Shown: positions 1 to 50,078 of the stretch, piece by piece
Position numbering within the stretch: position 1 is the stretch's first letter
Layout of the letters: every line of letters starts with the position of its first letter
Source: an uncultured Dehalococcoidia bacterium
GTDB lineage: Bacteria; Chloroflexota; Dehalococcoidia; UBA2247; RBG-13-53-26
Direction of reading: 5' to 3'
Assembly (NCBI GenBank): GCA_964617695.1
Contig: CAZTYW010000007.1
Coordinates: forward strand, 1 to 50,078
Length of the DNA: 50,078 nucleotides
Position numbers and translations under genes: made by a program
Notes under the pieces: generated by a model
Seen by the model: only the letters and a program-made list of their open reading frames with translations
The model's database searches: none
What the model was told of the DNA's origin: nothing

Positions 1-4
1 AAAT

Positions 5-622
5 ATGCGTTTGACCCGAATCGAGAGGCGCCTCGTCAACTCCACCAACAGGGCCGAGCGTACGGCACAGACGGTACGAACACTCCTCCGAGGGATAGCT
101 TTGCCAGCAGGCCTGCGGTGCCTGGAGGTCGGCTGCGGGCAGGGAGCAGTGACGCGTGTGCTGGTCCAGGAGTTTGGGGCCAGGGCGGTCTGTACTGACC
201 ACGACCCGGTCGAATTGGCCATCGCCCGTGAGAGACTCGCCGATCTGCCGGCGGACCGTGTCGAGTTCAGGCAGGTCGACGCTCGAAGCCTGCCCTTCAA
301 TGATGAGGAATTCGACCTGGTGGCGGAGTTCCAGGTATGGCATCACATCATCGGAGGTTGGCGGGATGCAACAGCCGAGGTCTCTCGCGTGTTGCGCCAG
401 GGCGGGGTCTTCCTCTTCGTTGACGAACTGTGCCTGCCCGTATTGGGGAGGCTGGCCAGAACGCTGCTCCGACTGGACGCTGTAGCTGATGACACGCTCC
501 GTGGAGAGCTGCATCGGCACGACATGCGGCTTCAGCGTTACGACTTGAGATTCTGGGGAATGCTTCATTGTAAGGGCGTCGCCACAAAAAGCGATGGAAT
601 GTCAGGCGCCGGCCTGAACTGA
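5..622 (+). CDS. Class I SAM-dependent methyltransferase (Methyltransf_11/UbiE-like)
   Basis: Motif I LEVGCGQG, acidic residue after beta2 (CTDHD), DARSLPFNDEEFDLV, EVSRVLRQGG. Confidence 0.85.
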   Translation: MRLTRIERRLVNSTNRAERTAQTVRTLLRGIALPAGLRCLEVGCGQGAVTRVLVQEFGARAVCTDHDPVELAIARERLADLPADRVEFRQVDARSLPFNDEEFDLVAEFQVWHHIIGGWRDATAEVSRVLRQGGVFLFVDELCLPVLGRLARTLLRLDAVADDTLRGELHRHDMRLQRYDLRFWGMLHCKGVATKSDGMSGAGLN

Positions 623-668
623 AGTCCTGCAGAGTTACGGACTCTCCGGTATTGCGAATGTCCCCCCT

Positions 669-869
669 TCAGGCGGGTTCGGCCGTAACCGGTAGGCCTC
701 TCATCACTCGCCTTCGTTCAGCAAATCCGCACAGGCTCGATGCTGGACTTTTTCTTTTCCAGAACAGCCAGCCGACCCAGATCAGGAAGACCAAACCCAA
801 CGCGCTGGTTATTGGCTCAGGCAATGCTATTAGACCCAAAACGACGCACAGCAACGGGCTGCACTTCAT
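669..869 (-). CDS. Small hypothetical membrane protein
   Basis: 66 aa, two hydrophobic segments around ALPEPITSALG followed by basic WKRK; GAAGGA upstream. Confidence 0.4.
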   Translation of the reverse strand: MKCSPLLCVVLGLIALPEPITSALGLVFLIWVGWLFWKRKSPASSLCGFAERRRVMRGLPVTAEPA

Positions 870-1277
870 GGGTCATCGAGTTCCTTCAGCGGCGTTCATG
901 GCATCCCCCTAGCGCGTCACGGTCGGCGGTTGATAGACCTCGTAACACCAGCAGCATGTCACACTGGGCTCTCGCTCATCTCTCAAAGGTCGCCGCTTGC
1001 ATCACAAGATTGTCTCCGAGTGCACAGAGAGCAAGAACTCTCTGCGCGCGATCTGACGGCCGACCGGCGTCTCACGCTACTGACACAATTCTGAAACCGC
1101 GATGTCACCTTGCTTAACCCTTTGCTTACATTCCCAGTGTTACCATTGTTTCATCGAGTCACCCTCCATTTGGCTGCTGGAGCTCCGGCAAGGTGCACCC
1201 AGCAGTGGTCACCGTGATGGCCCAATCTCTAAGAGCCTGGCTGCCAGTGACGGGAAACACGTGATAGGAGGAAGGAA

Positions 1278-1709
1278 ATGGAAGAGCGCATCAGAGAGCG
1301 GGAGATGACAGCGCGACTGGAAGAGCTGGAGAAGGGCGAGGCGATCGAAGTCGTCGGTGAGACCACCATCGAGGACGACGTCATAGCCTCGATTGCCGGA
1401 GTGGCCGCCAGGGAGGTGGAAGGCGTCTCAAGCCTGGGCAAGACTTCGATTCGCCGCACACTGGCTGAGCGCGTCGGAGGCACCGAGCAGAGAACCAGAG
1501 GAGTAGAGATCGAGATGGGGAAGAAGGAGGCTGTGGTTGACATTGCACTGAATGTAGTCTACGGGTTCAGCATCCCCAAGATCATCATCGAGGTGCGCAA
1601 GAAGGTTGCCTCCCGCCTTCTGGAACTCTGCGGCCTGGTTGCCAAAGAGATCAACATCACTGTGGTGGCAATCGAGTTTCCTGAGAGAATGCCGGGAAAG
1701 CTGGAATAG
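1278..1709 (+). CDS. Asp23/Gls24 family envelope stress protein
   Basis: AGGAGG RBS; GETTIEDDVIASIAGVAAREVEGV, GVEIEMGKKEAVVDI, YGFSIP..I...RKKV, EINITV. Confidence 0.9.
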   Translation: MEERIREREMTARLEELEKGEAIEVVGETTIEDDVIASIAGVAAREVEGVSSLGKTSIRRTLAERVGGTEQRTRGVEIEMGKKEAVVDIALNVVYGFSIPKIIIEVRKKVASRLLELCGLVAKEINITVVAIEFPERMPGKLE

Positions 1710-1761
1710 ACACGTTCAGGTCGTCACCCAGGCATCTCTCGGAAGGGCCAAACAGCGGATT

Positions 1762-2337
1762 ATGGGAGTGTCCATTTTCAACCGTGCAATCGTGGTATTG
1801 GCTGCCATCGTGGTGTTAGCCGGCGCTGTGATTACACTGCTCGTCACGGCGGGGGCAGTCACGCCAGACATCCTGCCCTACGGCTGGTTCGAGTCGTCCC
1901 TTCAGAGAGCTGCAGATGCGAGCGGGGGCACCGCAGCCGCCACTATCACCGTCAGCGTAATCATCGGGCTAGCCATGATCGCCGTGCTTCTGTTTCAGTT
2001 CATGCCTTATCGCCGGCGAGTACTCCTTCTCATTAGCTCGGACGACGCAGGTACAAGCACCATTGACCAGGAAAGCGTTCGATTGTTGGCAGAGAAGACG
2101 GCTGCCGCCGCTCCAGACGTGCGCGATGCCAGATGTACACTTGCTGGAAAGGCGGACGGGCTATCCATCTCGTGCTGGACATCCGTGGCTCTGGGCACCA
2201 ACATCCCCGAGATCAGCGGCCAGCTACAGGGCAAGATCAAGGAGGCGGTGGAGGAGTTCACAGGCCTCTCCGTGAGGCAGGTCAATGTCACCTCCAAATA
2301 TGAGGCGCTGGCCGGCAGGCGCCTGGCCGTCCGGTGA
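1762..2337 (+). CDS. amaP: Alkaline shock response membrane anchor protein (AmaP-like)
   Basis: Two N-terminal TM helices, C-terminal Asp23-like NIPEISGQLQGKIKEAVEEFTGLSVRQVNV; lies between asp23 and DUF2273; start trimmed to ATG 1762. Confidence 0.75.
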   Translation: MGVSIFNRAIVVLAAIVVLAGAVITLLVTAGAVTPDILPYGWFESSLQRAADASGGTAAATITVSVIIGLAMIAVLLFQFMPYRRRVLLLISSDDAGTSTIDQESVRLLAEKTAAAAPDVRDARCTLAGKADGLSISCWTSVALGTNIPEISGQLQGKIKEAVEEFTGLSVRQVNVTSKYEALAGRRLAVR

Positions 2338-2347
2338 GGAGAGACTA

Positions 2348-2557
2348 ATGTTTGCATTGAATCCGAAAGCGGTGGGAATCTTTGGCGGGCTTGTGATAGG
2401 GATAGTGTGGCTGTGGTTTGGCCCGCTGAAGGCCTTTCTGCTGGCCCTGTTCATCTTCGCTGGCTGGGTCATCGCCAAGATCTGGTCTGGGGAGCTCGAC
2501 ATACTGGAGCTTTACGAGCGGTTCATGGAGAGCAGAGGCAAGAGGCCGCGAAGTTGA
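2348..2557 (+). CDS. Small integral membrane protein (DUF2273-like)
   Basis: 69 aa, GIFGGLVIGIVWLWFGPLKAFLLALFIFAGWVIAK; GAGGAG RBS; context with asp23/amaP. Confidence 0.75.
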   Translation: MFALNPKAVGIFGGLVIGIVWLWFGPLKAFLLALFIFAGWVIAKIWSGELDILELYERFMESRGKRPRS

Positions 2558-2579
2558 CCACAGCCTGTCGAGGGTAGAA

Positions 2580-3401
2580 ATGTTGCGTTCCGTTGGACTG
2601 CCCCGGTTACTGGTTCTCAGTGCCTTGCTGATCTCGCTTGGCTTGTCCGGAGCCTCGTGCGCTGGCGGTACCTCCGGGGCGCTGGCAGACTCCATGAGAG
2701 AGACACCGGCTGATGCCGCCCTGTTCGATTACTGGAATGTCAAGGCGATGCAGGACGACAGCGACCTGCACCCGCTGCTCGAAAGATGGAAGACCGAGAA
2801 GGAAGGCTGGCTGGACAGCTTCGGCATAGCAACCGGTCAGGTAGAGCACTTCTTCCAGTTCTCCCTGTACGGAAACAACGCCCTGATCGTCAGAGGGAGA
2901 CTTGATCGTGAACAGACCAGGGCACAGCTGACCAACCGCAACTACAACGACAAAGACTTCAAGCGCATGGAGGTCTGGGAGAGCCCTGATGGCAGAGACT
3001 GGCTGGCCGTGGCTAACGGGTCTCTGATTGCCGGCAGCAAGGACCCTGTCAAAGAGTCAATCAACGTCATCAAGGGGGAAAGCTCCCTCTATGATGACCC
3101 AGACGCCCGAGGGATAACAGACTGGCTCCCGGGCGGATTGCTGGTGCGCTTCCAAAGGTACAACCTAGCCCCCTATGAGGGGCTGGTCGCCGGTGGAGAA
3201 TCCTTCGAGAAGAAGGACAGAGACACACTCAGAGTCAAGCTGGCCTTCATGTTCGGCGAGCCCGACCAGGCGACCGCCGCCGTGGATGACATCGCCGAAG
3301 AGGTCGACGAAGACTACGACGAGGTCGACGCCAGGTATGATGGCAGATTCGTGATAGTGGACGCCGTTGTGGACATGGATGACCTGCTCAGGGTCCTCTA
3401 G
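2580..3401 (+). CDS. Putative lipoprotein of unknown function
   Basis: Signal peptide ending in lipobox-like GASC, acidic soluble domain. Confidence 0.65.
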   Translation: MLRSVGLPRLLVLSALLISLGLSGASCAGGTSGALADSMRETPADAALFDYWNVKAMQDDSDLHPLLERWKTEKEGWLDSFGIATGQVEHFFQFSLYGNNALIVRGRLDREQTRAQLTNRNYNDKDFKRMEVWESPDGRDWLAVANGSLIAGSKDPVKESINVIKGESSLYDDPDARGITDWLPGGLLVRFQRYNLAPYEGLVAGGESFEKKDRDTLRVKLAFMFGEPDQATAAVDDIAEEVDEDYDEVDARYDGRFVIVDAVVDMDDLLRVL

Positions 3402-4837
3402 GACGCTGTGTGGGCCTGGTGGTAGCGCAGCAAACGGTCAATGGCCCTGAAGGCACTGGCAGGGGAGTGGTATACAGGCAACCCCGCCTCATAGAATTTG
3501 CGTTGATACGCGGACGCTGCCTTCCAACTGTCACCACAAGCAAGATAGTGCAATACGACCGCCGACGGCTTATTCACCTCACCCGCAACCTTGACTATGT
3601 TGTCTGTCTGGGAATCGAACACCAGGCGGGCAATTGGCAGGTCGAGCATGACTCCGCGCAACGGCACATGGAACAGGAGAAAATCGACTCCCTCCCACGC
3701 AAACAAAGCCCTCAGAATCTCCTGATACCTGTCGTCGCTGGAGGCCATCGGCAGTATGTCCACGGGATTGCCGAGCATTGTCCCGGCCTCTGTACCGATG
3801 ATACGGGTTATCTCACGTCTGATTCGTTCGCTCAGCCGGGGAAGCATAAAGCCAGCACTGGAACAGTCATCAGTGGCCAGGACGCTGGCTCCACCACCAA
3901 CCCCAAAGAGACCGACCCCTCTTCCCCTGGGGATACCCATGAACTGGAAGGTGACCATCATGTCAACCAGTTCATCCAGGTTGTAGACGCGTACGGCCCC
4001 AGCCTGTTCCAGCAGGCCGTCCCAGACCTCGTCGGACCCGGCAAGAGACCCGGTGTGGGAAGCAGCCGCCCCGGCTCCCTCATGGGTACGACCTGCTTTC
4101 AACACCGCAACGGGCTTGGCCGCCGAAAGCTGCTTCAAAGCCCGATGGAAGCGGGAGCCGTCTTTCACCCCCTCGATGTAAGCGGCCACAACGCGAGTGT
4201 CCACATCCCCGAGGAAGTACTCCAGCAAGTCGGTCTCGTCAATATCGCATCCATTTCCATAGGAGATCACCTTGCTGAAGCGAACACCTCTCTCGGCAGC
4301 AGCTCGAACCAGGTACAGCGTATTGCCGCCGCTCTGGCATATGACGGCCGTGTGTCCGGCCTCCCTGGGGAAATCAACGCTGAAGGATAGGCCCCCTTTG
4401 GGCGAATAGACCCCCATGCAGTTAGGCCCGAGGACTCGCACACCGGTGGTCTCGGCAAGACGGCTGAGCTCTTCTTCCCGGTGCCTACCCTTCGCGCTTC
4501 CAGTCTCAGAGAAGCCGGCAGTGAAAAGGCAGACCGCCTTTACACCTTTGGCAGCACAGTCCTCGATCAACTGAGGCACGCCGGCGGCAGGTATGCAGGA
4601 TATGAGGTAGTCAACCGGCCCTGGAACGTCCCTGACGTTGGCGTATATTCTCCGGCCTGAGACCTCTCCGCCTCTGGGATTGACAGGATAGACCTCGCCC
4701 TTGAACCCGTACCTGACTATGGTGTCCAGGAACAACTGACCTGTGTTGAACTGCCCCGGTACAGCCGGAGCAACTCCGGCAATAGCCACCGAAGACGGAT
4801 TGAACATGGACTCCAGGGCTTCGACCTTGTTCATCAA
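3398..4837 (-). CDS. ADP-forming acyl-CoA synthetase alpha subunit (CoA-binding protein), paralog 2
   Basis: FNPSSVAIAGV, YPVNP, GPNCMG, QSGG, SYGN, AAASHTGSLAG phospho-His motif, NPVD; no ATP-grasp domain. Confidence 0.88.
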   Translation of the reverse strand: MMNKVEALESMFNPSSVAIAGVAPAVPGQFNTGQLFLDTIVRYGFKGEVYPVNPRGGEVSGRRIYANVRDVPGPVDYLISCIPAAGVPQLIEDCAAKGVKAVCLFTAGFSETGSAKGRHREEELSRLAETTGVRVLGPNCMGVYSPKGGLSFSVDFPREAGHTAVICQSGGNTLYLVRAAAERGVRFSKVISYGNGCDIDETDLLEYFLGDVDTRVVAAYIEGVKDGSRFHRALKQLSAAKPVAVLKAGRTHEGAGAAASHTGSLAGSDEVWDGLLEQAGAVRVYNLDELVDMMVTFQFMGIPRGRGVGLFGVGGGASVLATDDCSSAGFMLPRLSERIRREITRIIGTEAGTMLGNPVDILPMASSDDRYQEILRALFAWEGVDFLLFHVPLRGVMLDLPIARLVFDSQTDNIVKVAGEVNKPSAVVLHYLACGDSWKAASAYQRKFYEAGLPVYHSPASAFRAIDRLLRYHQAHTAS

Positions 4838-4883
4838 CTCAAGTATTGGCTGTTTCCCTTCGCACCGGATTCCTCAACCCCGA

Positions 4884-6359
4884 TCAGTGAGCCTGGCCGC
4901 CCTGACGCGCCGCACGTCGCCGCTCATGGTAGCGCATAAACCGGTCAATGGCCCTGGCTGCACTGGCCATCGAATGGTAGACCGGTATGCCAGCCTGAGC
5001 GCAGCCCCGCTGCAAGTCCTCTATGCCCTTCTGCCAGTCCCAGCCCGTGATCAGGTACTGCATTACCAGCGCCAGAGGCTTGTCCACTTCGCCGCGTATC
5101 TTCATAACGGCGTCACGGAACAAATCGATCTCGCTTTCGAATGTGGAGCAGGAGAACCATGCGGCCTGACCGAAACCGATGTGGATCACCGACAGATCAA
5201 CGAATCCCTCGTAGTTGAGCAATCTCTCAACGAGATCATAGAAACCCGCGCTGTACGCGAAGGACGACAGGTCGAGCGGATTATTCAGAATCAAGCCGGC
5301 TTCGTTGGGAACAAGACTGCGTAGCTCCTGTCTCACTTCTTGAGGCAGCGGCGGCAACTCGAAGCCGAATCTAGCCCAGTCGTCAGTACCCACCACTGAG
5401 GCACCACCACCGCCGCCGAATATCCCCACTCTCCTTCCCCGCAGAGGTGGCAGGAATGACAGGGTGACCAGCATGTCGACCATTTCCTCCAAACCTGCGA
5501 CACGGATTGCGCCCGCTTGCTGCAACAGCTCATCCCAGACCTGGTCGGACCCGGCCAAAGAGCCAGTGTGAGAGGCCGCGGCCCCGGCTCCGGCCCGGGT
5601 GCAGCCACCCTTGAGCACCACTACCGGTTTTACCGTCGCCAGTTCTCTAAGAGACCTGTACAAGCGGGGGCCATCCTTCACCCCCTCAATGTAGACCGCG
5701 ACGACTTCGGTCTCCTCGTCCCTGGCGAAGTACTCCACAAGCTCACATTCATTGATGTCACAGGCATTTCCGTAGGAGACGACTTTGCTGAAGCGAACAC
5801 CCCTTGAGGCTGCAGCCCGGGTGGTATAGACCGAATTGCCCCCGCTCTGGCAAATGAACGCCACCTTCCCGGCTTCCCTGGGAAAATCCGAGGTGAAGGA
5901 CAGACCTGCTTTGGGAGAATACACTCCAAGACAGTTTGGCCCGATAACTCGCACCCCGGTCTCCCTGGCCAGACGGGAGATTTCCATCTCCAGCTTCCTG
6001 CCCTCCTCGGTCCCGCTTTCAGAGAAGCCAGCAGTGAAGATTGCGACGGCTTTCACATCTTTGGCTGCGCAATCCCTGATCAACTGGGGCACCGCGGTAG
6101 CCGGTACACATGAGACAACGTAATCCACCGGCCCGGGCACGTCTTTGACGTTGACATACGCAGGCAAGCCCGAAATGTCCTCGCCTTTGGAGTTGAGAGG
6201 ATAGACCTTGCCCTTGAAACCGGAGACAAGCACGCTATCGAGGAATAGCTGCCCTGATTTGCCTGGGGAAGCCCCGGCAATAGCCACCGAAGCGGGGCAG
6301 AATACCGAGTCAAGTGACGAGCTTATCTGGTCTGGCTCCCCGATTTCTTCTCTTCGCAT
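4884..6359 (-). CDS. ADP-forming acyl-CoA synthetase alpha subunit (CoA-binding protein), paralog 1
   Basis: FCPASVAIAGAS, GPNCLG, QSGG, AAASHTGSLAG, NPLD; overlaps the upstream hydB-like stop. Confidence 0.88.
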   Translation of the reverse strand: MRREEIGEPDQISSSLDSVFCPASVAIAGASPGKSGQLFLDSVLVSGFKGKVYPLNSKGEDISGLPAYVNVKDVPGPVDYVVSCVPATAVPQLIRDCAAKDVKAVAIFTAGFSESGTEEGRKLEMEISRLARETGVRVIGPNCLGVYSPKAGLSFTSDFPREAGKVAFICQSGGNSVYTTRAAASRGVRFSKVVSYGNACDINECELVEYFARDEETEVVAVYIEGVKDGPRLYRSLRELATVKPVVVLKGGCTRAGAGAAASHTGSLAGSDQVWDELLQQAGAIRVAGLEEMVDMLVTLSFLPPLRGRRVGIFGGGGGASVVGTDDWARFGFELPPLPQEVRQELRSLVPNEAGLILNNPLDLSSFAYSAGFYDLVERLLNYEGFVDLSVIHIGFGQAAWFSCSTFESEIDLFRDAVMKIRGEVDKPLALVMQYLITGWDWQKGIEDLQRGCAQAGIPVYHSMASAARAIDRFMRYHERRRAARQGGQAH

Positions 6360-8233
6360 TGCTGGGGCAGCAAACTGGGAGGTGACACCTTGATCACCGC
6401 ACTATACTCTGGAGGGCACACATCGAGGCAATTGCCGCACTTGACACACTTCGTTTGGTCTATGACCTTTGCTTTCCCTTTGTCACCGCTGATCGCTTCG
6501 CCAGGGCAGGTGAGCACACAGTGTTCGCACCCCCTGTCGCACTTCTCAGGAAGTATGTAGTAAGCAATCAGGTCCTTGCACACCAGTGCTGGGCATCGGT
6601 GTTCCAGGATGTGCGCTTCATACTCATCGCCAAAGTAGCGGAGGGTTGTCAGAACAGGGTTGGCCGACGTCTTGCCCAAGCCGCAGAGCGATCCTTCCCT
6701 GATGTCTTCAGCCAGTTCCACCAACAAGTCGAGTTGCTCTACCTTACCCCTACCGCTGGCGATGTCCGAGAGCACTTCGAGCGTCTGCTTGGTTCCCAGT
6801 CTGCACATGGTACACTTGCCGCAGGACTCCTTCTGGATGAAATCCAGGAAGTAGAGAGCAGCATCAACCATGCAGTTGTCCTCATCGAGGACTATCATAC
6901 CACCTGAGCCCATCATGGAGCCAGCTTCCCTGAGGGAATCAAAGTCAACCGGGGTGTCGATGAGGCTCTCGGGGATGCATCCCCCCGAAGGTCCACCGAT
7001 CTGTACCGCCTTGAGGCGCTTGTCCCCTGACACGCCACCGCCGACACCTTCAATCAGTTCCCGCAAGGTTGTGCCCATAGGCACCTCCACGAGTCCGGTG
7101 TACGCTATCTTCCCTGCCAGGGCAAAAACGGCTGTCCCCTTACTCCCCTCGGTCCCAATGCTGCTGAACCAGCTTGCTCCACGCTCAACAATCAACGGAA
7201 CGTTGGCGAAAGTCTTCACGTTGTTGAGCAGGGTCGGTCTCTGCCACAGCCCAGCCTCGACCGAGTGAGGTGGCCTGACCCTGGGCATGCCTCGCTTGCC
7301 TTCCACCGAATACATCAGGGCGCTCGACTCGCCGCAGACGAAGGCCCCAGCCCCCTGTACCAGCTCAATCCCGAAAGCGAAGCCGCTCCCCATGATGTCC
7401 TTCCCCAATAGGCCCAGCGACGTTGCCTGCTCCAGAGCGATCTTGAAACGCCTCACTGCCAGCGGGTACTCTGAGCGGACGTACATGTATCCGTGCTCGG
7501 CGCCCATAGCATAACCGGCTATGACCATCCCCTCCAGCACCGAGTGCGGGTCGCCTTCCAGGACCGCCCTGTCCATAAAGGCACCGGGGTCACCCTCGTC
7601 AGCGTTGCAGACAATGTACTTCGGCTGCCCTGGCGCATTGCGGCATAGCTCCCACTTCCTGCCGGTCGGAAAGCCGGCTCCTCCTCGCCCGCGCAAGCCC
7701 GATTCCTTGATCTCTGCGATTATCGCCTCGGCAGTCATTCCCAGCGCCTTCGCCAGGCTGCCGTAGCCGCCGACGGCGATATACTGGTCTATGTCCTCCG
7801 GGTCTATGACGCCGCAGTGGCGCAGCACCAGACGCAATTCCTGCTCAAAGCGGGGCAACTCCGGGATGGAAGGGACCCCCTCCTCGTCCAGTTCAAAGGT
7901 GCCCAGAGCAAGCTCGAGGCAGGGGTCATCACCCAGGACGTAGCCTTCAACAAGCCGCGGAACAAGCTGTGGGTCGACGTTCCCATAGCAAACGCTGAAC
8001 TCGCCGGGCTTAACGATTACCACCAGGGGCTCTGCGTAGCAGAGCCCAATACAGCCAACCTGGCTGACGACGGTATCGTCACTGTGCCTTTTCAGCTCCC
8101 TCTTGAAGGCTTCGACCACGTCCCCAGCACCAGCCGCCTCACCACACGTACCGGTACCAATGAGGATGCGGGTCTTCTGCTGGAGGGCTTCCCACTTCGA
8201 GTCTGCTTTGTGTCGGAACTCGTCGAAAGTCAT
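6323..8233 (-). CDS. NADH/FMN-binding HydB/NuoF-like subunit (copy 2)
   Basis: N-terminal thioredoxin-like Fe-S domain (TCG..GCIGLC), GLRGRGGAGFP, NADEGDPGAFMDR, GAFVCGE, GGPSGG, ESCGKCTMCR, C-terminal 2x[4Fe-4S]. Confidence 0.92.
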   Translation of the reverse strand: MTFDEFRHKADSKWEALQQKTRILIGTGTCGEAAGAGDVVEAFKRELKRHSDDTVVSQVGCIGLCYAEPLVVIVKPGEFSVCYGNVDPQLVPRLVEGYVLGDDPCLELALGTFELDEEGVPSIPELPRFEQELRLVLRHCGVIDPEDIDQYIAVGGYGSLAKALGMTAEAIIAEIKESGLRGRGGAGFPTGRKWELCRNAPGQPKYIVCNADEGDPGAFMDRAVLEGDPHSVLEGMVIAGYAMGAEHGYMYVRSEYPLAVRRFKIALEQATSLGLLGKDIMGSGFAFGIELVQGAGAFVCGESSALMYSVEGKRGMPRVRPPHSVEAGLWQRPTLLNNVKTFANVPLIVERGASWFSSIGTEGSKGTAVFALAGKIAYTGLVEVPMGTTLRELIEGVGGGVSGDKRLKAVQIGGPSGGCIPESLIDTPVDFDSLREAGSMMGSGGMIVLDEDNCMVDAALYFLDFIQKESCGKCTMCRLGTKQTLEVLSDIASGRGKVEQLDLLVELAEDIREGSLCGLGKTSANPVLTTLRYFGDEYEAHILEHRCPALVCKDLIAYYILPEKCDRGCEHCVLTCPGEAISGDKGKAKVIDQTKCVKCGNCLDVCPPEYSAVIKVSPPSLLPQQCEEKKSGSQTR

Positions 8234-8258
8234 CTGAATGGAAGGAAGGCCCCGTCTA

Positions 8259-8759
8259 TCAGGAGCTACTTTGTGGCTGACTGACCTGCCCCAAGTTGAC
8301 TAGAAGCTCTTCCACTTTGAAGGGAGTCAGCCTGGGGTGAATACCCTCGCCGACTACAGCCACCGGAGCCAGGACGCAGCAGCCAATGCAGGCAACCCGG
8401 TCGAGGCTGTATTCGCCATCGGAGGTAATGTCGCCCACCTTGATCTGGAGTTCCCTCTCCATCGCTTCCAGTACCAGCCTGCCCCCTCGCATATGGCAAG
8501 CCGTACCCAGGCACACCCTGATCGGATTTCTTCCCAGAGGCTTGAAGCGGAACTCATTGTAGAACGTGGCCACACCGTACACGGCGCTGGCTGGCACCTG
8601 GAGGTAATCAGCAGCTTCGAGCAGGGCCTCACGAGGCAGGTAACCGAGCTTGTGCTGTACTTCTTGCAGTACGGGGACGAGTTCTACCCTCTCTCTTCTG
8701 TGATGGGCTAGGATCGGCCTTAGTTCGGATATGAGCTCCTTGGAGGTGATAGCTTTCAT
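8259..8759 (-). CDS. HydC/NuoE-like [2Fe-2S] subunit (copy 2)
   Basis: VATFY, VCLGTACH, VACIGCCVLAPV. Confidence 0.92.
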   Translation of the reverse strand: MKAITSKELISELRPILAHHRRERVELVPVLQEVQHKLGYLPREALLEAADYLQVPASAVYGVATFYNEFRFKPLGRNPIRVCLGTACHMRGGRLVLEAMERELQIKVGDITSDGEYSLDRVACIGCCVLAPVAVVGEGIHPRLTPFKVEELLVNLGQVSQPQSSS

Positions 8760-9163
8760 ACTCTCATGCAGATCTCAGGCGGGTCCGCCACAGTCTCCCT
8801 GACATACCGAAGCATCTGATTCACACAGGCAATGGTAAGATCGGCCAGGTCCTCTCCTCGAGTATACCTGATCCTTTCGCCACAATAAAGCACACGAAGT
8901 CTGCTGGGGAACTCCTCGTCGGCCTGATCATAGACAAAGATGATCTCGATTCCTGGGAAAATCTCCTTGCTCATGGCCCAGGTTTCACCCCGCCCCAGAG
9001 ACTCCACCTTCCCCCCAATGTACCCGGCCAGCTTGGAGACGTCGTCCACGTAGGCCAGGGCCTCCTGCCTTGTCTCCACCTCGCGCTTCATGAACCCGTC
9101 ATGGGTACCCATAGGGCCCTCAATCTCCCTCAGACTCAACAGCTTCCTATCTCCGAGGCTCAC
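8756..9163 (-). CDS. DUF3786-like protein (acs-cluster accessory)
   Basis: FPGIEIIFVYDQADEEFPSRLRVLY...EDL resembles the DUF3786 C-terminus; follows cooC; ATGA overlap with hydC'. Confidence 0.6.
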   Translation of the reverse strand: MSLGDRKLLSLREIEGPMGTHDGFMKREVETRQEALAYVDDVSKLAGYIGGKVESLGRGETWAMSKEIFPGIEIIFVYDQADEEFPSRLRVLYCGERIRYTRGEDLADLTIACVNQMLRYVRETVADPPEICMRV

Positions 9164-9178
9164 TTGCCATCCACTGTG

Positions 9179-9934
9179 TCAAAGTCCGACCTTGCTGGCG
9201 AGTCTCTTTACTCCCAGGCGAACAACGGAGTCCTCGGGGAGCTCCGTGATCGGCATGCCCTTCACCTCAAGATCGGCCAGCGCCGGCTCCTGGCCTATCG
9301 TCGTCACCAGGTCAAAACCATGCCTGTCAATCGTCTTCAATATCTCGGCAGGCAGTCCGTCGGGCGAGCGGTTGACGACCAGACAGACTTTGCCGACCTG
9401 CGTCCTCATTTCTCCTATCAGTCCCTTTATCTCCCCCGCCGTGTTGACACCTCTCTGTGTCAGGTCAGACACGATGACCAGCACGTCAACGTCCCTGGTT
9501 GTCTGGCGGCTGATGTGCTCAAGCCCGGCTTCACTGTCTATGACAACATACTCATAGTTGCGGCCCAGCCGGTCGATGGAGAGCCGCAGCATGTTGTTGG
9601 CGGCGCAATAGCAGCCCGGCCCCTCAGGGCGGCCAATGGCCAGAAGGTCGAATCCCCTGGACTCCACCAGCGCGGCCATTATCCGCGAATCAAGGTACTC
9701 CTGCTTGGGCATCGTGGGGCTGAGGCTGCCGGCCTTTATCGACTCGGTCATGTGCTCACGTATGCGGCCGACCGTCTCCTGCAGGGTCACGCCGAGTGCC
9801 TGATTGAGGTTGGTGGCAGGATCTGCGTCTATGGCCAACACAACTCCTCTGGTGGAGAGGAGCTGTATCAGGAGCGCCGAAATAGTCGTCTTGCCGGTCC
9901 CGCCTTTGCCGGCAACGACGATAGTGGTAGCCAT
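9179..9934 (-). CDS. cooC: CooC/AcsF nickel-insertion ATPase
   Basis: GKGGTGKTT Walker A, DADP, GRPEGPGCYC, DSEAGLEHISR. Confidence 0.93.
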   Translation of the reverse strand: MATTIVVAGKGGTGKTTISALLIQLLSTRGVVLAIDADPATNLNQALGVTLQETVGRIREHMTESIKAGSLSPTMPKQEYLDSRIMAALVESRGFDLLAIGRPEGPGCYCAANNMLRLSIDRLGRNYEYVVIDSEAGLEHISRQTTRDVDVLVIVSDLTQRGVNTAGEIKGLIGEMRTQVGKVCLVVNRSPDGLPAEILKTIDRHGFDLVTTIGQEPALADLEVKGMPITELPEDSVVRLGVKRLASKVGL

Positions 9935-9943
9935 ATTGTTGTC

Positions 9944-11311
9944 CTAGTTCTTCAGGTTGGCGGCAAAGCCCGGCAGAAAACCGGGAATGTCGCTGGCTTC
10001 CCTCGGCCCCACCACAACCTTCCACCCCGGCAGCGCCTCTTCAAGCTCACCTTTGATTCTGGCTACCTTGCCGGGGATAACCAGCGTCCGCGTTTTCGCC
10101 TTGTCCTCCACGCCTGACCTCTTGAGGAAAGGAGCAATGGCGTCACCGTTGAACTTGCCTGCTGCCCAGGCGGTTAGCACGCCGAGACCCTCCGAGTCTT
10201 TCACCAGTAGCCACGATGGGGTCTTGCTTGATTCGATCTCCGCAGACACGATGAAGTAGGTCAGTGCCCAGTTGGTCGTGATCAGCACGGGTGAGTCATT
10301 ACCAGGCTCACCCACGGCGTACAGTTTCTCCTCCACGGAGAGCGGCATGCGAGGATCGGTGTATATGTTGAGCCTCTGCGTCAGGAGCGGCCGCAGCGAA
10401 TACTGGTCAAAGTCAGACAGCACGACGATGGAAGCAAACTTGATGATGGAGACGGCAGCAGTCAATATCTCCTTTAGCCCTTCCCTGGCAGTGAAACACG
10501 GGAACACGATGGTCGGGTAGCCGAGCGGCCTGAAGCTCTGCTTGACCGCTGCCCGCCTGATGAACGTCTGGTCCCTGATGACGTCCATCACGTTCTTGGA
10601 GCCGGGGTCGAGTACCAGATCGTCTAGCTTCTCTTCCTTCAATCTCGTGGTCAGGGCAACGAGCCCTTCAACACCGTCAGCGCGAACCCCAATCGGAGTA
10701 GGCTTTTCTTTGATCCTGGGGATGGACTTGTCGATGTTGCCCTTGGTGATCGGATACAGCAGCGGCCTCCTGTCCACACAGATGTCCCTGGCAGCGAAGA
10801 GCGCATCCGTATCCTCTGATATCAGCATAATGCCAACGTCAGTGCCGCCGTAGACCTTCCTTACCAGAGCTTCGTATCTGGCCCTGTCTCCTGATTCGAA
10901 TTGGAGAGCCAGCAAATCAGCCCTGAGAGTAAGGCCCACTACGTCAAACTGGAGTTGGGTTATCTTCCTTATTTTCTCGTCGACCTTCGCCTCATCCTCC
11001 TTGTCAGAGATGAGAAGCGCAATCCCCGTTTGGTGCACATAGGTCTTCTCGTGCCGGTAGACAACCTCTTCGTTACCTACCTGCAGGTCTTTCTCGCCCG
11101 AGCCTATCGTAACCAGCTTCATAGCTGGGGCCAACGCGTCCTCAAGCTCCTCCCTTGTTTCGGGAGACAGGTACGGGCACTTGTCGACAGTGGCTCCCCC
11201 GGAGGCCAGCTTCATGGCGAAGGCAAAACACGTCGGGAAGCCGCACTCCTTGCAGTTCTTCTTACCCGCTTCCGGAAGCTTTTTGACGATATCAGTTCCC
11301 TTGGCTGGCAT
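9944..11311 (-). CDS. acsC: Corrinoid iron-sulfur protein large (gamma) subunit
   Basis: NCKECGFPTCFAFAMKLA...CP [4Fe-4S], NIYTDPR, TTNWALTYF, GLGVLTAWAAGKF, GPREAS. Confidence 0.95.
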   Translation of the reverse strand: MPAKGTDIVKKLPEAGKKNCKECGFPTCFAFAMKLASGGATVDKCPYLSPETREELEDALAPAMKLVTIGSGEKDLQVGNEEVVYRHEKTYVHQTGIALLISDKEDEAKVDEKIRKITQLQFDVVGLTLRADLLALQFESGDRARYEALVRKVYGGTDVGIMLISEDTDALFAARDICVDRRPLLYPITKGNIDKSIPRIKEKPTPIGVRADGVEGLVALTTRLKEEKLDDLVLDPGSKNVMDVIRDQTFIRRAAVKQSFRPLGYPTIVFPCFTAREGLKEILTAAVSIIKFASIVVLSDFDQYSLRPLLTQRLNIYTDPRMPLSVEEKLYAVGEPGNDSPVLITTNWALTYFIVSAEIESSKTPSWLLVKDSEGLGVLTAWAAGKFNGDAIAPFLKRSGVEDKAKTRTLVIPGKVARIKGELEEALPGWKVVVGPREASDIPGFLPGFAANLKN

Positions 11312-11357
11312 GTGAACCTCCTATCTCTACCCTCCAGTCGACCGGTGAAGCTGACTG

Positions 11358-12590
11358 CTAGACAGGCAACTCTACTTCGCCCTTGATCCAGGGATGCTCT
11401 ACCTTGTCGAGGAACGCCGCAAGTCCATCAGCGTCCTGCGCATCCTCTTCGGTAGCTATCTTATCGTACAGGTCCTCGGGTATGACCTCCTTGTACCTTT
11501 CCTTGATTTCCTTGGGCATCCACACCATCCTGTACAATCCGCCGTCGGCCTGGATGAACTTGGGCGACCTCAGGTACTCAAGGGCCATTCCCAGGGAGCC
11601 CTCCACCTGCCTGCCCCCAGAGGTCGTCCCGGCCATTGTGGAGAAACTCTCACCGATCACCGTCGGTCCGGCGAAATCCCTGTGCACCAGACCGAAGGCG
11701 TCTACCTCTGGTATGTAGAAGCAGATGGACTGGAAGCACCCGCAGGAGGTGTGGGGATGCTCAAAGGCACTGTGCAGATAGACCTGGTCGTACTCTCCCA
11801 GTGACTTTTCGACCGAGTTCTGGTTCACCCCGGTGTATTCACCTCTTGCCGGGTCAACGCACTCGCCCTTTTCCACCGCAAATATGGGCCCTTCGGGGTC
11901 CAGCTTGTAGGCCGCCCTGCCGTCAAACCAGTTGATGGCGCCGCAGTTGGCTATCCTCTCCGGCGTTATGACACACACATGGGTAGGAGCAAAGCTCTGG
12001 CACAGGACGCAGCCGTAGAACTCCTCTACGTCCTCTTCCTTCATGCCCCTCAGTCTCTCGTCCCTGGCGGCATAGATATTCATGGCATCAGACAGCAGTT
12101 CCTCGACCTTCTTCTCGTCCGTCACAAACGTAACTGCGATTTTCTCAATAGCCATCAGTTCCGAGGTGTACAGGAAGATGAGCATGTCGCCGATCTCTTT
12201 CAGGGAATTGAGCCCCCTCTTGAAAGAAGCCCGGTTCAACCTGATCCAGATGTCATTCCTCTGGTTCATGTGGTAGAGGCCCTCGATGTTGTTGCAGTAC
12301 ATGTGAATCCGTCTCTCGATCACCGGCTCCATGTCCTTCTCGAGTTCCTCGCCGGCGATATCGACCAGGATTGCCAGAGGCTGACTGCTGCCCTCTTCCA
12401 CGTCGGCTATGTCTGGGCCAATGATCTCCACCTTCTCATGCTCAATCTCATCCATCCCCTTGAAAGTACACAACTCAAACTTGTGCTTGATCTTGGGCCC
12501 GCCGAACTCGACGTACATGTCTTCTTTTCTGACGACCTCGCCTTCATACTGCGGCCCTATGTCAACATGAAAATCCGACATATCCACCAT
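11358..12590 (-). CDS. cdhC: Acetyl-CoA synthase beta subunit, archaeal type (lacks the bacterial N-terminal domain)
   Basis: 410 aa; YGCVLCQSFAPTHVC...NCGAINW and HTSCGCF A-cluster ligands; KFIQADGG..R.VWMP. Confidence 0.93.
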   Translation of the reverse strand: MVDMSDFHVDIGPQYEGEVVRKEDMYVEFGGPKIKHKFELCTFKGMDEIEHEKVEIIGPDIADVEEGSSQPLAILVDIAGEELEKDMEPVIERRIHMYCNNIEGLYHMNQRNDIWIRLNRASFKRGLNSLKEIGDMLIFLYTSELMAIEKIAVTFVTDEKKVEELLSDAMNIYAARDERLRGMKEEDVEEFYGCVLCQSFAPTHVCVITPERIANCGAINWFDGRAAYKLDPEGPIFAVEKGECVDPARGEYTGVNQNSVEKSLGEYDQVYLHSAFEHPHTSCGCFQSICFYIPEVDAFGLVHRDFAGPTVIGESFSTMAGTTSGGRQVEGSLGMALEYLRSPKFIQADGGLYRMVWMPKEIKERYKEVIPEDLYDKIATEEDAQDADGLAAFLDKVEHPWIKGEVELPV

Positions 12591-12592
12591 TG

Positions 12593-13138
12593 CTATTCTT
12601 CCTCCTTCAGACTTGAAATTAGTTCTTCCAAGAACGCCCGCCAGTCCTCGTCCTTCCGGATGTTGGGAAGGGAGTAGTCAGCATTGGGATAGACGTACTT
12701 GCACAGCGTCATCGTCCTCAGGTGCGGGGCAAAATGCTTCAGCGCAGAAAGCCCCTGATTCCCCAGGTCGCTCCTGAAACCAAAGAAGATGATCAGGTCG
12801 TGATTGCCCTCGTTCCTGACCCCATGCCATTCTGGGTCCTTCAAGGCGTTAATTATCTCCACGACATCGTACTCGGAGTCTGGCCTGCCCCCGAGCTCCA
12901 CTATCTTCCCCCTGGTATGAGCCGTAGCGCATATGGGAATATTGCCCGCCGCAGCCAACTCCAGAGCGTACTCCATCAGAAGCCTGTCACCCAGAGACAG
13001 CTGCAGCAGCCTGGGCCCCAACACCAACAGAGGTCGCCTCGCCTGCTTGATCAACTCAGCGTACTCAGTGGCGTCGTCCAGCACTATGGCCGACTTCACC
13101 CCCGAAAGCACATTCACCCGATGAAGAGGCATCACCAT
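12593..13138 (-). CDS. cdhB: CODH/ACS epsilon subunit
   Basis: IKQARRPLLVLG, LKDPEWHGVRNEGNHDLIIFFG, LSALKHFAPHLRTMTLCKYVYPNADYSLPN. Confidence 0.92.
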   Translation of the reverse strand: MVMPLHRVNVLSGVKSAIVLDDATEYAELIKQARRPLLVLGPRLLQLSLGDRLLMEYALELAAAGNIPICATAHTRGKIVELGGRPDSEYDVVEIINALKDPEWHGVRNEGNHDLIIFFGFRSDLGNQGLSALKHFAPHLRTMTLCKYVYPNADYSLPNIRKDEDWRAFLEELISSLKEEE

Positions 13139-13159
13139 CTCGCTTTCCTCCTTCCTGGT

Positions 13160-13798
13160 CTACAGCTTGCCGGCGAGGAAATCGTCAAGCGTGAACCCGA
13201 AATACGTTCCGTCTGATTCAGCACCGATCTTTCCGGTCGGGCAGACCTCAGTGGCCCACTCCATGCCCGCCGCAAAGACCTTCTTGGCCCTCTCAGGAAA
13301 GAAGACAACCCTTCTTTCGATTCCGCGCCCCACGAAGCCGATAGCCCGGGCCCCCAGGACTTCTTCGCAGTAGCGGACGCAAAGGCCACAGAGAATGCAC
13401 CTGGTCGACTCTACGTTCAGCCGAGACTCGAAACGGTGCACATCAGCCCCATATTCGTCGGCTAGCTTCCTCAACTCTCCGCCGACATCCCCGTTGAACA
13501 TCGCCTGAGGCGCCACCAACTCAATAAGCAGCTTGCGTATTTTCTCTATCCTGGGTGTCCGAGTTCTCACCACCAGCCCTTCCTCAGCCGGATAGCCGCA
13601 CGAGGCTACCACCCGAACCCTGCCGTTCTTCTCCGCCTCAACACTGCAGACCCGGCAGGCGCCGTAGGGTACCAGCTTCTGGTGCACGCAAAGAGTGGGT
13701 ATGTCAATGTTTGCCTCCCTTGCCGCCTCCAGGACAGTAGCTCCCTGCCTGGCCTGTACCTGCTTGCCATCTATTTCAATAGTCACCGTTTCACCCAT
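13160..13798 (-). CDS. HydA/NuoG N-terminal-like Fe-S subunit with no catalytic domain
   Basis: IPTLC...GACRVC...ASC [2Fe-2S]; CILCGLCVRYC; GFVGRG; CPTG; only 212 aa. Confidence 0.85.
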   Translation of the reverse strand: MGETVTIEIDGKQVQARQGATVLEAAREANIDIPTLCVHQKLVPYGACRVCSVEAEKNGRVRVVASCGYPAEEGLVVRTRTPRIEKIRKLLIELVAPQAMFNGDVGGELRKLADEYGADVHRFESRLNVESTRCILCGLCVRYCEEVLGARAIGFVGRGIERRVVFFPERAKKVFAAGMEWATEVCPTGKIGAESDGTYFGFTLDDFLAGKL

Positions 13799-13811
13799 CT
13801 TGTCCCTCCTT

Positions 13812-15722
13812 CTATCGACTGACCTTGGTGCCTACTGCCGGAGGCGCCGGCACAGGCTCGCCTGAGACCTTCACCACGGCATCAAAGCGAGGCGGACACA
13901 CATCAAAACACACGCCGCATTTGGTGCATTTCTCCTGGTCAATCCAGTGAATCAGGCCCTTGTCCCCATTCACTGCACCTGCAGGGCAATTCCTCAAACA
14001 GATAAGACAGGCCTTGCATTTCTCAGCATCAATATAGTAAGAGGTGAGATTCTTGCAGAACCTGGCCGGGCAGCGCTGCTCAATTATGTGAGCTTGGTAC
14101 TCATCCCTGAAATACTTCAGAGTCGTCAGGACGGGGTTGGCAGCCGTGCTCCCCAGAGCACAAAGCGCTGCATCAGCCAGTACCTCGGCTACCTCCTCGA
14201 TCACATCGATGTCCTCCGGCCTCCCCTCCCCGTTGCAGATGTCAGTCAGAACCTTCTGCAGCAGCCGCAGCCCTTCTCGGCAGGGTATGCATTTACCACA
14301 GGACTCTCCGCAGAGGAAATCAATGAAGTACCTGGCCACGTCCACCATGCACGTATCTTCATCCATAACCACCATGCCGCCGGACCCCATCATTGATCCA
14401 AGGTCGGTCAAAGCGTCGAAGTCAACCGGCGTGTCCAGACACTGCGCCGGAATTATGCCACCCGAGGGGCCACCGGTCTGGACTCCCTTGAACTCCTTGC
14501 CCTTGAGTATGCCACCGCCGATGTCGTAGATTATCTGCCTCAAGGTCATACCCATAGGCACTTCCACAAGTCCGGTGTTATTCACCTTGCCCACCAGGGA
14601 GAAGATCTTGGTCCCTTTGCTCCCCTCCGTCCCTGTGGACCGGAACCAGTCGGCTCCTCTGTCTATGATGAGCGGAACAGTGGCGTAGGTCTCTACGTTG
14701 TTAAGGTTGGTGGGTCTTCCCTTTATCCCGCTTACAGCGGTGTGTACGTACTTGAGCCTCGGCTCACCCACCCTGCCTTCGATGGCAGCCATCAAAGCGC
14801 TCGATTCTCCGGAGACAAATGCTCCTGCCCCGCGGTGAACTGTCACTGCGAAATTGAACCCAGAACCGAGGATACTCTCGCCAAGAAGCCCGTGCTCTTC
14901 AGCCTGCTTCAGGGCAACATTCAGGTTCTCGCAGGCGAGAGGATACTCCTGACGCACGTAGACAAACCCTTTGTTGGCCCCGATAGCATAACCACTGAGC
15001 ATGAGACCCTCAATAACGCCGTGGGGGTTGCCCTCCATCAGAGACCTGTCCATGTAGGCGCCTGGGTCGCCTTCGTCGCAGTTGACCACCACATACCGGG
15101 GCCCGTTGGGCGCACTTCTGGTCTCCTCCCACTTCCTCCCAGCCGGGAAGCCTCCGCCACCTCTGCCTCTCAGGTCCGCCTCGTTGACTTGCGCCAGTAC
15201 TTCATCTGGGCTCATCCTGGTCAGGGCCTTGGCCAGAGCATTGTACCCGCCAAGGGCGATGTAGTCCTCGATACTCTTGGGGTCTATGAGCTTGTTATTG
15301 CCGAACACTATCCGGCTCTGATGCGCATAGAACGGGATGTCCGATTCTTTGGCTATCTTGTTGCCCGTCACCGGATCGACGTATAGCAGGCGCTCGATAA
15401 TGTCATTGTTGGCCACCGCCTTCACCAACTCCGGAGCGTCCTCAGGCTTCACCTTGACATAGGAGATCTCCTCGGGAAAGACAACCACCACCACACCCTT
15501 TTCGCAGAACCCGTGGCAGCCGCTGGCCCTGGCAGCCACCCTGTCCCCCAACCCCTGGGCCTCGATCTGCTGCACAACCGCGGCAAAAACGCTCCGAGCG
15601 CCGTAGGTCTGGCAACCAGTCCCTGAACACACCACTATGGTCAGTCGGTTTGGGTCCCTCCGGGCCAGTATCTCCGCCCTCAGCTTCTCCAGCTCCTCAG
15701 CCGACGCGAGTCTATTCGCCAT
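13812..15722 (-). CDS. NADH/FMN-binding HydB/NuoF-like subunit (copy 1)
   Basis: CSGTGC..GCHGFC N-domain, LRGRGGGGFP, NCDEGDPGAYMDR, GGPSGG, ESCGKCIPCREG, C-terminal 2x[4Fe-4S]; start at ATG 15722 after AAGGAGG. Confidence 0.92.
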   Translation of the reverse strand: MANRLASAEELEKLRAEILARRDPNRLTIVVCSGTGCQTYGARSVFAAVVQQIEAQGLGDRVAARASGCHGFCEKGVVVVVFPEEISYVKVKPEDAPELVKAVANNDIIERLLYVDPVTGNKIAKESDIPFYAHQSRIVFGNNKLIDPKSIEDYIALGGYNALAKALTRMSPDEVLAQVNEADLRGRGGGGFPAGRKWEETRSAPNGPRYVVVNCDEGDPGAYMDRSLMEGNPHGVIEGLMLSGYAIGANKGFVYVRQEYPLACENLNVALKQAEEHGLLGESILGSGFNFAVTVHRGAGAFVSGESSALMAAIEGRVGEPRLKYVHTAVSGIKGRPTNLNNVETYATVPLIIDRGADWFRSTGTEGSKGTKIFSLVGKVNNTGLVEVPMGMTLRQIIYDIGGGILKGKEFKGVQTGGPSGGIIPAQCLDTPVDFDALTDLGSMMGSGGMVVMDEDTCMVDVARYFIDFLCGESCGKCIPCREGLRLLQKVLTDICNGEGRPEDIDVIEEVAEVLADAALCALGSTAANPVLTTLKYFRDEYQAHIIEQRCPARFCKNLTSYYIDAEKCKACLICLRNCPAGAVNGDKGLIHWIDQEKCTKCGVCFDVCPPRFDAVVKVSGEPVPAPPAVGTKVSR

Positions 15723-15732
15723 GGTCCCTCCT

Positions 15733-16191
15733 TTAACTTGCGGCCTCAAATATGCGCTCAAGCTCCTCGGTAGGGGGGTTGCTATGGTATACTCCGTCCA
15801 CTACCATGACCGGCCCCAGGGCACAGCAACCCAGGCAGTTGACCGTGTCCAGACTGAAACGCATGTCCCCCGACGTCTCCCCTGGCTCCAAGTCCAGTTG
15901 GTCTTTGATCCTGTCCACCAGACGGGGCGCTCCCCGCACCTGGCAGGCCGTACCCACGCAGACCGAGCACGAATGGCGGCCCTTGGGAGAGAGGCTGAAG
16001 GCCTTGTAGAAGGTCGCAACCTGGTAAACCCGGGTAAGAGGCACTTTCAACTGTTTACTTACCTCCGCTAGCGCCTCCTCAGGAAGCCAGCCAAAGCCGT
16101 TCTGCAGATCCAGCAGGATCTGGATTAACATATCCCTGTCTTTTACATAGCCATCAACGACCTTGCTTACCAACCCGGCAACACCAGCCAA
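15733..16191 (-). CDS. HydC/NuoE-like [2Fe-2S] subunit (copy 1)
   Basis: VATFYKAF, VCVGTACQVRG, VNCLGCCALGPV; TTG start after AAGGAGG. Confidence 0.92.
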   Translation of the reverse strand: MAGVAGLVSKVVDGYVKDRDMLIQILLDLQNGFGWLPEEALAEVSKQLKVPLTRVYQVATFYKAFSLSPKGRHSCSVCVGTACQVRGAPRLVDRIKDQLDLEPGETSGDMRFSLDTVNCLGCCALGPVMVVDGVYHSNPPTEELERIFEAAS

Positions 16192-16260
16192 TTCTGCACC
16201 TCCTTTTTCCTCATATCTCGATCCAGGTGAGCGAGGCGGGCACCCCGCCCCCACCTGCCG

Positions 16261-16872
16261 CTATTCTTCGGGCCTGCGCTTCTGCTCACGCCAGGCCCTT
16301 ATCGCCTCCTCCAGCTCCTTCTCTCGGCCATACTTCCTGGCCAGACCCCGGAGTACCCTTTCCTCGCGCGCCAGAAGAGGATGAAACCGGGGGCCTTTCC
16401 TGATCTGCTTGATGTTGTTGAGCAGATATGCGTATTCACCGCGAGCGATGGCTTCCTCCAGCACACGGCTCTCGATTCCGTATTTCTGCTGAATCGCCCT
16501 CGCCTTGCCAATGAGGTGAATGTTCTCGTTTTCGATCATGTTAACGTAATAGTTGAACCTTCTTACCTCGGCTTCCCTGACAGCTTCGTCTATCCTGTCT
16601 TCGAGCTCCGCCAGCTCCACGCCATAGTCGCGGGCCAGCTCCCGCACAAGTTCAGTGTAGACCTCTATGTCCTCGCCCTCCCTGATCCTTTCCAGGAAAC
16701 TCGAGATCTTCTTGCCTACACCTTTCTGCACGGCCTCCCTCAGCCAGGCGTCGCCAAGACCCTGCTCTTTCGCCAGCCTTTCCGCAGGCCGAATACAGAT
16801 AAGCTCACCCACCTCGATCCGGCTTATGTACCGCAAAAGCTTCTCTGTATCCGCCACGAACTTGTCGATCAT
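16261..16872 (-). CDS. Hypothetical alpha-helical protein with four ~45-55 aa repeats
   Basis: ATG 16 nt after the cdhA stop with GGAAGG upstream; repeated R.LA..YG...L.EA motif; charged, no TM segment. Confidence 0.75.
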   Translation of the reverse strand: MIDKFVADTEKLLRYISRIEVGELICIRPAERLAKEQGLGDAWLREAVQKGVGKKISSFLERIREGEDIEVYTELVRELARDYGVELAELEDRIDEAVREAEVRRFNYYVNMIENENIHLIGKARAIQQKYGIESRVLEEAIARGEYAYLLNNIKQIRKGPRFHPLLAREERVLRGLARKYGREKELEEAIRAWREQKRRPEE

Positions 16873-16888
16873 TTGCCTTCCCGATTGG

Positions 16889-19201
16889 TTAACGTATGAC
16901 CGCCTCCAGACGGACCTTGCTGGGATAGGTACCAATCAGCGTAGGTAGAGTCAGGGCCGGCTTCGGTTTCCAACCGATTTCCTTCAAGTAGGTCATGGCC
17001 TCCCTCTTGTAAACGATCGGCAAGTCCTTGTCGGTCCTCACAAAGTGTTGAACGTCGTCAGGGAGTCCAGGGCCTATGTACTTCCTGTAGATGGAGATGT
17101 AGTGGTTCAGTTTCAGGGCCCGTCCCGCTGCAGTATCATTCCTTCTCATGCACAGCCTGGCTATTGTCACCATTGCTTTCTCTTTCGTTTCGGCAACATA
17201 TGCCAGGTGCTCCGGGGATGGCTCGCCAGTGTCCACGAGTTCACCTTTCCTCCCATCCCTCACCGTCCAGTCATCCTCCACCTTCTTGGAGAGGTATAGC
17301 CTCCTGTACTTGGAGGAATGCGGGCCCAGTAGCACCGGGACTCCCAGCCTGTTACAGCCGGTGCCGATGCTGGCCGCCTTCTGCGAGTAGGCACCCCACG
17401 CTACGCCAACCGCGGCAACGCGGTTGAGGGCATAGTCGGCGATAACCTCGTAGTTCGCCCTCAACGGAAGGCCGGCGAAGATATTGGCTATCTTGATCAC
17501 CGCGCCGGCAATGTGGGCGTTGGCTACGCAGGAGCCAACGTTAAGTACGCCTCCCGCATCGAAATCGGGTGGGTACTTCTCGTATAATGTCTGCCCGTTC
17601 TCATCCCTCCTCATGCCCGCTACCATGGCCGAACAGCCGCTGAGTACTACGATGTACTTTCTCTTGGCGAACTCGTCAACCATGTCGTAGATATCATCTA
17701 TGTCAGGGAAATTGGAGCATCCTACAAAAGCGATTACGCCCGGTATCGTACCCATCACAATTGGCGCGCCGACATTCCTTATCTCTTTGTCCATGATCGG
17801 GCCACGCCCCTGCCTGATGTTGTAGCTTTCCCTGCTGGCCACCAACTGCATCAGCCGGAAAACGGGTACGTCGTGGGGACATTCTTCCTCACACTTGCCA
17901 CAGCCGAGGCACTTGGCGAAGATCTCCGTGAGCCTGTCCAGACTCCCTTTGGCAACCTCTGCTATTCCCTCGCCAATCAGCAGGAAGTTGGGGCACACCC
18001 TCTCACACATACCGCACTGGACGCACCTTTTCGCCAGTTCCTGACCCTCCTCCAGAGACAGCAAGTCCTTCTTCCTCCTGGGGGCCAGCTCCAGTGCCAC
18101 TTTCACTGCCACCTCTCCAGCCTTCTCATGATCCAGAATAAGGACCTGCTTGCCCTCGTCAACGATAGCCCTCACTATCGCGTCGGCATCCCGATCCGAC
18201 GCATCCTCCAGGCCGTAGCAAGCCTTGTCGGAAGAGGCTATCAACGCGGAACCCGCCTTCTTTGCTTCCGCAGGCATGTCGCTCCTGATGCACTGCTCGT
18301 CCGTCAGTATCACGTCGGCTATGCCACTGCGCACAAAGTAGAGTTGCCTGGAAAGAGGACCTATAACCTTGGCCCGGTCTGAATACCTGGTCGTCTCCAG
18401 TGCGGTGCAGCATATGCCGCCAACCTCAACCTTGTCATTCAGGTCGTTCTCTCGAAGATAGTCGATAACGTTGGTCGAAGATGCCGGGTTGTGGCCCACT
18501 ACGGCAATCGTGGGCTTACTCGTGTCTATCGCCCCCCAGCCCGTCTCCACCAGGGGGACGTCGGCCACAGATGTCGGGTAATTGAACCCGGTGATCTGCG
18601 CCAGATCAGCCACCTCCATACCCACGTGATCCAGCATGCCGATATGAAGGGCCTTCGATTCGTAGTCCAGGTAGCTGCCCTCCTGCCCCGTGTGGCAGGC
18701 GTCGAGCATATGGACAACCTGCTCGCTTATGTACTCGGTCACCTTCAGCAGGTCGCCGAGGGTCTCCGGCTTCATGCCCAGGACAGTCCGGATGTTGGGT
18801 GCCTCGATGGCGACGTTGTCCCCGAGGTCTATCTTCTTGTCCGGGCCGTACTTGTCTATCAGGTAGTGAAGGATGTGAAAACCGTGCGCCGCATGCGCCG
18901 AACACCCTATCAGACAGGCGAGCAAGATCATCCTGGCCTGCTGTGTGGCCGTGTCTATGCCACAGGCACCTCTCTTGCCCTCTGTCAGGTCGCACTTGCC
19001 ATAGGTACAGAGGCAGCAGAGGTCGCAAATGGGAGCATACCAGGGCTTATAGGTCTTCAGAAGCCTCATGTCCCAATTGCGCAAATCGGTCGGCCCAGGC
19101 ATGGGCGTGGGCCCAACCGGCTCCCACTCATCTTCGGGCTTTATTACCTGCTCAACTTGAGCTTCATGAAAAGACTTCCTCTTCTGATTCACTTCTGCCA
19201 T
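16889..19201 (-). CDS. cdhA: Ni-CO dehydrogenase alpha subunit, archaeal type
   Basis: GPTPMP, CDLCCLCTYGKCDL...ACG, HAAH, GHN, GGICCT, DEQC, extra ferredoxin clusters CVQCGMCERVCP and CLGCGKCEEECP, VGC, SGC, GSCVAN, WGAYSQKA. Confidence 0.96.
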   Translation of the reverse strand: MAEVNQKRKSFHEAQVEQVIKPEDEWEPVGPTPMPGPTDLRNWDMRLLKTYKPWYAPICDLCCLCTYGKCDLTEGKRGACGIDTATQQARMILLACLIGCSAHAAHGFHILHYLIDKYGPDKKIDLGDNVAIEAPNIRTVLGMKPETLGDLLKVTEYISEQVVHMLDACHTGQEGSYLDYESKALHIGMLDHVGMEVADLAQITGFNYPTSVADVPLVETGWGAIDTSKPTIAVVGHNPASSTNVIDYLRENDLNDKVEVGGICCTALETTRYSDRAKVIGPLSRQLYFVRSGIADVILTDEQCIRSDMPAEAKKAGSALIASSDKACYGLEDASDRDADAIVRAIVDEGKQVLILDHEKAGEVAVKVALELAPRRKKDLLSLEEGQELAKRCVQCGMCERVCPNFLLIGEGIAEVAKGSLDRLTEIFAKCLGCGKCEEECPHDVPVFRLMQLVASRESYNIRQGRGPIMDKEIRNVGAPIVMGTIPGVIAFVGCSNFPDIDDIYDMVDEFAKRKYIVVLSGCSAMVAGMRRDENGQTLYEKYPPDFDAGGVLNVGSCVANAHIAGAVIKIANIFAGLPLRANYEVIADYALNRVAAVGVAWGAYSQKAASIGTGCNRLGVPVLLGPHSSKYRRLYLSKKVEDDWTVRDGRKGELVDTGEPSPEHLAYVAETKEKAMVTIARLCMRRNDTAAGRALKLNHYISIYRKYIGPGLPDDVQHFVRTDKDLPIVYKREAMTYLKEIGWKPKPALTLPTLIGTYPSKVRLEAVIR

Positions 19202-19211
19202 TTCTCCACCT

Positions 19212-20117
19212 CTATCCGAGAATTTGCCTTACCAGCTTGAGCGTTTCCGGATGCCTCAAGACAGCTATGTTTGCACCGGCCAGAAGAAGCGATACCGCGG
19301 TTATCCCTTCCCACAGTATCCCCTGCTCCTTGTTCTCCTTGGCCTCTCTGGTCTTCCAGCACTCTCCTGCCAGGTCTGCAATGAGAGGCATCTGGGTCAT
19401 CGCATCCTTGAAAACCACTCCAGTCTGCTTCGTTCTCTCCATTATCGTAAAGCTGTACTCCATGCCATACCCCAGTGCGGAAGTCAGTGGGTCAATCACG
19501 ATCCTTTCCGCGGGGAACGACTTGGCCAGCTTTATGTTCAATTCCTTCATGAGGTTTATGTCCAAAGGCGACTGCGCGATTACGGCGTGCCCATGCTCCT
19601 GGGCCGCTTTGGCTATCTCTCCGAAATTCTCCTTGAGTGCAGGACCCAGAAGGAGACTCTCACCCTTGCAGGCGGCCGCCACCTTCGCCAGTACCTCGGC
19701 ATCCTTCTTGTCATCCCCCGACCCATAGACAATGAGGGGAACGCTTATTGCCGCAGCCACCTTCTTGGCCACTTCGGCTGCCCCATCAGCCGGCGCATTC
19801 TTGCCCGTCGGATCCGTGCTGATGAGCTTCAGACATACCAGGTCCGCCCCGTACTCCACGCATTTATGCGCCCACTTCACGGGATCGGAGACAACGTCCT
19901 TGTATGGCTCGAGCACCCACTCGGCCCACCCTTCAGGCTCCATGTCCAGGACCTCCAGTGCAAACCTGGGAGGATTGGGGATTGAACCGTCATCAAAGAA
20001 GTTGAATGCAAGCTTGTTCTCACCGCCGATCTTCACAGCCTTCGCCCCGGTGCCCAGGGTCACCTCTCGTACACTGCCGCCATACGACTCAACCGGTGCC
20101 TGATAGTCCATAGTCAC
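19212..20117 (-). CDS. acsD: Corrinoid iron-sulfur protein small (delta) subunit
   Basis: IGGE...F..G..PN.P, STDP, SPLDINLMKELN, IDPLTSALGYGMEYS..IMER, WE..TA..LLLAGA..VLRHP. Confidence 0.93.
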   Translation of the reverse strand: MTMDYQAPVESYGGSVREVTLGTGAKAVKIGGENKLAFNFFDDGSIPNPPRFALEVLDMEPEGWAEWVLEPYKDVVSDPVKWAHKCVEYGADLVCLKLISTDPTGKNAPADGAAEVAKKVAAAISVPLIVYGSGDDKKDAEVLAKVAAACKGESLLLGPALKENFGEIAKAAQEHGHAVIAQSPLDINLMKELNIKLAKSFPAERIVIDPLTSALGYGMEYSFTIMERTKQTGVVFKDAMTQMPLIADLAGECWKTREAKENKEQGILWEGITAVSLLLAGANIAVLRHPETLKLVRQILG

Positions 20118-20135
20118 TGTCTCCTTTCCCGATTT

Positions 20136-21017
20136 CTAGTCTTCCAGCCAGCCGTGGGAGTAGAGCGTCTCAGCCATCAACACCTTGACCGTCTTAACGT
20201 AGTCGCGCTCCTTCGGCGAGATAGATGACATGCCGACCTCTTCCCCATCCATGACTCTGTAGATGAGATCGACCATCTCCGGCATCTCACCGTTGTTCAG
20301 GCTTATCAGCTCTTTGTCAAGAGCATCGGCAATCACCGAGTATTGACCGTACCTGCCCAGCATCACCATCATGGTGCGGTTCAGGATGCCCCTCAGCTCT
20401 TCAGGCGTGCCATTCGAGACATTCGAAAGACCTATTGTCGACTTCACACCGGGGAGGATATCGCCGATTATCTTCATGAATTCCAGCGCCTGCACGATCT
20501 GCCCCTGGTCGGCACTGACCGGAAGCAAGACAGGATCGATCCACAAGTCCTCATTGGGAATGCCGAGTTCGTTGGCATACGCTGCGGTCTCCATTATGCT
20601 CTCGACTCTCCCCTCAGCGTCGGGAGGGCAACCCTTGTCCGAAAACACAGAGAGCACAAGATCGGTATTGTATTTCTTGGCCAGCGGCAGCATCTGCTCT
20701 TTGCTATCGGTGCGACCGGAAGCTGAGTTCAGCAGCGGCCTTGCCTTGGTACAAGCCCTCAGTCCTGCCTCCATAGCCACGGGATTCAGGGTGTCTATCG
20801 ACAGAGGCAAATCCGCAACCTCCTGCACCGTCTTCACCAGCCATTCCGCAGTCTCCTCAGGGTTCTTCCTTGAAGGGCCGAGATTGATGTCTATGTAGTG
20901 GACCCCTGCCTCGGTCTGCGCTATCGCCAGTTCCTGGATTACCCTGGCATTGCGTTCCTTCACTGCTGTTGAGACATCCTTCGAAATGATGTGTATGTTC
21001 TCGCCGATGAGGATCAT
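20136..21017 (-). CDS. acsE: Methyltetrahydrofolate:corrinoid Fe-S protein methyltransferase
   Basis: MILIGENIH, IDINLG, LSIDT, LLNS, WIDP, GLSNVSNG pterin-binding barrel; first gene of the acs operon. Confidence 0.9.
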   Translation of the reverse strand: MILIGENIHIISKDVSTAVKERNARVIQELAIAQTEAGVHYIDINLGPSRKNPEETAEWLVKTVQEVADLPLSIDTLNPVAMEAGLRACTKARPLLNSASGRTDSKEQMLPLAKKYNTDLVLSVFSDKGCPPDAEGRVESIMETAAYANELGIPNEDLWIDPVLLPVSADQGQIVQALEFMKIIGDILPGVKSTIGLSNVSNGTPEELRGILNRTMMVMLGRYGQYSVIADALDKELISLNNGEMPEMVDLIYRVMDGEEVGMSSISPKERDYVKTVKVLMAETLYSHGWLED

Positions 21018-21243
21018 TGATTGCCTCCTTCCGCCTTCCAGAAAATAAAAACACCCCCGCTGCCAGCTAGGGCTCAGGGGCTAGAAACTGTGTCACCGTG
21101 GCTGTAACCCGCCCTGGTGACTTCAAATGCCGTATCGAAGCGCAACCCTGCAGGACAAAGGGCTACTACTGAAATTCCTTCGGCCTTTCCTGCTGCGTGA
21201 TAAACGCAATAGCAGAAATCCCTCGACCGCTCCATTCGAACTG

Positions 21244-21272
21244 ATTATACCAAGGCTGAGAATTCATGGCAA
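21244..21272 (-). promoter_or_regulatory. Sigma70-type promoter of the acs/cdh operon
   Basis: TTGCCA-N17-TATAAT with a TG extended -10 on the minus strand. Confidence 0.75.
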
Positions 21273-21342
21273 CAAAAGCATCAGCAGGACCCTTCTTGTC
21301 TCCTGTCACACACCTCATTTGGTTCTTCTTCGCACTAGTCTC

Positions 21343-21371
21343 TTGCATGGTCGTCAGCGAGAAGGCATAAT
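21343..21371 (+). promoter_or_regulatory. Divergent sigma70-type promoter
   Basis: TTGCAT-N17-CATAAT. Confidence 0.55.
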
Positions 21372-21372
21372 A

Positions 21373-21511
21373 GGCTTGCACCTGAGACGGTGGCAAACAC
21401 CCAGAGCTCATGTGTCGCCGTAGCCCGGTATGCACTCGGGTTCCACCGGAGTGAGCTCTGGCGAAGTGCCACACATTGGATACGTGTGCCGACGATTCTC
21501 GAAGGCAAGCC
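21373..21511 (+). ncRNA. Candidate structured RNA (rod-like; 6S-like or cis-regulatory leader)
   Basis: Nested complementary blocks GGCTTGC/GCAAGCC, GAGA/TCTC, GTGGCA/TGCCAC, CCAGAGCTCA/TGAGCTCTGG, AGCCCG/CGGGTT and side hairpin CACAC/GTGTG, directly after a promoter. Confidence 0.45.
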
Positions 21512-21561
21512 GGCCACACCGGGGCCAGTCGCGGTTGAATGTGACATGAAAGAGAAGGCGT

Positions 21562-21819
21562 ATGTCTAGCAAAGAGGAACTGCAGGAGCAAGGCTGGAAT
21601 TTTGCCTCGACCAGTTCGGGTCAGCACCTCGCCAGGATGTTGGAGATGTACCAGGAACTGGGTTTCGAGACGTATGTCGAAGAGACTACTCCTGAGGAGT
21701 GCGGCGGCTGTACCGAATGCTACACTTCGAGCGGCGAGACTATATACCGCGTCTACACCAGGGCCAAGGATAGACACCATCCGGAAGAGAGAAACCCGGG
21801 GCAGCCGCGGCTCCGATGA
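21562..21819 (+). CDS. Small hypothetical protein with CxxCxxC motif
   Basis: 85 aa; GW..., EMYQELGFE, EECGGCTECY, IYRVYTR; AGAAGG RBS. Confidence 0.75.
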   Translation: MSSKEELQEQGWNFASTSSGQHLARMLEMYQELGFETYVEETTPEECGGCTECYTSSGETIYRVYTRAKDRHHPEERNPGQPRLR

Positions 21820-21876
21820 TCCTGACCCGCCTCAAGGTTATCGAGACGCAGACCCTCAAACTCGTCAAACAAGACA

Positions 21877-22326
21877 ATGCCCAGTAGAGCCGGGGCCATC
21901 GTCTGCCTTCTTCTGCTCGTCCTGGCCTTGCTGCCAGGTTGCAGCAGTAGCCCCGAGACAGCAAGGGTGACACGGGTTGTCGACGGGGACACTATTGTCA
22001 TCGAAGGGGGATATCATGTCCGCTATATCGGCATTGATACTCCCGAAAGGGAAAAGCCCTACTACCAAGAGGCAAGGCAATGCAACCAGGAACTTGTGGC
22101 TGACAGGATTGTCCGCCTGGAGGCAGATGTGACCGACAAGGACAAGTATAACAGGCTGCTGCGATACGTCTATGTGGACGGTCTCTTTGTAAACGCTGAG
22201 CTGGTTAGGCAGGGCTACGCGGAGGTCTATCCCGAGGACCTGTTCCCGGACAACAAGTATTATGGTCTGCTGAAGGAGGCCGAGGAAGAGGCAAGACAGG
22301 CAAGGAGAGGGATATGGGCCTCCTGA
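21877..22326 (+). CDS. Thermonuclease (SNase) family lipoprotein
   Basis: Lipobox LPGC; VVDGDT, VRYIGIDTPE, DKYNRLLRYV, NAELVRQGYA, RRGIW. Confidence 0.92.
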   Translation: MPSRAGAIVCLLLLVLALLPGCSSSPETARVTRVVDGDTIVIEGGYHVRYIGIDTPEREKPYYQEARQCNQELVADRIVRLEADVTDKDKYNRLLRYVYVDGLFVNAELVRQGYAEVYPEDLFPDNKYYGLLKEAEEEARQARRGIWAS

Positions 22327-22360
22327 CTCCAGTGTGGCGGAACCGTCCCGGCACTCTTCG

Positions 22361-23197
22361 TCATGGAGGCAACCCGAGCCAGTCAAACACCCCAATCATC
22401 CTGAGACCCATATAGAACATCACCACCACAAAGACAAGCCTCAGTACGTTGGCCGGGAGTCTGTGCGCCACGCGGGCGCCAACCTGCGCCATGGCCACAC
22501 TCGTGGTCGCCAGGCAAATCCACGTCGGCAAGTTGAAGTAGCCCAGGGAGTAGCCAGGCAGGCCCGGTGCTCCTATGCCGTTGACGACATACCCCAGGGC
22601 TCCCGCTGCACTGGTAAACATAATCAGGCCCGCGGATGTACCCACGGCCCGATGCATCCCGAATCCGAGCACCACCGCCATTATCGGGACCATCAGCACT
22701 CCGCCACCAATTGCGATGAGACCAGCTACCAGGCCTGCAGGAAGGCCAAAGGCAATCCAGGCGAGCGGCCTGTCCTCAGGTTCACCGTCGGCCCCCACCC
22801 GCTTCCCGACGAGCAACCACACGCCAGCAACCAGGACCACTGCTCCGAAGGCGATCTTGGCCAGGCTTCCGTCAATGAACCTTGATGTGATAGTGGACCC
22901 GACCAGCGCCCCCGCTGCACCGGCAATGCCGAGCACAATGGCGGCCCTCCACCAGACGGCGCCCCTCCGATGATGGGCCAGCGAACTGCTCATCGCAGTG
23001 GGGAGTATGACGAGCAGATTCGTGCCGAAGGCCAGCTTCACCGCCGGATCAACAGGAAGGCCCAAATCGGTGAACACCATCACTGTCACCGGGACCGTTA
23101 TGAAGCTGCCGCCAACACCCAGAAGGCCCTGCGCGAAGCCAACCGCCAGGCCGGTCACAAGCAGCACAGCAATGGATTGGGCATCCAGAAACCACAT
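22361..23197 (-). CDS. Sulfite exporter TauE/SafE family membrane protein
   Basis: GLLGVGGSFITVP and GLIAIGGGVLMVP repeats, AVGTS, multiple TM helices. Confidence 0.88.
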   Translation of the reverse strand: MWFLDAQSIAVLLVTGLAVGFAQGLLGVGGSFITVPVTVMVFTDLGLPVDPAVKLAFGTNLLVILPTAMSSSLAHHRRGAVWWRAAIVLGIAGAAGALVGSTITSRFIDGSLAKIAFGAVVLVAGVWLLVGKRVGADGEPEDRPLAWIAFGLPAGLVAGLIAIGGGVLMVPIMAVVLGFGMHRAVGTSAGLIMFTSAAGALGYVVNGIGAPGLPGYSLGYFNLPTWICLATTSVAMAQVGARVAHRLPANVLRLVFVVVMFYMGLRMIGVFDWLGLPP

Positions 23198-23268
23198 GAG
23201 ACTACAGCAAAGCGGGCGCCGGCCTGTCAACCTTAGGATCGAGGCAGACGGAGAGACGGCCTCTCTGG

Positions 23269-24210
23269 CTACTTCTTCCTGAGAAGCGCTGACTTCACTG
23301 CCTTTTCGATTCCGCTGGCAGTCAAGTCATGCTGGAGCAGCAATTCGTCCGGCTTGCCCGAGTGGGTGTAGACATCCTCGATAGCCACAAAGGCCATGGG
23401 AACGGGATGATGTTGAGCCACCACTTGAGCCACCCTGCTTCCCAGTCCGCCTTGCCGCAGGTGCTCCTCAGCGGTCACAATGGCGCCGGTCTCCTGGGCT
23501 GCCAGGACGACAGCGTCCTCATCCAGGGGCTTCAGGGTCGGCATGCTCAACACGCGGCAGTCGATCCCTTGCTTCGACAGACTCTCAGCCGCGTCGAGGG
23601 CCCTCACCACCATTACCCCGTTCGCCACGACAGTGGCATCCAAACCCTGCCTCATCACTACCGCCTTCCCCAGGACAAACCGGTAGCCGTTGTCGTAGAG
23701 CGTAGGCACGTTGGGGCGAGTCAACCGTATGTAGAACGGCCCAGGGGTGATGGACGCCAGCCTCGTCAACTGGGCCGTCTCAATGGCGTCAGTAGGGACA
23801 ACCACAGTGAAGCCGGGAAGAGAGCAAGCAAGAGCCAGGTCCTCTATGGCGTGGTGGGAGAAGCCGTCCTCGCCCACAGTGATGCCACCGTGGGTGGCCA
23901 CCACTTTGACATTGAGATGTGGCTGTGCGACGCTCATTCGTAGCTGGTCAAAGCAGCGGGCGGTGGCAAAGATGGCAAAACTGCTGGCAAATACTGTCTT
24001 GCCTGCAGCAGCAAGGCCGGCCGAGATGCCTATCATGTTTTGTTCAGCAATGCCACATTCGAAGAAACGCGAGGGAAACTCTCTGGCAAAGTGGTGGGTC
24101 ATGGTAGACTGGGAAAGATCAGCGTCGAGAACTACGATATTGGGGTTCTCTTTGCCTAACTGCAATAGAGCCTTACCATAGGCTTCCCTGGTAGACGACA
24201 ACTGCCTCAC
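23269..24210 (-). CDS. Transketolase C-terminal subunit
   Basis: STREAYG, LDADLSQST, GIAEQNM, GEDGFSHHAIED, EEH...GGLGS. Confidence 0.93.
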   Translation of the reverse strand: MRQLSSTREAYGKALLQLGKENPNIVVLDADLSQSTMTHHFAREFPSRFFECGIAEQNMIGISAGLAAAGKTVFASSFAIFATARCFDQLRMSVAQPHLNVKVVATHGGITVGEDGFSHHAIEDLALACSLPGFTVVVPTDAIETAQLTRLASITPGPFYIRLTRPNVPTLYDNGYRFVLGKAVVMRQGLDATVVANGVMVVRALDAAESLSKQGIDCRVLSMPTLKPLDEDAVVLAAQETGAIVTAEEHLRQGGLGSRVAQVVAQHHPVPMAFVAIEDVYTHSGKPDELLLQHDLTASGIEKAVKSALLRKK

Positions 24211-24218
24211 TGCACCCC

Positions 24219-25040
24219 TTACGCCAGTTCTTCCAGCGCCTTCTGCGCTTGCTCAGGGGTGGGAGCTTTGCCGTGGAACGCAAGGTTGTTCTCCATGAAG
24301 CTCACCCCTTTGCCTTTGACAGTATGGGCTACGATAGCAGTGGGACGGCCTTTGACGTTTTGCGCCGTTCCCAAGGCAGCCAGAATCTGCCCGAAATCGT
24401 GACCGTCTATCTCGATGGCTTCCCAGCCGAACGAGCGCCACTTCTCAGCCAGAGGCTCGATGTTCATCACCTCCCGGTTCCAGCCGTCGATCTGCTGCCC
24501 ATTGTGGTCAACGATAGCCACCAAGTTATCCAGCTTGAAGTGGGCTGCCGCCATGGCCGCCTCCCACACCTGCCCCTCGTCACACTCCCCGTCCCCCAGG
24601 AGGACATACACACGATAGCTCTTCGAGTCCAGCCGAGCCGCCAGAGCAGTCCCAACGCCAAAGGACAGCCCCTGCCCCAGTGAGCCAGAGGACATCTCAA
24701 CACCGGGGGTGCGGGTACAATCCGTGTGACCCTGAAGCCGACTGCCTCGCCTTCTCAGGGTCATGAGTTCCTCCACCGGGAAGTACCCGCTCTCAGCCAG
24801 CGCAGCATACAGAAGAGGCGCCGCATGTCCCTTGCTGAGAATGAACCGGTCCCGCTCGGCCCATCCTGGATCTGAAGGATTGTGACGCAGGACGCCAAAA
24901 TAGAGAGCTGTGACAATCTCGACCGCCGAAAGAGAGCCCCCCGGATGACCGCTCCTAGCCTTGGCGATCATCTTTATGATGTGACGCCGCAGAGTCCTGG
25001 CTCTTTTCGCCAACTCCCGTACCGTTGCCTCATCCGCCAT
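24219..25040 (-). CDS. Transketolase N-terminal subunit
   Basis: SGHPGGSLS, RDRFILSKGH, LQGH, GSLGQG, GDGECDEGQVWE, KGKGVSFME; start could extend to GTG 25118. Confidence 0.93.
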   Translation of the reverse strand: MADEATVRELAKRARTLRRHIIKMIAKARSGHPGGSLSAVEIVTALYFGVLRHNPSDPGWAERDRFILSKGHAAPLLYAALAESGYFPVEELMTLRRRGSRLQGHTDCTRTPGVEMSSGSLGQGLSFGVGTALAARLDSKSYRVYVLLGDGECDEGQVWEAAMAAAHFKLDNLVAIVDHNGQQIDGWNREVMNIEPLAEKWRSFGWEAIEIDGHDFGQILAALGTAQNVKGRPTAIVAHTVKGKGVSFMENNLAFHGKAPTPEQAQKALEELA

Positions 25041-25140
25041 CACAAAAGTGAAAGCCTCGGCCGAGCTAGCGACTGCCGAGGCGGATGGGTTGCCCGTGGT
25101 CTTTCTGTGTTTTGACACCTTGGAACCGGCCTGCGGCTAG

Positions 25141-25170
25141 ATTATACCTTAATCGTGGGACGACTGACAA
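25141..25170 (-). promoter_or_regulatory. Sigma70-type promoter for transketolase genes
   Basis: TTGTCA-N18-TATAAT. Confidence 0.6.
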
Positions 25171-25313
25171 TCGTTCGGATTGAGGTGACAAACAGGACTA
25201 CTCGACCCAATCAACCACCCCGTAGAGAGGCCTATCGCAGTCTACGCGTGCGACGCATCAGCCCAGAGGACTCACGCGCCATAACAGCGAAGGGGTGACC
25301 TGCCTCACCCGGT

Positions 25314-25853
25314 CTATACCTTCACCTTGCCGAATCTCTCCCACTCGCTGTAAAGGCAGCCACAGTATTTCTGTCTATACAGGCCAAGCTCTTTGCTCAT
25401 CCTGACGCTTTCGCTGTAGCCGGGTGTGAGGTCCTCGTAGAGATAACCCACTCCTTCTCGCTCAGCGACCTCCTCACCCACCTCCCTCAGAAGCTGCTGA
25501 TTCTGGTAAGGACTGACGAGCAGTGTGGTGGTGAAAGCATCAAAACCCTTGAGCCTGGCTATGGTAGCTGTCATACCCAGGCGAAGGCGGAAACAATCAG
25601 AACAGCGCTCGCTCTCGTGTCCGACTACTTCCCGAAAATAGTTGACGACATCGTAGCCCTCGGAGGCGATCAGTGGGAGGCCCTCTGCCTGAGCAAAGTC
25701 CTCCAAAGCCCGCAGGCGCTGCTTGTGCTCCGTGAAAGGATGGATGTTGGGGTTGTACCAAAAACAGGTGACCTCCTGGCCCCTCTCCCGCCAATACTTG
25801 ACGCAGTACGTGGCACAGCCAGCACAGCAGGTGTGCAGAAGCAGAGAAGCCAT
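25314..25853 (-). CDS. queH: Epoxyqueuosine reductase QueH
   Basis: LLLHTCCAGC, YNPNIHP, RCSDCF..RL, FTTTLLVSPYQ, LYRQKYCGC.YS. Confidence 0.92.
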   Translation of the reverse strand: MASLLLHTCCAGCATYCVKYWRERGQEVTCFWYNPNIHPFTEHKQRLRALEDFAQAEGLPLIASEGYDVVNYFREVVGHESERCSDCFRLRLGMTATIARLKGFDAFTTTLLVSPYQNQQLLREVGEEVAEREGVGYLYEDLTPGYSESVRMSKELGLYRQKYCGCLYSEWERFGKVKV

Positions 25854-25857
25854 GGCC

Positions 25858-26880
25858 CTACCACAGACTCCGTTGATTGGACTGATTCCGGTCATAGGGC
25901 AGACCCAGGTGCTCATGGGCAAGCCGGGTGGCCAGCCTGCCCCGCGGAGTCCTTTCCAGAAAACCCAACTGCAGGAGATACGGTTCATAGACATCCATAA
26001 TGGTATCGGCTTCCTCGCTGATAGCAGCAGCGATCGTATCCAGCCCAACAGGCCCGCCGTTGAATTTCTCCACGATAGTCCGCAACACCTTGTGATCCAC
26101 CTCATCCAAGCCTATGCCATCAACCTCGAGTCTGGCCAGTGCATCGACGGCTACCGCCCCGGTAATGACACCATCTGCCTTGACCTGAGCATAGTCCCGC
26201 ACCCGCTTGAGCAAGCGGTTGGCAACCCGCGGCGTCCCCCGCGCTCGGCGGGCGATCTCCTTCACCCCCTCTGGCCGTATCTCGACCTTGAGAATGCTGG
26301 CGGACCGCTGCACGATCTTCTCGACAGCCTGTTCGTCATAGAAATCGAGCCTGTACACAGCGCCAAATCTGTCTCTGAGGGGAGAGCTGAGCATGGCAAA
26401 TCGAGTAGTGGCGCCAATAAGGGTGAAACGAGGGAGGTGAAGACGCAGGTTCTTTGCCCCAGGTCCTTTGCCAATGACGATGTTCAGGGCGAAGTCCTCC
26501 ATCGCCGGATACATCACCTCTTCCACCACGCGGGGCAAACGATGAATCTCGTCGATGAACAGGATATCCCCCTGTTGCAGGTTGGTTATTATGGCAGCCA
26601 AATCGCCGGCGCGCTCTATAGCTGGCCCGGAGGTAACTCGGATGCTGGCCCTACTCTCCGCAGCCACTACATAGGCCAGGGTGGTCTTGCCCAGACCGGG
26701 TGGCCCGTAGAGAAGAATGTGATCCAGCGATTCGCTTCTGGCTTTGGCGGCGGCAATGGCAATGCTGATATTCTCCTTGACCTTCTCCTGGCCGATGTAT
26801 TCGGCCAGTCTTGCGGGTCGAAGGTTGGTGTCTAGAGCGACATCTTCTTCCCTGGGCTTACCCGAGACTACTCGCTCCAT
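25858..26880 (-). CDS. ruvB: Holliday junction branch migration helicase RuvB
   Basis: [55 protein letters not shown]...RTPRGR. Confidence 0.98.
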
Positions 26881-26887
26881 CCTCCTT

Positions 26888-27079
26888 CTACCTACCCTCT
26901 AGCTGGTTCCGAATGGCACGGCCAAAGACTGTGATTGCTGCCGAGCCGGCAAGCGCCAGGAGACCTGGAAGCAACCAGCCGTCGAACGTGCTGAACATCA
27001 GCACTGCCCATCCGCCCGCCATTGCGACGGCAATGACGGTGATCGGAGACCTGATCTTGTAGTTGGGGTAGGGCTTCAC
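26888..27079 (-). CDS. Small two-TM hypothetical protein
   Basis: 63 aa, two hydrophobic helices, GAGGG RBS, ends 7 nt before ruvB. Confidence 0.6.
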
Positions 27080-27344
27080 CCTGTACCCTCAGGCATTGGC
27101 ATTCTGGCGGTTTTCTAGCACTCCTCACCCGTAGCCCGATTCATGGAACTCACGTGCCAAGATTATAGGACAAAAACGCAGGAAAGATAAGCTCCGCTCT
27201 GACGGCGGGTCCGCAAGCTCGGCCCCAAAGGACCCACCAGCGTGGCTCCGCAGACCGATTTCCGTGGAGCTCCGGTGCACAAGAACCCGGCACGGATACG
27301 CTGCGACTGACCAGGAAGTGACGACCTGGCTGTCTGGTGAACGG

Positions 27345-28634
27345 CTAGGGGACAGGCCTGACCATGACGGTCTGTTCGCGCCCAGGCCCGACAGAAATGA
27401 TGTTGACCGGACACTCAATGAGCTTCTCCAGCCTCTCCACATAGGACCTGGCCGCCATGGGCAAATCCTCCGGACGGCGCGCCTCCGTCGTGGAGCATTG
27501 CCAGCCGGGCAAGTCCTCGTAAACAGGCTGGCACTTTTCCAGCACCATGGCGCTGCTGGGGAACTGATCGACAGCCTCGTCGTTTACCCTGTAGCCGGTG
27601 CAAATCCTGATGGTGGCGAGGTTGTCCAGAACATCGAGTCGCGTCAAGGCCACTGCGCTAAACCCGTTCAACTGGGCACCGAAGCGCGCAGCCACAGCGT
27701 CAAACCAACCACATCGACGTGGCCGCCCGGTCGTTGCTCCGTACTCCTGACCGGTCTCTCGGATCAACTCCCCTATCTCGTCGTGCAGCTCTGTAGGCAT
27801 GGGGCCACCACCGACTCGAGTTGTATAGGCTTTCAGCACGCCCAGGTTACAGTCAAGCTTGCATTCGAACGGGCTCAAGCCCATCCCCACGAAGGCCCCC
27901 GCGGTCACAGGCGACGAGGAGGTGACATAGGGATACGTACCGAAATCAATGTCAAGAAGGGCTCCCTGTGCCCCCTCCAGCATGACCACGTCCCCTCTTT
28001 CGAGGGCCTGTTTGACGAGCGGGCCGGTGTCACGGATGAACCCCGCAAGGAGTTCTCCATACCGGCAGTACTGCTCATAGATCTCGTCTAATGATAAGGG
28101 GGAAGCCCCATACACCCTGGTCAAGATAGTATTCTTTTGCTCCAGGGCGATGGTCAGCCTGTGGTGCAGCTCTTCCCTGTTGAGCAGCTCCCCTACGCGT
28201 ATCCCTACACGAGCAGCCTTGTCCATATAGGCCGGGCCAACGCCGCTGCGGGTGGTCCCTATTGCTTCCTTTCCTTTTGCCTCCTCTTCCAGTTGATCCA
28301 GAAGCAAATGATAGGGCATGACCACGTGAGCGCGGCTGCTGATGAAAAGCCTCGACGTATCAATCCCCTTTTCCCTGAGCTGCTGCAATTCTTCCAGCAG
28401 CACGGTGGGGGAGACCACTACGCCGTTGCCGATGAGGCACAGTGTATGAGGGTAGAAAATGCCCGACGGAATCAAGTGCAGCCTGAACACGCCGTACGCG
28501 TTGCACACGGTGTGCCCAGCATTCGATCCGCCGGAGAAGCGGGCAACCACATTTGCTTTTTCGGCGAGGAGGTCAACGATCTTGCCTTTCCCCTCATCCC
28601 CCCACTGACCCCCGATCACGGCAACTAGCGGCAT
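27345..28634 (-). CDS. purA: Adenylosuccinate synthetase
   Basis: GGQWGDEGKGK, GGSNAGHT, IGTT, EGAQG..LD..FGTYPYVTSS, EYGATTGRPRRCGW. Confidence 0.98.
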   Translation of the reverse strand: MPLVAVIGGQWGDEGKGKIVDLLAEKANVVARFSGGSNAGHTVCNAYGVFRLHLIPSGIFYPHTLCLIGNGVVVSPTVLLEELQQLREKGIDTSRLFISSRAHVVMPYHLLLDQLEEEAKGKEAIGTTRSGVGPAYMDKAARVGIRVGELLNREELHHRLTIALEQKNTILTRVYGASPLSLDEIYEQYCRYGELLAGFIRDTGPLVKQALERGDVVMLEGAQGALLDIDFGTYPYVTSSSPVTAGAFVGMGLSPFECKLDCNLGVLKAYTTRVGGGPMPTELHDEIGELIRETGQEYGATTGRPRRCGWFDAVAARFGAQLNGFSAVALTRLDVLDNLATIRICTGYRVNDEAVDQFPSSAMVLEKCQPVYEDLPGWQCSTTEARRPEDLPMAARSYVERLEKLIECPVNIISVGPGREQTVMVRPVP

Positions 28635-28674
28635 GAAGACTCACACGTCAGGCCAACTTGAAGACGGCACATAT

Positions 28675-28857
28675 TCAGTGGCGCTCCATGTAGCTCTTGC
28701 CCCAGTAGTAGAGCAGGGCCCCATTGCCAACGATTCCACCAACAATGGCAATGGCTATCACCCACGCGGGTATCACCGCAATTGCTGCCAGGATAACCAG
28801 AATGACTGCCAGCACAACAACACCAATGAAGGTCCACTGAAACGTATCATCTCTCAT
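28675..28857 (-). CDS. Small two-TM hypothetical protein
   Basis: 60 aa helical hairpin, GGAG upstream, TATAAT-like element upstream. Confidence 0.6.
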   Translation of the reverse strand: MRDDTFQWTFIGVVVLAVILVILAAIAVIPAWVIAIAIVGGIVGNGALLYYWGKSYMERH

Positions 28858-28950
28858 AACCTTTACTCCATCACAGTCAAGATTATATCACCACGGGACT
28901 GCCTGGGGCGACCGGAAGGTGTCGCCGGATGTTTAACCTCTCGGCAGTAG

Positions 28951-29553
28951 TCAAGCACCTTTCTGTGCCTGCTGTCGTACGTAGATCAGGCGCTGCGCCA
29001 CTGTAATCAGGGCGAAAGCAGTCAGCACGCACAAGGTGACAAACATCGCCTCTTCCTGCCACGGGGTCAGCATCAGTCCGAGAGACAGAATGATGACTCG
29101 CTCAGCCCGAGTGAATATTCCCACCTCGCATTCTATCCCCAGCCCCTCCGCCCTCGCTCTGATATAGCTGACCAGGACTGAGGCTGCGAACGTCGTGAAC
29201 GCCAGTATGGGTTCCAAGACGGACTGCTTGTCCACGTAAAGAATGAGAACTCCGAGAAGAACAGCCGCCTCCCCAAGCCGGTCACTGGTAGAATCAAGGA
29301 CAGCCCCAAACTTGGACGTCTGGCCCCTGGCTCGTGCCAGGGGACCGTCCAGGAGGTCGAAGACTCCGGACAGGAGCACTAGCAGCCCACCCAGGAGCAG
29401 GCGTTCTGTAGCTATGACTCCGGCAGCGGCCCCACTCAACGCCAGGCCCGCCAGAGTCAGCGCATTGGGTGTCAGCTTCGTCCTGGAGAGAATGTTGACC
29501 AGACGAGACGTGGAGAACTCGGCCGCCAGATGGCGGACTTCGGAAAGACTCAT
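28951..29553 (-). CDS. pgsA: CDP-alcohol phosphatidyltransferase (phosphatidylinositol-phosphate synthase-like)
   Basis: TPNALT, DLLDGPLAR...GAVLDSTSDR, SYIRARAEGLG, RAER; ATGA overlap with GT4. Confidence 0.88.
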   Translation of the reverse strand: MSLSEVRHLAAEFSTSRLVNILSRTKLTPNALTLAGLALSGAAAGVIATERLLLGGLLVLLSGVFDLLDGPLARARGQTSKFGAVLDSTSDRLGEAAVLLGVLILYVDKQSVLEPILAFTTFAASVLVSYIRARAEGLGIECEVGIFTRAERVIILSLGLMLTPWQEEAMFVTLCVLTAFALITVAQRLIYVRQQAQKGA

Positions 29554-30668
29554 CGACCTCGCTGTTCTAGTAGCTCCAGGTAATAGTCCATCGTTCTCCG
29601 GGCGATGGCCTCCCATGTGTGCCCCTCCACCTTGCTCTTCCCGTTGTTCCCCAATCGCTGGCGAAGCGCCTGGTCATTCAGGAGCGAGACGAGGGTCTGA
29701 GCCAGCTTTTCCTCGTTTTTCGGAGGCACCAGCAGCCCATCGAACCCGTGGGTCAGCACGTTGGCATAGCCATCTATGTCCGACGCCACAATGGGCTTGG
29801 CAGCTGCCATTGCTTCGAGCAACACGATCCCAAAACTCTCCTTGCCAACCGCCGGAATACAGAAAACGTCTGCAGTACGGTAGTATCGCGGAAGGTCAGA
29901 GTAGGACGTGTAACCGGCAAAAACCACGTCCTTCAGCTTCACTGCCTTGACCCAGTCCTTGTACCGGGACTTCTTGCCAGGGCCAACGACGATGAGCCTG
30001 GATTCCGGGATCTCCGCCTTCACCAGCTTATATGCCTTCAAGAGATATCTTATGCCCTTGCGTTCCTCGAGCCTGCTGACAAACAAGATGTTCAACTTCC
30101 CATCGCAGAATTCCTCAATCCCAGCAACATCCTGCGAGAAATGCCGCGCATCGACGCCGTGAGGGATGATGCGGTACTCCCCCGGGAAGTACCTTGAAAC
30201 GAACTTCATCGCCGGTTGGGATACGGCTATCTTTCCGTCCAACCTGTTGTAGAACCGCCTGCAAAGAGGCCTCCAGAACCAGTACCCGAAAGACCGCTTG
30301 TAGTAAGCATGGAACGTGGCCACGTTGACCGAGTGAGAAAAAGGAAGCACCATCCAGGGAAGAGAGGGAAACAAGGGCTCGTGGTAGTGGATAATGTCGA
30401 ACTTCTCCCGCTCAAGGATTGCTCTTATTCTCGGCACGAGCCACCACGATACGGTAATCCGGGCCACCGAGCCATTGGAGGGGTAAGGGAATGTCTTGCC
30501 AAGGGGAATTATGTCCTGTGAAGAGGGCAACGCCTTCTTATTCGAGCAAGGGGCAAGGACTTTCACCTGATTACCCATCTTGGCCAGGTGAACCGCGAGG
30601 TTAGAAATGTGGGTATTGACCCCGCCAGGGTAAGCGTAATCGTAAGGGGAAACGAATGCGATGTTCAT
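29550..30668 (-). CDS. GT4 glycosyltransferase, PimA-like phosphatidylinositol mannosyltransferase
   Basis: SPYD...PGGV..HI, NGSVAR, HYHEP, VATFH, RLEERKG, ESFGIVLLEAMAA. Confidence 0.82.
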   Translation of the reverse strand: MNIAFVSPYDYAYPGGVNTHISNLAVHLAKMGNQVKVLAPCSNKKALPSSQDIIPLGKTFPYPSNGSVARITVSWWLVPRIRAILEREKFDIIHYHEPLFPSLPWMVLPFSHSVNVATFHAYYKRSFGYWFWRPLCRRFYNRLDGKIAVSQPAMKFVSRYFPGEYRIIPHGVDARHFSQDVAGIEEFCDGKLNILFVSRLEERKGIRYLLKAYKLVKAEIPESRLIVVGPGKKSRYKDWVKAVKLKDVVFAGYTSYSDLPRYYRTADVFCIPAVGKESFGIVLLEAMAAAKPIVASDIDGYANVLTHGFDGLLVPPKNEEKLAQTLVSLLNDQALRQRLGNNGKSKVEGHTWEAIARRTMDYYLELLEQRGR

Positions 30669-30696
30669 CGCTCAGGGACCCCCACCTATTACTTAC

Positions 30697-31806
30697 CTAT
30701 TTACCACTTGCGCGGGCCCGTGGCAAGGTCTCGATCTTCGCCCCGTCAACAAACTCCCCAAGCTTCCTTCGCGCTTCGTCATCAGTGTACTGCACGGGCG
30801 GCGACTTCATGAAGAATGCTGAGGGGGCAGTCAGCGCACCGGAAAGACCCCTGTCCAGCGCCAGCTTGCAGCACCTGACAGCATCAATCACCACCCCGGC
30901 TGAATTCGGGCTGTCCCAGACCTCAAGCTTGAGCTCAAGGTTCAGCGGAACATCGCCGAAGGTGCGCCCTTCCATGCGTACGTAACAGAACTTGCGATCG
31001 GTTAGCCAGGGAACATGGTCGCTGGGACCAACGTAGATGTCTTCCGGCGCAAGTTGATAGTCCAACTGAGACGTGACCGCGTTTGTCTTCGATATCTTCT
31101 TGGACTCCAGACGCTCCCTTTCCAGCATGTTATAGAAGTCCGTGTTGCCGCCAAAATTGAGCTGATACGTCCGCTCGAGCTTGACCCCTCTATCACGGAA
31201 CAGCCTGGTAAGCACTCTGTGCGTAATGGTGGCTCCGACCTGTGATTTGATGTCATCGCCGATTACAGGCAGGCCGACCTCCGCAAAACGTTTCTGCCAG
31301 TATTCCTCACGGGCGATGAAAACCGGGATGCAGTTGACCAGCCCGCAACCGGCGCTGAAGACCTGCTCAACATACCACTTGGTAGCTTCCTCGCTGCCTA
31401 CAGGCAGGAAATTCACCACCACGTGTGTTTCAGTACTCTTCAGGATGCCGACAACGTCAGCAGTGGGGCCCGGCGCCTTGGTGATAATCTGCGACAGGTA
31501 CTTGCCCAGACCATCATGCGTCATCCCTCGCTTGACCTTTACCTCGGTAGGAGGCACCTCACAGAACTTATATGTGTTATTGGGTGGAGTGAATATGGCC
31601 TCCGCCAGCTCCTTGCCCACCTTGTTCTTGTCAATGTCAAACGCAGCCACGAACTCGATGTCACCGACGTGATATCCACCCAAATCGGGGGCCCTCAAAC
31701 CTGGAACGAACTCATCTGGCTTCGCATTGCGGTAGTAGTGTACGCCTTGAACCAAGGAAGAAGCACAATTGCCTACACCAATGATGGCCACATTTATCTT
31801 ACCCAA
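30697..31806 (-). CDS. ino1: Myo-inositol-1-phosphate synthase
   Basis: [52 protein letters not shown]. Confidence 0.96.
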
Positions 31807-31843
31807 GTTCTACGTACCTCCTTTCCCGTCGCAGGCCTGGTGC

Positions 31844-32344
31844 CTATTCGCTGGCTTGACCGGATGCTCTGACCAGCAAGACCGGCATGTCTGCAACATG
31901 GGCTATCTTATCAGCCACGCTGCCAAGGAGCCACCTGCTGAAACCCGAATGACCGTGAGCTGAAACAGCAATAAGGTCAACTTCGTTGTCCTTTGCATAG
32001 CCAATCACTCTCTCAGCGGGGGTTCCTACTTCCACCTCAGAGCGGACCTTGATCCCTTTCTCCCTCAGCCTTCCCGCGATTCGCTCCAGATATTCTCCGG
32101 CACTCACCGAGGCACGCTCTTCATACTCTTCCCTGAGGTGCCCAAGCTGCGTGGAGTAGCTCTCGGCAAGAGCAATATCGTAATGCGATGTCACCACGTG
32201 GAAGAGTATAACCTCCGCGTTCATCGCCACTGCCATTTGCTCTACGTATGGCAAAGCCGCTTCCCCCAACTCCGAGCCGTCCAACGGAACGAGTACCCTC
32301 TTGAATCGCACGTTGTCTTTCCCAGTCATTTCCTTGTTGAGCAT
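31844..32344 (-). CDS. Universal stress protein
   Basis: FKRVLVPLDGS, DLIAVSAHG.SG...LLGSVADKI...PVLLVR. Confidence 0.92.
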   Translation of the reverse strand: MLNKEMTGKDNVRFKRVLVPLDGSELGEAALPYVEQMAVAMNAEVILFHVVTSHYDIALAESYSTQLGHLREEYEERASVSAGEYLERIAGRLREKGIKVRSEVEVGTPAERVIGYAKDNEVDLIAVSAHGHSGFSRWLLGSVADKIAHVADMPVLLVRASGQASE

Positions 32345-32398
32345 ATCCTCCTATGCTATATTTTATGAACCCGAAATCCTGCCGGGAGGTAAGCCTAG

Positions 32399-33067
32399 AT
32401 GTACGATTTCCATACCCATACGTCTCTGAGTGACGGTGCCCTCTCGCCGATGGAACTGATACGGCGAGCGGCAGAGAAGGGATACCGCGGCGTCGCCTTG
32501 ACCGACCACGTCGCCCTGGGATCCCTGGAGAGAGTCATCTCCGAGCTCGCCGAAGACTGTCTCATAGCACGAAAGCATTGGGACATAATCACCATACCCG
32601 GGGTCGAACTCACCCATGTGCCCACCCAGGCCATTGCGGAGGTTGCCAAGCGGGCCAAAGAACTGGGTGCGCGCATAGTGATCGTTCATGGTGAGACCAT
32701 CGTTGAACCGGTGGAAAAGGGGACCAACCTGGCAGCAGTCCGATCGACCGACGTCGATATCTTGGCCCATCCTGGTTTGATGACTGCCGAGGAGGCCAGA
32801 CTAGCAGCAGCAAACGGCGTATTCATAGAAATAAGTGCCCGCAAAGGGCACTGTTTCACCAACGGCCACATTGCCAACTTAGCAAAGCTCACCGGGGTCA
32901 GGCTGTTACTCGCCTCTGATGCCCACGACGAATCCGACTTGCTTGATCGTTCCTTCGCGGATTCGGTACTGAGGGGCTGTGGTCTGGAAGCCAACCAGAT
33001 TGAGGACGTAATCAGCACTCACCCGCTCGATATGCTAAGTAAGCTCAAGATATCCAACTCTGGCTGA
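32399..33067 (+). CDS. PHP-domain phosphoesterase (histidinol-phosphatase-like)
   Basis: DFHTHT..SDG, TDH, GVELTH, HGET, LAHPG, SDAH. Confidence 0.88.
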   Translation: MYDFHTHTSLSDGALSPMELIRRAAEKGYRGVALTDHVALGSLERVISELAEDCLIARKHWDIITIPGVELTHVPTQAIAEVAKRAKELGARIVIVHGETIVEPVEKGTNLAAVRSTDVDILAHPGLMTAEEARLAAANGVFIEISARKGHCFTNGHIANLAKLTGVRLLLASDAHDESDLLDRSFADSVLRGCGLEANQIEDVISTHPLDMLSKLKISNSG

Positions 33068-33088
33068 ACCCAGCCTTGTTTTCCTGTG

Positions 33089-33232
33089 TTATGCCTTCCC
33101 AATCCTGAATACCGTGGTGCCACACCTCGGGCATACGCCCTTGGTTGCGGGGCGCTTGTTCTTCAAAGTGATGCTTGCCGGGTTCTTTATGTCTACCTTC
33201 GCTCTACATTTGAAGCAATACGCCTGTGCCAC
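33089..33232 (-). CDS. 47-aa zinc-ribbon protein (DUF5679-like), absent from the ORF track
   Basis: MAQAYCFKCRAKVDIKNPASITLKNKRPATKGVCPRCGTTVFRIGKA; AGGAGG RBS; TTGACA-N18-TATAGT promoter at 33261-33290. Confidence 0.85.
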   Translation of the reverse strand: MAQAYCFKCRAKVDIKNPASITLKNKRPATKGVCPRCGTTVFRIGKA

Positions 33233-33370
33233 TATCTCCACCTCCTTTTAAGCTAGGGGAACTATAATCACATTCGTAGCGAGTTGTCAAGCTCTGCCAA
33301 ACGTCGGTCTCCGTCCGTGCCGGATTGCAGACCTCGACGACCAAAACCAGTGAAGGCATCGTCGGCACGG

Positions 33371-34288
33371 TCAGGCGCTTTCCGTCAGGTCGGCAAGGTG
33401 GAACACCTTGTCAGGATGCCACAACCCTTCGTCAACTTGACGTAGCACTGCCAGGAAACGGCCATCAGAAGAGTAGGCCCGGCATCGAACGGGCGCCTGC
33501 CCCCGCACAGCCGTGACCTCAAGAGAAATGGTGCGACCGTTTCTTACCGCTGCCTCACTTGCCTCACTGAGTATAACTGCCTGCCAGCCGAGGAGTACCT
33601 CGTCGACGGCGTAGATGTAGCGCTGCCAGTGCCCGCAGCGGAAAGCATCTTCAACGGCATGCAACGGCGTGGCCTGACTGATGTGAAAGGGCTCGCTCTT
33701 GAGGCGCACGAGCTTTCTGAGGAAAGCGCCACTTCCCAGCGCAATCCCCAGATCGTGGGCCAGAGAGCGGATGTACGTGCCTCCACCGCACTCCACCTCA
33801 ACGGTGACAACCGGAGGCTGCCACCTGAGAAGCTCCAGGCGCAGGATCTGCACCTGTCTGGGCTTCCTCGGCACCTCTATCCCCTGGCGGGCAAGCTGAT
33901 ACAGGCGCTGTCCCTTGTACTTCAGAGCACTGTACATGGGGGGGACCTGCTCTACGGAGCCGCAAAAGGACAGTAGCAGACGTCGTATCTGCTCTTCGGT
34001 GACGCGCGATGCATCGCCGATCTGGACTACCCTGCCACTGGCATCATAGGTATCGGTGGCTGCGCCAAGTTCAATCTCCGCCTGGTAGGTCTTCCCCGCC
34101 CTTGTCAGGAACTCGATCGCCCTCGTAGCCTGCCCGAAGCATATGACCAGCACTCCAGTAGCTTCGGGATCAAGGGTACCGGCGTGGCCTACCCGTGGCC
34201 CACCACTTAGGCGTCGGAGCAAGGAGACTACAGAGAAGGAGGTTCGGCCCGCTGGCTTGAGGACATTCAGGATACCATCAACACTCAC
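33371..34288 (-). CDS. truB: tRNA pseudouridine(55) synthase
   Basis: KPAG.TS, VGHAGTLDPEATGVL, QVPPMYSALK..G.RLY, GTYIRSL. Confidence 0.97.
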   Translation of the reverse strand: MSVDGILNVLKPAGRTSFSVVSLLRRLSGGPRVGHAGTLDPEATGVLVICFGQATRAIEFLTRAGKTYQAEIELGAATDTYDASGRVVQIGDASRVTEEQIRRLLLSFCGSVEQVPPMYSALKYKGQRLYQLARQGIEVPRKPRQVQILRLELLRWQPPVVTVEVECGGGTYIRSLAHDLGIALGSGAFLRKLVRLKSEPFHISQATPLHAVEDAFRCGHWQRYIYAVDEVLLGWQAVILSEASEAAVRNGRTISLEVTAVRGQAPVRCRAYSSDGRFLAVLRQVDEGLWHPDKVFHLADLTESA

Positions 34289-34652
34289 TTGGTCCGTTTT
34301 CTCCGGACTCGGCGGCCGCCACCTGGTTGATTAGCTGAAGGATCTCGGCCCCTTTGTTCAGGGAGTGATCGTAGTGAAAGCTGAGCGCAGGGCAGTGACG
34401 CAGTCTGAGCCGGCCGCTTATCTCCTTGCGGAGGAAACCCGAGGCGGCCGTCAGGACTTCGAGGATCTCCTTTTCCTGCTCTTCAGTGCCGATAATGCTG
34501 ACAAACACTTTGGCGTGCCTCAGGTCGGGAGAAGTTGAGACCTGGGTCACCGTAACAAAGCCACCCAACCGCGGGTCCTTTGCCTGGCGCTGCAGCAACT
34601 CGCTGATCTCCTGGCGGATAAGGTTGTTCACCCTCTCAATTCGCCGACTCAT
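34278..34652 (-). CDS. rbfA: Ribosome-binding factor A
   Basis: RRIERVNNLIRQEIS, KDPRL, SPDLRHAKVFVS, LRHCPALSF.YD. Confidence 0.95.
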   Translation of the reverse strand: MSRRIERVNNLIRQEISELLQRQAKDPRLGGFVTVTQVSTSPDLRHAKVFVSIIGTEEQEKEILEVLTAASGFLRKEISGRLRLRHCPALSFHYDHSLNKGAEILQLINQVAAAESGENGPSEC

Positions 34653-36435
34653 CGACCCTCTCCATCCGGTACGCTTCGATTGTGTCGCCCTCCTCAAACT
34701 CGTTGAACCCCTCCAGCCCCACCCCACACTCGAAGCCTTTCGCCACGTCTTTGACGTCGTCCTTGAAGCGCCTCAGGCTGATAACCTTGCCTTCGTATAC
34801 AATCTGCTCACCCCGCAGTACCCTGACCAGGCTGTCTCGTTTCAACTTCCCGTCGGTGACATAGACGCCAGCCGCCTTACCCAGCTTGCTGGCGGTGAAA
34901 ACAGCCCTGACTTCCGCATGCCCCTCGACAACCTCAGCGTACGAGGGCTCCTTCATACCCTTGACCGCCCTCTCTATGTCGCCCAGCAGGTCATAGATTA
35001 TGCTGTAAGAACGGATGCCCACCCCCTCTGATTCGGCCAGGCGGCGTGCACCCAGGGTGGGTGCAGTGTCGAAGCCAACAACAATCCCCTTGGATGCCAG
35101 AGCCAGCATTACGTCACTTTCGGTAATCTCGCCACTGCCGGAGTGAATGATGTTCACTTTGACTTCCTCTGTCTGAAGCCGTTCCACAGAGTCCTTTATC
35201 GGCTCGATGCTGCCCTGGACACCGGTCTTGAGGACGAGGTTAAGCTCCTTTATCCCCCCCTCCCGGACTTCCCCCAGCAGCATGTCCAGAGTGATGGTCC
35301 TGGAAGGCCGGAGCGACTTGAGTTGCTGCTGTTGCTGTCGCTCCTGCGCCAGGGCCCGCGCCTCCCGGTCACTGCTGACCACAGCGAAGGTGTCGCCTGC
35401 CTGAGGCACACCACCCAAGCCCAGGACCTTGACAGCAGCGGCCGGTTCCGCCCGCTTGATCCGCTTGCCAGCATCATTGAACATGGCTTTCACTTTGCCC
35501 CAGTCAGCACCAACAACCACCGGATCCCCTAGCTTCAGGCTGCCGTTCTGTACCAGCAGCGTGGCCAGGGCCCCCTTGGTCTTGTCCAGTCCAGCCTCTA
35601 TGACTACACCATCGGCTGGGACATTGGGGTCGGCCTGCAGTTCCAGCAGCTCGGCAACGACCAGGATGTTCTCAAGCAACTCGGAAACACCTATCTTGGC
35701 TTTGGCGGAGACGGGGACGCAAATAGTATCCCCACCCCACTCCTCGATAACCAGACCCTCTTCAGCAAGCTGCTGCTTGACTCGGTCGAGGTTGACATCA
35801 GGCTTATCAATCTTGTTCAGCGCCACAACAATCGGCACCCCGGCGGCGCGAGCGTGGGCAATGGCCTCTCTGGTCTGCGGCATGACCCCGTCATCGGCAG
35901 CTACCACGAGCACAGCAATGTCTGTCGCCTTTGCACCCCTGGCACGCATAGCTGTGAAGGCCTCGTGGCCCGGAGTGTCCAGAAACGTTATCTTCTTGCC
36001 GTCTACCTCAGCCTGGTAGGCGCCAATGTGCTGTGTAATGCCCCCAGCTTCGGTATCAACCACATTTGTCTGCCGGATGGCATCCAACAGCTTGGTCTTG
36101 CCATGGTCGATGTGGCCCATGACGGTAATCACGGGTGGACGGGGTTGAAGCTCCCCTGCCTCCGCCTCGCCCCTGACAACGGCGGTAGGTTCCGGAGTCG
36201 ACTTGGCTACAGCCTCGAAACCGAACTCCTCGGCAACCACCGACGCAGAATCATAATCGATGGTCTGGTTAAGAGCCGCGATAACCCCGTTCTGCATCAG
36301 GTGCTTGATCACTTCAACGCCGCTGATCCCCAGCACATCGGCCAGTTGCTGCACCGTCAGCAGGCGCGGAATCTCAACCCGCCGTTCCGCCTTGGATGAC
36401 GATCCTGCTTCCTTGCTGCCTTTTGCCACTTTCAC
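34636..36435 (-). CDS. infB: Translation initiation factor IF-2
   Basis: RPPVITVMGHIDHGKT, GGITQHIGAY, DTPGHEAF, NKID, SLRRFKDDV. Confidence 0.98.
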   Translation of the reverse strand: MKVAKGSKEAGSSSKAERRVEIPRLLTVQQLADVLGISGVEVIKHLMQNGVIAALNQTIDYDSASVVAEEFGFEAVAKSTPEPTAVVRGEAEAGELQPRPPVITVMGHIDHGKTKLLDAIRQTNVVDTEAGGITQHIGAYQAEVDGKKITFLDTPGHEAFTAMRARGAKATDIAVLVVAADDGVMPQTREAIAHARAAGVPIVVALNKIDKPDVNLDRVKQQLAEEGLVIEEWGGDTICVPVSAKAKIGVSELLENILVVAELLELQADPNVPADGVVIEAGLDKTKGALATLLVQNGSLKLGDPVVVGADWGKVKAMFNDAGKRIKRAEPAAAVKVLGLGGVPQAGDTFAVVSSDREARALAQERQQQQQLKSLRPSRTITLDMLLGEVREGGIKELNLVLKTGVQGSIEPIKDSVERLQTEEVKVNIIHSGSGEITESDVMLALASKGIVVGFDTAPTLGARRLAESEGVGIRSYSIIYDLLGDIERAVKGMKEPSYAEVVEGHAEVRAVFTASKLGKAAGVYVTDGKLKRDSLVRVLRGEQIVYEGKVISLRRFKDDVKDVAKGFECGVGLEGFNEFEEGDTIEAYRMERVDESAN

Positions 36436-36767
36436 TCCGCAGCCTGAGAGGAGGTGTTGCCCATGTCATCATAGCAGAGCGTCTTGCCAACCTCCAACAA
36501 TTCGGCCCAGTTGCTGTCGCCTATTGTACCGCGCAGCGCCCGCTCGAGCCTGGCTTTCTTCAGTCCTTTCTGCCAACAATCCGCCGAGTAACACAGGTAG
36601 GCCCCTCGCCCCGGCTTCTTTCCCGACGGATCCACCTCAACCGCTCCACCACCGGTATGGACTACGCGGATCAGCTCACGTTTCCGCTTCACCTCACGGC
36701 AAGAAACACACGTCCGCCGAGGAATGTGCCTGATTGGCTGTAACTGGCCCGTGCTACTCGCCTTCAT
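36432..36767 (-). CDS. ylxR: YlxR (DUF448) RNA-binding protein
   Basis: PRRTCVSCR...KRELIRVV, GKKPGRGAYLC; lies between nusA and infB. Confidence 0.92.
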   Translation of the reverse strand: MKASSTGQLQPIRHIPRRTCVSCREVKRKRELIRVVHTGGGAVEVDPSGKKPGRGAYLCYSADCWQKGLKKARLERALRGTIGDSNWAELLEVGKTLCYDDMGNTSSQAAE

Positions 36768-38346
36768 CTTCATCACCAGCCGCATCCCCCGTCGCCTTGC
36801 CTGCCAGGTCGAAGTCGTCGCCAAGTCCATCGTCCAGGTCGAGGTCCTCATCCGACACGCGCTGGCGCCGGGCTGCCTTCTTCGCCTTGGGCTTCGCCGG
36901 TGCCAGTTCGTCCTTCGCAGCAGCCGTCTTTCTCCCCCTCTTGACCTTGGGTTCCGCCTTGGGCGCCGGAGCCGGGCCACCAAAACGGCTTTGAATCTTC
37001 TCAGTGGCCGCCTCTATTTCGGACAGTATCTCTTCAACCGTGAAGGTCTTAGCAGGTTCTTCAGCTTCTGCCGCGATTTCAGCCTCCGTTACCAGCTCCT
37101 CCAACGCGGCCACCTCTTCAACAGCCGCAACCGCTTCTTCAGCCACGGGCTCTGCGGCGGCTGCCACTTCGGGTTCGGCCTCCGCTATTACTTCCGCCGC
37201 TTCGCTGGGGACTGCTTCCTCAACAGCCTCAGCCACGGCCTCCGCCGCCAACTCAGGTGCCGGCTCTTCAACGGCCACTTCCTCCGTCACCGCCGGAGCA
37301 GCCTCCGCGGCTTCGATCATGGACACGCTCTTGATGTCAATGCGCCACCCAGTCAATCTGGCAGCCAGCCGGGCGTTCTGCCCTCCTTTCCCGATGGCCA
37401 GAGACAGTTGCTTGTCGGGAACAATCACGCTGGCGCCCTTCTCCTCCTCATTTATCTCCACTCTCACCGCCGCTGCAGGGCTGAGAGCACTGGCAATGAA
37501 GACGGCGGGATCGGAATGCCACTGAATTACGTCCATCTTCTCGCCGTTGAGTTCTTTGATGATATTCTGAATTCTGATACTGCGAAGGCCCAGACAGCAC
37601 CCAACCGCATCCACACCTTCCTGCCGAGACACAACGGCAACTTTGCTTCGATAGCCGGGTTCACGGGCGAGGGCCTTGACTTCCACCGTGCCGTTGTGGA
37701 TCTCGGGCACCTCCAGTTCGAAGAGGCGGCGCAGCAGATTGTGATGCGTTCGTGACACAATCAACTGAGTGCCTCTGGTACCTCGCAGCACCTTCAACAG
37801 GTACAGCTTGAGCCTCTGCCCTATCCGGTAGTGTTCCGTACTCACCTGTTCGGCTACAGGCAGTATTGCCTCAGCCCGGCCTATGTCAACAATGACCTGC
37901 CTGGGGTCAACAATATGCACAACGCCACTGACGATGTCGCCTTCCTTGTCCGCATACTCACCGAAGATGGCGTCGCGTTCTGCCTCGCGCAACCGCTGTA
38001 GTATCACCTGTTTCGCTGTCTGAGCGGCAATGCGTCCGGCATTGGCCGGGGTGAACTCCACATCAATCACGTCCCCAGCCTGAGCATCTGGCCTGATCTT
38101 TCTGGCCTGGGCCACCGACAGCTCCCGGCGCCGGTCGCTGGTCCTCTTGACCACATCCATTCGGGCATACACCTTGACCTCACCCGTCTGCGGTGAGATC
38201 CTGACCGAGATTTCCTGATCTGGCGCAAAGCTGGTCTTCTTGAATATGGGAACCAGCGCTGACTCCAGCGTCCTGAGGATAACTTCCTTCGGGAGATTCC
38301 TCTCAGCGGCCAGCTGCGTGAGAGCGATAACAAAATCAGTCTTCAT
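36754..38346 (-). CDS. nusA: Transcription termination/antitermination factor NusA with acidic low-complexity tail
   Basis: GRIAAQTAKQVI.QRLREAE, LFELEVPEI, AREPGYRSKVAV, LSLAIGKGGQNARLAARLTGWRIDI. Confidence 0.97.
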   Translation of the reverse strand: MKTDFVIALTQLAAERNLPKEVILRTLESALVPIFKKTSFAPDQEISVRISPQTGEVKVYARMDVVKRTSDRRRELSVAQARKIRPDAQAGDVIDVEFTPANAGRIAAQTAKQVILQRLREAERDAIFGEYADKEGDIVSGVVHIVDPRQVIVDIGRAEAILPVAEQVSTEHYRIGQRLKLYLLKVLRGTRGTQLIVSRTHHNLLRRLFELEVPEIHNGTVEVKALAREPGYRSKVAVVSRQEGVDAVGCCLGLRSIRIQNIIKELNGEKMDVIQWHSDPAVFIASALSPAAAVRVEINEEEKGASVIVPDKQLSLAIGKGGQNARLAARLTGWRIDIKSVSMIEAAEAAPAVTEEVAVEEPAPELAAEAVAEAVEEAVPSEAAEVIAEAEPEVAAAAEPVAEEAVAAVEEVAALEELVTEAEIAAEAEEPAKTFTVEEILSEIEAATEKIQSRFGGPAPAPKAEPKVKRGRKTAAAKDELAPAKPKAKKAARRQRVSDEDLDLDDGLGDDFDLAGKATGDAAGDEDEGE

Positions 38347-38380
38347 CTCCGGACAAGCCTCCCCTCCTACGCCTCCTGTA

Positions 38381-38407
38381 ACAAAAGAAGTGGGGGCTAC
38401 CCACTTC
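38381..38407 (-). promoter_or_regulatory. rimP/nusA leader-type hairpin (attenuator-like)
   Basis: GAAGTGGG-TAGCC-CCCACTTC followed by TTTT, downstream of TTGCTT-N17-TATATT (38431-38459). Confidence 0.7.
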
Positions 38408-38551
38408 ACACAGAAGTCAGTGTCAGGGCTAATATAGCACAAGGGGTGCAAAAAAGCAAGGGTGCAAAGAAACCCGGGAGGCCTTTTTTCAGGCTGTTTT
38501 CAGGCCCAGACAATCCACGCTGAGAAGATATATCGTAATGATACTTATCTT

Positions 38552-40369
38552 CTAAATATACTGTTTGACCCTCTCCGCCACCGACCTGGTCATCCCGTCC
38601 AACGACGCCAGCTCTTCCACCGATGAATCTCTGATTCTCCTGATCGAGCCAAAAGCCTTCAGCAGCACCCGCTTCCGCTTGGCTCCCACCCCAGGGACGG
38701 CATCGAGGGGCGAGGCCAGCGTGCCCCGCTGGTGCACCTTGTGGTGGTAACCCAGAGCGAAACGGTGCGCCTCATCCCTCAGCCTCTGGACCAGATACAG
38801 CGCGGCCGAATCACGACGAAGCATCACCGGGTCCGGCACCTGCGGCAGGAATATGGCCTCGTTCTCTTTGGCAATGCTGGCACAGTGGACACGATCCAGG
38901 CCACTCTCCTTCATGACCTCCAGACCCGCGCTTAGCTGCCCCCTGCCGCCGTCGATCAGGACCAGGTCAGGCACCGACCACGCATCTCCCTCGGGCTCTC
39001 TGGCGCTCCTCTTGAAGCGCCGCCTGAGCACCTCCCGAATCATGGCATAGTCGTCGGCACCGGCCACCGACTTGATCCTGAACCGCCTGTAGTGGGACTT
39101 CCTCGGCTGTCCACCTTCGAAGACGACCATGCTTCCAACGGCGTAGGCCCCCTGTATGTTCGAGATGTCGTAACATTCGACCCGCTGTGGAAGGCAGGTC
39201 AACGAAAGCTCCTCCTTCAGCTCCTTCAGTGCGTTGGCCACGACCTCAGGCTCAGCCAGCAGCTTGATCCTCATCTGTTCCAGACCCTGCCGCGCATTCT
39301 CTGCCACCATGTCCACCAGCTCCTTCTTCACACCCCGTCGCGGCACCCGTACCGCGACCCTGCCACCCCTCCTGCTCTGCAACCACCCCTCGACAAGAGA
39401 CGTCTCCTGCACGGGATGCTGGAGCAGTATCTGGCGCGGGATATGGGGAGCAGAACTGTAGAACTGCTTCACGAAGCTGGTCATTACCTGAGAAGGGTCT
39501 TCGCCATGCGTTCCTGCCAGCATGAAGTTCTCCCTGCCCAGCAGCTTCCCATTCCGTATCACGAAGACCAACACGTAGGCCTGCTCCCGGGCCTGGGCGA
39601 AAGCAATCACGTCCACTTCCCCTTCTGCTGAAGCGATCTTCTGCCTCTCGATCACCTTCTCCACGCCGCCGATCTGGTCGCGAATCAGGGCGGCCTTCTC
39701 AAACTCCAGGTCCTTAGCTGCTGCGGCCATCTTCCGGCGCAGTTCCCGCACTACCACCTCCTGTTTCCCCTCAAGGAAAAGGACGACCTGGTCTATCACC
39801 TGCCGGTACTCATCTTTGCTCACCGCAGAAATGCACGGCCCCAGACAGCGGTGTATGTGGTGTTCCAGGCATGGTCGCGACTCTTTCCCCGTGATTGCCT
39901 TTTTGCAGCTGCGGAGGAGGAACAGCTTCCTCAGCAACGCCAGGGTCCTGCGGACTGATCCCGCGCTGGCAAAGGGCCCGAAGTACCTGGCACCGTCCTT
40001 CGCCAGGCGCCGGGTCATGAACACAGCAGGCCAGTCCTCGCCAATCCCTATCCTCAGGTAGGGATAGCTCTTGTCGTCCTTCATCCGGACGTTGTATCGC
40101 GGCCGATACTTCTTAATAAGATTGCATTCGAGCAGGATAGCCTCCTGTTCCGAATCGGTCACGAAGAACTCAAAGTCGGCTACCTGAGGCACCATCTTCT
40201 GCAGCTTGGCAGACAGATTGCCGGGCGGGCCGAAGTAGGTGCCAACGCGATGATACAGGCTGGCGGCTTTCCCCACGTAGAGTACGCTGTCCTCTTCGTC
40301 CTTCAGCATATACACCCCTGGCCTGGCCGGAAGTGCTCTCAGTTGCTGATGCAGCCGTTCGTGCGCCAT
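38552..40369 (-). CDS. uvrC: Excinuclease ABC subunit C
   Basis: PGVY, YVGKA, P.YN...KDDKSYPY, ECYDISN, DDYAM, DGGRGQL, RDEAHRFA, HhH tail. Confidence 0.98.
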   Translation of the reverse strand: MAHERLHQQLRALPARPGVYMLKDEEDSVLYVGKAASLYHRVGTYFGPPGNLSAKLQKMVPQVADFEFFVTDSEQEAILLECNLIKKYRPRYNVRMKDDKSYPYLRIGIGEDWPAVFMTRRLAKDGARYFGPFASAGSVRRTLALLRKLFLLRSCKKAITGKESRPCLEHHIHRCLGPCISAVSKDEYRQVIDQVVLFLEGKQEVVVRELRRKMAAAAKDLEFEKAALIRDQIGGVEKVIERQKIASAEGEVDVIAFAQAREQAYVLVFVIRNGKLLGRENFMLAGTHGEDPSQVMTSFVKQFYSSAPHIPRQILLQHPVQETSLVEGWLQSRRGGRVAVRVPRRGVKKELVDMVAENARQGLEQMRIKLLAEPEVVANALKELKEELSLTCLPQRVECYDISNIQGAYAVGSMVVFEGGQPRKSHYRRFRIKSVAGADDYAMIREVLRRRFKRSAREPEGDAWSVPDLVLIDGGRGQLSAGLEVMKESGLDRVHCASIAKENEAIFLPQVPDPVMLRRDSAALYLVQRLRDEAHRFALGYHHKVHQRGTLASPLDAVPGVGAKRKRVLLKAFGSIRRIRDSSVEELASLDGMTRSVAERVKQYI

Positions 40370-40452
40370 AGCTAAGAAGATTCTACCATTTTAGTCTCGA
40401 CTGTGTTACAATATTGCCGCCCTCACGACAAATTGCTCTTCAAAGGAGATTT

Positions 40453-41226
40453 ATGAGACAGGAAATCGAGGCATTCTTAGATTACCTGATCACAGCAAAG
40501 AAATTCTCCGAAAACACCGTTGCCGCTTATAGAAATGACCTTGTCCAGCTGGCAGAGTTTCTCCAAGAGAAGGGCGTCACCGAATGGTCAGAAGTAGACC
40601 GCCAGCTAATTCTAAGCTACCTCCTCGACCTGAGGCAGAGGGGCTATGCCCTAGCCACCGTAGCCCGCAAGACAGCCTCGGCCAAATCCCTGTTCAGATG
40701 CCTGGTGGACAAGGGAGTCATCCGAAACTCACCCACCGAGAATCTCGGTTCCCCTAGAGTCAAGAAATCGTTGCCACGTCCACTCACAGTGGCCCAGGTC
40801 AGACAGTTGCTGCTGCAGCCTGAGAACCACACCACACCTGAAGCGAAGCGGGACAAAGCAATGCTGGAGTTCCTCTATGCCACCGGCATACAGGTCCGCG
40901 AGTTGATGTCGCTGAACACGGAGGACGTTGATTTTCACGCCGACCGCGTTACATACCTGTTGTCGGGCTCAAAGAGGCGGAACGGCGCAGTCGATCGAGA
41001 CTCGGTCCCTTCCCTGCAGAAGTACCTGGAGGAAGCCCGCCCGCAGCTTGCCCGCGGCAAGGACGAAAAGGCCCTGTTCGTGAACAGGCTTGGAGAAAGG
41101 CTCACCAGGCAGGGATTCTGGCAGATCCTGAAAGGCTACGCCAGGGCGGCGAACCTTGGCAACCTCGTCACCCTCCGCGCCCTGCGTCACAGCTTCGCTG
41201 CCCACTCATCCAACCCAAAAGGCTGA
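40453..41226 (+). CDS. XerD-like tyrosine recombinase homolog, C-terminally truncated and catalytically degenerate
   Basis: SENTVAAYRNDL, ATVARK, LPR.L, RDKAMLE.LYATG, LFVN..G..LTRQGFW, LRHSFA; catalytic R/K/H substituted and LGH...Y absent. Confidence 0.8.
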   Translation: MRQEIEAFLDYLITAKKFSENTVAAYRNDLVQLAEFLQEKGVTEWSEVDRQLILSYLLDLRQRGYALATVARKTASAKSLFRCLVDKGVIRNSPTENLGSPRVKKSLPRPLTVAQVRQLLLQPENHTTPEAKRDKAMLEFLYATGIQVRELMSLNTEDVDFHADRVTYLLSGSKRRNGAVDRDSVPSLQKYLEEARPQLARGKDEKALFVNRLGERLTRQGFWQILKGYARAANLGNLVTLRALRHSFAAHSSNPKG

Positions 41227-41347
41227 CCTTTGTTCCGCATAACTCCATTGCCCGGCGCTTCCCACGGCGAATTGGCTTGCCCGCAGCCCGGCAGCCCGCC
41301 CGACACAAGCACAACCTGCCAAGTAACAGTGTTCAAAGGAGGACCCG

Positions 41348-42118
41348 ATGGGGCTTTTGTACGAGAAACGGGGAAAGATCGCCTACATCACCATTGACCG
41401 CCCTCGAGCTCTCAATTCCATTGACCCGCAGACATTTGGGGAACTCAGTCAGGCGCTGGTGGATTTCAGGGACGACAACGACGCCTGGGTCGCCATTGTC
41501 ACCGGCAGCGGCAGCCGGGCCTTCTGCGTTGGGGCCGACATAAAAGAGATGCTGCCCGTACTGGCTGAGATTCGAAACGAGTGGTGGCGGGTACCCCCGA
41601 CCCTGTTTCGCGGGCTGGAGCTGTGGAAGCCCACCATCGCCGCCATCAACGGCCACGCCCTCGGGGGCGGGCTGGAGCTGGCCCTCGGCTGCGACCTGAG
41701 GATCGCCTCCGAGGCTGCCACCTTTGGCTTCCCCGAAGTGACCCTGGGCATAATCCCAGGCTGGGGAGGGACTCAGAGGCTGGCCAGGGCCATACCCAGA
41801 GCCAGGGCCGCAGAGCTGATTTTCCTCGGCGAGCGCATCGACGCCCAGGAGGCCTTCCGCATAGGCCTGGTCAACAGGGTGGTCCCCCCCGATCAGCTCA
41901 TGCCCACCGCCGAGGAGTGGGCCCAGAGGCTGTGCGACATACCCCCCCTGGCGGTGAGGGCGGCAAAGGAGGCAATGTACAAGGGGCTCGAAATGACCCT
42001 CGAGGAGGGCCTGAGGCTTGAGACCAAGCTGATGGACTTCTGCGTTGCCACCGAAGACCATAAGGAGGCCAGAGAGGCTTTCCTGGAGAAGAGGAAAGCG
42101 GAACCCAAAGGCAAATAG
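41348..42118 (+). CDS. Enoyl-CoA hydratase (crotonase)
   Basis: FCVGADI, AAINGHALGGGLE, FPEVTLGIIPGWGGTQRL with both catalytic Glu. Confidence 0.92.
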   Translation: MGLLYEKRGKIAYITIDRPRALNSIDPQTFGELSQALVDFRDDNDAWVAIVTGSGSRAFCVGADIKEMLPVLAEIRNEWWRVPPTLFRGLELWKPTIAAINGHALGGGLELALGCDLRIASEAATFGFPEVTLGIIPGWGGTQRLARAIPRARAAELIFLGERIDAQEAFRIGLVNRVVPPDQLMPTAEEWAQRLCDIPPLAVRAAKEAMYKGLEMTLEEGLRLETKLMDFCVATEDHKEAREAFLEKRKAEPKGK

Positions 42119-42171
42119 GGCCAAGCCTTCACGCAAGCTAAGAGAATTGCAGAACCGAGAAAGGAGTGACA

Positions 42172-43023
42172 ATGGAAATCAAGAAGGTTGGTGTAGTAGG
42201 TTGCGGCCTGATGGGCGGAGGTATTGCCGAGGTGTGTGCCAAAGCCGGCTACCCTGTGGTGGTGCTGGAAGTCAACCAGCAGTTTCTCGACAAGGGGATC
42301 TCAAACATCAAGACATCCATGGAGAGAGCAGCCAGGAAGGGCAGGATGACTGAGGAAGAGGCTGCGGCCACCCTGGGACGCATCAAGGGCACACTCAGCA
42401 TGGACGACTTCAAGGACTGCGACCTGGTCATTGAAGCGGCCATCGAGAACCTGGACGAGAAGAAGAGGATTTTCGCCGGGCTGGACAAGGTCTGCCCACC
42501 GCACACCTACCTGGCCAGCAACACCTCCTGCCTGTCGATTCTCGACCTGGCCGTAACCACCGGCAGGCCCAGCCAGGTACTGGGGCTGCACTTCTTCAGT
42601 CCGGTACCGGTGATGAAGCTGGTGGAGATTGTCAAAACACTGGTAACCGGGGACGAGGCTGTCGAGGTGGGCAGGGAATTCTGCAAGGCCATCGGCAAGG
42701 AGACGGTGATGTGCCAGGACACGCCCGGATTCATCGCCAACCGCCTGAGCATGGTCTATCTGGTCTACGTCATCCGCTGCTACGAGCAGGGCCTGGCGAC
42801 CAAGGAGGACATCGACAAGACAATGAGGCTGGGGCTGAACCACCCCATGGGTCCCCTGGAGCTGTCGGACTTCATCGGGCTTGACACGGTGTACTACATT
42901 CTCACCGCCATGCACGAACAGACGAGCGACCCGCTGTTTGCTCCGCCCACTCTGCTAAAGAAGATGGTCACCGCAGGCCATCTGGGGCGCAAGACCGGGA
43001 AAGGGTTCTACGACTACAGGTAA
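42172..43023 (+). CDS. hbd: 3-hydroxyacyl(butyryl)-CoA dehydrogenase
   Basis: GCGLMGGGIA, VIEAAIE, ASNTS, GLHFFSP, GFIANR, HPMGPLELSD.IGLD, GRKTGKGFY. Confidence 0.92.
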   Translation: MEIKKVGVVGCGLMGGGIAEVCAKAGYPVVVLEVNQQFLDKGISNIKTSMERAARKGRMTEEEAAATLGRIKGTLSMDDFKDCDLVIEAAIENLDEKKRIFAGLDKVCPPHTYLASNTSCLSILDLAVTTGRPSQVLGLHFFSPVPVMKLVEIVKTLVTGDEAVEVGREFCKAIGKETVMCQDTPGFIANRLSMVYLVYVIRCYEQGLATKEDIDKTMRLGLNHPMGPLELSDFIGLDTVYYILTAMHEQTSDPLFAPPTLLKKMVTAGHLGRKTGKGFYDYR

Positions 43024-43072
43024 GCTGTCCCCGGGCGTGGGTTTCCCAGGTGACATGGCATAGTGACGATTT

Positions 43073-43107
43073 CGGCCCTGCCAGCACTTGTTCCGCTGGC
43101 AGGGCCG
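43073..43107. terminator. Hairpin between convergent hbd and thiolase
   Basis: Perfect 13-bp stem CGGCCCTGCCAGC/GCTGGCAGGGCCG with 9-nt loop. Confidence 0.6.
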
Positions 43108-43138
43108 TTCGCTTTGTCGCCAACAGGGGGTGTGTACT

Positions 43139-44470
43139 CTAGCGCTCGAGGACCATGGCCATTCCCTGCCCCCCACCGATACACAGGGTAGCAAGTCCCC
43201 GGTGCGCATTCCTTCTCTCCATCTCGTAGAGCAGCGTCACCAGTATCCTGGCGCCGCTGCAGCCAATGGGGTGCCCCAGGGATATCCCTGATCCGTGAGG
43301 ATTGACGCTCTCACAGCCGTCCTGGCGGAAGTCTTTGCTTTCGCCGTACCTGGGGATGCCCAACTCCTTCATGCAGGCGATGGTCTGGGAAGCAAAGGCC
43401 TCATTCAGCTCGATCAGGTCCATGTCCTTGATGCTGTAGCCCGTCCGCTTCATCAGCTTGCGCGTGGCAGGTATTGGCCCCAGGCCCATGTACTTGGGAT
43501 CAACCCCGCCGGAGGCGCAGCCGACTATCGACGCCCAGATTTTCAGACCGTTTCTCTCGGCAAACTCCCTGGATGTAATGAGCAGGGCAGCAGCCCCGTC
43601 ATTGATGCCCGAGGCATTGCCTGCAGTCACCGTGCCGCCCTTGACGAAGGCCGCGCCGAGCTTGCCCATCCTCTCCACGTTTGTCTCTATCGGCCTTTCG
43701 TCGGTATCGAACGGTCTGGGGCCGCCCTTCTGTGGTATTTCCACCGCCACAATCTCCTGACTGAACAGGCCATCCTTGATTGCCTTCATGGCCCTGTGAT
43801 GGCTCTCGGCACCCAGTTCGTCCTGCTCAATTCTGGATATCTTGTAGTCCGTGGCGATGTTCTCTGCTGTCACACCCATGTGGTAGTCGTAGAATATCTC
43901 GTACAGGCCATCGAAGACCATCATGTCCAGTGCCTCGGCCTTGGCCCCTATGTCCATGCGGTAGCCCCAGCGGGCCTTGGGCAGGGCGTAAGGCGCAGAG
44001 CTCATGCTCTCCATTCCGCCGGCAATGATGGCGTCTGCGTCCCCAGCCTTTATCGCCTGAGCAGCCAGGGCGACTGCCTTCATCCCGGAAGCGCATATCT
44101 TGTTGACAGTGAACGCACCTGCTTCCTGAGGCACGCCTGCCCTGATGCTTGCCTGTCTGCAGGTGTTCTGGCCCTGTCCCCCCTGAATGACGTTGCCCAT
44201 GATGACTTCGTCTATCACCAGCGGTTGCAGACCGTCGTCCCAGTGCATGTACCTGGCTTCGACCTCACTCCTGTCCACGTCCCTGGAAACGACGGGCCTG
44301 ACCTGCTTGAGCTCATCGGAGACGACGGGTCTCACGCCCGCCCTTTTCATCACTTCTTTGATTACAGTCTTGCCAAGATCGACGACGGGGACGTCTCTCA
44401 GGGAACCGCCGAAAGCACCCACGGCTGTCCTGACTACACTGACAACTACGGCCTGTCTGCTGTTATCCAC
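43139..44470 (-). CDS. Acetyl-CoA C-acetyltransferase (thiolase)
   Basis: [46 protein letters not shown]. Confidence 0.95.
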
Positions 44471-44635
44471 TGGTTCCTCCTTCGGTATGGTTCAGACTGG
44501 TTTCCACAACTGCACATGCCGGAAGCTGGCGCCACACGGTTGCCATCATGCGGTTGCAGCGGTCCGTGATAGACGTGCAGGGTTGCTGTAGCCACTTGCT
44601 GGAGTGGGTCGCTGCATACACCGGGGGAAGTCCAG

Positions 44636-44815
44636 CTACTTCCCCCGCTTCTCATAGTCCGGGCACCAGGTGGCATTGGGACGTTGAGGGTTGTGGCACG
44701 CACTGCGCCAGTCCCACTTGCAGCTATCGCAGAGGATTGTGTTCATCCCCAGCGCCCTCTTGATGCGAAGCACCATTCTGTCTTTGAAAGCCGGCCTCTT
44801 GGCTGCTCCGGGCAT
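44636..44815 (-). CDS. 59-aa four-Cys small protein, absent from the ORF track
   Basis: MPGAAKRPAFKDRMVLRIKRALGMNTILCDSCKWDWRSACHNPQRPNATWCPDYEKRGK; GGAG upstream, promoter TTGAAT-N17-TACAAT (44931-44959), 10-bp hairpin over the stop (44622-44647). Confidence 0.7.
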   Translation of the reverse strand: MPGAAKRPAFKDRMVLRIKRALGMNTILCDSCKWDWRSACHNPQRPNATWCPDYEKRGK

Positions 44816-45019
44816 GACCTGACGCTTGCTCCAAAACTAACCTGGAAACCGGGTCTCGCTGTTGCGATCGGCCGAAGCGCCGTTCGACTCAAGACCCGAC
44901 TTCTGCAGGTAGAAATCGTCCTATTGAGTTATTGTAGGCTGCCGACCCCCCGAATTCAACATTGCCCGTGTCTTTGACTCGGAACTGCAAATGAGATTAG
45001 AATACCAGTCGGAGGGCAA

Positions 45020-45493
45020 GTGGAACATATCTGGGCACCCTGGAGAATCGAGTTCATACTGGGGGAAAAGCCGGAGGGATGCATCCTCTGCCACAGGCCA
45101 CAGGAGAAGGATGACAAAGCCTGCCTCATCCTCTTCCGCGGCAAGAACAACTTCGTCATCCTGAACAAGTTCCCTTACAACCCGGGCCACCTGATGATAT
45201 CTCCCTACCGCCACGTCCCCGACCTGGAAGGGATGACCGACGACGAGATGCTGGAGCACTTCGACCTGGTCAGGAGGGGCATCAGGGCGCTGCGCCAGGC
45301 ATTTGAACCTGCCGCCTTCAACGTCGGCATCAACATAGGCAGGACGGCCGGGGCAGGCATTGGCGACCATATTCACACCCACATCGTGCCGCGATGGGAA
45401 GGCGACACCAACTTCATGCCCGTGGTAGCCGACACCAGGGTATTGCCTGAGGCGCTGGCCTCGACCTATGAGAAGCTCAAGGGGCTGATATAG
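45020..45493 (+). CDS. HIT-family nucleotide hydrolase (Ap4A phosphorylase-like)
   Basis: WAPWR, CILC, LNKFPYNPGHLM, FNVGINIG..AGAG...HIHTHIVPRW.GDTNFM. Confidence 0.93.
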   Translation: MEHIWAPWRIEFILGEKPEGCILCHRPQEKDDKACLILFRGKNNFVILNKFPYNPGHLMISPYRHVPDLEGMTDDEMLEHFDLVRRGIRALRQAFEPAAFNVGINIGRTAGAGIGDHIHTHIVPRWEGDTNFMPVVADTRVLPEALASTYEKLKGLI

Positions 45494-45645
45494 ACCACCG
45501 CTGAACCCAGTCCCCAAGCATTCAAGGCCCTGTGACCGTCCTCTCTGCACCCGCAACCCGTAGTCGGGGCCGTCCCTGACCTCGTCAGCCAGGCCGGTAC
45601 CGGGACAGCGGGCATAGAACCAGAGCGCGCAGGTCGGCAAATACA

Positions 45646-45674
45646 AGCAGGGCAGGGTCCCACCCTGCCCTGCT
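45646..45674. terminator. Hairpin between convergent HIT and crotonase genes
   Basis: Perfect 13-bp stem AGCAGGGCAGGGT/ACCCTGCCCTGCT. Confidence 0.55.
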
Positions 45675-45731
45675 GGCACTACACCGCCGAATGTCCTCAG
45701 TCAGCCAACAGGCCGCACTGGCCCTCCGCGG

Positions 45732-46607
45732 CTACTGCTTGCGGATATCGTCCTTTTCATGGAAGGCCGCCTTGGCCCCCTTTTCTCTCCTCGCCCTGAA
45801 GTAGTTGAACTCGCCGGGCTCGTGGCGCACGTTGGTGAACATGGTATGGGTGATGTAGGCATAGGTGAAGGAGTCAGTAAGCCCCATGCGGTCGTAGAAC
45901 AGGTGCCTGCAGGCCTTACCTATGGCGATGCCGTCCCTTGGCATGAGGCACAGGTCCCTGGCAAGAGCCTTCACCTCTTCCTCCAGCTTGTCAGCCGGGA
46001 CCGACTTGGTGACCAGGCCGATTCGCTCCGCTTCCTTCCCGTCAATCTGCCTGCCGCTGATGTAGAGGTCGAGCGCCCGCCTCATGCCCACCGTCATCAT
46101 CAGGTGACCAAAGGTGTGCTCGCCACCGCCAGCAAACCCGATCCTCTGCCCGGGGAACCCCATCATGCAATCGTCGGAGCAGACGAAGAAGTCGCACAGC
46201 ATGGCGATCATCAGTCCGGCCTCGAGGGCATAGCCGTGCACCTGGGCTATGGTCAGCTTGGGACACAGGAAGAACCTCTTGTACCCCTCGCTGATCCCCA
46301 TCCGGTCCATCTTCAGCCTTACTCTCTGGCTGGGCCGCCGGTCGTCCTTCTTCTCGCTGAAGCCATAGACGAATCCGACCTTGCTCAGGTCCTGCCCGGC
46401 GGAGAAGCAGCGGCCGGCCCCCTTGAAGATAATCACCTTGACTTCGTCATCTTCTTCCGCCTGGGTAATGGCGTCCAGCACCTCGGCGAAGTCCTCCCCC
46501 ACCGAGATAATGACGTAAGAGTTCATCTTCTCCGGCTTGTTGAAGGTGATGGTGGCAATCTCTCCGTCTTTCTCATACTTGACATACTTGTAGTCTTTCG
46601 GGTCCAT
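45732..46607 (-). CDS. Crotonase-superfamily protein (atypical active site)
   Basis: ITFNKPEKMN, FSAGQDL, PKLTIAQVHGYAL, EAERIGLV; promoter TTGACA-N18-TAGTAT at 46637-46666. Confidence 0.85.
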   Translation of the reverse strand: MDPKDYKYVKYEKDGEIATITFNKPEKMNSYVIISVGEDFAEVLDAITQAEEDDEVKVIIFKGAGRCFSAGQDLSKVGFVYGFSEKKDDRRPSQRVRLKMDRMGISEGYKRFFLCPKLTIAQVHGYALEAGLMIAMLCDFFVCSDDCMMGFPGQRIGFAGGGEHTFGHLMMTVGMRRALDLYISGRQIDGKEAERIGLVTKSVPADKLEEEVKALARDLCLMPRDGIAIGKACRHLFYDRMGLTDSFTYAYITHTMFTNVRHEPGEFNYFRARREKGAKAAFHEKDDIRKQ

Positions 46608-46770
46608 GCCTGCCTCCGTACTCAAAATTCGCCTTAATACTAGCATTCCGTTCGTAGCTGTGTCAATTTGGGCACGATGGGACCCCACCCCCAACCCGGC
46701 CCCCGCTGGTGCCCGCCGAACGCCCTCCCGTCTGCCACTGCACTCCCGCCATCATCGGCCATTGCGCCCT

Positions 46771-46926
46771 CCGTCATTGCGAGGAGCACAGCGACGTGGC
46801 AATCCCAGGGCGGCGGGGCAGCCAGACCGCTCGGCTCTCTCCCCGCGTACCGCCAATACCCGCGTGACCGTGCTCCCATGCCCGTCATTCCGAGGAGCGC
46901 CAGCGACGTGGCAATCCCAGGGCGGC
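46771..46926 (+). repeat. Two copies of a ~44-bp GTCATTGCGAGG...GTGGCAATC element (RPE/REP-like)
   Basis: 46771-46814 CCGTCATTGCGAGGAGCACAGCGACGTGGCAATCCCAGGGCGGC and 46882-46926 CCGTCATTCCGAGGAGCGCCAGCGACGTGGCAATCCCAGGGCGGC. Confidence 0.8.
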
Positions 46927-47056
46927 CGGGTGGCCATCCCCACCACTCACCACTCCGGTACGGGGCAAAACACGGTTGACGTTCTGGCCTGGCAACCCCG
47001 GCAGGCCCGCCGCTATTGATCGTCACCTGCCCTTGCGCTATGATAGACCAGCGAAA

Positions 47057-48328
47057 ATGGCATCCGCCATCGAAGAACTGGAGACCAAGGGACAGGCAGC
47101 CAAAGCGGCCTCAAAGAAGCTGGCCCGCCTCTCCACCGAGGTGAAGAACCGCGCCCTGTTGAAGGTCGCCGAGGGGCTGGTGTCGAGACAGAAGGAGATC
47201 CTGTCTGCCAACGAGGCCGACCGCGCAGAGGCGGAAGCCTCCGGCATGAGTGCGGCCATGCTCGACCGGCTGCTGCTCGACCCGTCGCGCATCGCCGGCA
47301 TCGCCGGGGACGTCCGCACGGTAGCGGCCCTTCCCGACCCGGTAGGTGAAGTCTTCGACATGCGCACCCTGCCCAACGGGCTCCAGGTAGGCCGTAAGAG
47401 GGTGCCCCTGGGGGTCATCGGGACGGTGTACGAGAGCCGCCCCAACGTGACGGTGGACATCTCCGCCCTGTGCCTCAAGTCGGGCAATGCGGTCATCCTG
47501 CGGGGCGGCAAGGAGGCCATCAACTCCAGCCTGGCCCTGGCCAGGGTGGTGCAGGAGGCGGCCTACGCCGAAGGCGTGCCCGGGGGCGCCGTCCAGATCA
47601 TGGAGTCCACCGACCGCGCTGCGGTGGACCACATGTTGAAGATGACAGGCGTCATCGACCTGATCGTGCCGCGCGGCGGCGCCGAGCTGGTGCGCTTTGT
47701 GATGAGCAACTCGGCGGTGCCGGTGGTGGCCGGGGGGATCGGGGTGTGCCATACCTACGTCGACAGCACCGCCGACCTGGACAAGGCGGTGGCCATCGCC
47801 TGCAACGCCAAGGTGCAGCGGCCCACCGTCTGCAACGCCCTGGACACGCTGCTGGTCCACGCCGACGTGGCCGAATCGTATCTGCCGCTTATCGCCCGTG
47901 AGTGGTCAAAGGCGGGGGTGGAGATGCACTGTGACGAGGCGGCCATGCGCATCCTCAAGGACGAGCCTTCACTGAAACTGGTGCCGGCCACGGAGCAGGA
48001 CTGGGGCAAAGAGTTCCTGGCGCTGGTGGCGGCCGTCAGGGTGGTCAACTCCCTGGATGACGCCCTGGAGCACATCGACCGCTACGGCTCGGGGCACTCC
48101 GAGGCTATCTTGACCGAGGACTACTCCAGCGGGCTGCGCTTCCTGAACGAGGTGGACGCCGCCTGCGTTTACGTGAACGCCAGCACCCGCTTTACCGACG
48201 GCGGCCAGTTCGGGCTGGGTGCCGAGGTGGGCATCAGCACCCAGAAGTTCCACGCCCGCGGCCCTCTGGGGCTGAAGGAGCTGACCAGCTACAAGTGGAT
48301 CATCTTCGGCAGCGGCCAGGTGCGCTAG
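47057..48328 (+). CDS. proA: Gamma-glutamyl phosphate reductase
   Basis: VPLGVIG..YESRPNVT, KSGNAVILRGGKEA, VCNALD, HSEAI, NASTRFTDG.QFGLGAEVGISTQKFHARGP. Confidence 0.97.
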   Translation: MASAIEELETKGQAAKAASKKLARLSTEVKNRALLKVAEGLVSRQKEILSANEADRAEAEASGMSAAMLDRLLLDPSRIAGIAGDVRTVAALPDPVGEVFDMRTLPNGLQVGRKRVPLGVIGTVYESRPNVTVDISALCLKSGNAVILRGGKEAINSSLALARVVQEAAYAEGVPGGAVQIMESTDRAAVDHMLKMTGVIDLIVPRGGAELVRFVMSNSAVPVVAGGIGVCHTYVDSTADLDKAVAIACNAKVQRPTVCNALDTLLVHADVAESYLPLIAREWSKAGVEMHCDEAAMRILKDEPSLKLVPATEQDWGKEFLALVAAVRVVNSLDDALEHIDRYGSGHSEAILTEDYSSGLRFLNEVDAACVYVNASTRFTDGGQFGLGAEVGISTQKFHARGPLGLKELTSYKWIIFGSGQVR

Positions 48329-48346
48329 AAGGCCGTGCAGCGCAGA

Positions 48347-48402
48347 AATTATCCGTCAATTAACCCATAATTCACCGTCGATTAACCCCTGCGTGCTATG
48401 AT
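48347..48402 (+). promoter_or_regulatory. Four 11-bp direct repeats abutting an extended -10 (activator-dependent promoter)
   Basis: AATTATCCGTC AATTAACCCAT AATTCACCGTC GATTAACCCCT followed by GCGTGC TATGAT. Confidence 0.65.
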
Positions 48403-48535
48403 CCATGAAAGGCAGAGAGGACTCAGCCCGGTGGTGCGCGCGGGTCGCCGGGAGGTGGCTATTGCCACGTGAGCAGTCTCCTCCCTGCCCGGCCGGCGGT
48501 TCCGGCAACAGCCTCAGGGAAGGGGGTTAGCGGAC

Positions 48536-50020
48536 ATGACTGGGAAGACTCGCAGCAGGAGAAGCCAGCCAAAGCACCCTGAGCAGGGTTCACAGGCCCG
48601 CGGCAGGCGCGGTCCGGAGGTGCGGACAGCGAACACAGTCGATCCGGCCGAGGCGCTGCGGCGCACCGCTGCAGCCCCGCTGTCGGCTGCGGGGCCCGAG
48701 TCCATCCTGGCGCTCCAGCAGGCCGTCGGCAACCGGGCGGTGCAAAGGCTAATTGCCCAGAAGCGAGGTGACGGCCGGCCGTCATGGCGCCCGGCCAACC
48801 CTGGCGTTGCACCGCAGACGACAGCACCACCTGGCATCCAGCGGGAACCGGACAACGGCAAGCCCAAGGGGTCTTCGGCTCAGGGGAGCCTCACACCGGA
48901 GGTCATGAAGGAGCTGAAGGAGAAGATAAACAAGCAGGTCAAGCAGGGCCCTGTGCCCCAGTTACCTTCAGACAGCCAGATAAATGAGACCAAGAAAGAG
49001 GCAGAGGCACAGGGGAAAGAGATAGCGCCGCTGGTGAAGAACAACCCGGCCATGGCGGCCTTCGTGCACGCCAACATGACCAAGGGGGCTCCCTCTGGAG
49101 GTTCACCACCGCCCCCGCCGTCCCCGGCACAGGCTCAGGCCCAGGCGGGGGCCGTAGCGGGCACGGCCCCTAAGACCCAGCAGCCGCAGCAGGGGTCTGC
49201 GGGTGCCGCAGGGGGCAAGAAGAAGAAGTCCTACGTTGGCAAGAAGAAGCGCAGGGCGGGGCACAAGGAGCGCGCCGGGCTGGCCGGGGAGCTTGGCGAC
49301 GTGGGCCAGCAGGCAACCGGGACCGGCCTGGACATTGCCGAGGGAGTGGTCAAGGCGGGGGGCGGGGTGTTAAAGGGAGCCGCAGACGTGGCGGGCAAGG
49401 TCTTCGGGTGGATAGGCGTGGCCTTCGGGTTTATCATGGCGGCTTTCGACATCAGGGCCATAGCCTCATCGGCCGCCAAGGTGAAGGACCTGAAGGACGT
49501 GCTGACAGACGTACGGGCCAAGGCCAAGCCGGGTAACGCCCAGGAGCAGGAGCTCCTGGGAGCCGTTGAGTACGCCATCGAGCAGAAGTACAAGAAGATC
49601 GCCCGCAGGGCGGTGTCCCTTGGGGCCACATTGACGTCCACCGGAGTCGGCGTTGCTGCTCTGGCTGCCGGCGTGGCCATCCTGGCGCTGGCTTCCAACC
49701 CGGTTGGCTGGCTGGTAGCGGCCGGCATCCTGGGGCTTGCCACGCTTGTCGGGCTGGGAATGCTGTTCTACAAGATCGGTCGCGCCATCTTCAAGTGGGC
49801 GAAGGGCAGGAAGGGCAAGGTCAGGGGGGAGATGGCCGAGAAGCTATACGACAATGCTGCCCATGGGGAGATGAAGGGTCTGGCGCAGCGGGCCATAAAG
49901 AGCCTGGGCCTCAACTGGGCCAAGATGAAAAAGTCGTACGAAGGCGCGCCGAAGCCGGCCAGGCCGAAGGTCAGGAAGAGCGCCATCGGCCTCATCAAGG
50001 GCAAGCTGGCCAGCTCGTAG
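48536..50020 (+). CDS. Hypothetical protein with an eCIS/DUF4157-associated leader motif and C-terminal hydrophobic hairpin (putative toxin cargo)
   Basis: ILALQQAVGNRAVQRL and IQR motifs, Pro/Gln/Ala linker, hydrophobic helices around ASNPVGW, Lys-rich tail. Confidence 0.6.
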   Translation: MTGKTRSRRSQPKHPEQGSQARGRRGPEVRTANTVDPAEALRRTAAAPLSAAGPESILALQQAVGNRAVQRLIAQKRGDGRPSWRPANPGVAPQTTAPPGIQREPDNGKPKGSSAQGSLTPEVMKELKEKINKQVKQGPVPQLPSDSQINETKKEAEAQGKEIAPLVKNNPAMAAFVHANMTKGAPSGGSPPPPPSPAQAQAQAGAVAGTAPKTQQPQQGSAGAAGGKKKKSYVGKKKRRAGHKERAGLAGELGDVGQQATGTGLDIAEGVVKAGGGVLKGAADVAGKVFGWIGVAFGFIMAAFDIRAIASSAAKVKDLKDVLTDVRAKAKPGNAQEQELLGAVEYAIEQKYKKIARRAVSLGATLTSTGVGVAALAAGVAILALASNPVGWLVAAGILGLATLVGLGMLFYKIGRAIFKWAKGRKGKVRGEMAEKLYDNAAHGEMKGLAQRAIKSLGLNWAKMKKSYEGAPKPARPKVRKSAIGLIKGKLASS

Positions 50021-50035
50021 CCGGCAATGAAAACG

Positions 50036-50076
50036 AAGGCCGTGACGTCAGGTTGATGCCACGGCCTTTTCCTTTT
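50036..50076 (+). terminator. Rho-independent terminator
   Basis: AAGGCCGTG...CACGGCCTT stem followed by TT CC TTTT, 15 nt after the stop. Confidence 0.8.
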
Positions 50077-50078
50077 GC

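Follow-up and report, generated by a model that had tools for sequence, protein, structure and literature searches.

A BfuABC-type cassette between cdhA and cdhB in Dehalococcoidia CODH/ACS operons: a candidate electron-bifurcating partner of archaeal-type CODH

The CODH/ACS operon carried on the minus strand of a marine-sediment Dehalococcoidia contig has its CODH genes cdhA and cdhB split by four others, encoding a protein called X here, BfuC/HydC, BfuB/HydB and a remnant of BfuA/HydA (BfuA'). Judged from its sequence, this X-BfuC-BfuB-BfuA' cassette is a four-gene accessory of the BfuABC (HydABC) flavin/Fe-S family. The reading that we prefer, at about even odds (roughly 0.5), is that it constitutes an electron module reacting with NAD(H) and ferredoxin, that CdhA-epsilon, the CODH component, would be its third partner, and that it would bifurcate the electrons of the C-cluster. 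What we observe is the gene content, the cofactor ligands, the conservation of position, the purifying selection and the lack of any other partner gene nearby; from these we infer that the module docks physically, by what path its electrons flow and that it bifurcates, and together they suggest that these bacteria may couple CO2/CO chemistry to NAD(H). An earlier note on the same DNA had arrived at a similar proposal, which is partly supported by the present analysis.

The operon is a hybrid CODH/ACS combining archaeal CdhABC with bacterial AcsCDE. Within the window, by which we mean the whole stretch of 50,078 nucleotides that was analysed, it comprises the following features, given from its upstream end:

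21244..21272, minus strand: best sigma-70-like promoter match (11/12 positions, extended TG), upstream of acsE
20136..21017, minus strand: acsE-like methyltransferase, pterin-binding (PF00809, 2e-18), first gene of the operon
19212..20117, minus strand: cdhD/acsD-like small corrinoid Fe-S protein subunit (PF03599, 4e-46)
16889..19201, minus strand: cdhA, archaeal-type CODH alpha subunit (TIGR00314, 1081 bits against a cut-off of 781)
16261..16872 (or from a TTG at 16935), minus strand: X, charged protein of 203 aa with four repeats, without family
15733..16254, minus strand: bfuC1, hydC/nuoE-like [2Fe-2S] thioredoxin-like subunit (PF01257, 6e-46)
13812..15722, minus strand: bfuB1, hydB/nuoF-like, long form (PF01512, SLBB, PF10589, two C-terminal Fer4, weak N-terminal PF01257)
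13160..13798, minus strand: bfuA', hydA/hoxU-like remnant of 212 aa (PF13510 and PF22117)
12593..13138, minus strand: cdhB, CODH epsilon subunit (TIGR00315, 128 bits against a cut-off of 101)
11358..12590, minus strand: cdhC, acetyl-CoA synthase (A-cluster) subunit (NF003379, 645 bits)
9944..11311, minus strand: cdhE/acsC-like large corrinoid Fe-S protein subunit (NF003195, 548 bits)
9179..9934, minus strand: CooC/AcsF-like P-loop ATPase (PF13614 and PF01656)
8756..9163, minus strand: DUF3786 protein (PF12654, 1e-7)
8259..8759, minus strand: bfuC2, second NuoE/HydC-like subunit (PF01257, 5e-45)
6323..8233, minus strand: bfuB2, second long-form NuoF/HydB-like subunit (matches 9bov_B, E 4.5e-225)
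3398..6359, minus strand: two ADP-forming acetyl-CoA synthetase-like genes (PF13607 and PF13380 in each), end of the gene string

From cdhA to cdhB the six genes are separated by intergenic gaps of 6-21 nt, as calculated from the coordinates, and all six are on the minus strand in the order originally described. The acsE-like gene is collinear across 74 related ORF sets; the promoter upstream of it is a consensus match only, and no terminator-like site was found on the minus strand between 21017 and 5261. The P-loop ATPase at 9179..9934 is presumably CooC, an assignment made from operon context. Five other genomes and 16 metagenome contigs show the identical gene order, and an assembly artefact was rejected as its source.

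CdhA combines the prismane domain with a 2x[4Fe-4S] insert, whose Fer4 domains are at residues 384-445. Its closest solved structure is 8riu_A (E 3.5e-265), and that of CdhB is 1ytl_A (E 1.3e-24). In one of the other genomes, G169, cdhA and cdhD are each broken across two reading frames.

BfuB1 is built from an N-terminal 2Fe-2S domain, an FMN/NADH site, an N3-type 4Fe-4S and a C-terminal 2x[4Fe-4S]; its translation contains the DEGDPGAYMDR and GGPSGG motifs and keeps all Cys columns (N-terminal 2Fe-2S, N3-type, Zn/B2-type site and two C-terminal 4Fe-4S). Residues 26-616 align to the bifurcating NiFe-HydB 7t2r_B (E 7e-224), which upholds the assignment to a HydABC-type module with a full long HydB. 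With each of the solved bifurcating BfuB proteins the alignment runs over the full length, whereas the non-bifurcating complex I Nqo1 spans just residues 151-550 of BfuB1. As for BfuA', the earlier note had recognized a HydA/NuoG fragment; the family stands, but the protein is more reduced than was stated. Alignments assign it Cys ligands for just two clusters, A1 [2Fe-2S] (C37, C48, C51 and C67) and A2 [4Fe-4S] (C134, C137, C140 and C186), with A3 absent, A4 lost and no catalytic domain. The A4 Cys triplet is gone in 5 of 15 cassette BfuA', those of the window's own lineage, and in 11 of the 120 top-ranked database clusters of cassette-type BfuA'. Public data contain no fewer than 120 distinct clusters, at 90% identity, of this type. 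A conserved C-terminal tail, YFGFTLDDFLAGKL, is common to all 15 cassette BfuA'. Genome-wide searches for an H-cluster domain, a NiFe large subunit and a Mo-pterin domain returned zero matches on the cdh contig, and the module itself carries no catalytic domain.

The synteny survey that the earlier note proposed finds the insertion conserved in 22 loci, always at the cdhA-cdhB junction: the window, five other genomes (G057, G169, L063, L065 and L075) and 16 metagenome contigs. In the window, these five genome loci and all 9 metagenome loci that extend that far, the next gene after bfuA' is cdhB. Close relatives with and without the cassette differ cleanly by 3.18 kb, located between the cdhA stop codon and the cdhB ribosome-binding site. 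The cassette is evidently dispensable, since CdhAs reaching 92.8-95.2% identity to cassette-bearing ones exist without it. At least six gains or losses are required by the CdhA tree, and monophyly of the cassette-bearing CdhAs was rejected (p-AU 1e-80). No convergent cassette-specific residues were seen in CdhA, and a seeming enrichment in its Fd-like domain was traced to one lineage. By its substitution ratios the cassette is under purifying selection, with dN/dS of 0.05-0.10 for bfuC, bfuB and bfuA' (0.04-0.07 for bfuA' taken alone) against 0.06-0.14 for the cdh genes and 0.12-0.19 for X, the cassette values being computed over saturating dS. It also co-diverges with CdhA, as far as correlations over 45 pairs that are not independent can indicate (r = 0.87 and 0.85).

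If the cassette does dock on CdhA-epsilon, C-cluster electrons would exit via the peripheral [4Fe-4S] clusters of CdhA and pass along the short BfuA' wire, from A2 to A1, to the BfuBC core, which would divide them between NAD+ and ferredoxin. When the module works in the acetogenic direction, NADH acting together with reduced ferredoxin would power the reduction of CO2 as long as internal CO is low. A4 being lost in the window's BfuA', the partner cluster would have to approach A2 directly. Bfu enzymes usually operate with a 1:2 stoichiometry of NADH to reduced ferredoxin. The E0' of CO2/CO, -520 mV, lies below those of NAD and ferredoxin (Table 1, PMC9304861), and bifurcation would therefore be thermodynamically sensible only at very low CO, a problem also raised by the authors of the Bfu classification (PMC9304861).

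The earlier note knew of no characterised complex of this kind, a statement to be tempered: a CO-linked Codh-Bfu with a CooS-type CODH of Firmicutes, likewise uncharacterised, was proposed from gene order for Acetohalobium arabaticum and Clostridium cellulovorans (Schut 2022, PMC9304861). There, as in the cassette, BfuABC genes are interleaved with CODH genes, and by the gene-order argument a bifurcating BfuBC core would take CO as its third substrate. Compared with what Schut 2022 presents under Codh-Bfu, the CdhA-epsilon-linked module, itself uncharacterised, is new because the former has a CooS-type CODH with extra Fe-S subunits, is confined to Firmicutes (4 sequences) and belongs to a different BfuB lineage (clade 49), whereas the cassette accompanies an archaeal-type CdhA-epsilon within a complete Dehalococcoidia CODH/ACS operon, has a BfuB sister to the Por-linked BfuB of the same genome and a BfuA' of the WorA-like short form.

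Among solved structures, the best match of BfuA' (WorA, 9mqx_A, E 1.2e-29) and the second best of BfuB1 come from WorABCSL of Acetomicrobium mobile (PDB 9MQX; PMC12318220), a Type 2 Bfu enzyme that has been characterised. This enzyme shares a short BfuA (247 aa) devoid of A3 and of the catalytic C-terminal domain; the C-terminal helix of WorA recruits a separate catalytic protein module, and A4 takes the partner's electrons over 10.7 A (PMC12318220). Its partner, however, is a tungsten aldehyde oxidoreductase and not CODH, and WorA has A4 and a Zn finger whereas the BfuA' of the window lacks A4 and has a different tail. The closest paralogue of the cassette module is the Por-Bfu of the same genome (contig C19), of a type predicted in Dehalococcoidia by Schut 2022 (PMC9304861). 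Its BfuB is 58% identical and forms the sister (support 100/100) of the cassette BfuB clade (100/99), its BfuA is likewise short and without A3, and its genes trail those of the partner in one string; that partner is pyruvate:ferredoxin oxidoreductase, and the BfuA, of 243 aa, has A4 and extra C-terminal Cys. Acquisition of an operon-encoded flavin/Fe-S module by an archaeal-type CODH has a precedent in the F420-reducing alpha2-epsilon2-zeta2 enzyme of Ca. Ethanoperedens thermophilum, where it was demonstrated experimentally (PDB 8RIU; PMC11493965): a flavoprotein docks at the alpha/epsilon junction, draws from peripheral cluster 4 and replaces ferredoxin as acceptor. This archaeal module is nevertheless a single FrhB-like F420 reductase with FAD, unrelated to BfuABC.

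The earlier inventory of Hyd genes was right for the cassette but overlooked a second HydC/HydB pair (8759-8259 and 8233-6323). This pair, which has no adjoining BfuA gene, is the widespread cdh-linked one: of 63 related CODH/ACS loci, drawn from three phyla, 58 carry it downstream of cdhE. Its BfuB2 clade groups 49 loci (support 100/99). Together with a third BfuCBA placed between cdhD and cdhA in locus L113, cdh operons host three separate BfuB lineages. The genome has 8 BfuB genes, two of them cdh-embedded. Those on contigs C14, C43 and C31 have Mo-pterin, Fdh-like genes within a few kb, those on C26 and C12 have NiFe large-subunit genes 5-8 kb away with a BfuA-type gene in between, and that on C19 lies downstream of the POR alpha/beta genes; the two cdh-embedded modules are the only ones without partner genes other than CODH/ACS. 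A search for Rnf (PF03116) in the genome, whose completeness is 89.5%, gave no match.

The cassette could instead be co-expressed with CODH/ACS but undocked, either as a free-standing NAD(H)/ferredoxin complex balancing CODH's ferredoxin pool or with a third partner encoded elsewhere, its place in the operon reflecting co-regulation only. We hold this to be unlikely, if still a serious alternative. Gain and loss of the cassette leave CdhA almost unchanged, A4 is lost in the window's lineage, BfuC2-BfuB2 does without an adjoining BfuA, and Schut 2022 (PMC9304861) notes many BfuA-less BfuBC pairs whose neighbouring genes do not reveal the third substrate; but a BfuABC without third redox partner has no exergonic reaction driving NADH-to-ferredoxin transfer, the other six BfuB genes each have candidate partner genes within a few kb, the succession of bfuA' and cdhB in the window, the five genome loci and all 9 metagenome loci that extend that far is tighter than co-regulation needs, and the conserved tail of BfuA' resembles the WorA adaptor logic. 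Quite unlikely, in our estimation, is a non-bifurcating NAD+-reducing diaphorase analogous to HoxEFU, which would simply couple CO oxidation to NAD+ reduction, or NADH to CODH's redox poise, and would not depend on a ferredoxin branch. The HoxEFU diaphorase of bidirectional NiFe hydrogenases has the identical three-subunit domain set, the nearest NCBIfam names are HoxE for BfuC (148 bits, cut-off 224) and HoxU for BfuA' (115 bits, cut-off 333), and relatives of BfuA' are publicly annotated as 'bidirectional [NiFe] hydrogenase diaphorase subunit'. These scores are nonetheless under the cut-offs and no hydrogenase genes adjoin the cassette. HoxF-type proteins are not known to have the N- and C-terminal cluster domains that BfuB1 carries with every Cys, although sequence alone is no proof of bifurcation. 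By the potentials in PMC9304861, CO oxidation with NAD+ as sole acceptor is exergonic, which suits a diaphorase, but according to Schut 2022 (PMC9304861) characterised non-bifurcating homologues are without those domains.

Service to another Wood-Ljungdahl redox step, either methylene-THF reductase (MetFV) or the reductive activation of the corrinoid Fe-S protein, seems improbable. The NuoF-like RnfC2 feeds MetFV in Acetobacterium woodii, and among related loci a MetV-like gene (PF12225) occurs a few genes downstream of BfuB2 (L058). MetF, however, is absent from the window: the genome's three copies are on C43 (next to a fused BfuB and an Fdh of its own), C4 (next to a NiFe hydrogenase) and C3. 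The genes for two RACo-type activases are elsewhere too, and the cassette sits between two CODH genes and not alongside corrinoid or methyltransferase genes. A decaying or selfish insertion of no present function is disfavoured as extremely improbable. Repeated loss of the cassette, the BfuA' lineage without A4, the split genes of G169 and the fate of X, of which L143 and L144 retain just a remnant and L063, L065 and L075 nothing, would fit decay; against it, the window's four cassette genes are intact, dN/dS is about 0.05-0.19 over saturating dS, the ligands of BfuB and of A1/A2 are all retained, and cassette-type BfuA' makes up the 120 or more clusters counted above.

X, whose gene heads the cassette in most lineages, matched neither a Pfam nor an NCBIfam family. 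Its four internal repeats of ~50 aa reach local scores of 34-43, against 19.9 +/- 4.2 (maximum 39) for shuffles. Homologues form 24 protein clusters among 5.8 billion proteins; in all 16 metagenome loci, which were themselves recovered with X, its gene stands between cdhA and bfuC, and genome G173 has an isolated homologue outside any cdh context.

The genome to which the window belongs comprises 1.95 Mb in 95 contigs and is 89.5% complete, the window being the entire contig C7. Public sequencing runs containing the stretch are marine-sediment metagenomes only (three DNA runs from one study, with no RNA run listed). The CODH/ACS genes lie on the minus strand in a string that also carries genes of the Bfu family, defined by Schut et al. 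(2022, PMC9304861); BfuA, BfuB and BfuC correspond to HydA, HydB and HydC, and A1 to A4 denote the Fe-S clusters of BfuA.

~21017 to 3398, minus strand: operon, one gene string in the order acsE, cdhD, cdhA, X, bfuC1, bfuB1, bfuA', cdhB, cdhC, cdhE, CooC-like ATPase gene, DUF3786 gene, bfuC2, bfuB2, two ADP-forming acetyl-CoA synthetase-like genes
16872-16261, minus strand: X, first gene of the cassette X-bfuC1-bfuB1-bfuA'
13812-15722, minus strand: bfuB1
13798-13160, minus strand: bfuA', encoding a BfuA remnant
6323-8759, minus strand: second pair, bfuC2-bfuB2
21166-22395, minus strand: two ORFs (204 and 176 aa) upstream of acsE, without Pfam family

From cdhA through X, bfuC, bfuB and bfuA' to cdhB, the intergenic gaps measure 6-21 nt. 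By consensus matching only, the best promoter-like site lies upstream of acsE and no minus-strand terminator-like site occurs within the operon string; since that promoter-like site falls inside the first ORF upstream of acsE, this ORF may be no real gene. The remainder of the window carries housekeeping and fatty-acid genes; genes for hydrogenases or formate dehydrogenases were not found there. Genome-wide searches with PF02906, PF00374 and PF00384 returned no match on contig C7, in agreement with the earlier note, which had seen no such catalytic subunit in the window.

The enzyme is a CODH/ACS of the archaeal type. TIGR00314, TIGR00315 and TIGR00316 each exceed their NCBIfam cut-offs in the operon, and the identities first proposed for cdhA and cdhB hold at equivalog level; the CODH is a cdhA equivalog, with the CooS model TIGR01702 reaching 80 bits against a cut-off of 478. 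CdhA with its additional 2x[4Fe-4S] domain, CdhB as epsilon subunit, CdhC and a bacterial AcsE (PF00809 match) together make up the hybrid bacterial form of this complex (ACDS), whose gene order is common to 80 related loci. The nearest relatives of CdhA are found in Dehalococcoidia MAGs.

The cassette proteins carry the sequence features of BfuABC/HydABC enzymes, namely the BfuB core, the extra BfuB clusters, BfuC, and BfuA with A1 and A2. BfuC1 and BfuC2 match the thioredoxin-like [2Fe-2S] family PF01257 (6e-46 and 5e-45), and BfuC1, the HydC of the earlier note, is a complete member of it. The long HydB described there was likewise recovered: BfuB1 aligns over its full length to 7t2r_B, 8a6t_B and 7p5h_B and possesses the FMN/NADH-binding, SLBB and N3-type [4Fe-4S] domains (PF01512 8e-41, PF10531, PF10589 5e-31) with conserved N3-type ligands C475, C478, C481 and C521. 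Its N-terminal thioredoxin-like domain gives a weak Pfam match, yet retains four conserved [2Fe-2S] cysteines (C32, C37, C69, C73), and both the Zn/B2-type site (C458, C551, C556) and the two C-terminal ferredoxin-type clusters (C569, C572, C575, C579 and C599, C602, C605, C609) are in place. Schut et al. (PMC9304861) describe these three additions as missing from non-bifurcating BfuB homologues. In the BfuB2 lineage, the N-terminal domain has just three aligned cysteines. Near the FMN site, the FVCGE-motif cysteine (BfuB1 residue 304) is replaced by serine in all six cassette BfuB1 sequences; in the same alignment it is kept in Por-, Fdh- and NiFe-linked BfuBs and in two of five BfuB2, including that of the window, the other three having serine.

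The 212-aa HydA-like fragment of the earlier note was recovered as well and has Fer2_4 and Nqo3-type ferredoxin domains; its reduction had been underestimated, as only the A1 and A2 ligands are left. These ligands (C37, C48, C51, C67 and C134, C137, C140, C186) are invariant in the window and 28 relatives, and A1 and A2 occur in all BfuA according to Schut et al. (PMC9304861). In the alignment of 15 cassette BfuA', the A3 His-Cys3 motif is absent from every sequence and the A4 CxxCxxC motif from five, including that of the window. Among 957 BfuA' relatives (90%-identity clusters), the best 120 range in length from 198 to 215 aa, all with A2 and none with A3; A4 is found in 109 and lacking in 11, and the C-terminal tail pattern is present in 110, with near variants in nine of the other ten.

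Protein X, announced as an unknown repeat protein, indeed contains four weak internal repeats and matches no family; no usable match was obtained in the protein atlas and none below E 0.024 in a profile search of the PDB. A gain of X in compensation for the loss of A4 is ruled out, as X co-occurs with A4-containing BfuA' in five related loci (L129, L134, L135, L137, L138). The sole homologue seen outside a cdh context (L039, G173:C111, 703-1299; 46% identity) lies on a 3.4-kb contig between genes that look by eye radical-SAM-like and Lgt-like.

The synteny survey suggested by the earlier note found the insertion order in 22 loci. With X as cassette marker, 401 genomes sampled from the class yielded four carriers of X; two of them (G057, G169) are completely collinear with the window and one (G173) carries X alone. 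A profile built from the 24 known X clusters retrieved 16 metagenome contigs, all of which keep the order cdhA-X-bfuC-bfuB-bfuA'-cdhB as far as they extend: cdhA lies left of X in 12, bfuC right of X in 15, and bfuA' is followed by cdhB in all nine reaching that far. At the cdhA-cdhB junction of the 80 nearest CdhA loci in a species-level genome collection, the two genes are directly adjacent in 63, separated by a DUF166 gene in 12 and by bfuC-bfuB-bfuA' without X in three (L063, L065, L075), the contig ending in two. The cassette is thus rare among reference genomes; in metagenomes it is diverse. A phylum-wide sample probed with BfuA' gave a cassette-type copy in the genome of the window only. 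Behind the 55%-identical match in G067 there is no cdhB; the ORFs at that place look by eye dGTPase-like and primase-like. The DUF166 genes (L097-L099, L101, L103, L107, L109, L110, L114, L116, L118, L119) encode ~231 aa with conserved Cys and His at ~12300-13040 in locus coordinates; L099, the sole locus tested, matches PF02593 at 1.5e-58. Their presence indicates that this junction hosts alternative accessory genes.

The earlier note had counted a single HydC/HydB pair and overlooked the second one downstream in the same operon, which turns out to be the more widespread. BfuC2-BfuB2, without adjacent BfuA, accompanies 58 of 63 related hybrid CODH/ACS loci, in Chloroflexota, Syntrophales/Thermodesulfobacteriota and Coprothermobacterota; hybrid CODH/ACS operons almost always have a BfuBC pair. 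In 22 of 60 loci acsE is directly preceded by a HoxU-like gene of ~220 aa (clusters A1, A3 and A2, A4 being present or not), whose A4 cysteines are degenerate in the Syntrophales copies. Suzuki 2018 mentions in one sentence that an NPL-UPA2 MAG has a nuoEF pair in the vicinity of its hybrid CODH/ACS cluster; beyond this passing remark, we found no statement in the literature searched that a BfuBC pair accompanies these operons, although supplementary tables might list such clusters.

In a maximum-likelihood BfuB phylogeny (UFboot/SH-aLRT supports), BfuB1 from six genomes form a single clade (100/99) whose sister is the Por-linked BfuB of the window's own genome (100/100), and BfuB2 from 49 loci form another (100/99), sister to an Fdh-linked BfuB. 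Locus L113 carries a further BfuCBA between cdhD and cdhA. As these belong to separate BfuB lineages, cdh operons have acquired Bfu modules on three or more occasions. The L113 module (4430-9621, BfuC-BfuB-(281-aa ORF)-BfuA) is unrelated, sits in a Dehalococcoidaceae-labelled MAG that also has the usual pair after cdhE, and ends in a long 680-aa BfuA with the A3 motif and a Mo-pterin-like domain.

Cassette-bearing CdhAs, a group defined after the first tree was seen, are not monophyletic (AU test p = 1e-80); cassette presence requires at least six state changes on the CdhA tree, and among their closest relatives, CdhAs without the cassette reach 95.2% identity to cassette-bearing ones. A comparison of L144 with L073 shows a clean indel of 3.18 kb between the cdhA stop codon and the cdhB ribosome-binding site. 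Divergence of the cassette follows that of CdhA: over 45 pairs that are not independent, r reaches 0.87 with BfuB and 0.85 with BfuA'. At a dS close to saturation, the Bfu genes have dN/dS values of 0.05-0.10, and X of 0.12-0.19. This correlation and the low dN/dS point to an old, co-inherited accessory that was often lost. In G169 (L038, G169:C2, 5709-8937), both cdhD and cdhA are broken into two reading frames, through either an assembly indel error or early decay, with the rest of the operon and the cassette intact.

Eight BfuB genes are present in the genome, six of which have a plausible partner's genes within a few kb: those on C14, C43 and C31 lie near Mo-pterin, Fdh-like genes, those on C26 and C12 are separated from NiFe large-subunit genes by 5-8 kb that include a BfuA-type gene, and that on C19 directly follows POR alpha/beta genes. 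The two BfuBs of the cdh operon are the only ones without such neighbours. No FeFe hydrogenase was found genome-wide and no Rnf in the 89.5% complete genome; three MetF and two RACo genes lie outside the operon. BfuA' is most similar to WorA of the characterized WorABCSL (9MQX), a short BfuA without A3 whose C-terminus recruits a separate catalytic module, the partner cluster being 10.7 A from A4 (PMC12318220). The best solved match of CdhA is the alpha subunit of the Ca. Ethanoperedens CODH, in which, by experiment, an operon-encoded flavoprotein, zeta, docks at the alpha/epsilon junction and receives electrons from peripheral cluster 4 (PMC11493965). The absence of another partner near the cdh-embedded BfuBs, the location of MetF and RACo, the lack of Rnf, the likeness to WorA and the Ca. 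Ethanoperedens precedent make CODH the likely partner. The BfuBs of C14, C43, C26 and C12 are fusions of ~1030-1055 aa with a C-terminal extension of ~400 aa, and that of C43 is flanked by an Fdh-like gene and a MetF gene.

The observation behind the earlier note is confirmed and extended, and its interpretation as a bifurcating CODH/ACS is supported in part. We give a probability of about 0.5 to the cassette being a Bfu-type accessory module, reactive with NAD(H) and ferredoxin, whose function is coupled to CdhA-epsilon; judging from sequence, bifurcation itself and a direct docking by way of BfuA' would each be less probable than this coupling. In the window lineage A4, the expected entry cluster, is lost, and the A4-less form is still under strong purifying selection, which would imply either a different docking geometry or a different use of the wire. 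A scan of CdhA, in which 26 columns reached the score threshold, placed 8 of 21 top-scoring variable columns in the Fd-like domain, to which 47 of all 314 variable columns belong (p = 0.006, hypergeometric); the signal is driven by one lineage. Convergent cassette-specific residues seem doubtful: the CdhAs of L136, L137, L143 and L144 resemble their cassette-less neighbours, and no independent cassette-specific substitutions were seen. This lack fits the use of a pre-existing ferredoxin-docking surface and fits equally well no docking at all.

CODH genes interleaved with BfuABC genes in a single string, as in the window, constitute the gene order of Codh-Bfu, an uncharacterized Bfu type with CO for its third substrate, which Schut et al. 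(PMC9304861) proposed on gene order alone for four sequences in two Firmicutes. There, a CooS-type CODH with Fe-S subunits is associated with BfuB clade 49, whereas here the CODH is a cdhA equivalog and BfuB1 groups, in our tree, with the genome's own Por-linked BfuB. In the literature searched in full text, no paper was found that describes Bfu genes lying between cdhA and cdhB, although supplementary tables might hold such clusters, and we class the cassette as a variant, new in the literature searched, of the known and still hypothetical Codh-Bfu idea. If true, it would be a second, independently evolved case for that idea and the first link of archaeal-type CODH (ACDS) to flavin-based electron bifurcation.

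By current understanding, CODH/ACS requires low-potential ferredoxin. A more far-reaching reading, less likely than not, is that bacterial archaeal-type (hybrid) CODH/ACS is generally a Bfu-coupled enzyme. In this reading BfuC2-BfuB2, joined in some Dehalococcoidia by the X-BfuCBA' cassette, would give the C-cluster a fixed connection to a bifurcating, flavin-based core, so that NADH and reduced ferredoxin could jointly drive CO2 to enzyme-bound CO, and acetyl-CoA cleavage would yield both NADH and reduced ferredoxin. In a bolder variant, the C-terminal ferredoxin-like domain of BfuB would be the docking site for the peripheral clusters of CdhA, which would receive the low-potential branch instead of free ferredoxin. 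Since Schut et al. (2022, PMC9304861, Table 1) list the CO2/CO couple at -520 mV, a lower potential than that of either NAD or ferredoxin, bifurcation would be useful only at very low effective CO activity, an argument made by the same authors for their Codh-Bfu; by the Nernst relation, the potential should rise by ~30 mV per tenfold fall in CO. The proposal bears on how Rnf-less subsurface Chloroflexota supply or dispose of ferredoxin: if true, the demand of the carbonyl branch for low-potential ferredoxin would be halved in these energy-starved bacteria, and the ATP yields estimated for marine-sediment acetogenesis and acetate oxidation would change. The system lends itself to experiment through its compact module of three or four genes, the variants with and without cassette among 95%-identical CdhAs, and the variants with and without A4.

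Elsewhere in the window's genome, two frames of ~840-856 aa (G000:C24:9868-15700) give weak Prismane/CODH-family matches (E 2e-7 and 1e-5) and a 640-aa protein (G000:C61:10820-12508) gives a strong Prismane-family match; these may be further CODH-like or hybrid-cluster proteins.

What the first reader, a model, noticed from the sequence alone, without database searches (positions are those of the whole stretch)
48536..50020. Orphan contractile-injection-system-type cargo with a pore-forming-like C-terminus in an anaerobic Chloroflexota-like genome
Seen: a disordered basic N-terminus with ILALQQAVGNRAVQRL and a downstream IQR, a Pro/Gln linker, then Gly/Ala-rich helices, a TM-like VFGWIGVAFGFIMAAF, a coiled segment and a ~50-aa hydrophobic hairpin centred on ASNPVGW. 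There is no Sec signal, and the gene has its own promoter and terminator. Recalled family knowledge: LQxxxGNxAV and (I/V)QR motifs typify DUF4157/eCIS-associated proteins, and NPVGW-type hairpins occur in alpha-pore-forming toxins and translocators. No HExxH DUF4157 core or eCIS structural gene is in the window. Inference: a stand-alone toxin loaded in trans via the leader motif, implying an undescribed antagonism system. No immunity gene is visible, but the window ends right after the terminator.
Basis: partly seen in the sequence, partly recalled or inferred. Interest (0 to 1): 0.72.

Follow-up and report, generated by a model that had tools for sequence, protein, structure and literature searches.

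The report
Orphan cargo gene of injection system
This gene most likely encodes a membrane-inserting protein that is loaded into a phage-tail-like injection machine encoded elsewhere in the same genome, and it shares that machine's genetic on-switch, which shows how such scattered cargo genes can be recognised.

Summary
No curated family reaches its cut-off. The genome does hold a contractile injection system (CIS) locus, on contig C29. Its eCIS_core/DUF4157 protein carries the same ~40-aa N-terminal leader; these are the only two convincing leader-bearing ORFs in the bin. The C-terminal module defines an unannotated family (147 cluster representatives). The only Pfam domain found with it is eCIS_core (9 of 64). 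Relatives carry leader+DUF4157+module inside CIS loci. All 10 tested genomes with a member have the CIS tube marker (phylum base rate 88 of 401); in Streptomyces, 27 of 28 against 170 of 273. New here: four heptamers at 11-bp period, then 9 nt and a -10-like hexamer, occur exactly twice in the genome, upstream of this gene and between the CIS locus's BTAD regulator and its ATPase. The closest relative's genome has four such sites: its CIS locus, its orphan homolog, and two further genes that both carry the leader. Best reading: a trans-encoded, co-regulated CIS cargo with a membrane-inserting helical hairpin. Pore formation is unproven, since no specific fold match was found. It is not a new system.

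The parts
48348..48387 (+). Operator-like array: four heptamers at 11-bp period (ATTATCC, ATTAACC, ATTCACC, ATTAACC), the layout of a SARP/BTAD activator site
   Evidence: (TRF period 22, 1.9 copies). Only two such arrays in the 1.95-Mb bin; the other is in the CIS locus on C29.
48397..48402 (+). -10-like hexamer TATGAT, 9 nt after the last heptamer
   Evidence: Read from sequence. Same 9-nt spacing and TAnnnT hexamer at all six arrays in two genomes.
48517..48526 (+). Purine-rich ribosome-binding stretch GGGAAGGGGG
   Evidence: The same 10-mer recurs in C29 intergenic regions, not above shuffles.
48536..50020 (+). CDS, 494 aa (P0001), stop included
48647..48763 (+). Bipartite N-terminal leader, residues 38-76 (AEALRRTAAAPLSAAGPESILALQQAVGNRAVQRLIAQK)
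   Evidence: Aligns with the N-terminal element of eCIS_core proteins; L, Q, G, N invariant in 26 sequences. 11 of 25 leader-only hits carry eCIS_core.
48836..48844 (+). IQR motif (residues 101-103)
   Evidence: Q102 and R103 invariant in 5 homologs
48887..49090 (+). Conserved helical middle region, residues 118-185
   Evidence: Conserved in P0002-P0005, and after the DUF4157 domain in P0004; helices H121-137, H146-169, H171-182 at low confidence
49091..49285 (+). Low-complexity Pro/Gln/Ala/Gly linker ending in a basic cluster (residues 229-250, net +9)
   Evidence: (pLDDT < 50); in-frame TCC insertion after 49180 in a strain variant
49286..50017 (+). C-terminal module, residues 251-494: three long helices with one hydrophobic end, then four short helices; conserved ...KLASS end
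   Evidence: AF2 on 64 sequences, mean pLDDT 79.9, pTM 0.71; family profile
49388..49444 (+). Hydrophobic segment 1, residues 285-303
   Evidence: KD 1.72
49619..49771 (+). Hydrophobic helical hairpin, residues 362-412, turn ASNPVGW (49691-49711)
   Evidence: of 46 members with the turn motif, 40 have both arms at KD >= 1.4; median net charge +6.5 in the next 25 residues
50050..50077 (+). Terminator-like hairpin and T-run; the window ends here
   Evidence: weak: 3 sites found, 1.8 expected

Best explanation
The gene encodes a trans-encoded ('orphan') cargo protein of the contractile injection system whose locus lies on contig C29 of the same genome. Shown: (1) its ~40-aa N-terminal leader is homologous to the N-terminal element of eCIS_core/DUF4157 proteins, including the one in the C29 locus; (2) its C-terminal module occurs in relatives fused behind leader+DUF4157 inside CIS loci; (3) genomes with the family have a CIS; (4) its promoter carries the same four-heptamer, 11-bp-period array, 9-nt gap and -10-like hexamer as the promoter between the CIS locus's BTAD regulator and its first structural genes. 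Inferred: the BTAD (SARP-like) regulator switches on the machine and this gene together. The disordered leader directs the protein to the particle, either directly or through the short DUF4157 protein P0006. After firing, the C-terminal module inserts into a membrane through its Gly/Ala-rich three-helix hydrophobic end. What happens in the membrane is the least certain step: permeabilisation or depolarisation (about 0.4), or a non-lytic membrane-localised effect as reported for Sle1-C. Whether the target is another cell or the producer's own membrane (cytoplasmic CIS mode) is open.
For: CIS locus on C29: BTAD regulator, WHD-AAA ATPase, eCIS_core, Pvc16_N, sheath, tube, chaperone-like 122 aa, tube. 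Leader: a loose regex over 20,876 six-frame ORFs gave 10 matches, of which two are convincing, this gene and the C29 eCIS_core protein. Of 25 profile hits that match only the leader region, 11 carry eCIS_core, and 11 of the other 14 are fragments of 108-174 aa. Family: 147 representatives at E <= 1e-3 and 64 at <= 1e-10; eCIS_core is the only co-occurring Pfam family, in 9 of 64. Fused forms: P0004, L012 1158 aa after three other eCIS_core genes, G255 841 aa directly after the CIS ATPase (hhalign 93.4%, E 2.4e-7), G516 696 aa between ATPase and sheath. Co-occurrence: 10 of 10 genomes with a member have PF06841 against 88 of 401 in the phylum sample. In Streptomyces, 27 of 28 against 170 of 273, odds ratio 16, Fisher p 6e-5; relatedness inflates this. 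Operator: a pattern taken from this gene's site alone gives 2 sites genome-wide, expected 3.4e-4, and 0 of 200 shuffles gave any. G401 has 4 sites: its CIS locus, its orphan homolog, and two more genes that both carry the leader. Literature (passages read): the AlgoCIS NTD is required for loading and DUF4157 is dispensable; Sle1 is a DUF4157-less cargo with a TM hairpin and a small DUF4157 partner; SARP sites are heptameric direct repeats in 11-bp units overlapping -35. Complex of P0006 (22-346) with P0001 (1-250): weak support only. Score 0.32, best of 3 controls 0.00. The mark was reached by 116 of 157 solved complexes and 2 of 215 mismatched pairs, but at 0.60 or under by only 18 of the 157 and by both mismatches that passed. 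Runs agree in at least 94% of contacts; partner pLDDT at least 78.
Against: Nothing here is experimental. No fold or sequence match supports pore formation. The baseplate/spike half of the CIS was not found in this 89.5%-complete bin, so an intact machine is not shown. Regulator-operator binding is inferred from layout. The array was found only in this genome and its closest relative: 0 sites at <= 1 mismatch in 9 other related loci. No conserved neighbouring (immunity) gene appears in relatives, and the window ends 58 nt after the stop. The NPVGW hairpin motif also occurs in proteins with no CIS link, such as a dynamin-family protein. Both flanks of the hydrophobic region are strongly basic, which fits no simple topology. 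The complex prediction is weak.
Confidence: 0.7

Rival explanations
1. It is cargo, but not a pore-former. Like Sle1-C of Streptomyces lividans, the module sits in or on a membrane and modulates physiology (transient growth slowing, altered membrane-protein load) without lysis.
For: Sle1 shares the layout: no DUF4157, helical, predicted TM hairpin, small DUF4157 partner. Sle1-C only partly and transiently suppressed E. coli growth (passages). No immunity gene is conserved next to family members. No pore-former fold match.
Against: Homology to Sle1-C was not tested, as no sequence was on hand. This protein lacks Sle1's long N-terminal coiled coil. Only 1 verifiable Streptomyces member (G516) sits in the Sle1/Sle2 slot.
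Confidence: 0.25
2. It is not cargo but a resident membrane adaptor or trigger, a functional analogue of Streptomyces CisA. The hairpin anchors it in the producer's membrane, and the long disordered N-terminus with the leader captures the CIS and allows firing.
For: CisA has a long unstructured cytoplasmic N-terminus, a TM segment and a C-terminal domain, and is needed for firing. Chloroflexota CIS resemble the cytoplasmic Streptomyces CIS but lack close cisA homologues. This protein is co-regulated with the CIS.
Against: The family is accessory. In the phylum sample only 2 of the 88 tube-positive genomes match through the C-terminal module, and 28 of 301 Streptomyces have it while 197 have the tube. 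The leader is shared with DUF4157 proteins that have many different C-termini, and the other two operator-controlled genes in G401 have unrelated C-termini; that is the pattern of interchangeable cargo. CisA is bitopic with a periplasmic substrate-binding-like domain, whereas this protein has three hydrophobic segments and an all-helical, very basic C-terminus.
Confidence: 0.1
3. An ordinary membrane protein unrelated to the CIS; leader and operator similarities are coincidental.
For: No curated family. Housekeeping neighbours: proA-like, HIT-like, enoyl-CoA hydratase-like and thiolase-like ORFs by my reading of the translations. The hairpin motif occurs in unrelated proteins.
Against: Four independent links (leader, fusions, co-occurrence, operator), each well beyond chance.
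Confidence: 0.03

Closest known systems
eCIS cargo with N-terminal loading sequence and optional DUF4157 (AlgoCIS Cgo1/Cgo2; 'EATs' of Geller 2021 and Danov 2024)
   Same: Disordered N-terminal region, variable C-terminal effector domain, DUF4157 optional; the NTD, not DUF4157, is needed for loading (passages). DUF4157 sits in the protein or in a nearby gene.
   Different: No DUF4157 in the protein. The gene is on another contig than the CIS, whereas 88% of known EATs lie within ten genes of the operon. The leader here is a conserved sequence motif, whereas the preprint reports that loading sequences are not conserved between systems. The C-terminal family is unannotated.
Sle1/Sle2 of the Streptomyces lividans phage-tail-like particle (PMC13277306)
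   Same: A DUF4157-less helical cargo with a predicted TM helical hairpin, plus a small DUF4157 protein beside the sheath genes. Here that pair would be P0001 plus P0006. In G516 a fused DUF4157-coiled coil-module protein occupies the same slot.
   Different: Sle1 has a 440-aa N-terminal coiled coil with remote tape-measure homology and is adjacent to Sle2. P0001 has a disordered leader instead, no PHROG hit and is unlinked. Sequence homology was not tested.
Tme of Streptomyces davawensis CIS (PMC11126660)
   Same: A DUF4157-associated effector with predicted TM helices, coiled coils and about 70% disorder.
   Different: Tme is very large, carries DUF4157 and a C-terminal nuclease, and lies in the tape-measure position.
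CisA, membrane protein required for firing of the S. coelicolor CIS (PMC12237407)
   Same: Long disordered N-terminus followed by membrane segment(s) and a C-terminal domain.
   Different: CisA is bitopic with a periplasmic substrate-binding-like domain and is conserved with the cluster. This family is accessory and all-helical.
Alpha-helical pore formers and translocators (AhlC, MakA, IpaB; RTX hydrophobic domain)
   Same: Long helices with a hydrophobic hairpin. AhlC Z 7.9 (rmsd 4.2, 112 aligned) and IpaB Z 7.6 (rmsd 2.4, 100 aligned). Atlas feature score 0.88 to an RTX N-terminal cluster.
   Different: All of these lie within the tools' stated noise. MakA scored 10.7 against a cut-off of 320 bits. 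PF02382 was not listed even at E <= 10.
SARP-type activator sites (review PMC10972967)
   Same: Heptameric direct repeats with 4-nt spacers (11-bp units) overlapping -35. The regulator has BTAD plus a weak OmpR-type Trans_reg_C match.
   Different: Found in Chloroflexota rather than Streptomyces; four units; it controls a CIS and scattered cargo genes, not an antibiotic cluster. Binding was not tested.

Membership tests
eCIS_core / DUF4157 (PF13699) protein | The ~79-residue HExxH-containing core domain | tested here: not met
   No PF13699 hit even at E <= 10; no HExxH in P0001
CIS cargo with N-terminal loading sequence | Disordered N-terminal region | tested here: met
   AF2 pLDDT < 50 for residues 1-41 and 76-120; hydrophilic, basic
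CIS cargo with N-terminal loading sequence | N-terminus related to that of known-type cargo (DUF4157 proteins) of the same system | tested here: met
   Shared bipartite leader with the C29 eCIS_core protein; 11 of 25 leader-only hits are eCIS_core proteins
CIS cargo with N-terminal loading sequence | A CIS encoded in the same genome | tested here: met
   C29 locus; the baseplate half was not found in the 89.5%-complete bin
CIS cargo with N-terminal loading sequence | Physical presence in the particle, dependent on the leader | not testable with these tools
   Needs particle purification and mass spectrometry
Sle1-type effector | Lacks DUF4157 and has a C-terminal TM helical hairpin | tested here: met
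   (prediction only)
Sle1-type effector | Large N-terminal coiled coil with remote tape-measure homology | tested here: not met
   The N-terminal half is mostly disordered; no PHROG match
Sle1-type effector | Adjacent to a small DUF4157 gene and the sheath gene | tested here: not met
   The gene is on C7 and the CIS on C29; no contig-end overlap
Sle1-type effector | Sequence homology to Sle1 | not tested
   No Sle1 sequence was available through the tools
CisA-type adaptor | Single TM plus periplasmic substrate-binding-like domain; conserved with the CIS cluster | tested here: not met
   Three hydrophobic segments and an all-helical C-terminus; the module matched in 2 of 88 tube-positive phylum genomes
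Alpha-pore-forming toxin (ClyA/AhlC/MakA kind) | Fold or sequence similarity to a solved member | tested here: inconclusive
   Foldseek: 0 at E <= 0.001; VIA best Z 9.3, AhlC 7.9, within helical noise; MakA 10.7 against 320 bits
SARP-controlled promoter | Heptameric direct repeats in 11-bp units overlapping -35 | tested here: met
   definition from PMC10972967
SARP-controlled promoter | Bound and activated by the BTAD regulator | not testable with these tools
   Needs EMSA, footprinting or a reporter assay

The most novel reading that the evidence does not exclude
In these Chloroflexota the CIS is of the cytoplasmic, self-directed kind, and this family is its membrane-breaching death or lysis effector. 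A SARP-like switch turns on the machine together with a set of scattered, leader-tagged cargo genes, and this one is fired into the producer's own membrane. That would supply the membrane step for which CisA is needed in Streptomyces and which is unexplained in Chloroflexota. 'Operator plus leader' would then be a two-part code that reads out the whole cargo set of such systems from sequence alone.
Probability: 0.2. Interest if true: 0.8.

Novelty: new member of a known kind. Interest (0 to 1): 0.62.

Why it matters
Most CIS cargo is unknown, and current predictors lean on closeness to the operon or on DUF4157. This case shows a cargo candidate that has neither. It is recognisable by two independent marks: a conserved ~40-aa leader, and a shared activator site that also picked out two further leader-bearing genes in a blind test in a relative. 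It adds an unannotated membrane-hairpin module family spanning Chloroflexota and Actinomycetota, found in 28 of 301 sampled Streptomyces genomes. That makes it testable in genetically tractable strains. The split and fused forms bear on what DUF4157 does.

Tried and rejected
- Foldseek against PDB: 0 matches at E <= 0.001, best 0.21.
- VIA wide search: only generic helical hairpins, best Z 9.3.
- Family profile against PDB sequences: best hit a designed coiled coil, E 0.002.
- PHROGs: nothing for P0001, P0006 or P0151.
- Atlas: RTX N-terminal cluster at 0.88 with 155 shared features, below the tool's marks. Lead only.
- First AF2 run on 5 sequences: mean pLDDT 48, not used for fold search.
- Contig-end overlap of C7 or C29 with any contig: none at k = 21-127.
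- Shared k-mers between the gene's upstream region and C29 intergenic regions: not above shuffles. The operator was found through periodicity instead.
- Generic sigma-70 scan: no promoter upstream of the gene.
- Expression: no RNA holder listed. The DNA runs only showed strain variants and one 480-nt contig running past the window end.
- WXG100/type VII idea for the Oerskovia and Cellulosimicrobium hairpin proteins: WXG100 below cut-off (19.5-21.4 against 27.3 bits) and not detected in L019. No T7SS families in the ORFs scanned around L019 and L020.
- Phylum-wide 2x2 table: the family was too rare, with 2 module matches in 401 genomes.
- Motif spellings in the literature (GNRAV, GNQAV, LQRTVGN, LQRxxGN, GNxAV, LQxxxGN): 219 papers held at least one term. 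None of the 15 listed concerns CIS; I did not see the other 204.
- Earlier notes of this scan: nothing shown.
Full report
OBSERVATION. The ORF is as described: 48536..50020 on the + strand, 494 aa, ATG start. All listed motifs are present. The first 60 residues are hydrophilic and basic, with no Sec-like hydrophobic core. Three segments pass a Kyte-Doolittle threshold of 1.6 over 19 residues: 285-303, 368-386 and 393-411. The last two flank ASNPVGW. Pfam and NCBIfam give nothing over cut-off; the best Pfam E-value is 0.087, and MakA scores 10.7 bits against a cut-off of 320. The gene is GC-richer (65.9%) than the genome (58.5%).

THE GENOME HAS A CIS. The window is contig C7 of a 95-contig, 1.95-Mb bin rated 89.5% complete. 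Own-genome searches place eCIS_core, sheath and two tube genes on contig C29. Pfam on the C29 ORFs gives, in order:
- a BTAD regulator with a weak Trans_reg_C match,
- a WHD-AAA ATPase,
- an eCIS_core protein (P0006),
- Pvc16_N,
- sheath,
- tube,
- a 122-aa ORF that weakly matches a tail assembly chaperone,
- a second tube,
- an ORF that runs off the contig end.

Baseplate_J, gp25 and Phage_base_V were not found in the bin, so the locus is cut, and an intact machine is not shown. The sheath's closest relatives are Dehalococcoidia MAGs (70-79% identity). Next come other Chloroflexota, including Roseiflexus (55-56%), and then Actinomycetota such as Frankia (53%). [quoted passage not shown]

THE LEADER. 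P0006 carries GLQQSYGNAYVQRLL. A loose regex over 20,876 six-frame ORFs gave 10 matches. Only this gene and P0006 look real. The exhaustive profile search returned 147 representatives at E <= 1e-3. Twenty-five of them match only the N-terminal region, and 11 of those carry eCIS_core. Of the other 14, 11 are fragments of 108-174 aa. Their alignment shows a bipartite element of about 40 aa (A.ALQR...AP...P.DIL.LQ..VGNRAVQRLLA) with L, Q, G and N invariant in 26 sequences. P0001 residues 38-76 match it throughout. In stored proteins with a leader in the first 130 residues, the motif starts at a median of residue 54.

THE C-TERMINAL MODULE. Sixty-four representatives score E <= 1e-10, nearly all through the C-terminal part. 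Among 64 sequences (this gene's C-terminal stretch plus 63 relatives), eCIS_core is the only Pfam family seen, in 9. By motif the 64 full-length proteins fall into these classes:

| Class | Count |
|---|---|
| Leader, no DUF4157 motif | 31 |
| Leader + DUF4157 + hairpin | 2 |
| DUF4157 + hairpin, no leader detected by regex | 5 |
| No leader, no DUF4157 motif (many are fragments) | 26 |

AlphaFold2 on this alignment gives mean pLDDT 79.9 and pTM 0.71. The model has three long helices (protein residues 279-329, 335-385, 389-423) followed by four short ones. Combined with the hydropathy, the antiparallel order puts all three hydrophobic segments at one end of the bundle. A polar helical hairpin (305-361) and a very basic C-terminal part lie at the other end. 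This arrangement is my inference from helix order, not from coordinates. Of 46 family members with the turn motif, 40 have both arms at KD >= 1.4, and the next 25 residues have a median net charge of +6.5. Fold searches found no specific relative, and neither did a profile search of PDB sequences.

FUSED AND SPLIT FORMS. Four relatives carry the module behind leader + DUF4157:
- P0004 has leader + DUF4157 + the same module.
- In an Ardenticatenaceae MAG, the module ends a 1158-aa eCIS_core protein that follows three other eCIS_core genes.
- In G255, a complete CIS locus in the same gene order as C29 has an 841-aa leader + eCIS_core + divergent module protein directly after the ATPase. hhalign to the family profile gives 93.4% probability, E 2.4e-7.
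- In Streptomyces G516, a 696-aa leader + DUF4157 + coiled coil + module protein lies between ATPase and sheath on the opposite strand. This is the slot described for Sle2/Sle1.

In the window's genome, and in its closest relative G401, that slot holds a short eCIS_core protein without the module (346 and 289 aa), and the module is encoded elsewhere with its own leader. A complex prediction for P0006 with the N-terminal half of P0001 gave weak support only. The score was 0.32 and the best of 3 controls 0.00. The mark was reached by 116 of 157 solved complexes and 2 of 215 mismatched pairs, but at 0.60 or under by only 18 of those 157 and by both mismatches that passed. The runs agree in at least 94% of contacts, and partner pLDDT is at least 78.

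CO-OCCURRENCE. Ten genomes with a member were tested: seven Chloroflexota, two Actinomycetota MAGs and one Streptomyces. All ten have the tube marker. The phylum sample has it in 88 of 401 genomes (one of the 88, G227, is flagged unpublished). In that sample four genomes hit the family profile, two through the module (G000, G255) and two through the N-terminal part. All four are tube-positive. In 301 Streptomyces genomes, 28 have the family and 197 have the tube (one, G540, is flagged unpublished). Of the 28 family-positive genomes 27 are tube-positive, against 170 of 273 without the family. The odds ratio is 16 and the one-sided Fisher p is 6e-5, or 9e-5 without the seed genome. Related genomes are not independent, so these p-values overstate the case. 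The family is accessory, not core.

SHARED OPERATOR (new). The six arrays, in two genomes:

| Site | Heptamers (11-bp period) | Gap | Hexamer |
|---|---|---|---|
| This gene, window 48348-48402 | ATTATCC, ATTAACC, ATTCACC, ATTAACC | 9 nt | TATGAT |
| C29, BTAD-ATPase intergenic, 15002-15056 | ATTCACT, ATTCACT, ATTATCC, GTTCACC | 9 nt | TATGCT |
| G401 CIS locus (L116, - strand) | ATTCACC, ATTCACC, ATTATCC, ATTCACC | 9 nt | TAACCT |
| G401 orphan homolog (L006) | TTTATCC, ATTACCT, ATTCACT, ATTCACT | 9 nt | TATGGT |
| G401 C32 (L117) | ATTCACC, ATTAACC, ATTCACC, ATTCACT | 9 nt | TATCAT |
| G401 C117 (L118) | TTTCACT, ATTCACC, ATTACCC, CTTCACC | 9 nt | TAACCT |

(Sequences.)

A pattern taken from this gene's site alone (ATT[AC][AT]CC, at most 1 mismatch per unit, four units at 11-bp period) has exactly two sites in the genome on both strands: this gene's upstream region and the C29 site. 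The chance expectation is 3.4e-4, and 0 of 200 block shuffles gave any site. The C29 protein is the only strong BTAD match in the bin.

In G401 the CIS locus has the same order: BTAD regulator, array, ATPase. Its array has 0 mismatches. The G401 orphan homolog has an array about 100 nt before its start codon, with up to 2 mismatches per unit. One degenerate pattern covering all four arrays finds 2 sites in G000 and 4 in G401; the reversed-pattern control finds 0 in both.

The two extra G401 sites were a blind test. Each lies directly upstream of an ORF that carries the leader: LLPILQKAYGNRYVNHLL (373 aa) and VSGLQRIYGNAYVQRVI (211+ aa, cut by the contig end). Their C-terminal parts are different and contain HExxH. 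All six arrays are followed by 9 nt and a TAnnnT hexamer. A SARP review (passages read) describes heptameric direct repeats overlapping -35 and 'classical 11-bp' units. Binding by the BTAD protein is inferred, not shown. The array was not found in nine other related loci at 1 mismatch or fewer, so it is specific to this lineage.

MECHANISM.
- Shown by computation: the leader homology, the fusions, the co-occurrence and the shared operator.
- Inferred: the regulator co-activates the machine and its cargo. The leader, perhaps with P0006 or the ATPase, brings the protein to the particle. In AlgoCIS the NTD is required for loading and DUF4157 is dispensable. The module then inserts into a membrane.
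- Open: whether it forms a pore (I put this at about 0.4) or acts like Sle1-C, which only slowed E. coli growth and partly localised to membranes.
- Also open: whether the target is foreign or the producer's own membrane.
- The adaptor (CisA-like) rival is weakened because the family is rare among CIS genomes, and because the leader and operator are shared with genes of unrelated C-termini.

NOVELTY. The kind is known: CIS cargo with an N-terminal loading region, optional DUF4157 and a variable C-terminal domain. Three things are new. The first is the module family, which has no Pfam, NCBIfam or PHROG model. The second is the conserved leader as a sequence mark. My six motif spellings returned 219 papers; none of the 15 listed concerns CIS, and I did not see the rest. 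The third is the operator that ties scattered cargo genes to the CIS locus. I did not search the literature specifically for CIS regulons, so I do not claim that this is not in print.

LIMITS. The bin is incomplete. The window ends 58 nt after the stop codon, so a downstream immunity gene cannot be excluded. In relatives the downstream gene is convergent in 5 of the 6 loci where it can be read (L006, L009, L011, L012, L013), and no neighbour is conserved. No RNA data were available.

Noticed in passing
G401:C32 (L117 1344-2465) and G401:C117 (L118 1251-1883): Two further leader-bearing ORFs behind the same heptamer operator in the closest relative's genome. Each has an HExxH later in the protein (HEVGH, HEINH) and no similarity to the module studied here. 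They are candidate additional orphan cargo.
   Followed up: partly
L019 9359-10318, L020 8696-10318, L021 9125-10312 (Oerskovia, Cellulosimicrobium): Proteins with a Gly/Pro linker and a C-terminal ALASNPVGW hydrophobic hairpin, and no CIS leader. L020 and L021 also have a weak WXG100-like N-terminal match (19.5-21.4 bits against a cut-off of 27.3); L019 has no such hit. This may be the same hairpin on a type VII-style carrier. No T7SS families were found in the ORFs scanned around L019 and L020.
   Followed up: partly
L022 1-1356 (Polaribacter MAG): A dynamin-family protein (Dynamin_N, DUF6448) carries the same IALASNPVGW hairpin motif, so the turn motif is not specific to CIS cargo.
   Followed up: no
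G000:C29 15123-15356 (L005 about 2123-2356): A small ORF of about 77 aa (MGHYSSFVIKIW...) lies between the operator and -10 and the ATPase gene, and would be the first gene of the CIS operon. I read it by eye from the sequence; it was not analysed.
   Followed up: no
L012 3-10516 (Ardenticatenaceae MAG): An array of four consecutive eCIS_core proteins (932+, 559, 595 and 1158 aa) away from any structural CIS gene in the 20-kb locus. Only the last ends in the module.
   Followed up: partly
window 48536-50020: The gene's GC content is 65.9% against 58.5% for the genome and 60.4% for the CIS part of C29. Gly/Ala/Pro richness may explain part of it; horizontal origin was not tested.
   Followed up: no
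window 49180: A strain variant in a second marine-sediment run has an in-frame TCC insertion in the Pro/Gln linker and about 33 substitutions over 1179 nt. A 480-nt contig of that run extends past the window's end.
   Followed up: partly
L007 9803-11062 (Ca. Amarobacillus MAG): The family member's open frame lacks the leader that its near-identical relative P0005 has. This may be a frameshift in a long-read assembly or a real truncation.
   Followed up: no
G000:C49 12576-15098: A 1213-aa frame gives five weak BTAD matches (21-25 bits), probably TPR-like repeats rather than a second SARP-type regulator.
   Followed up: no
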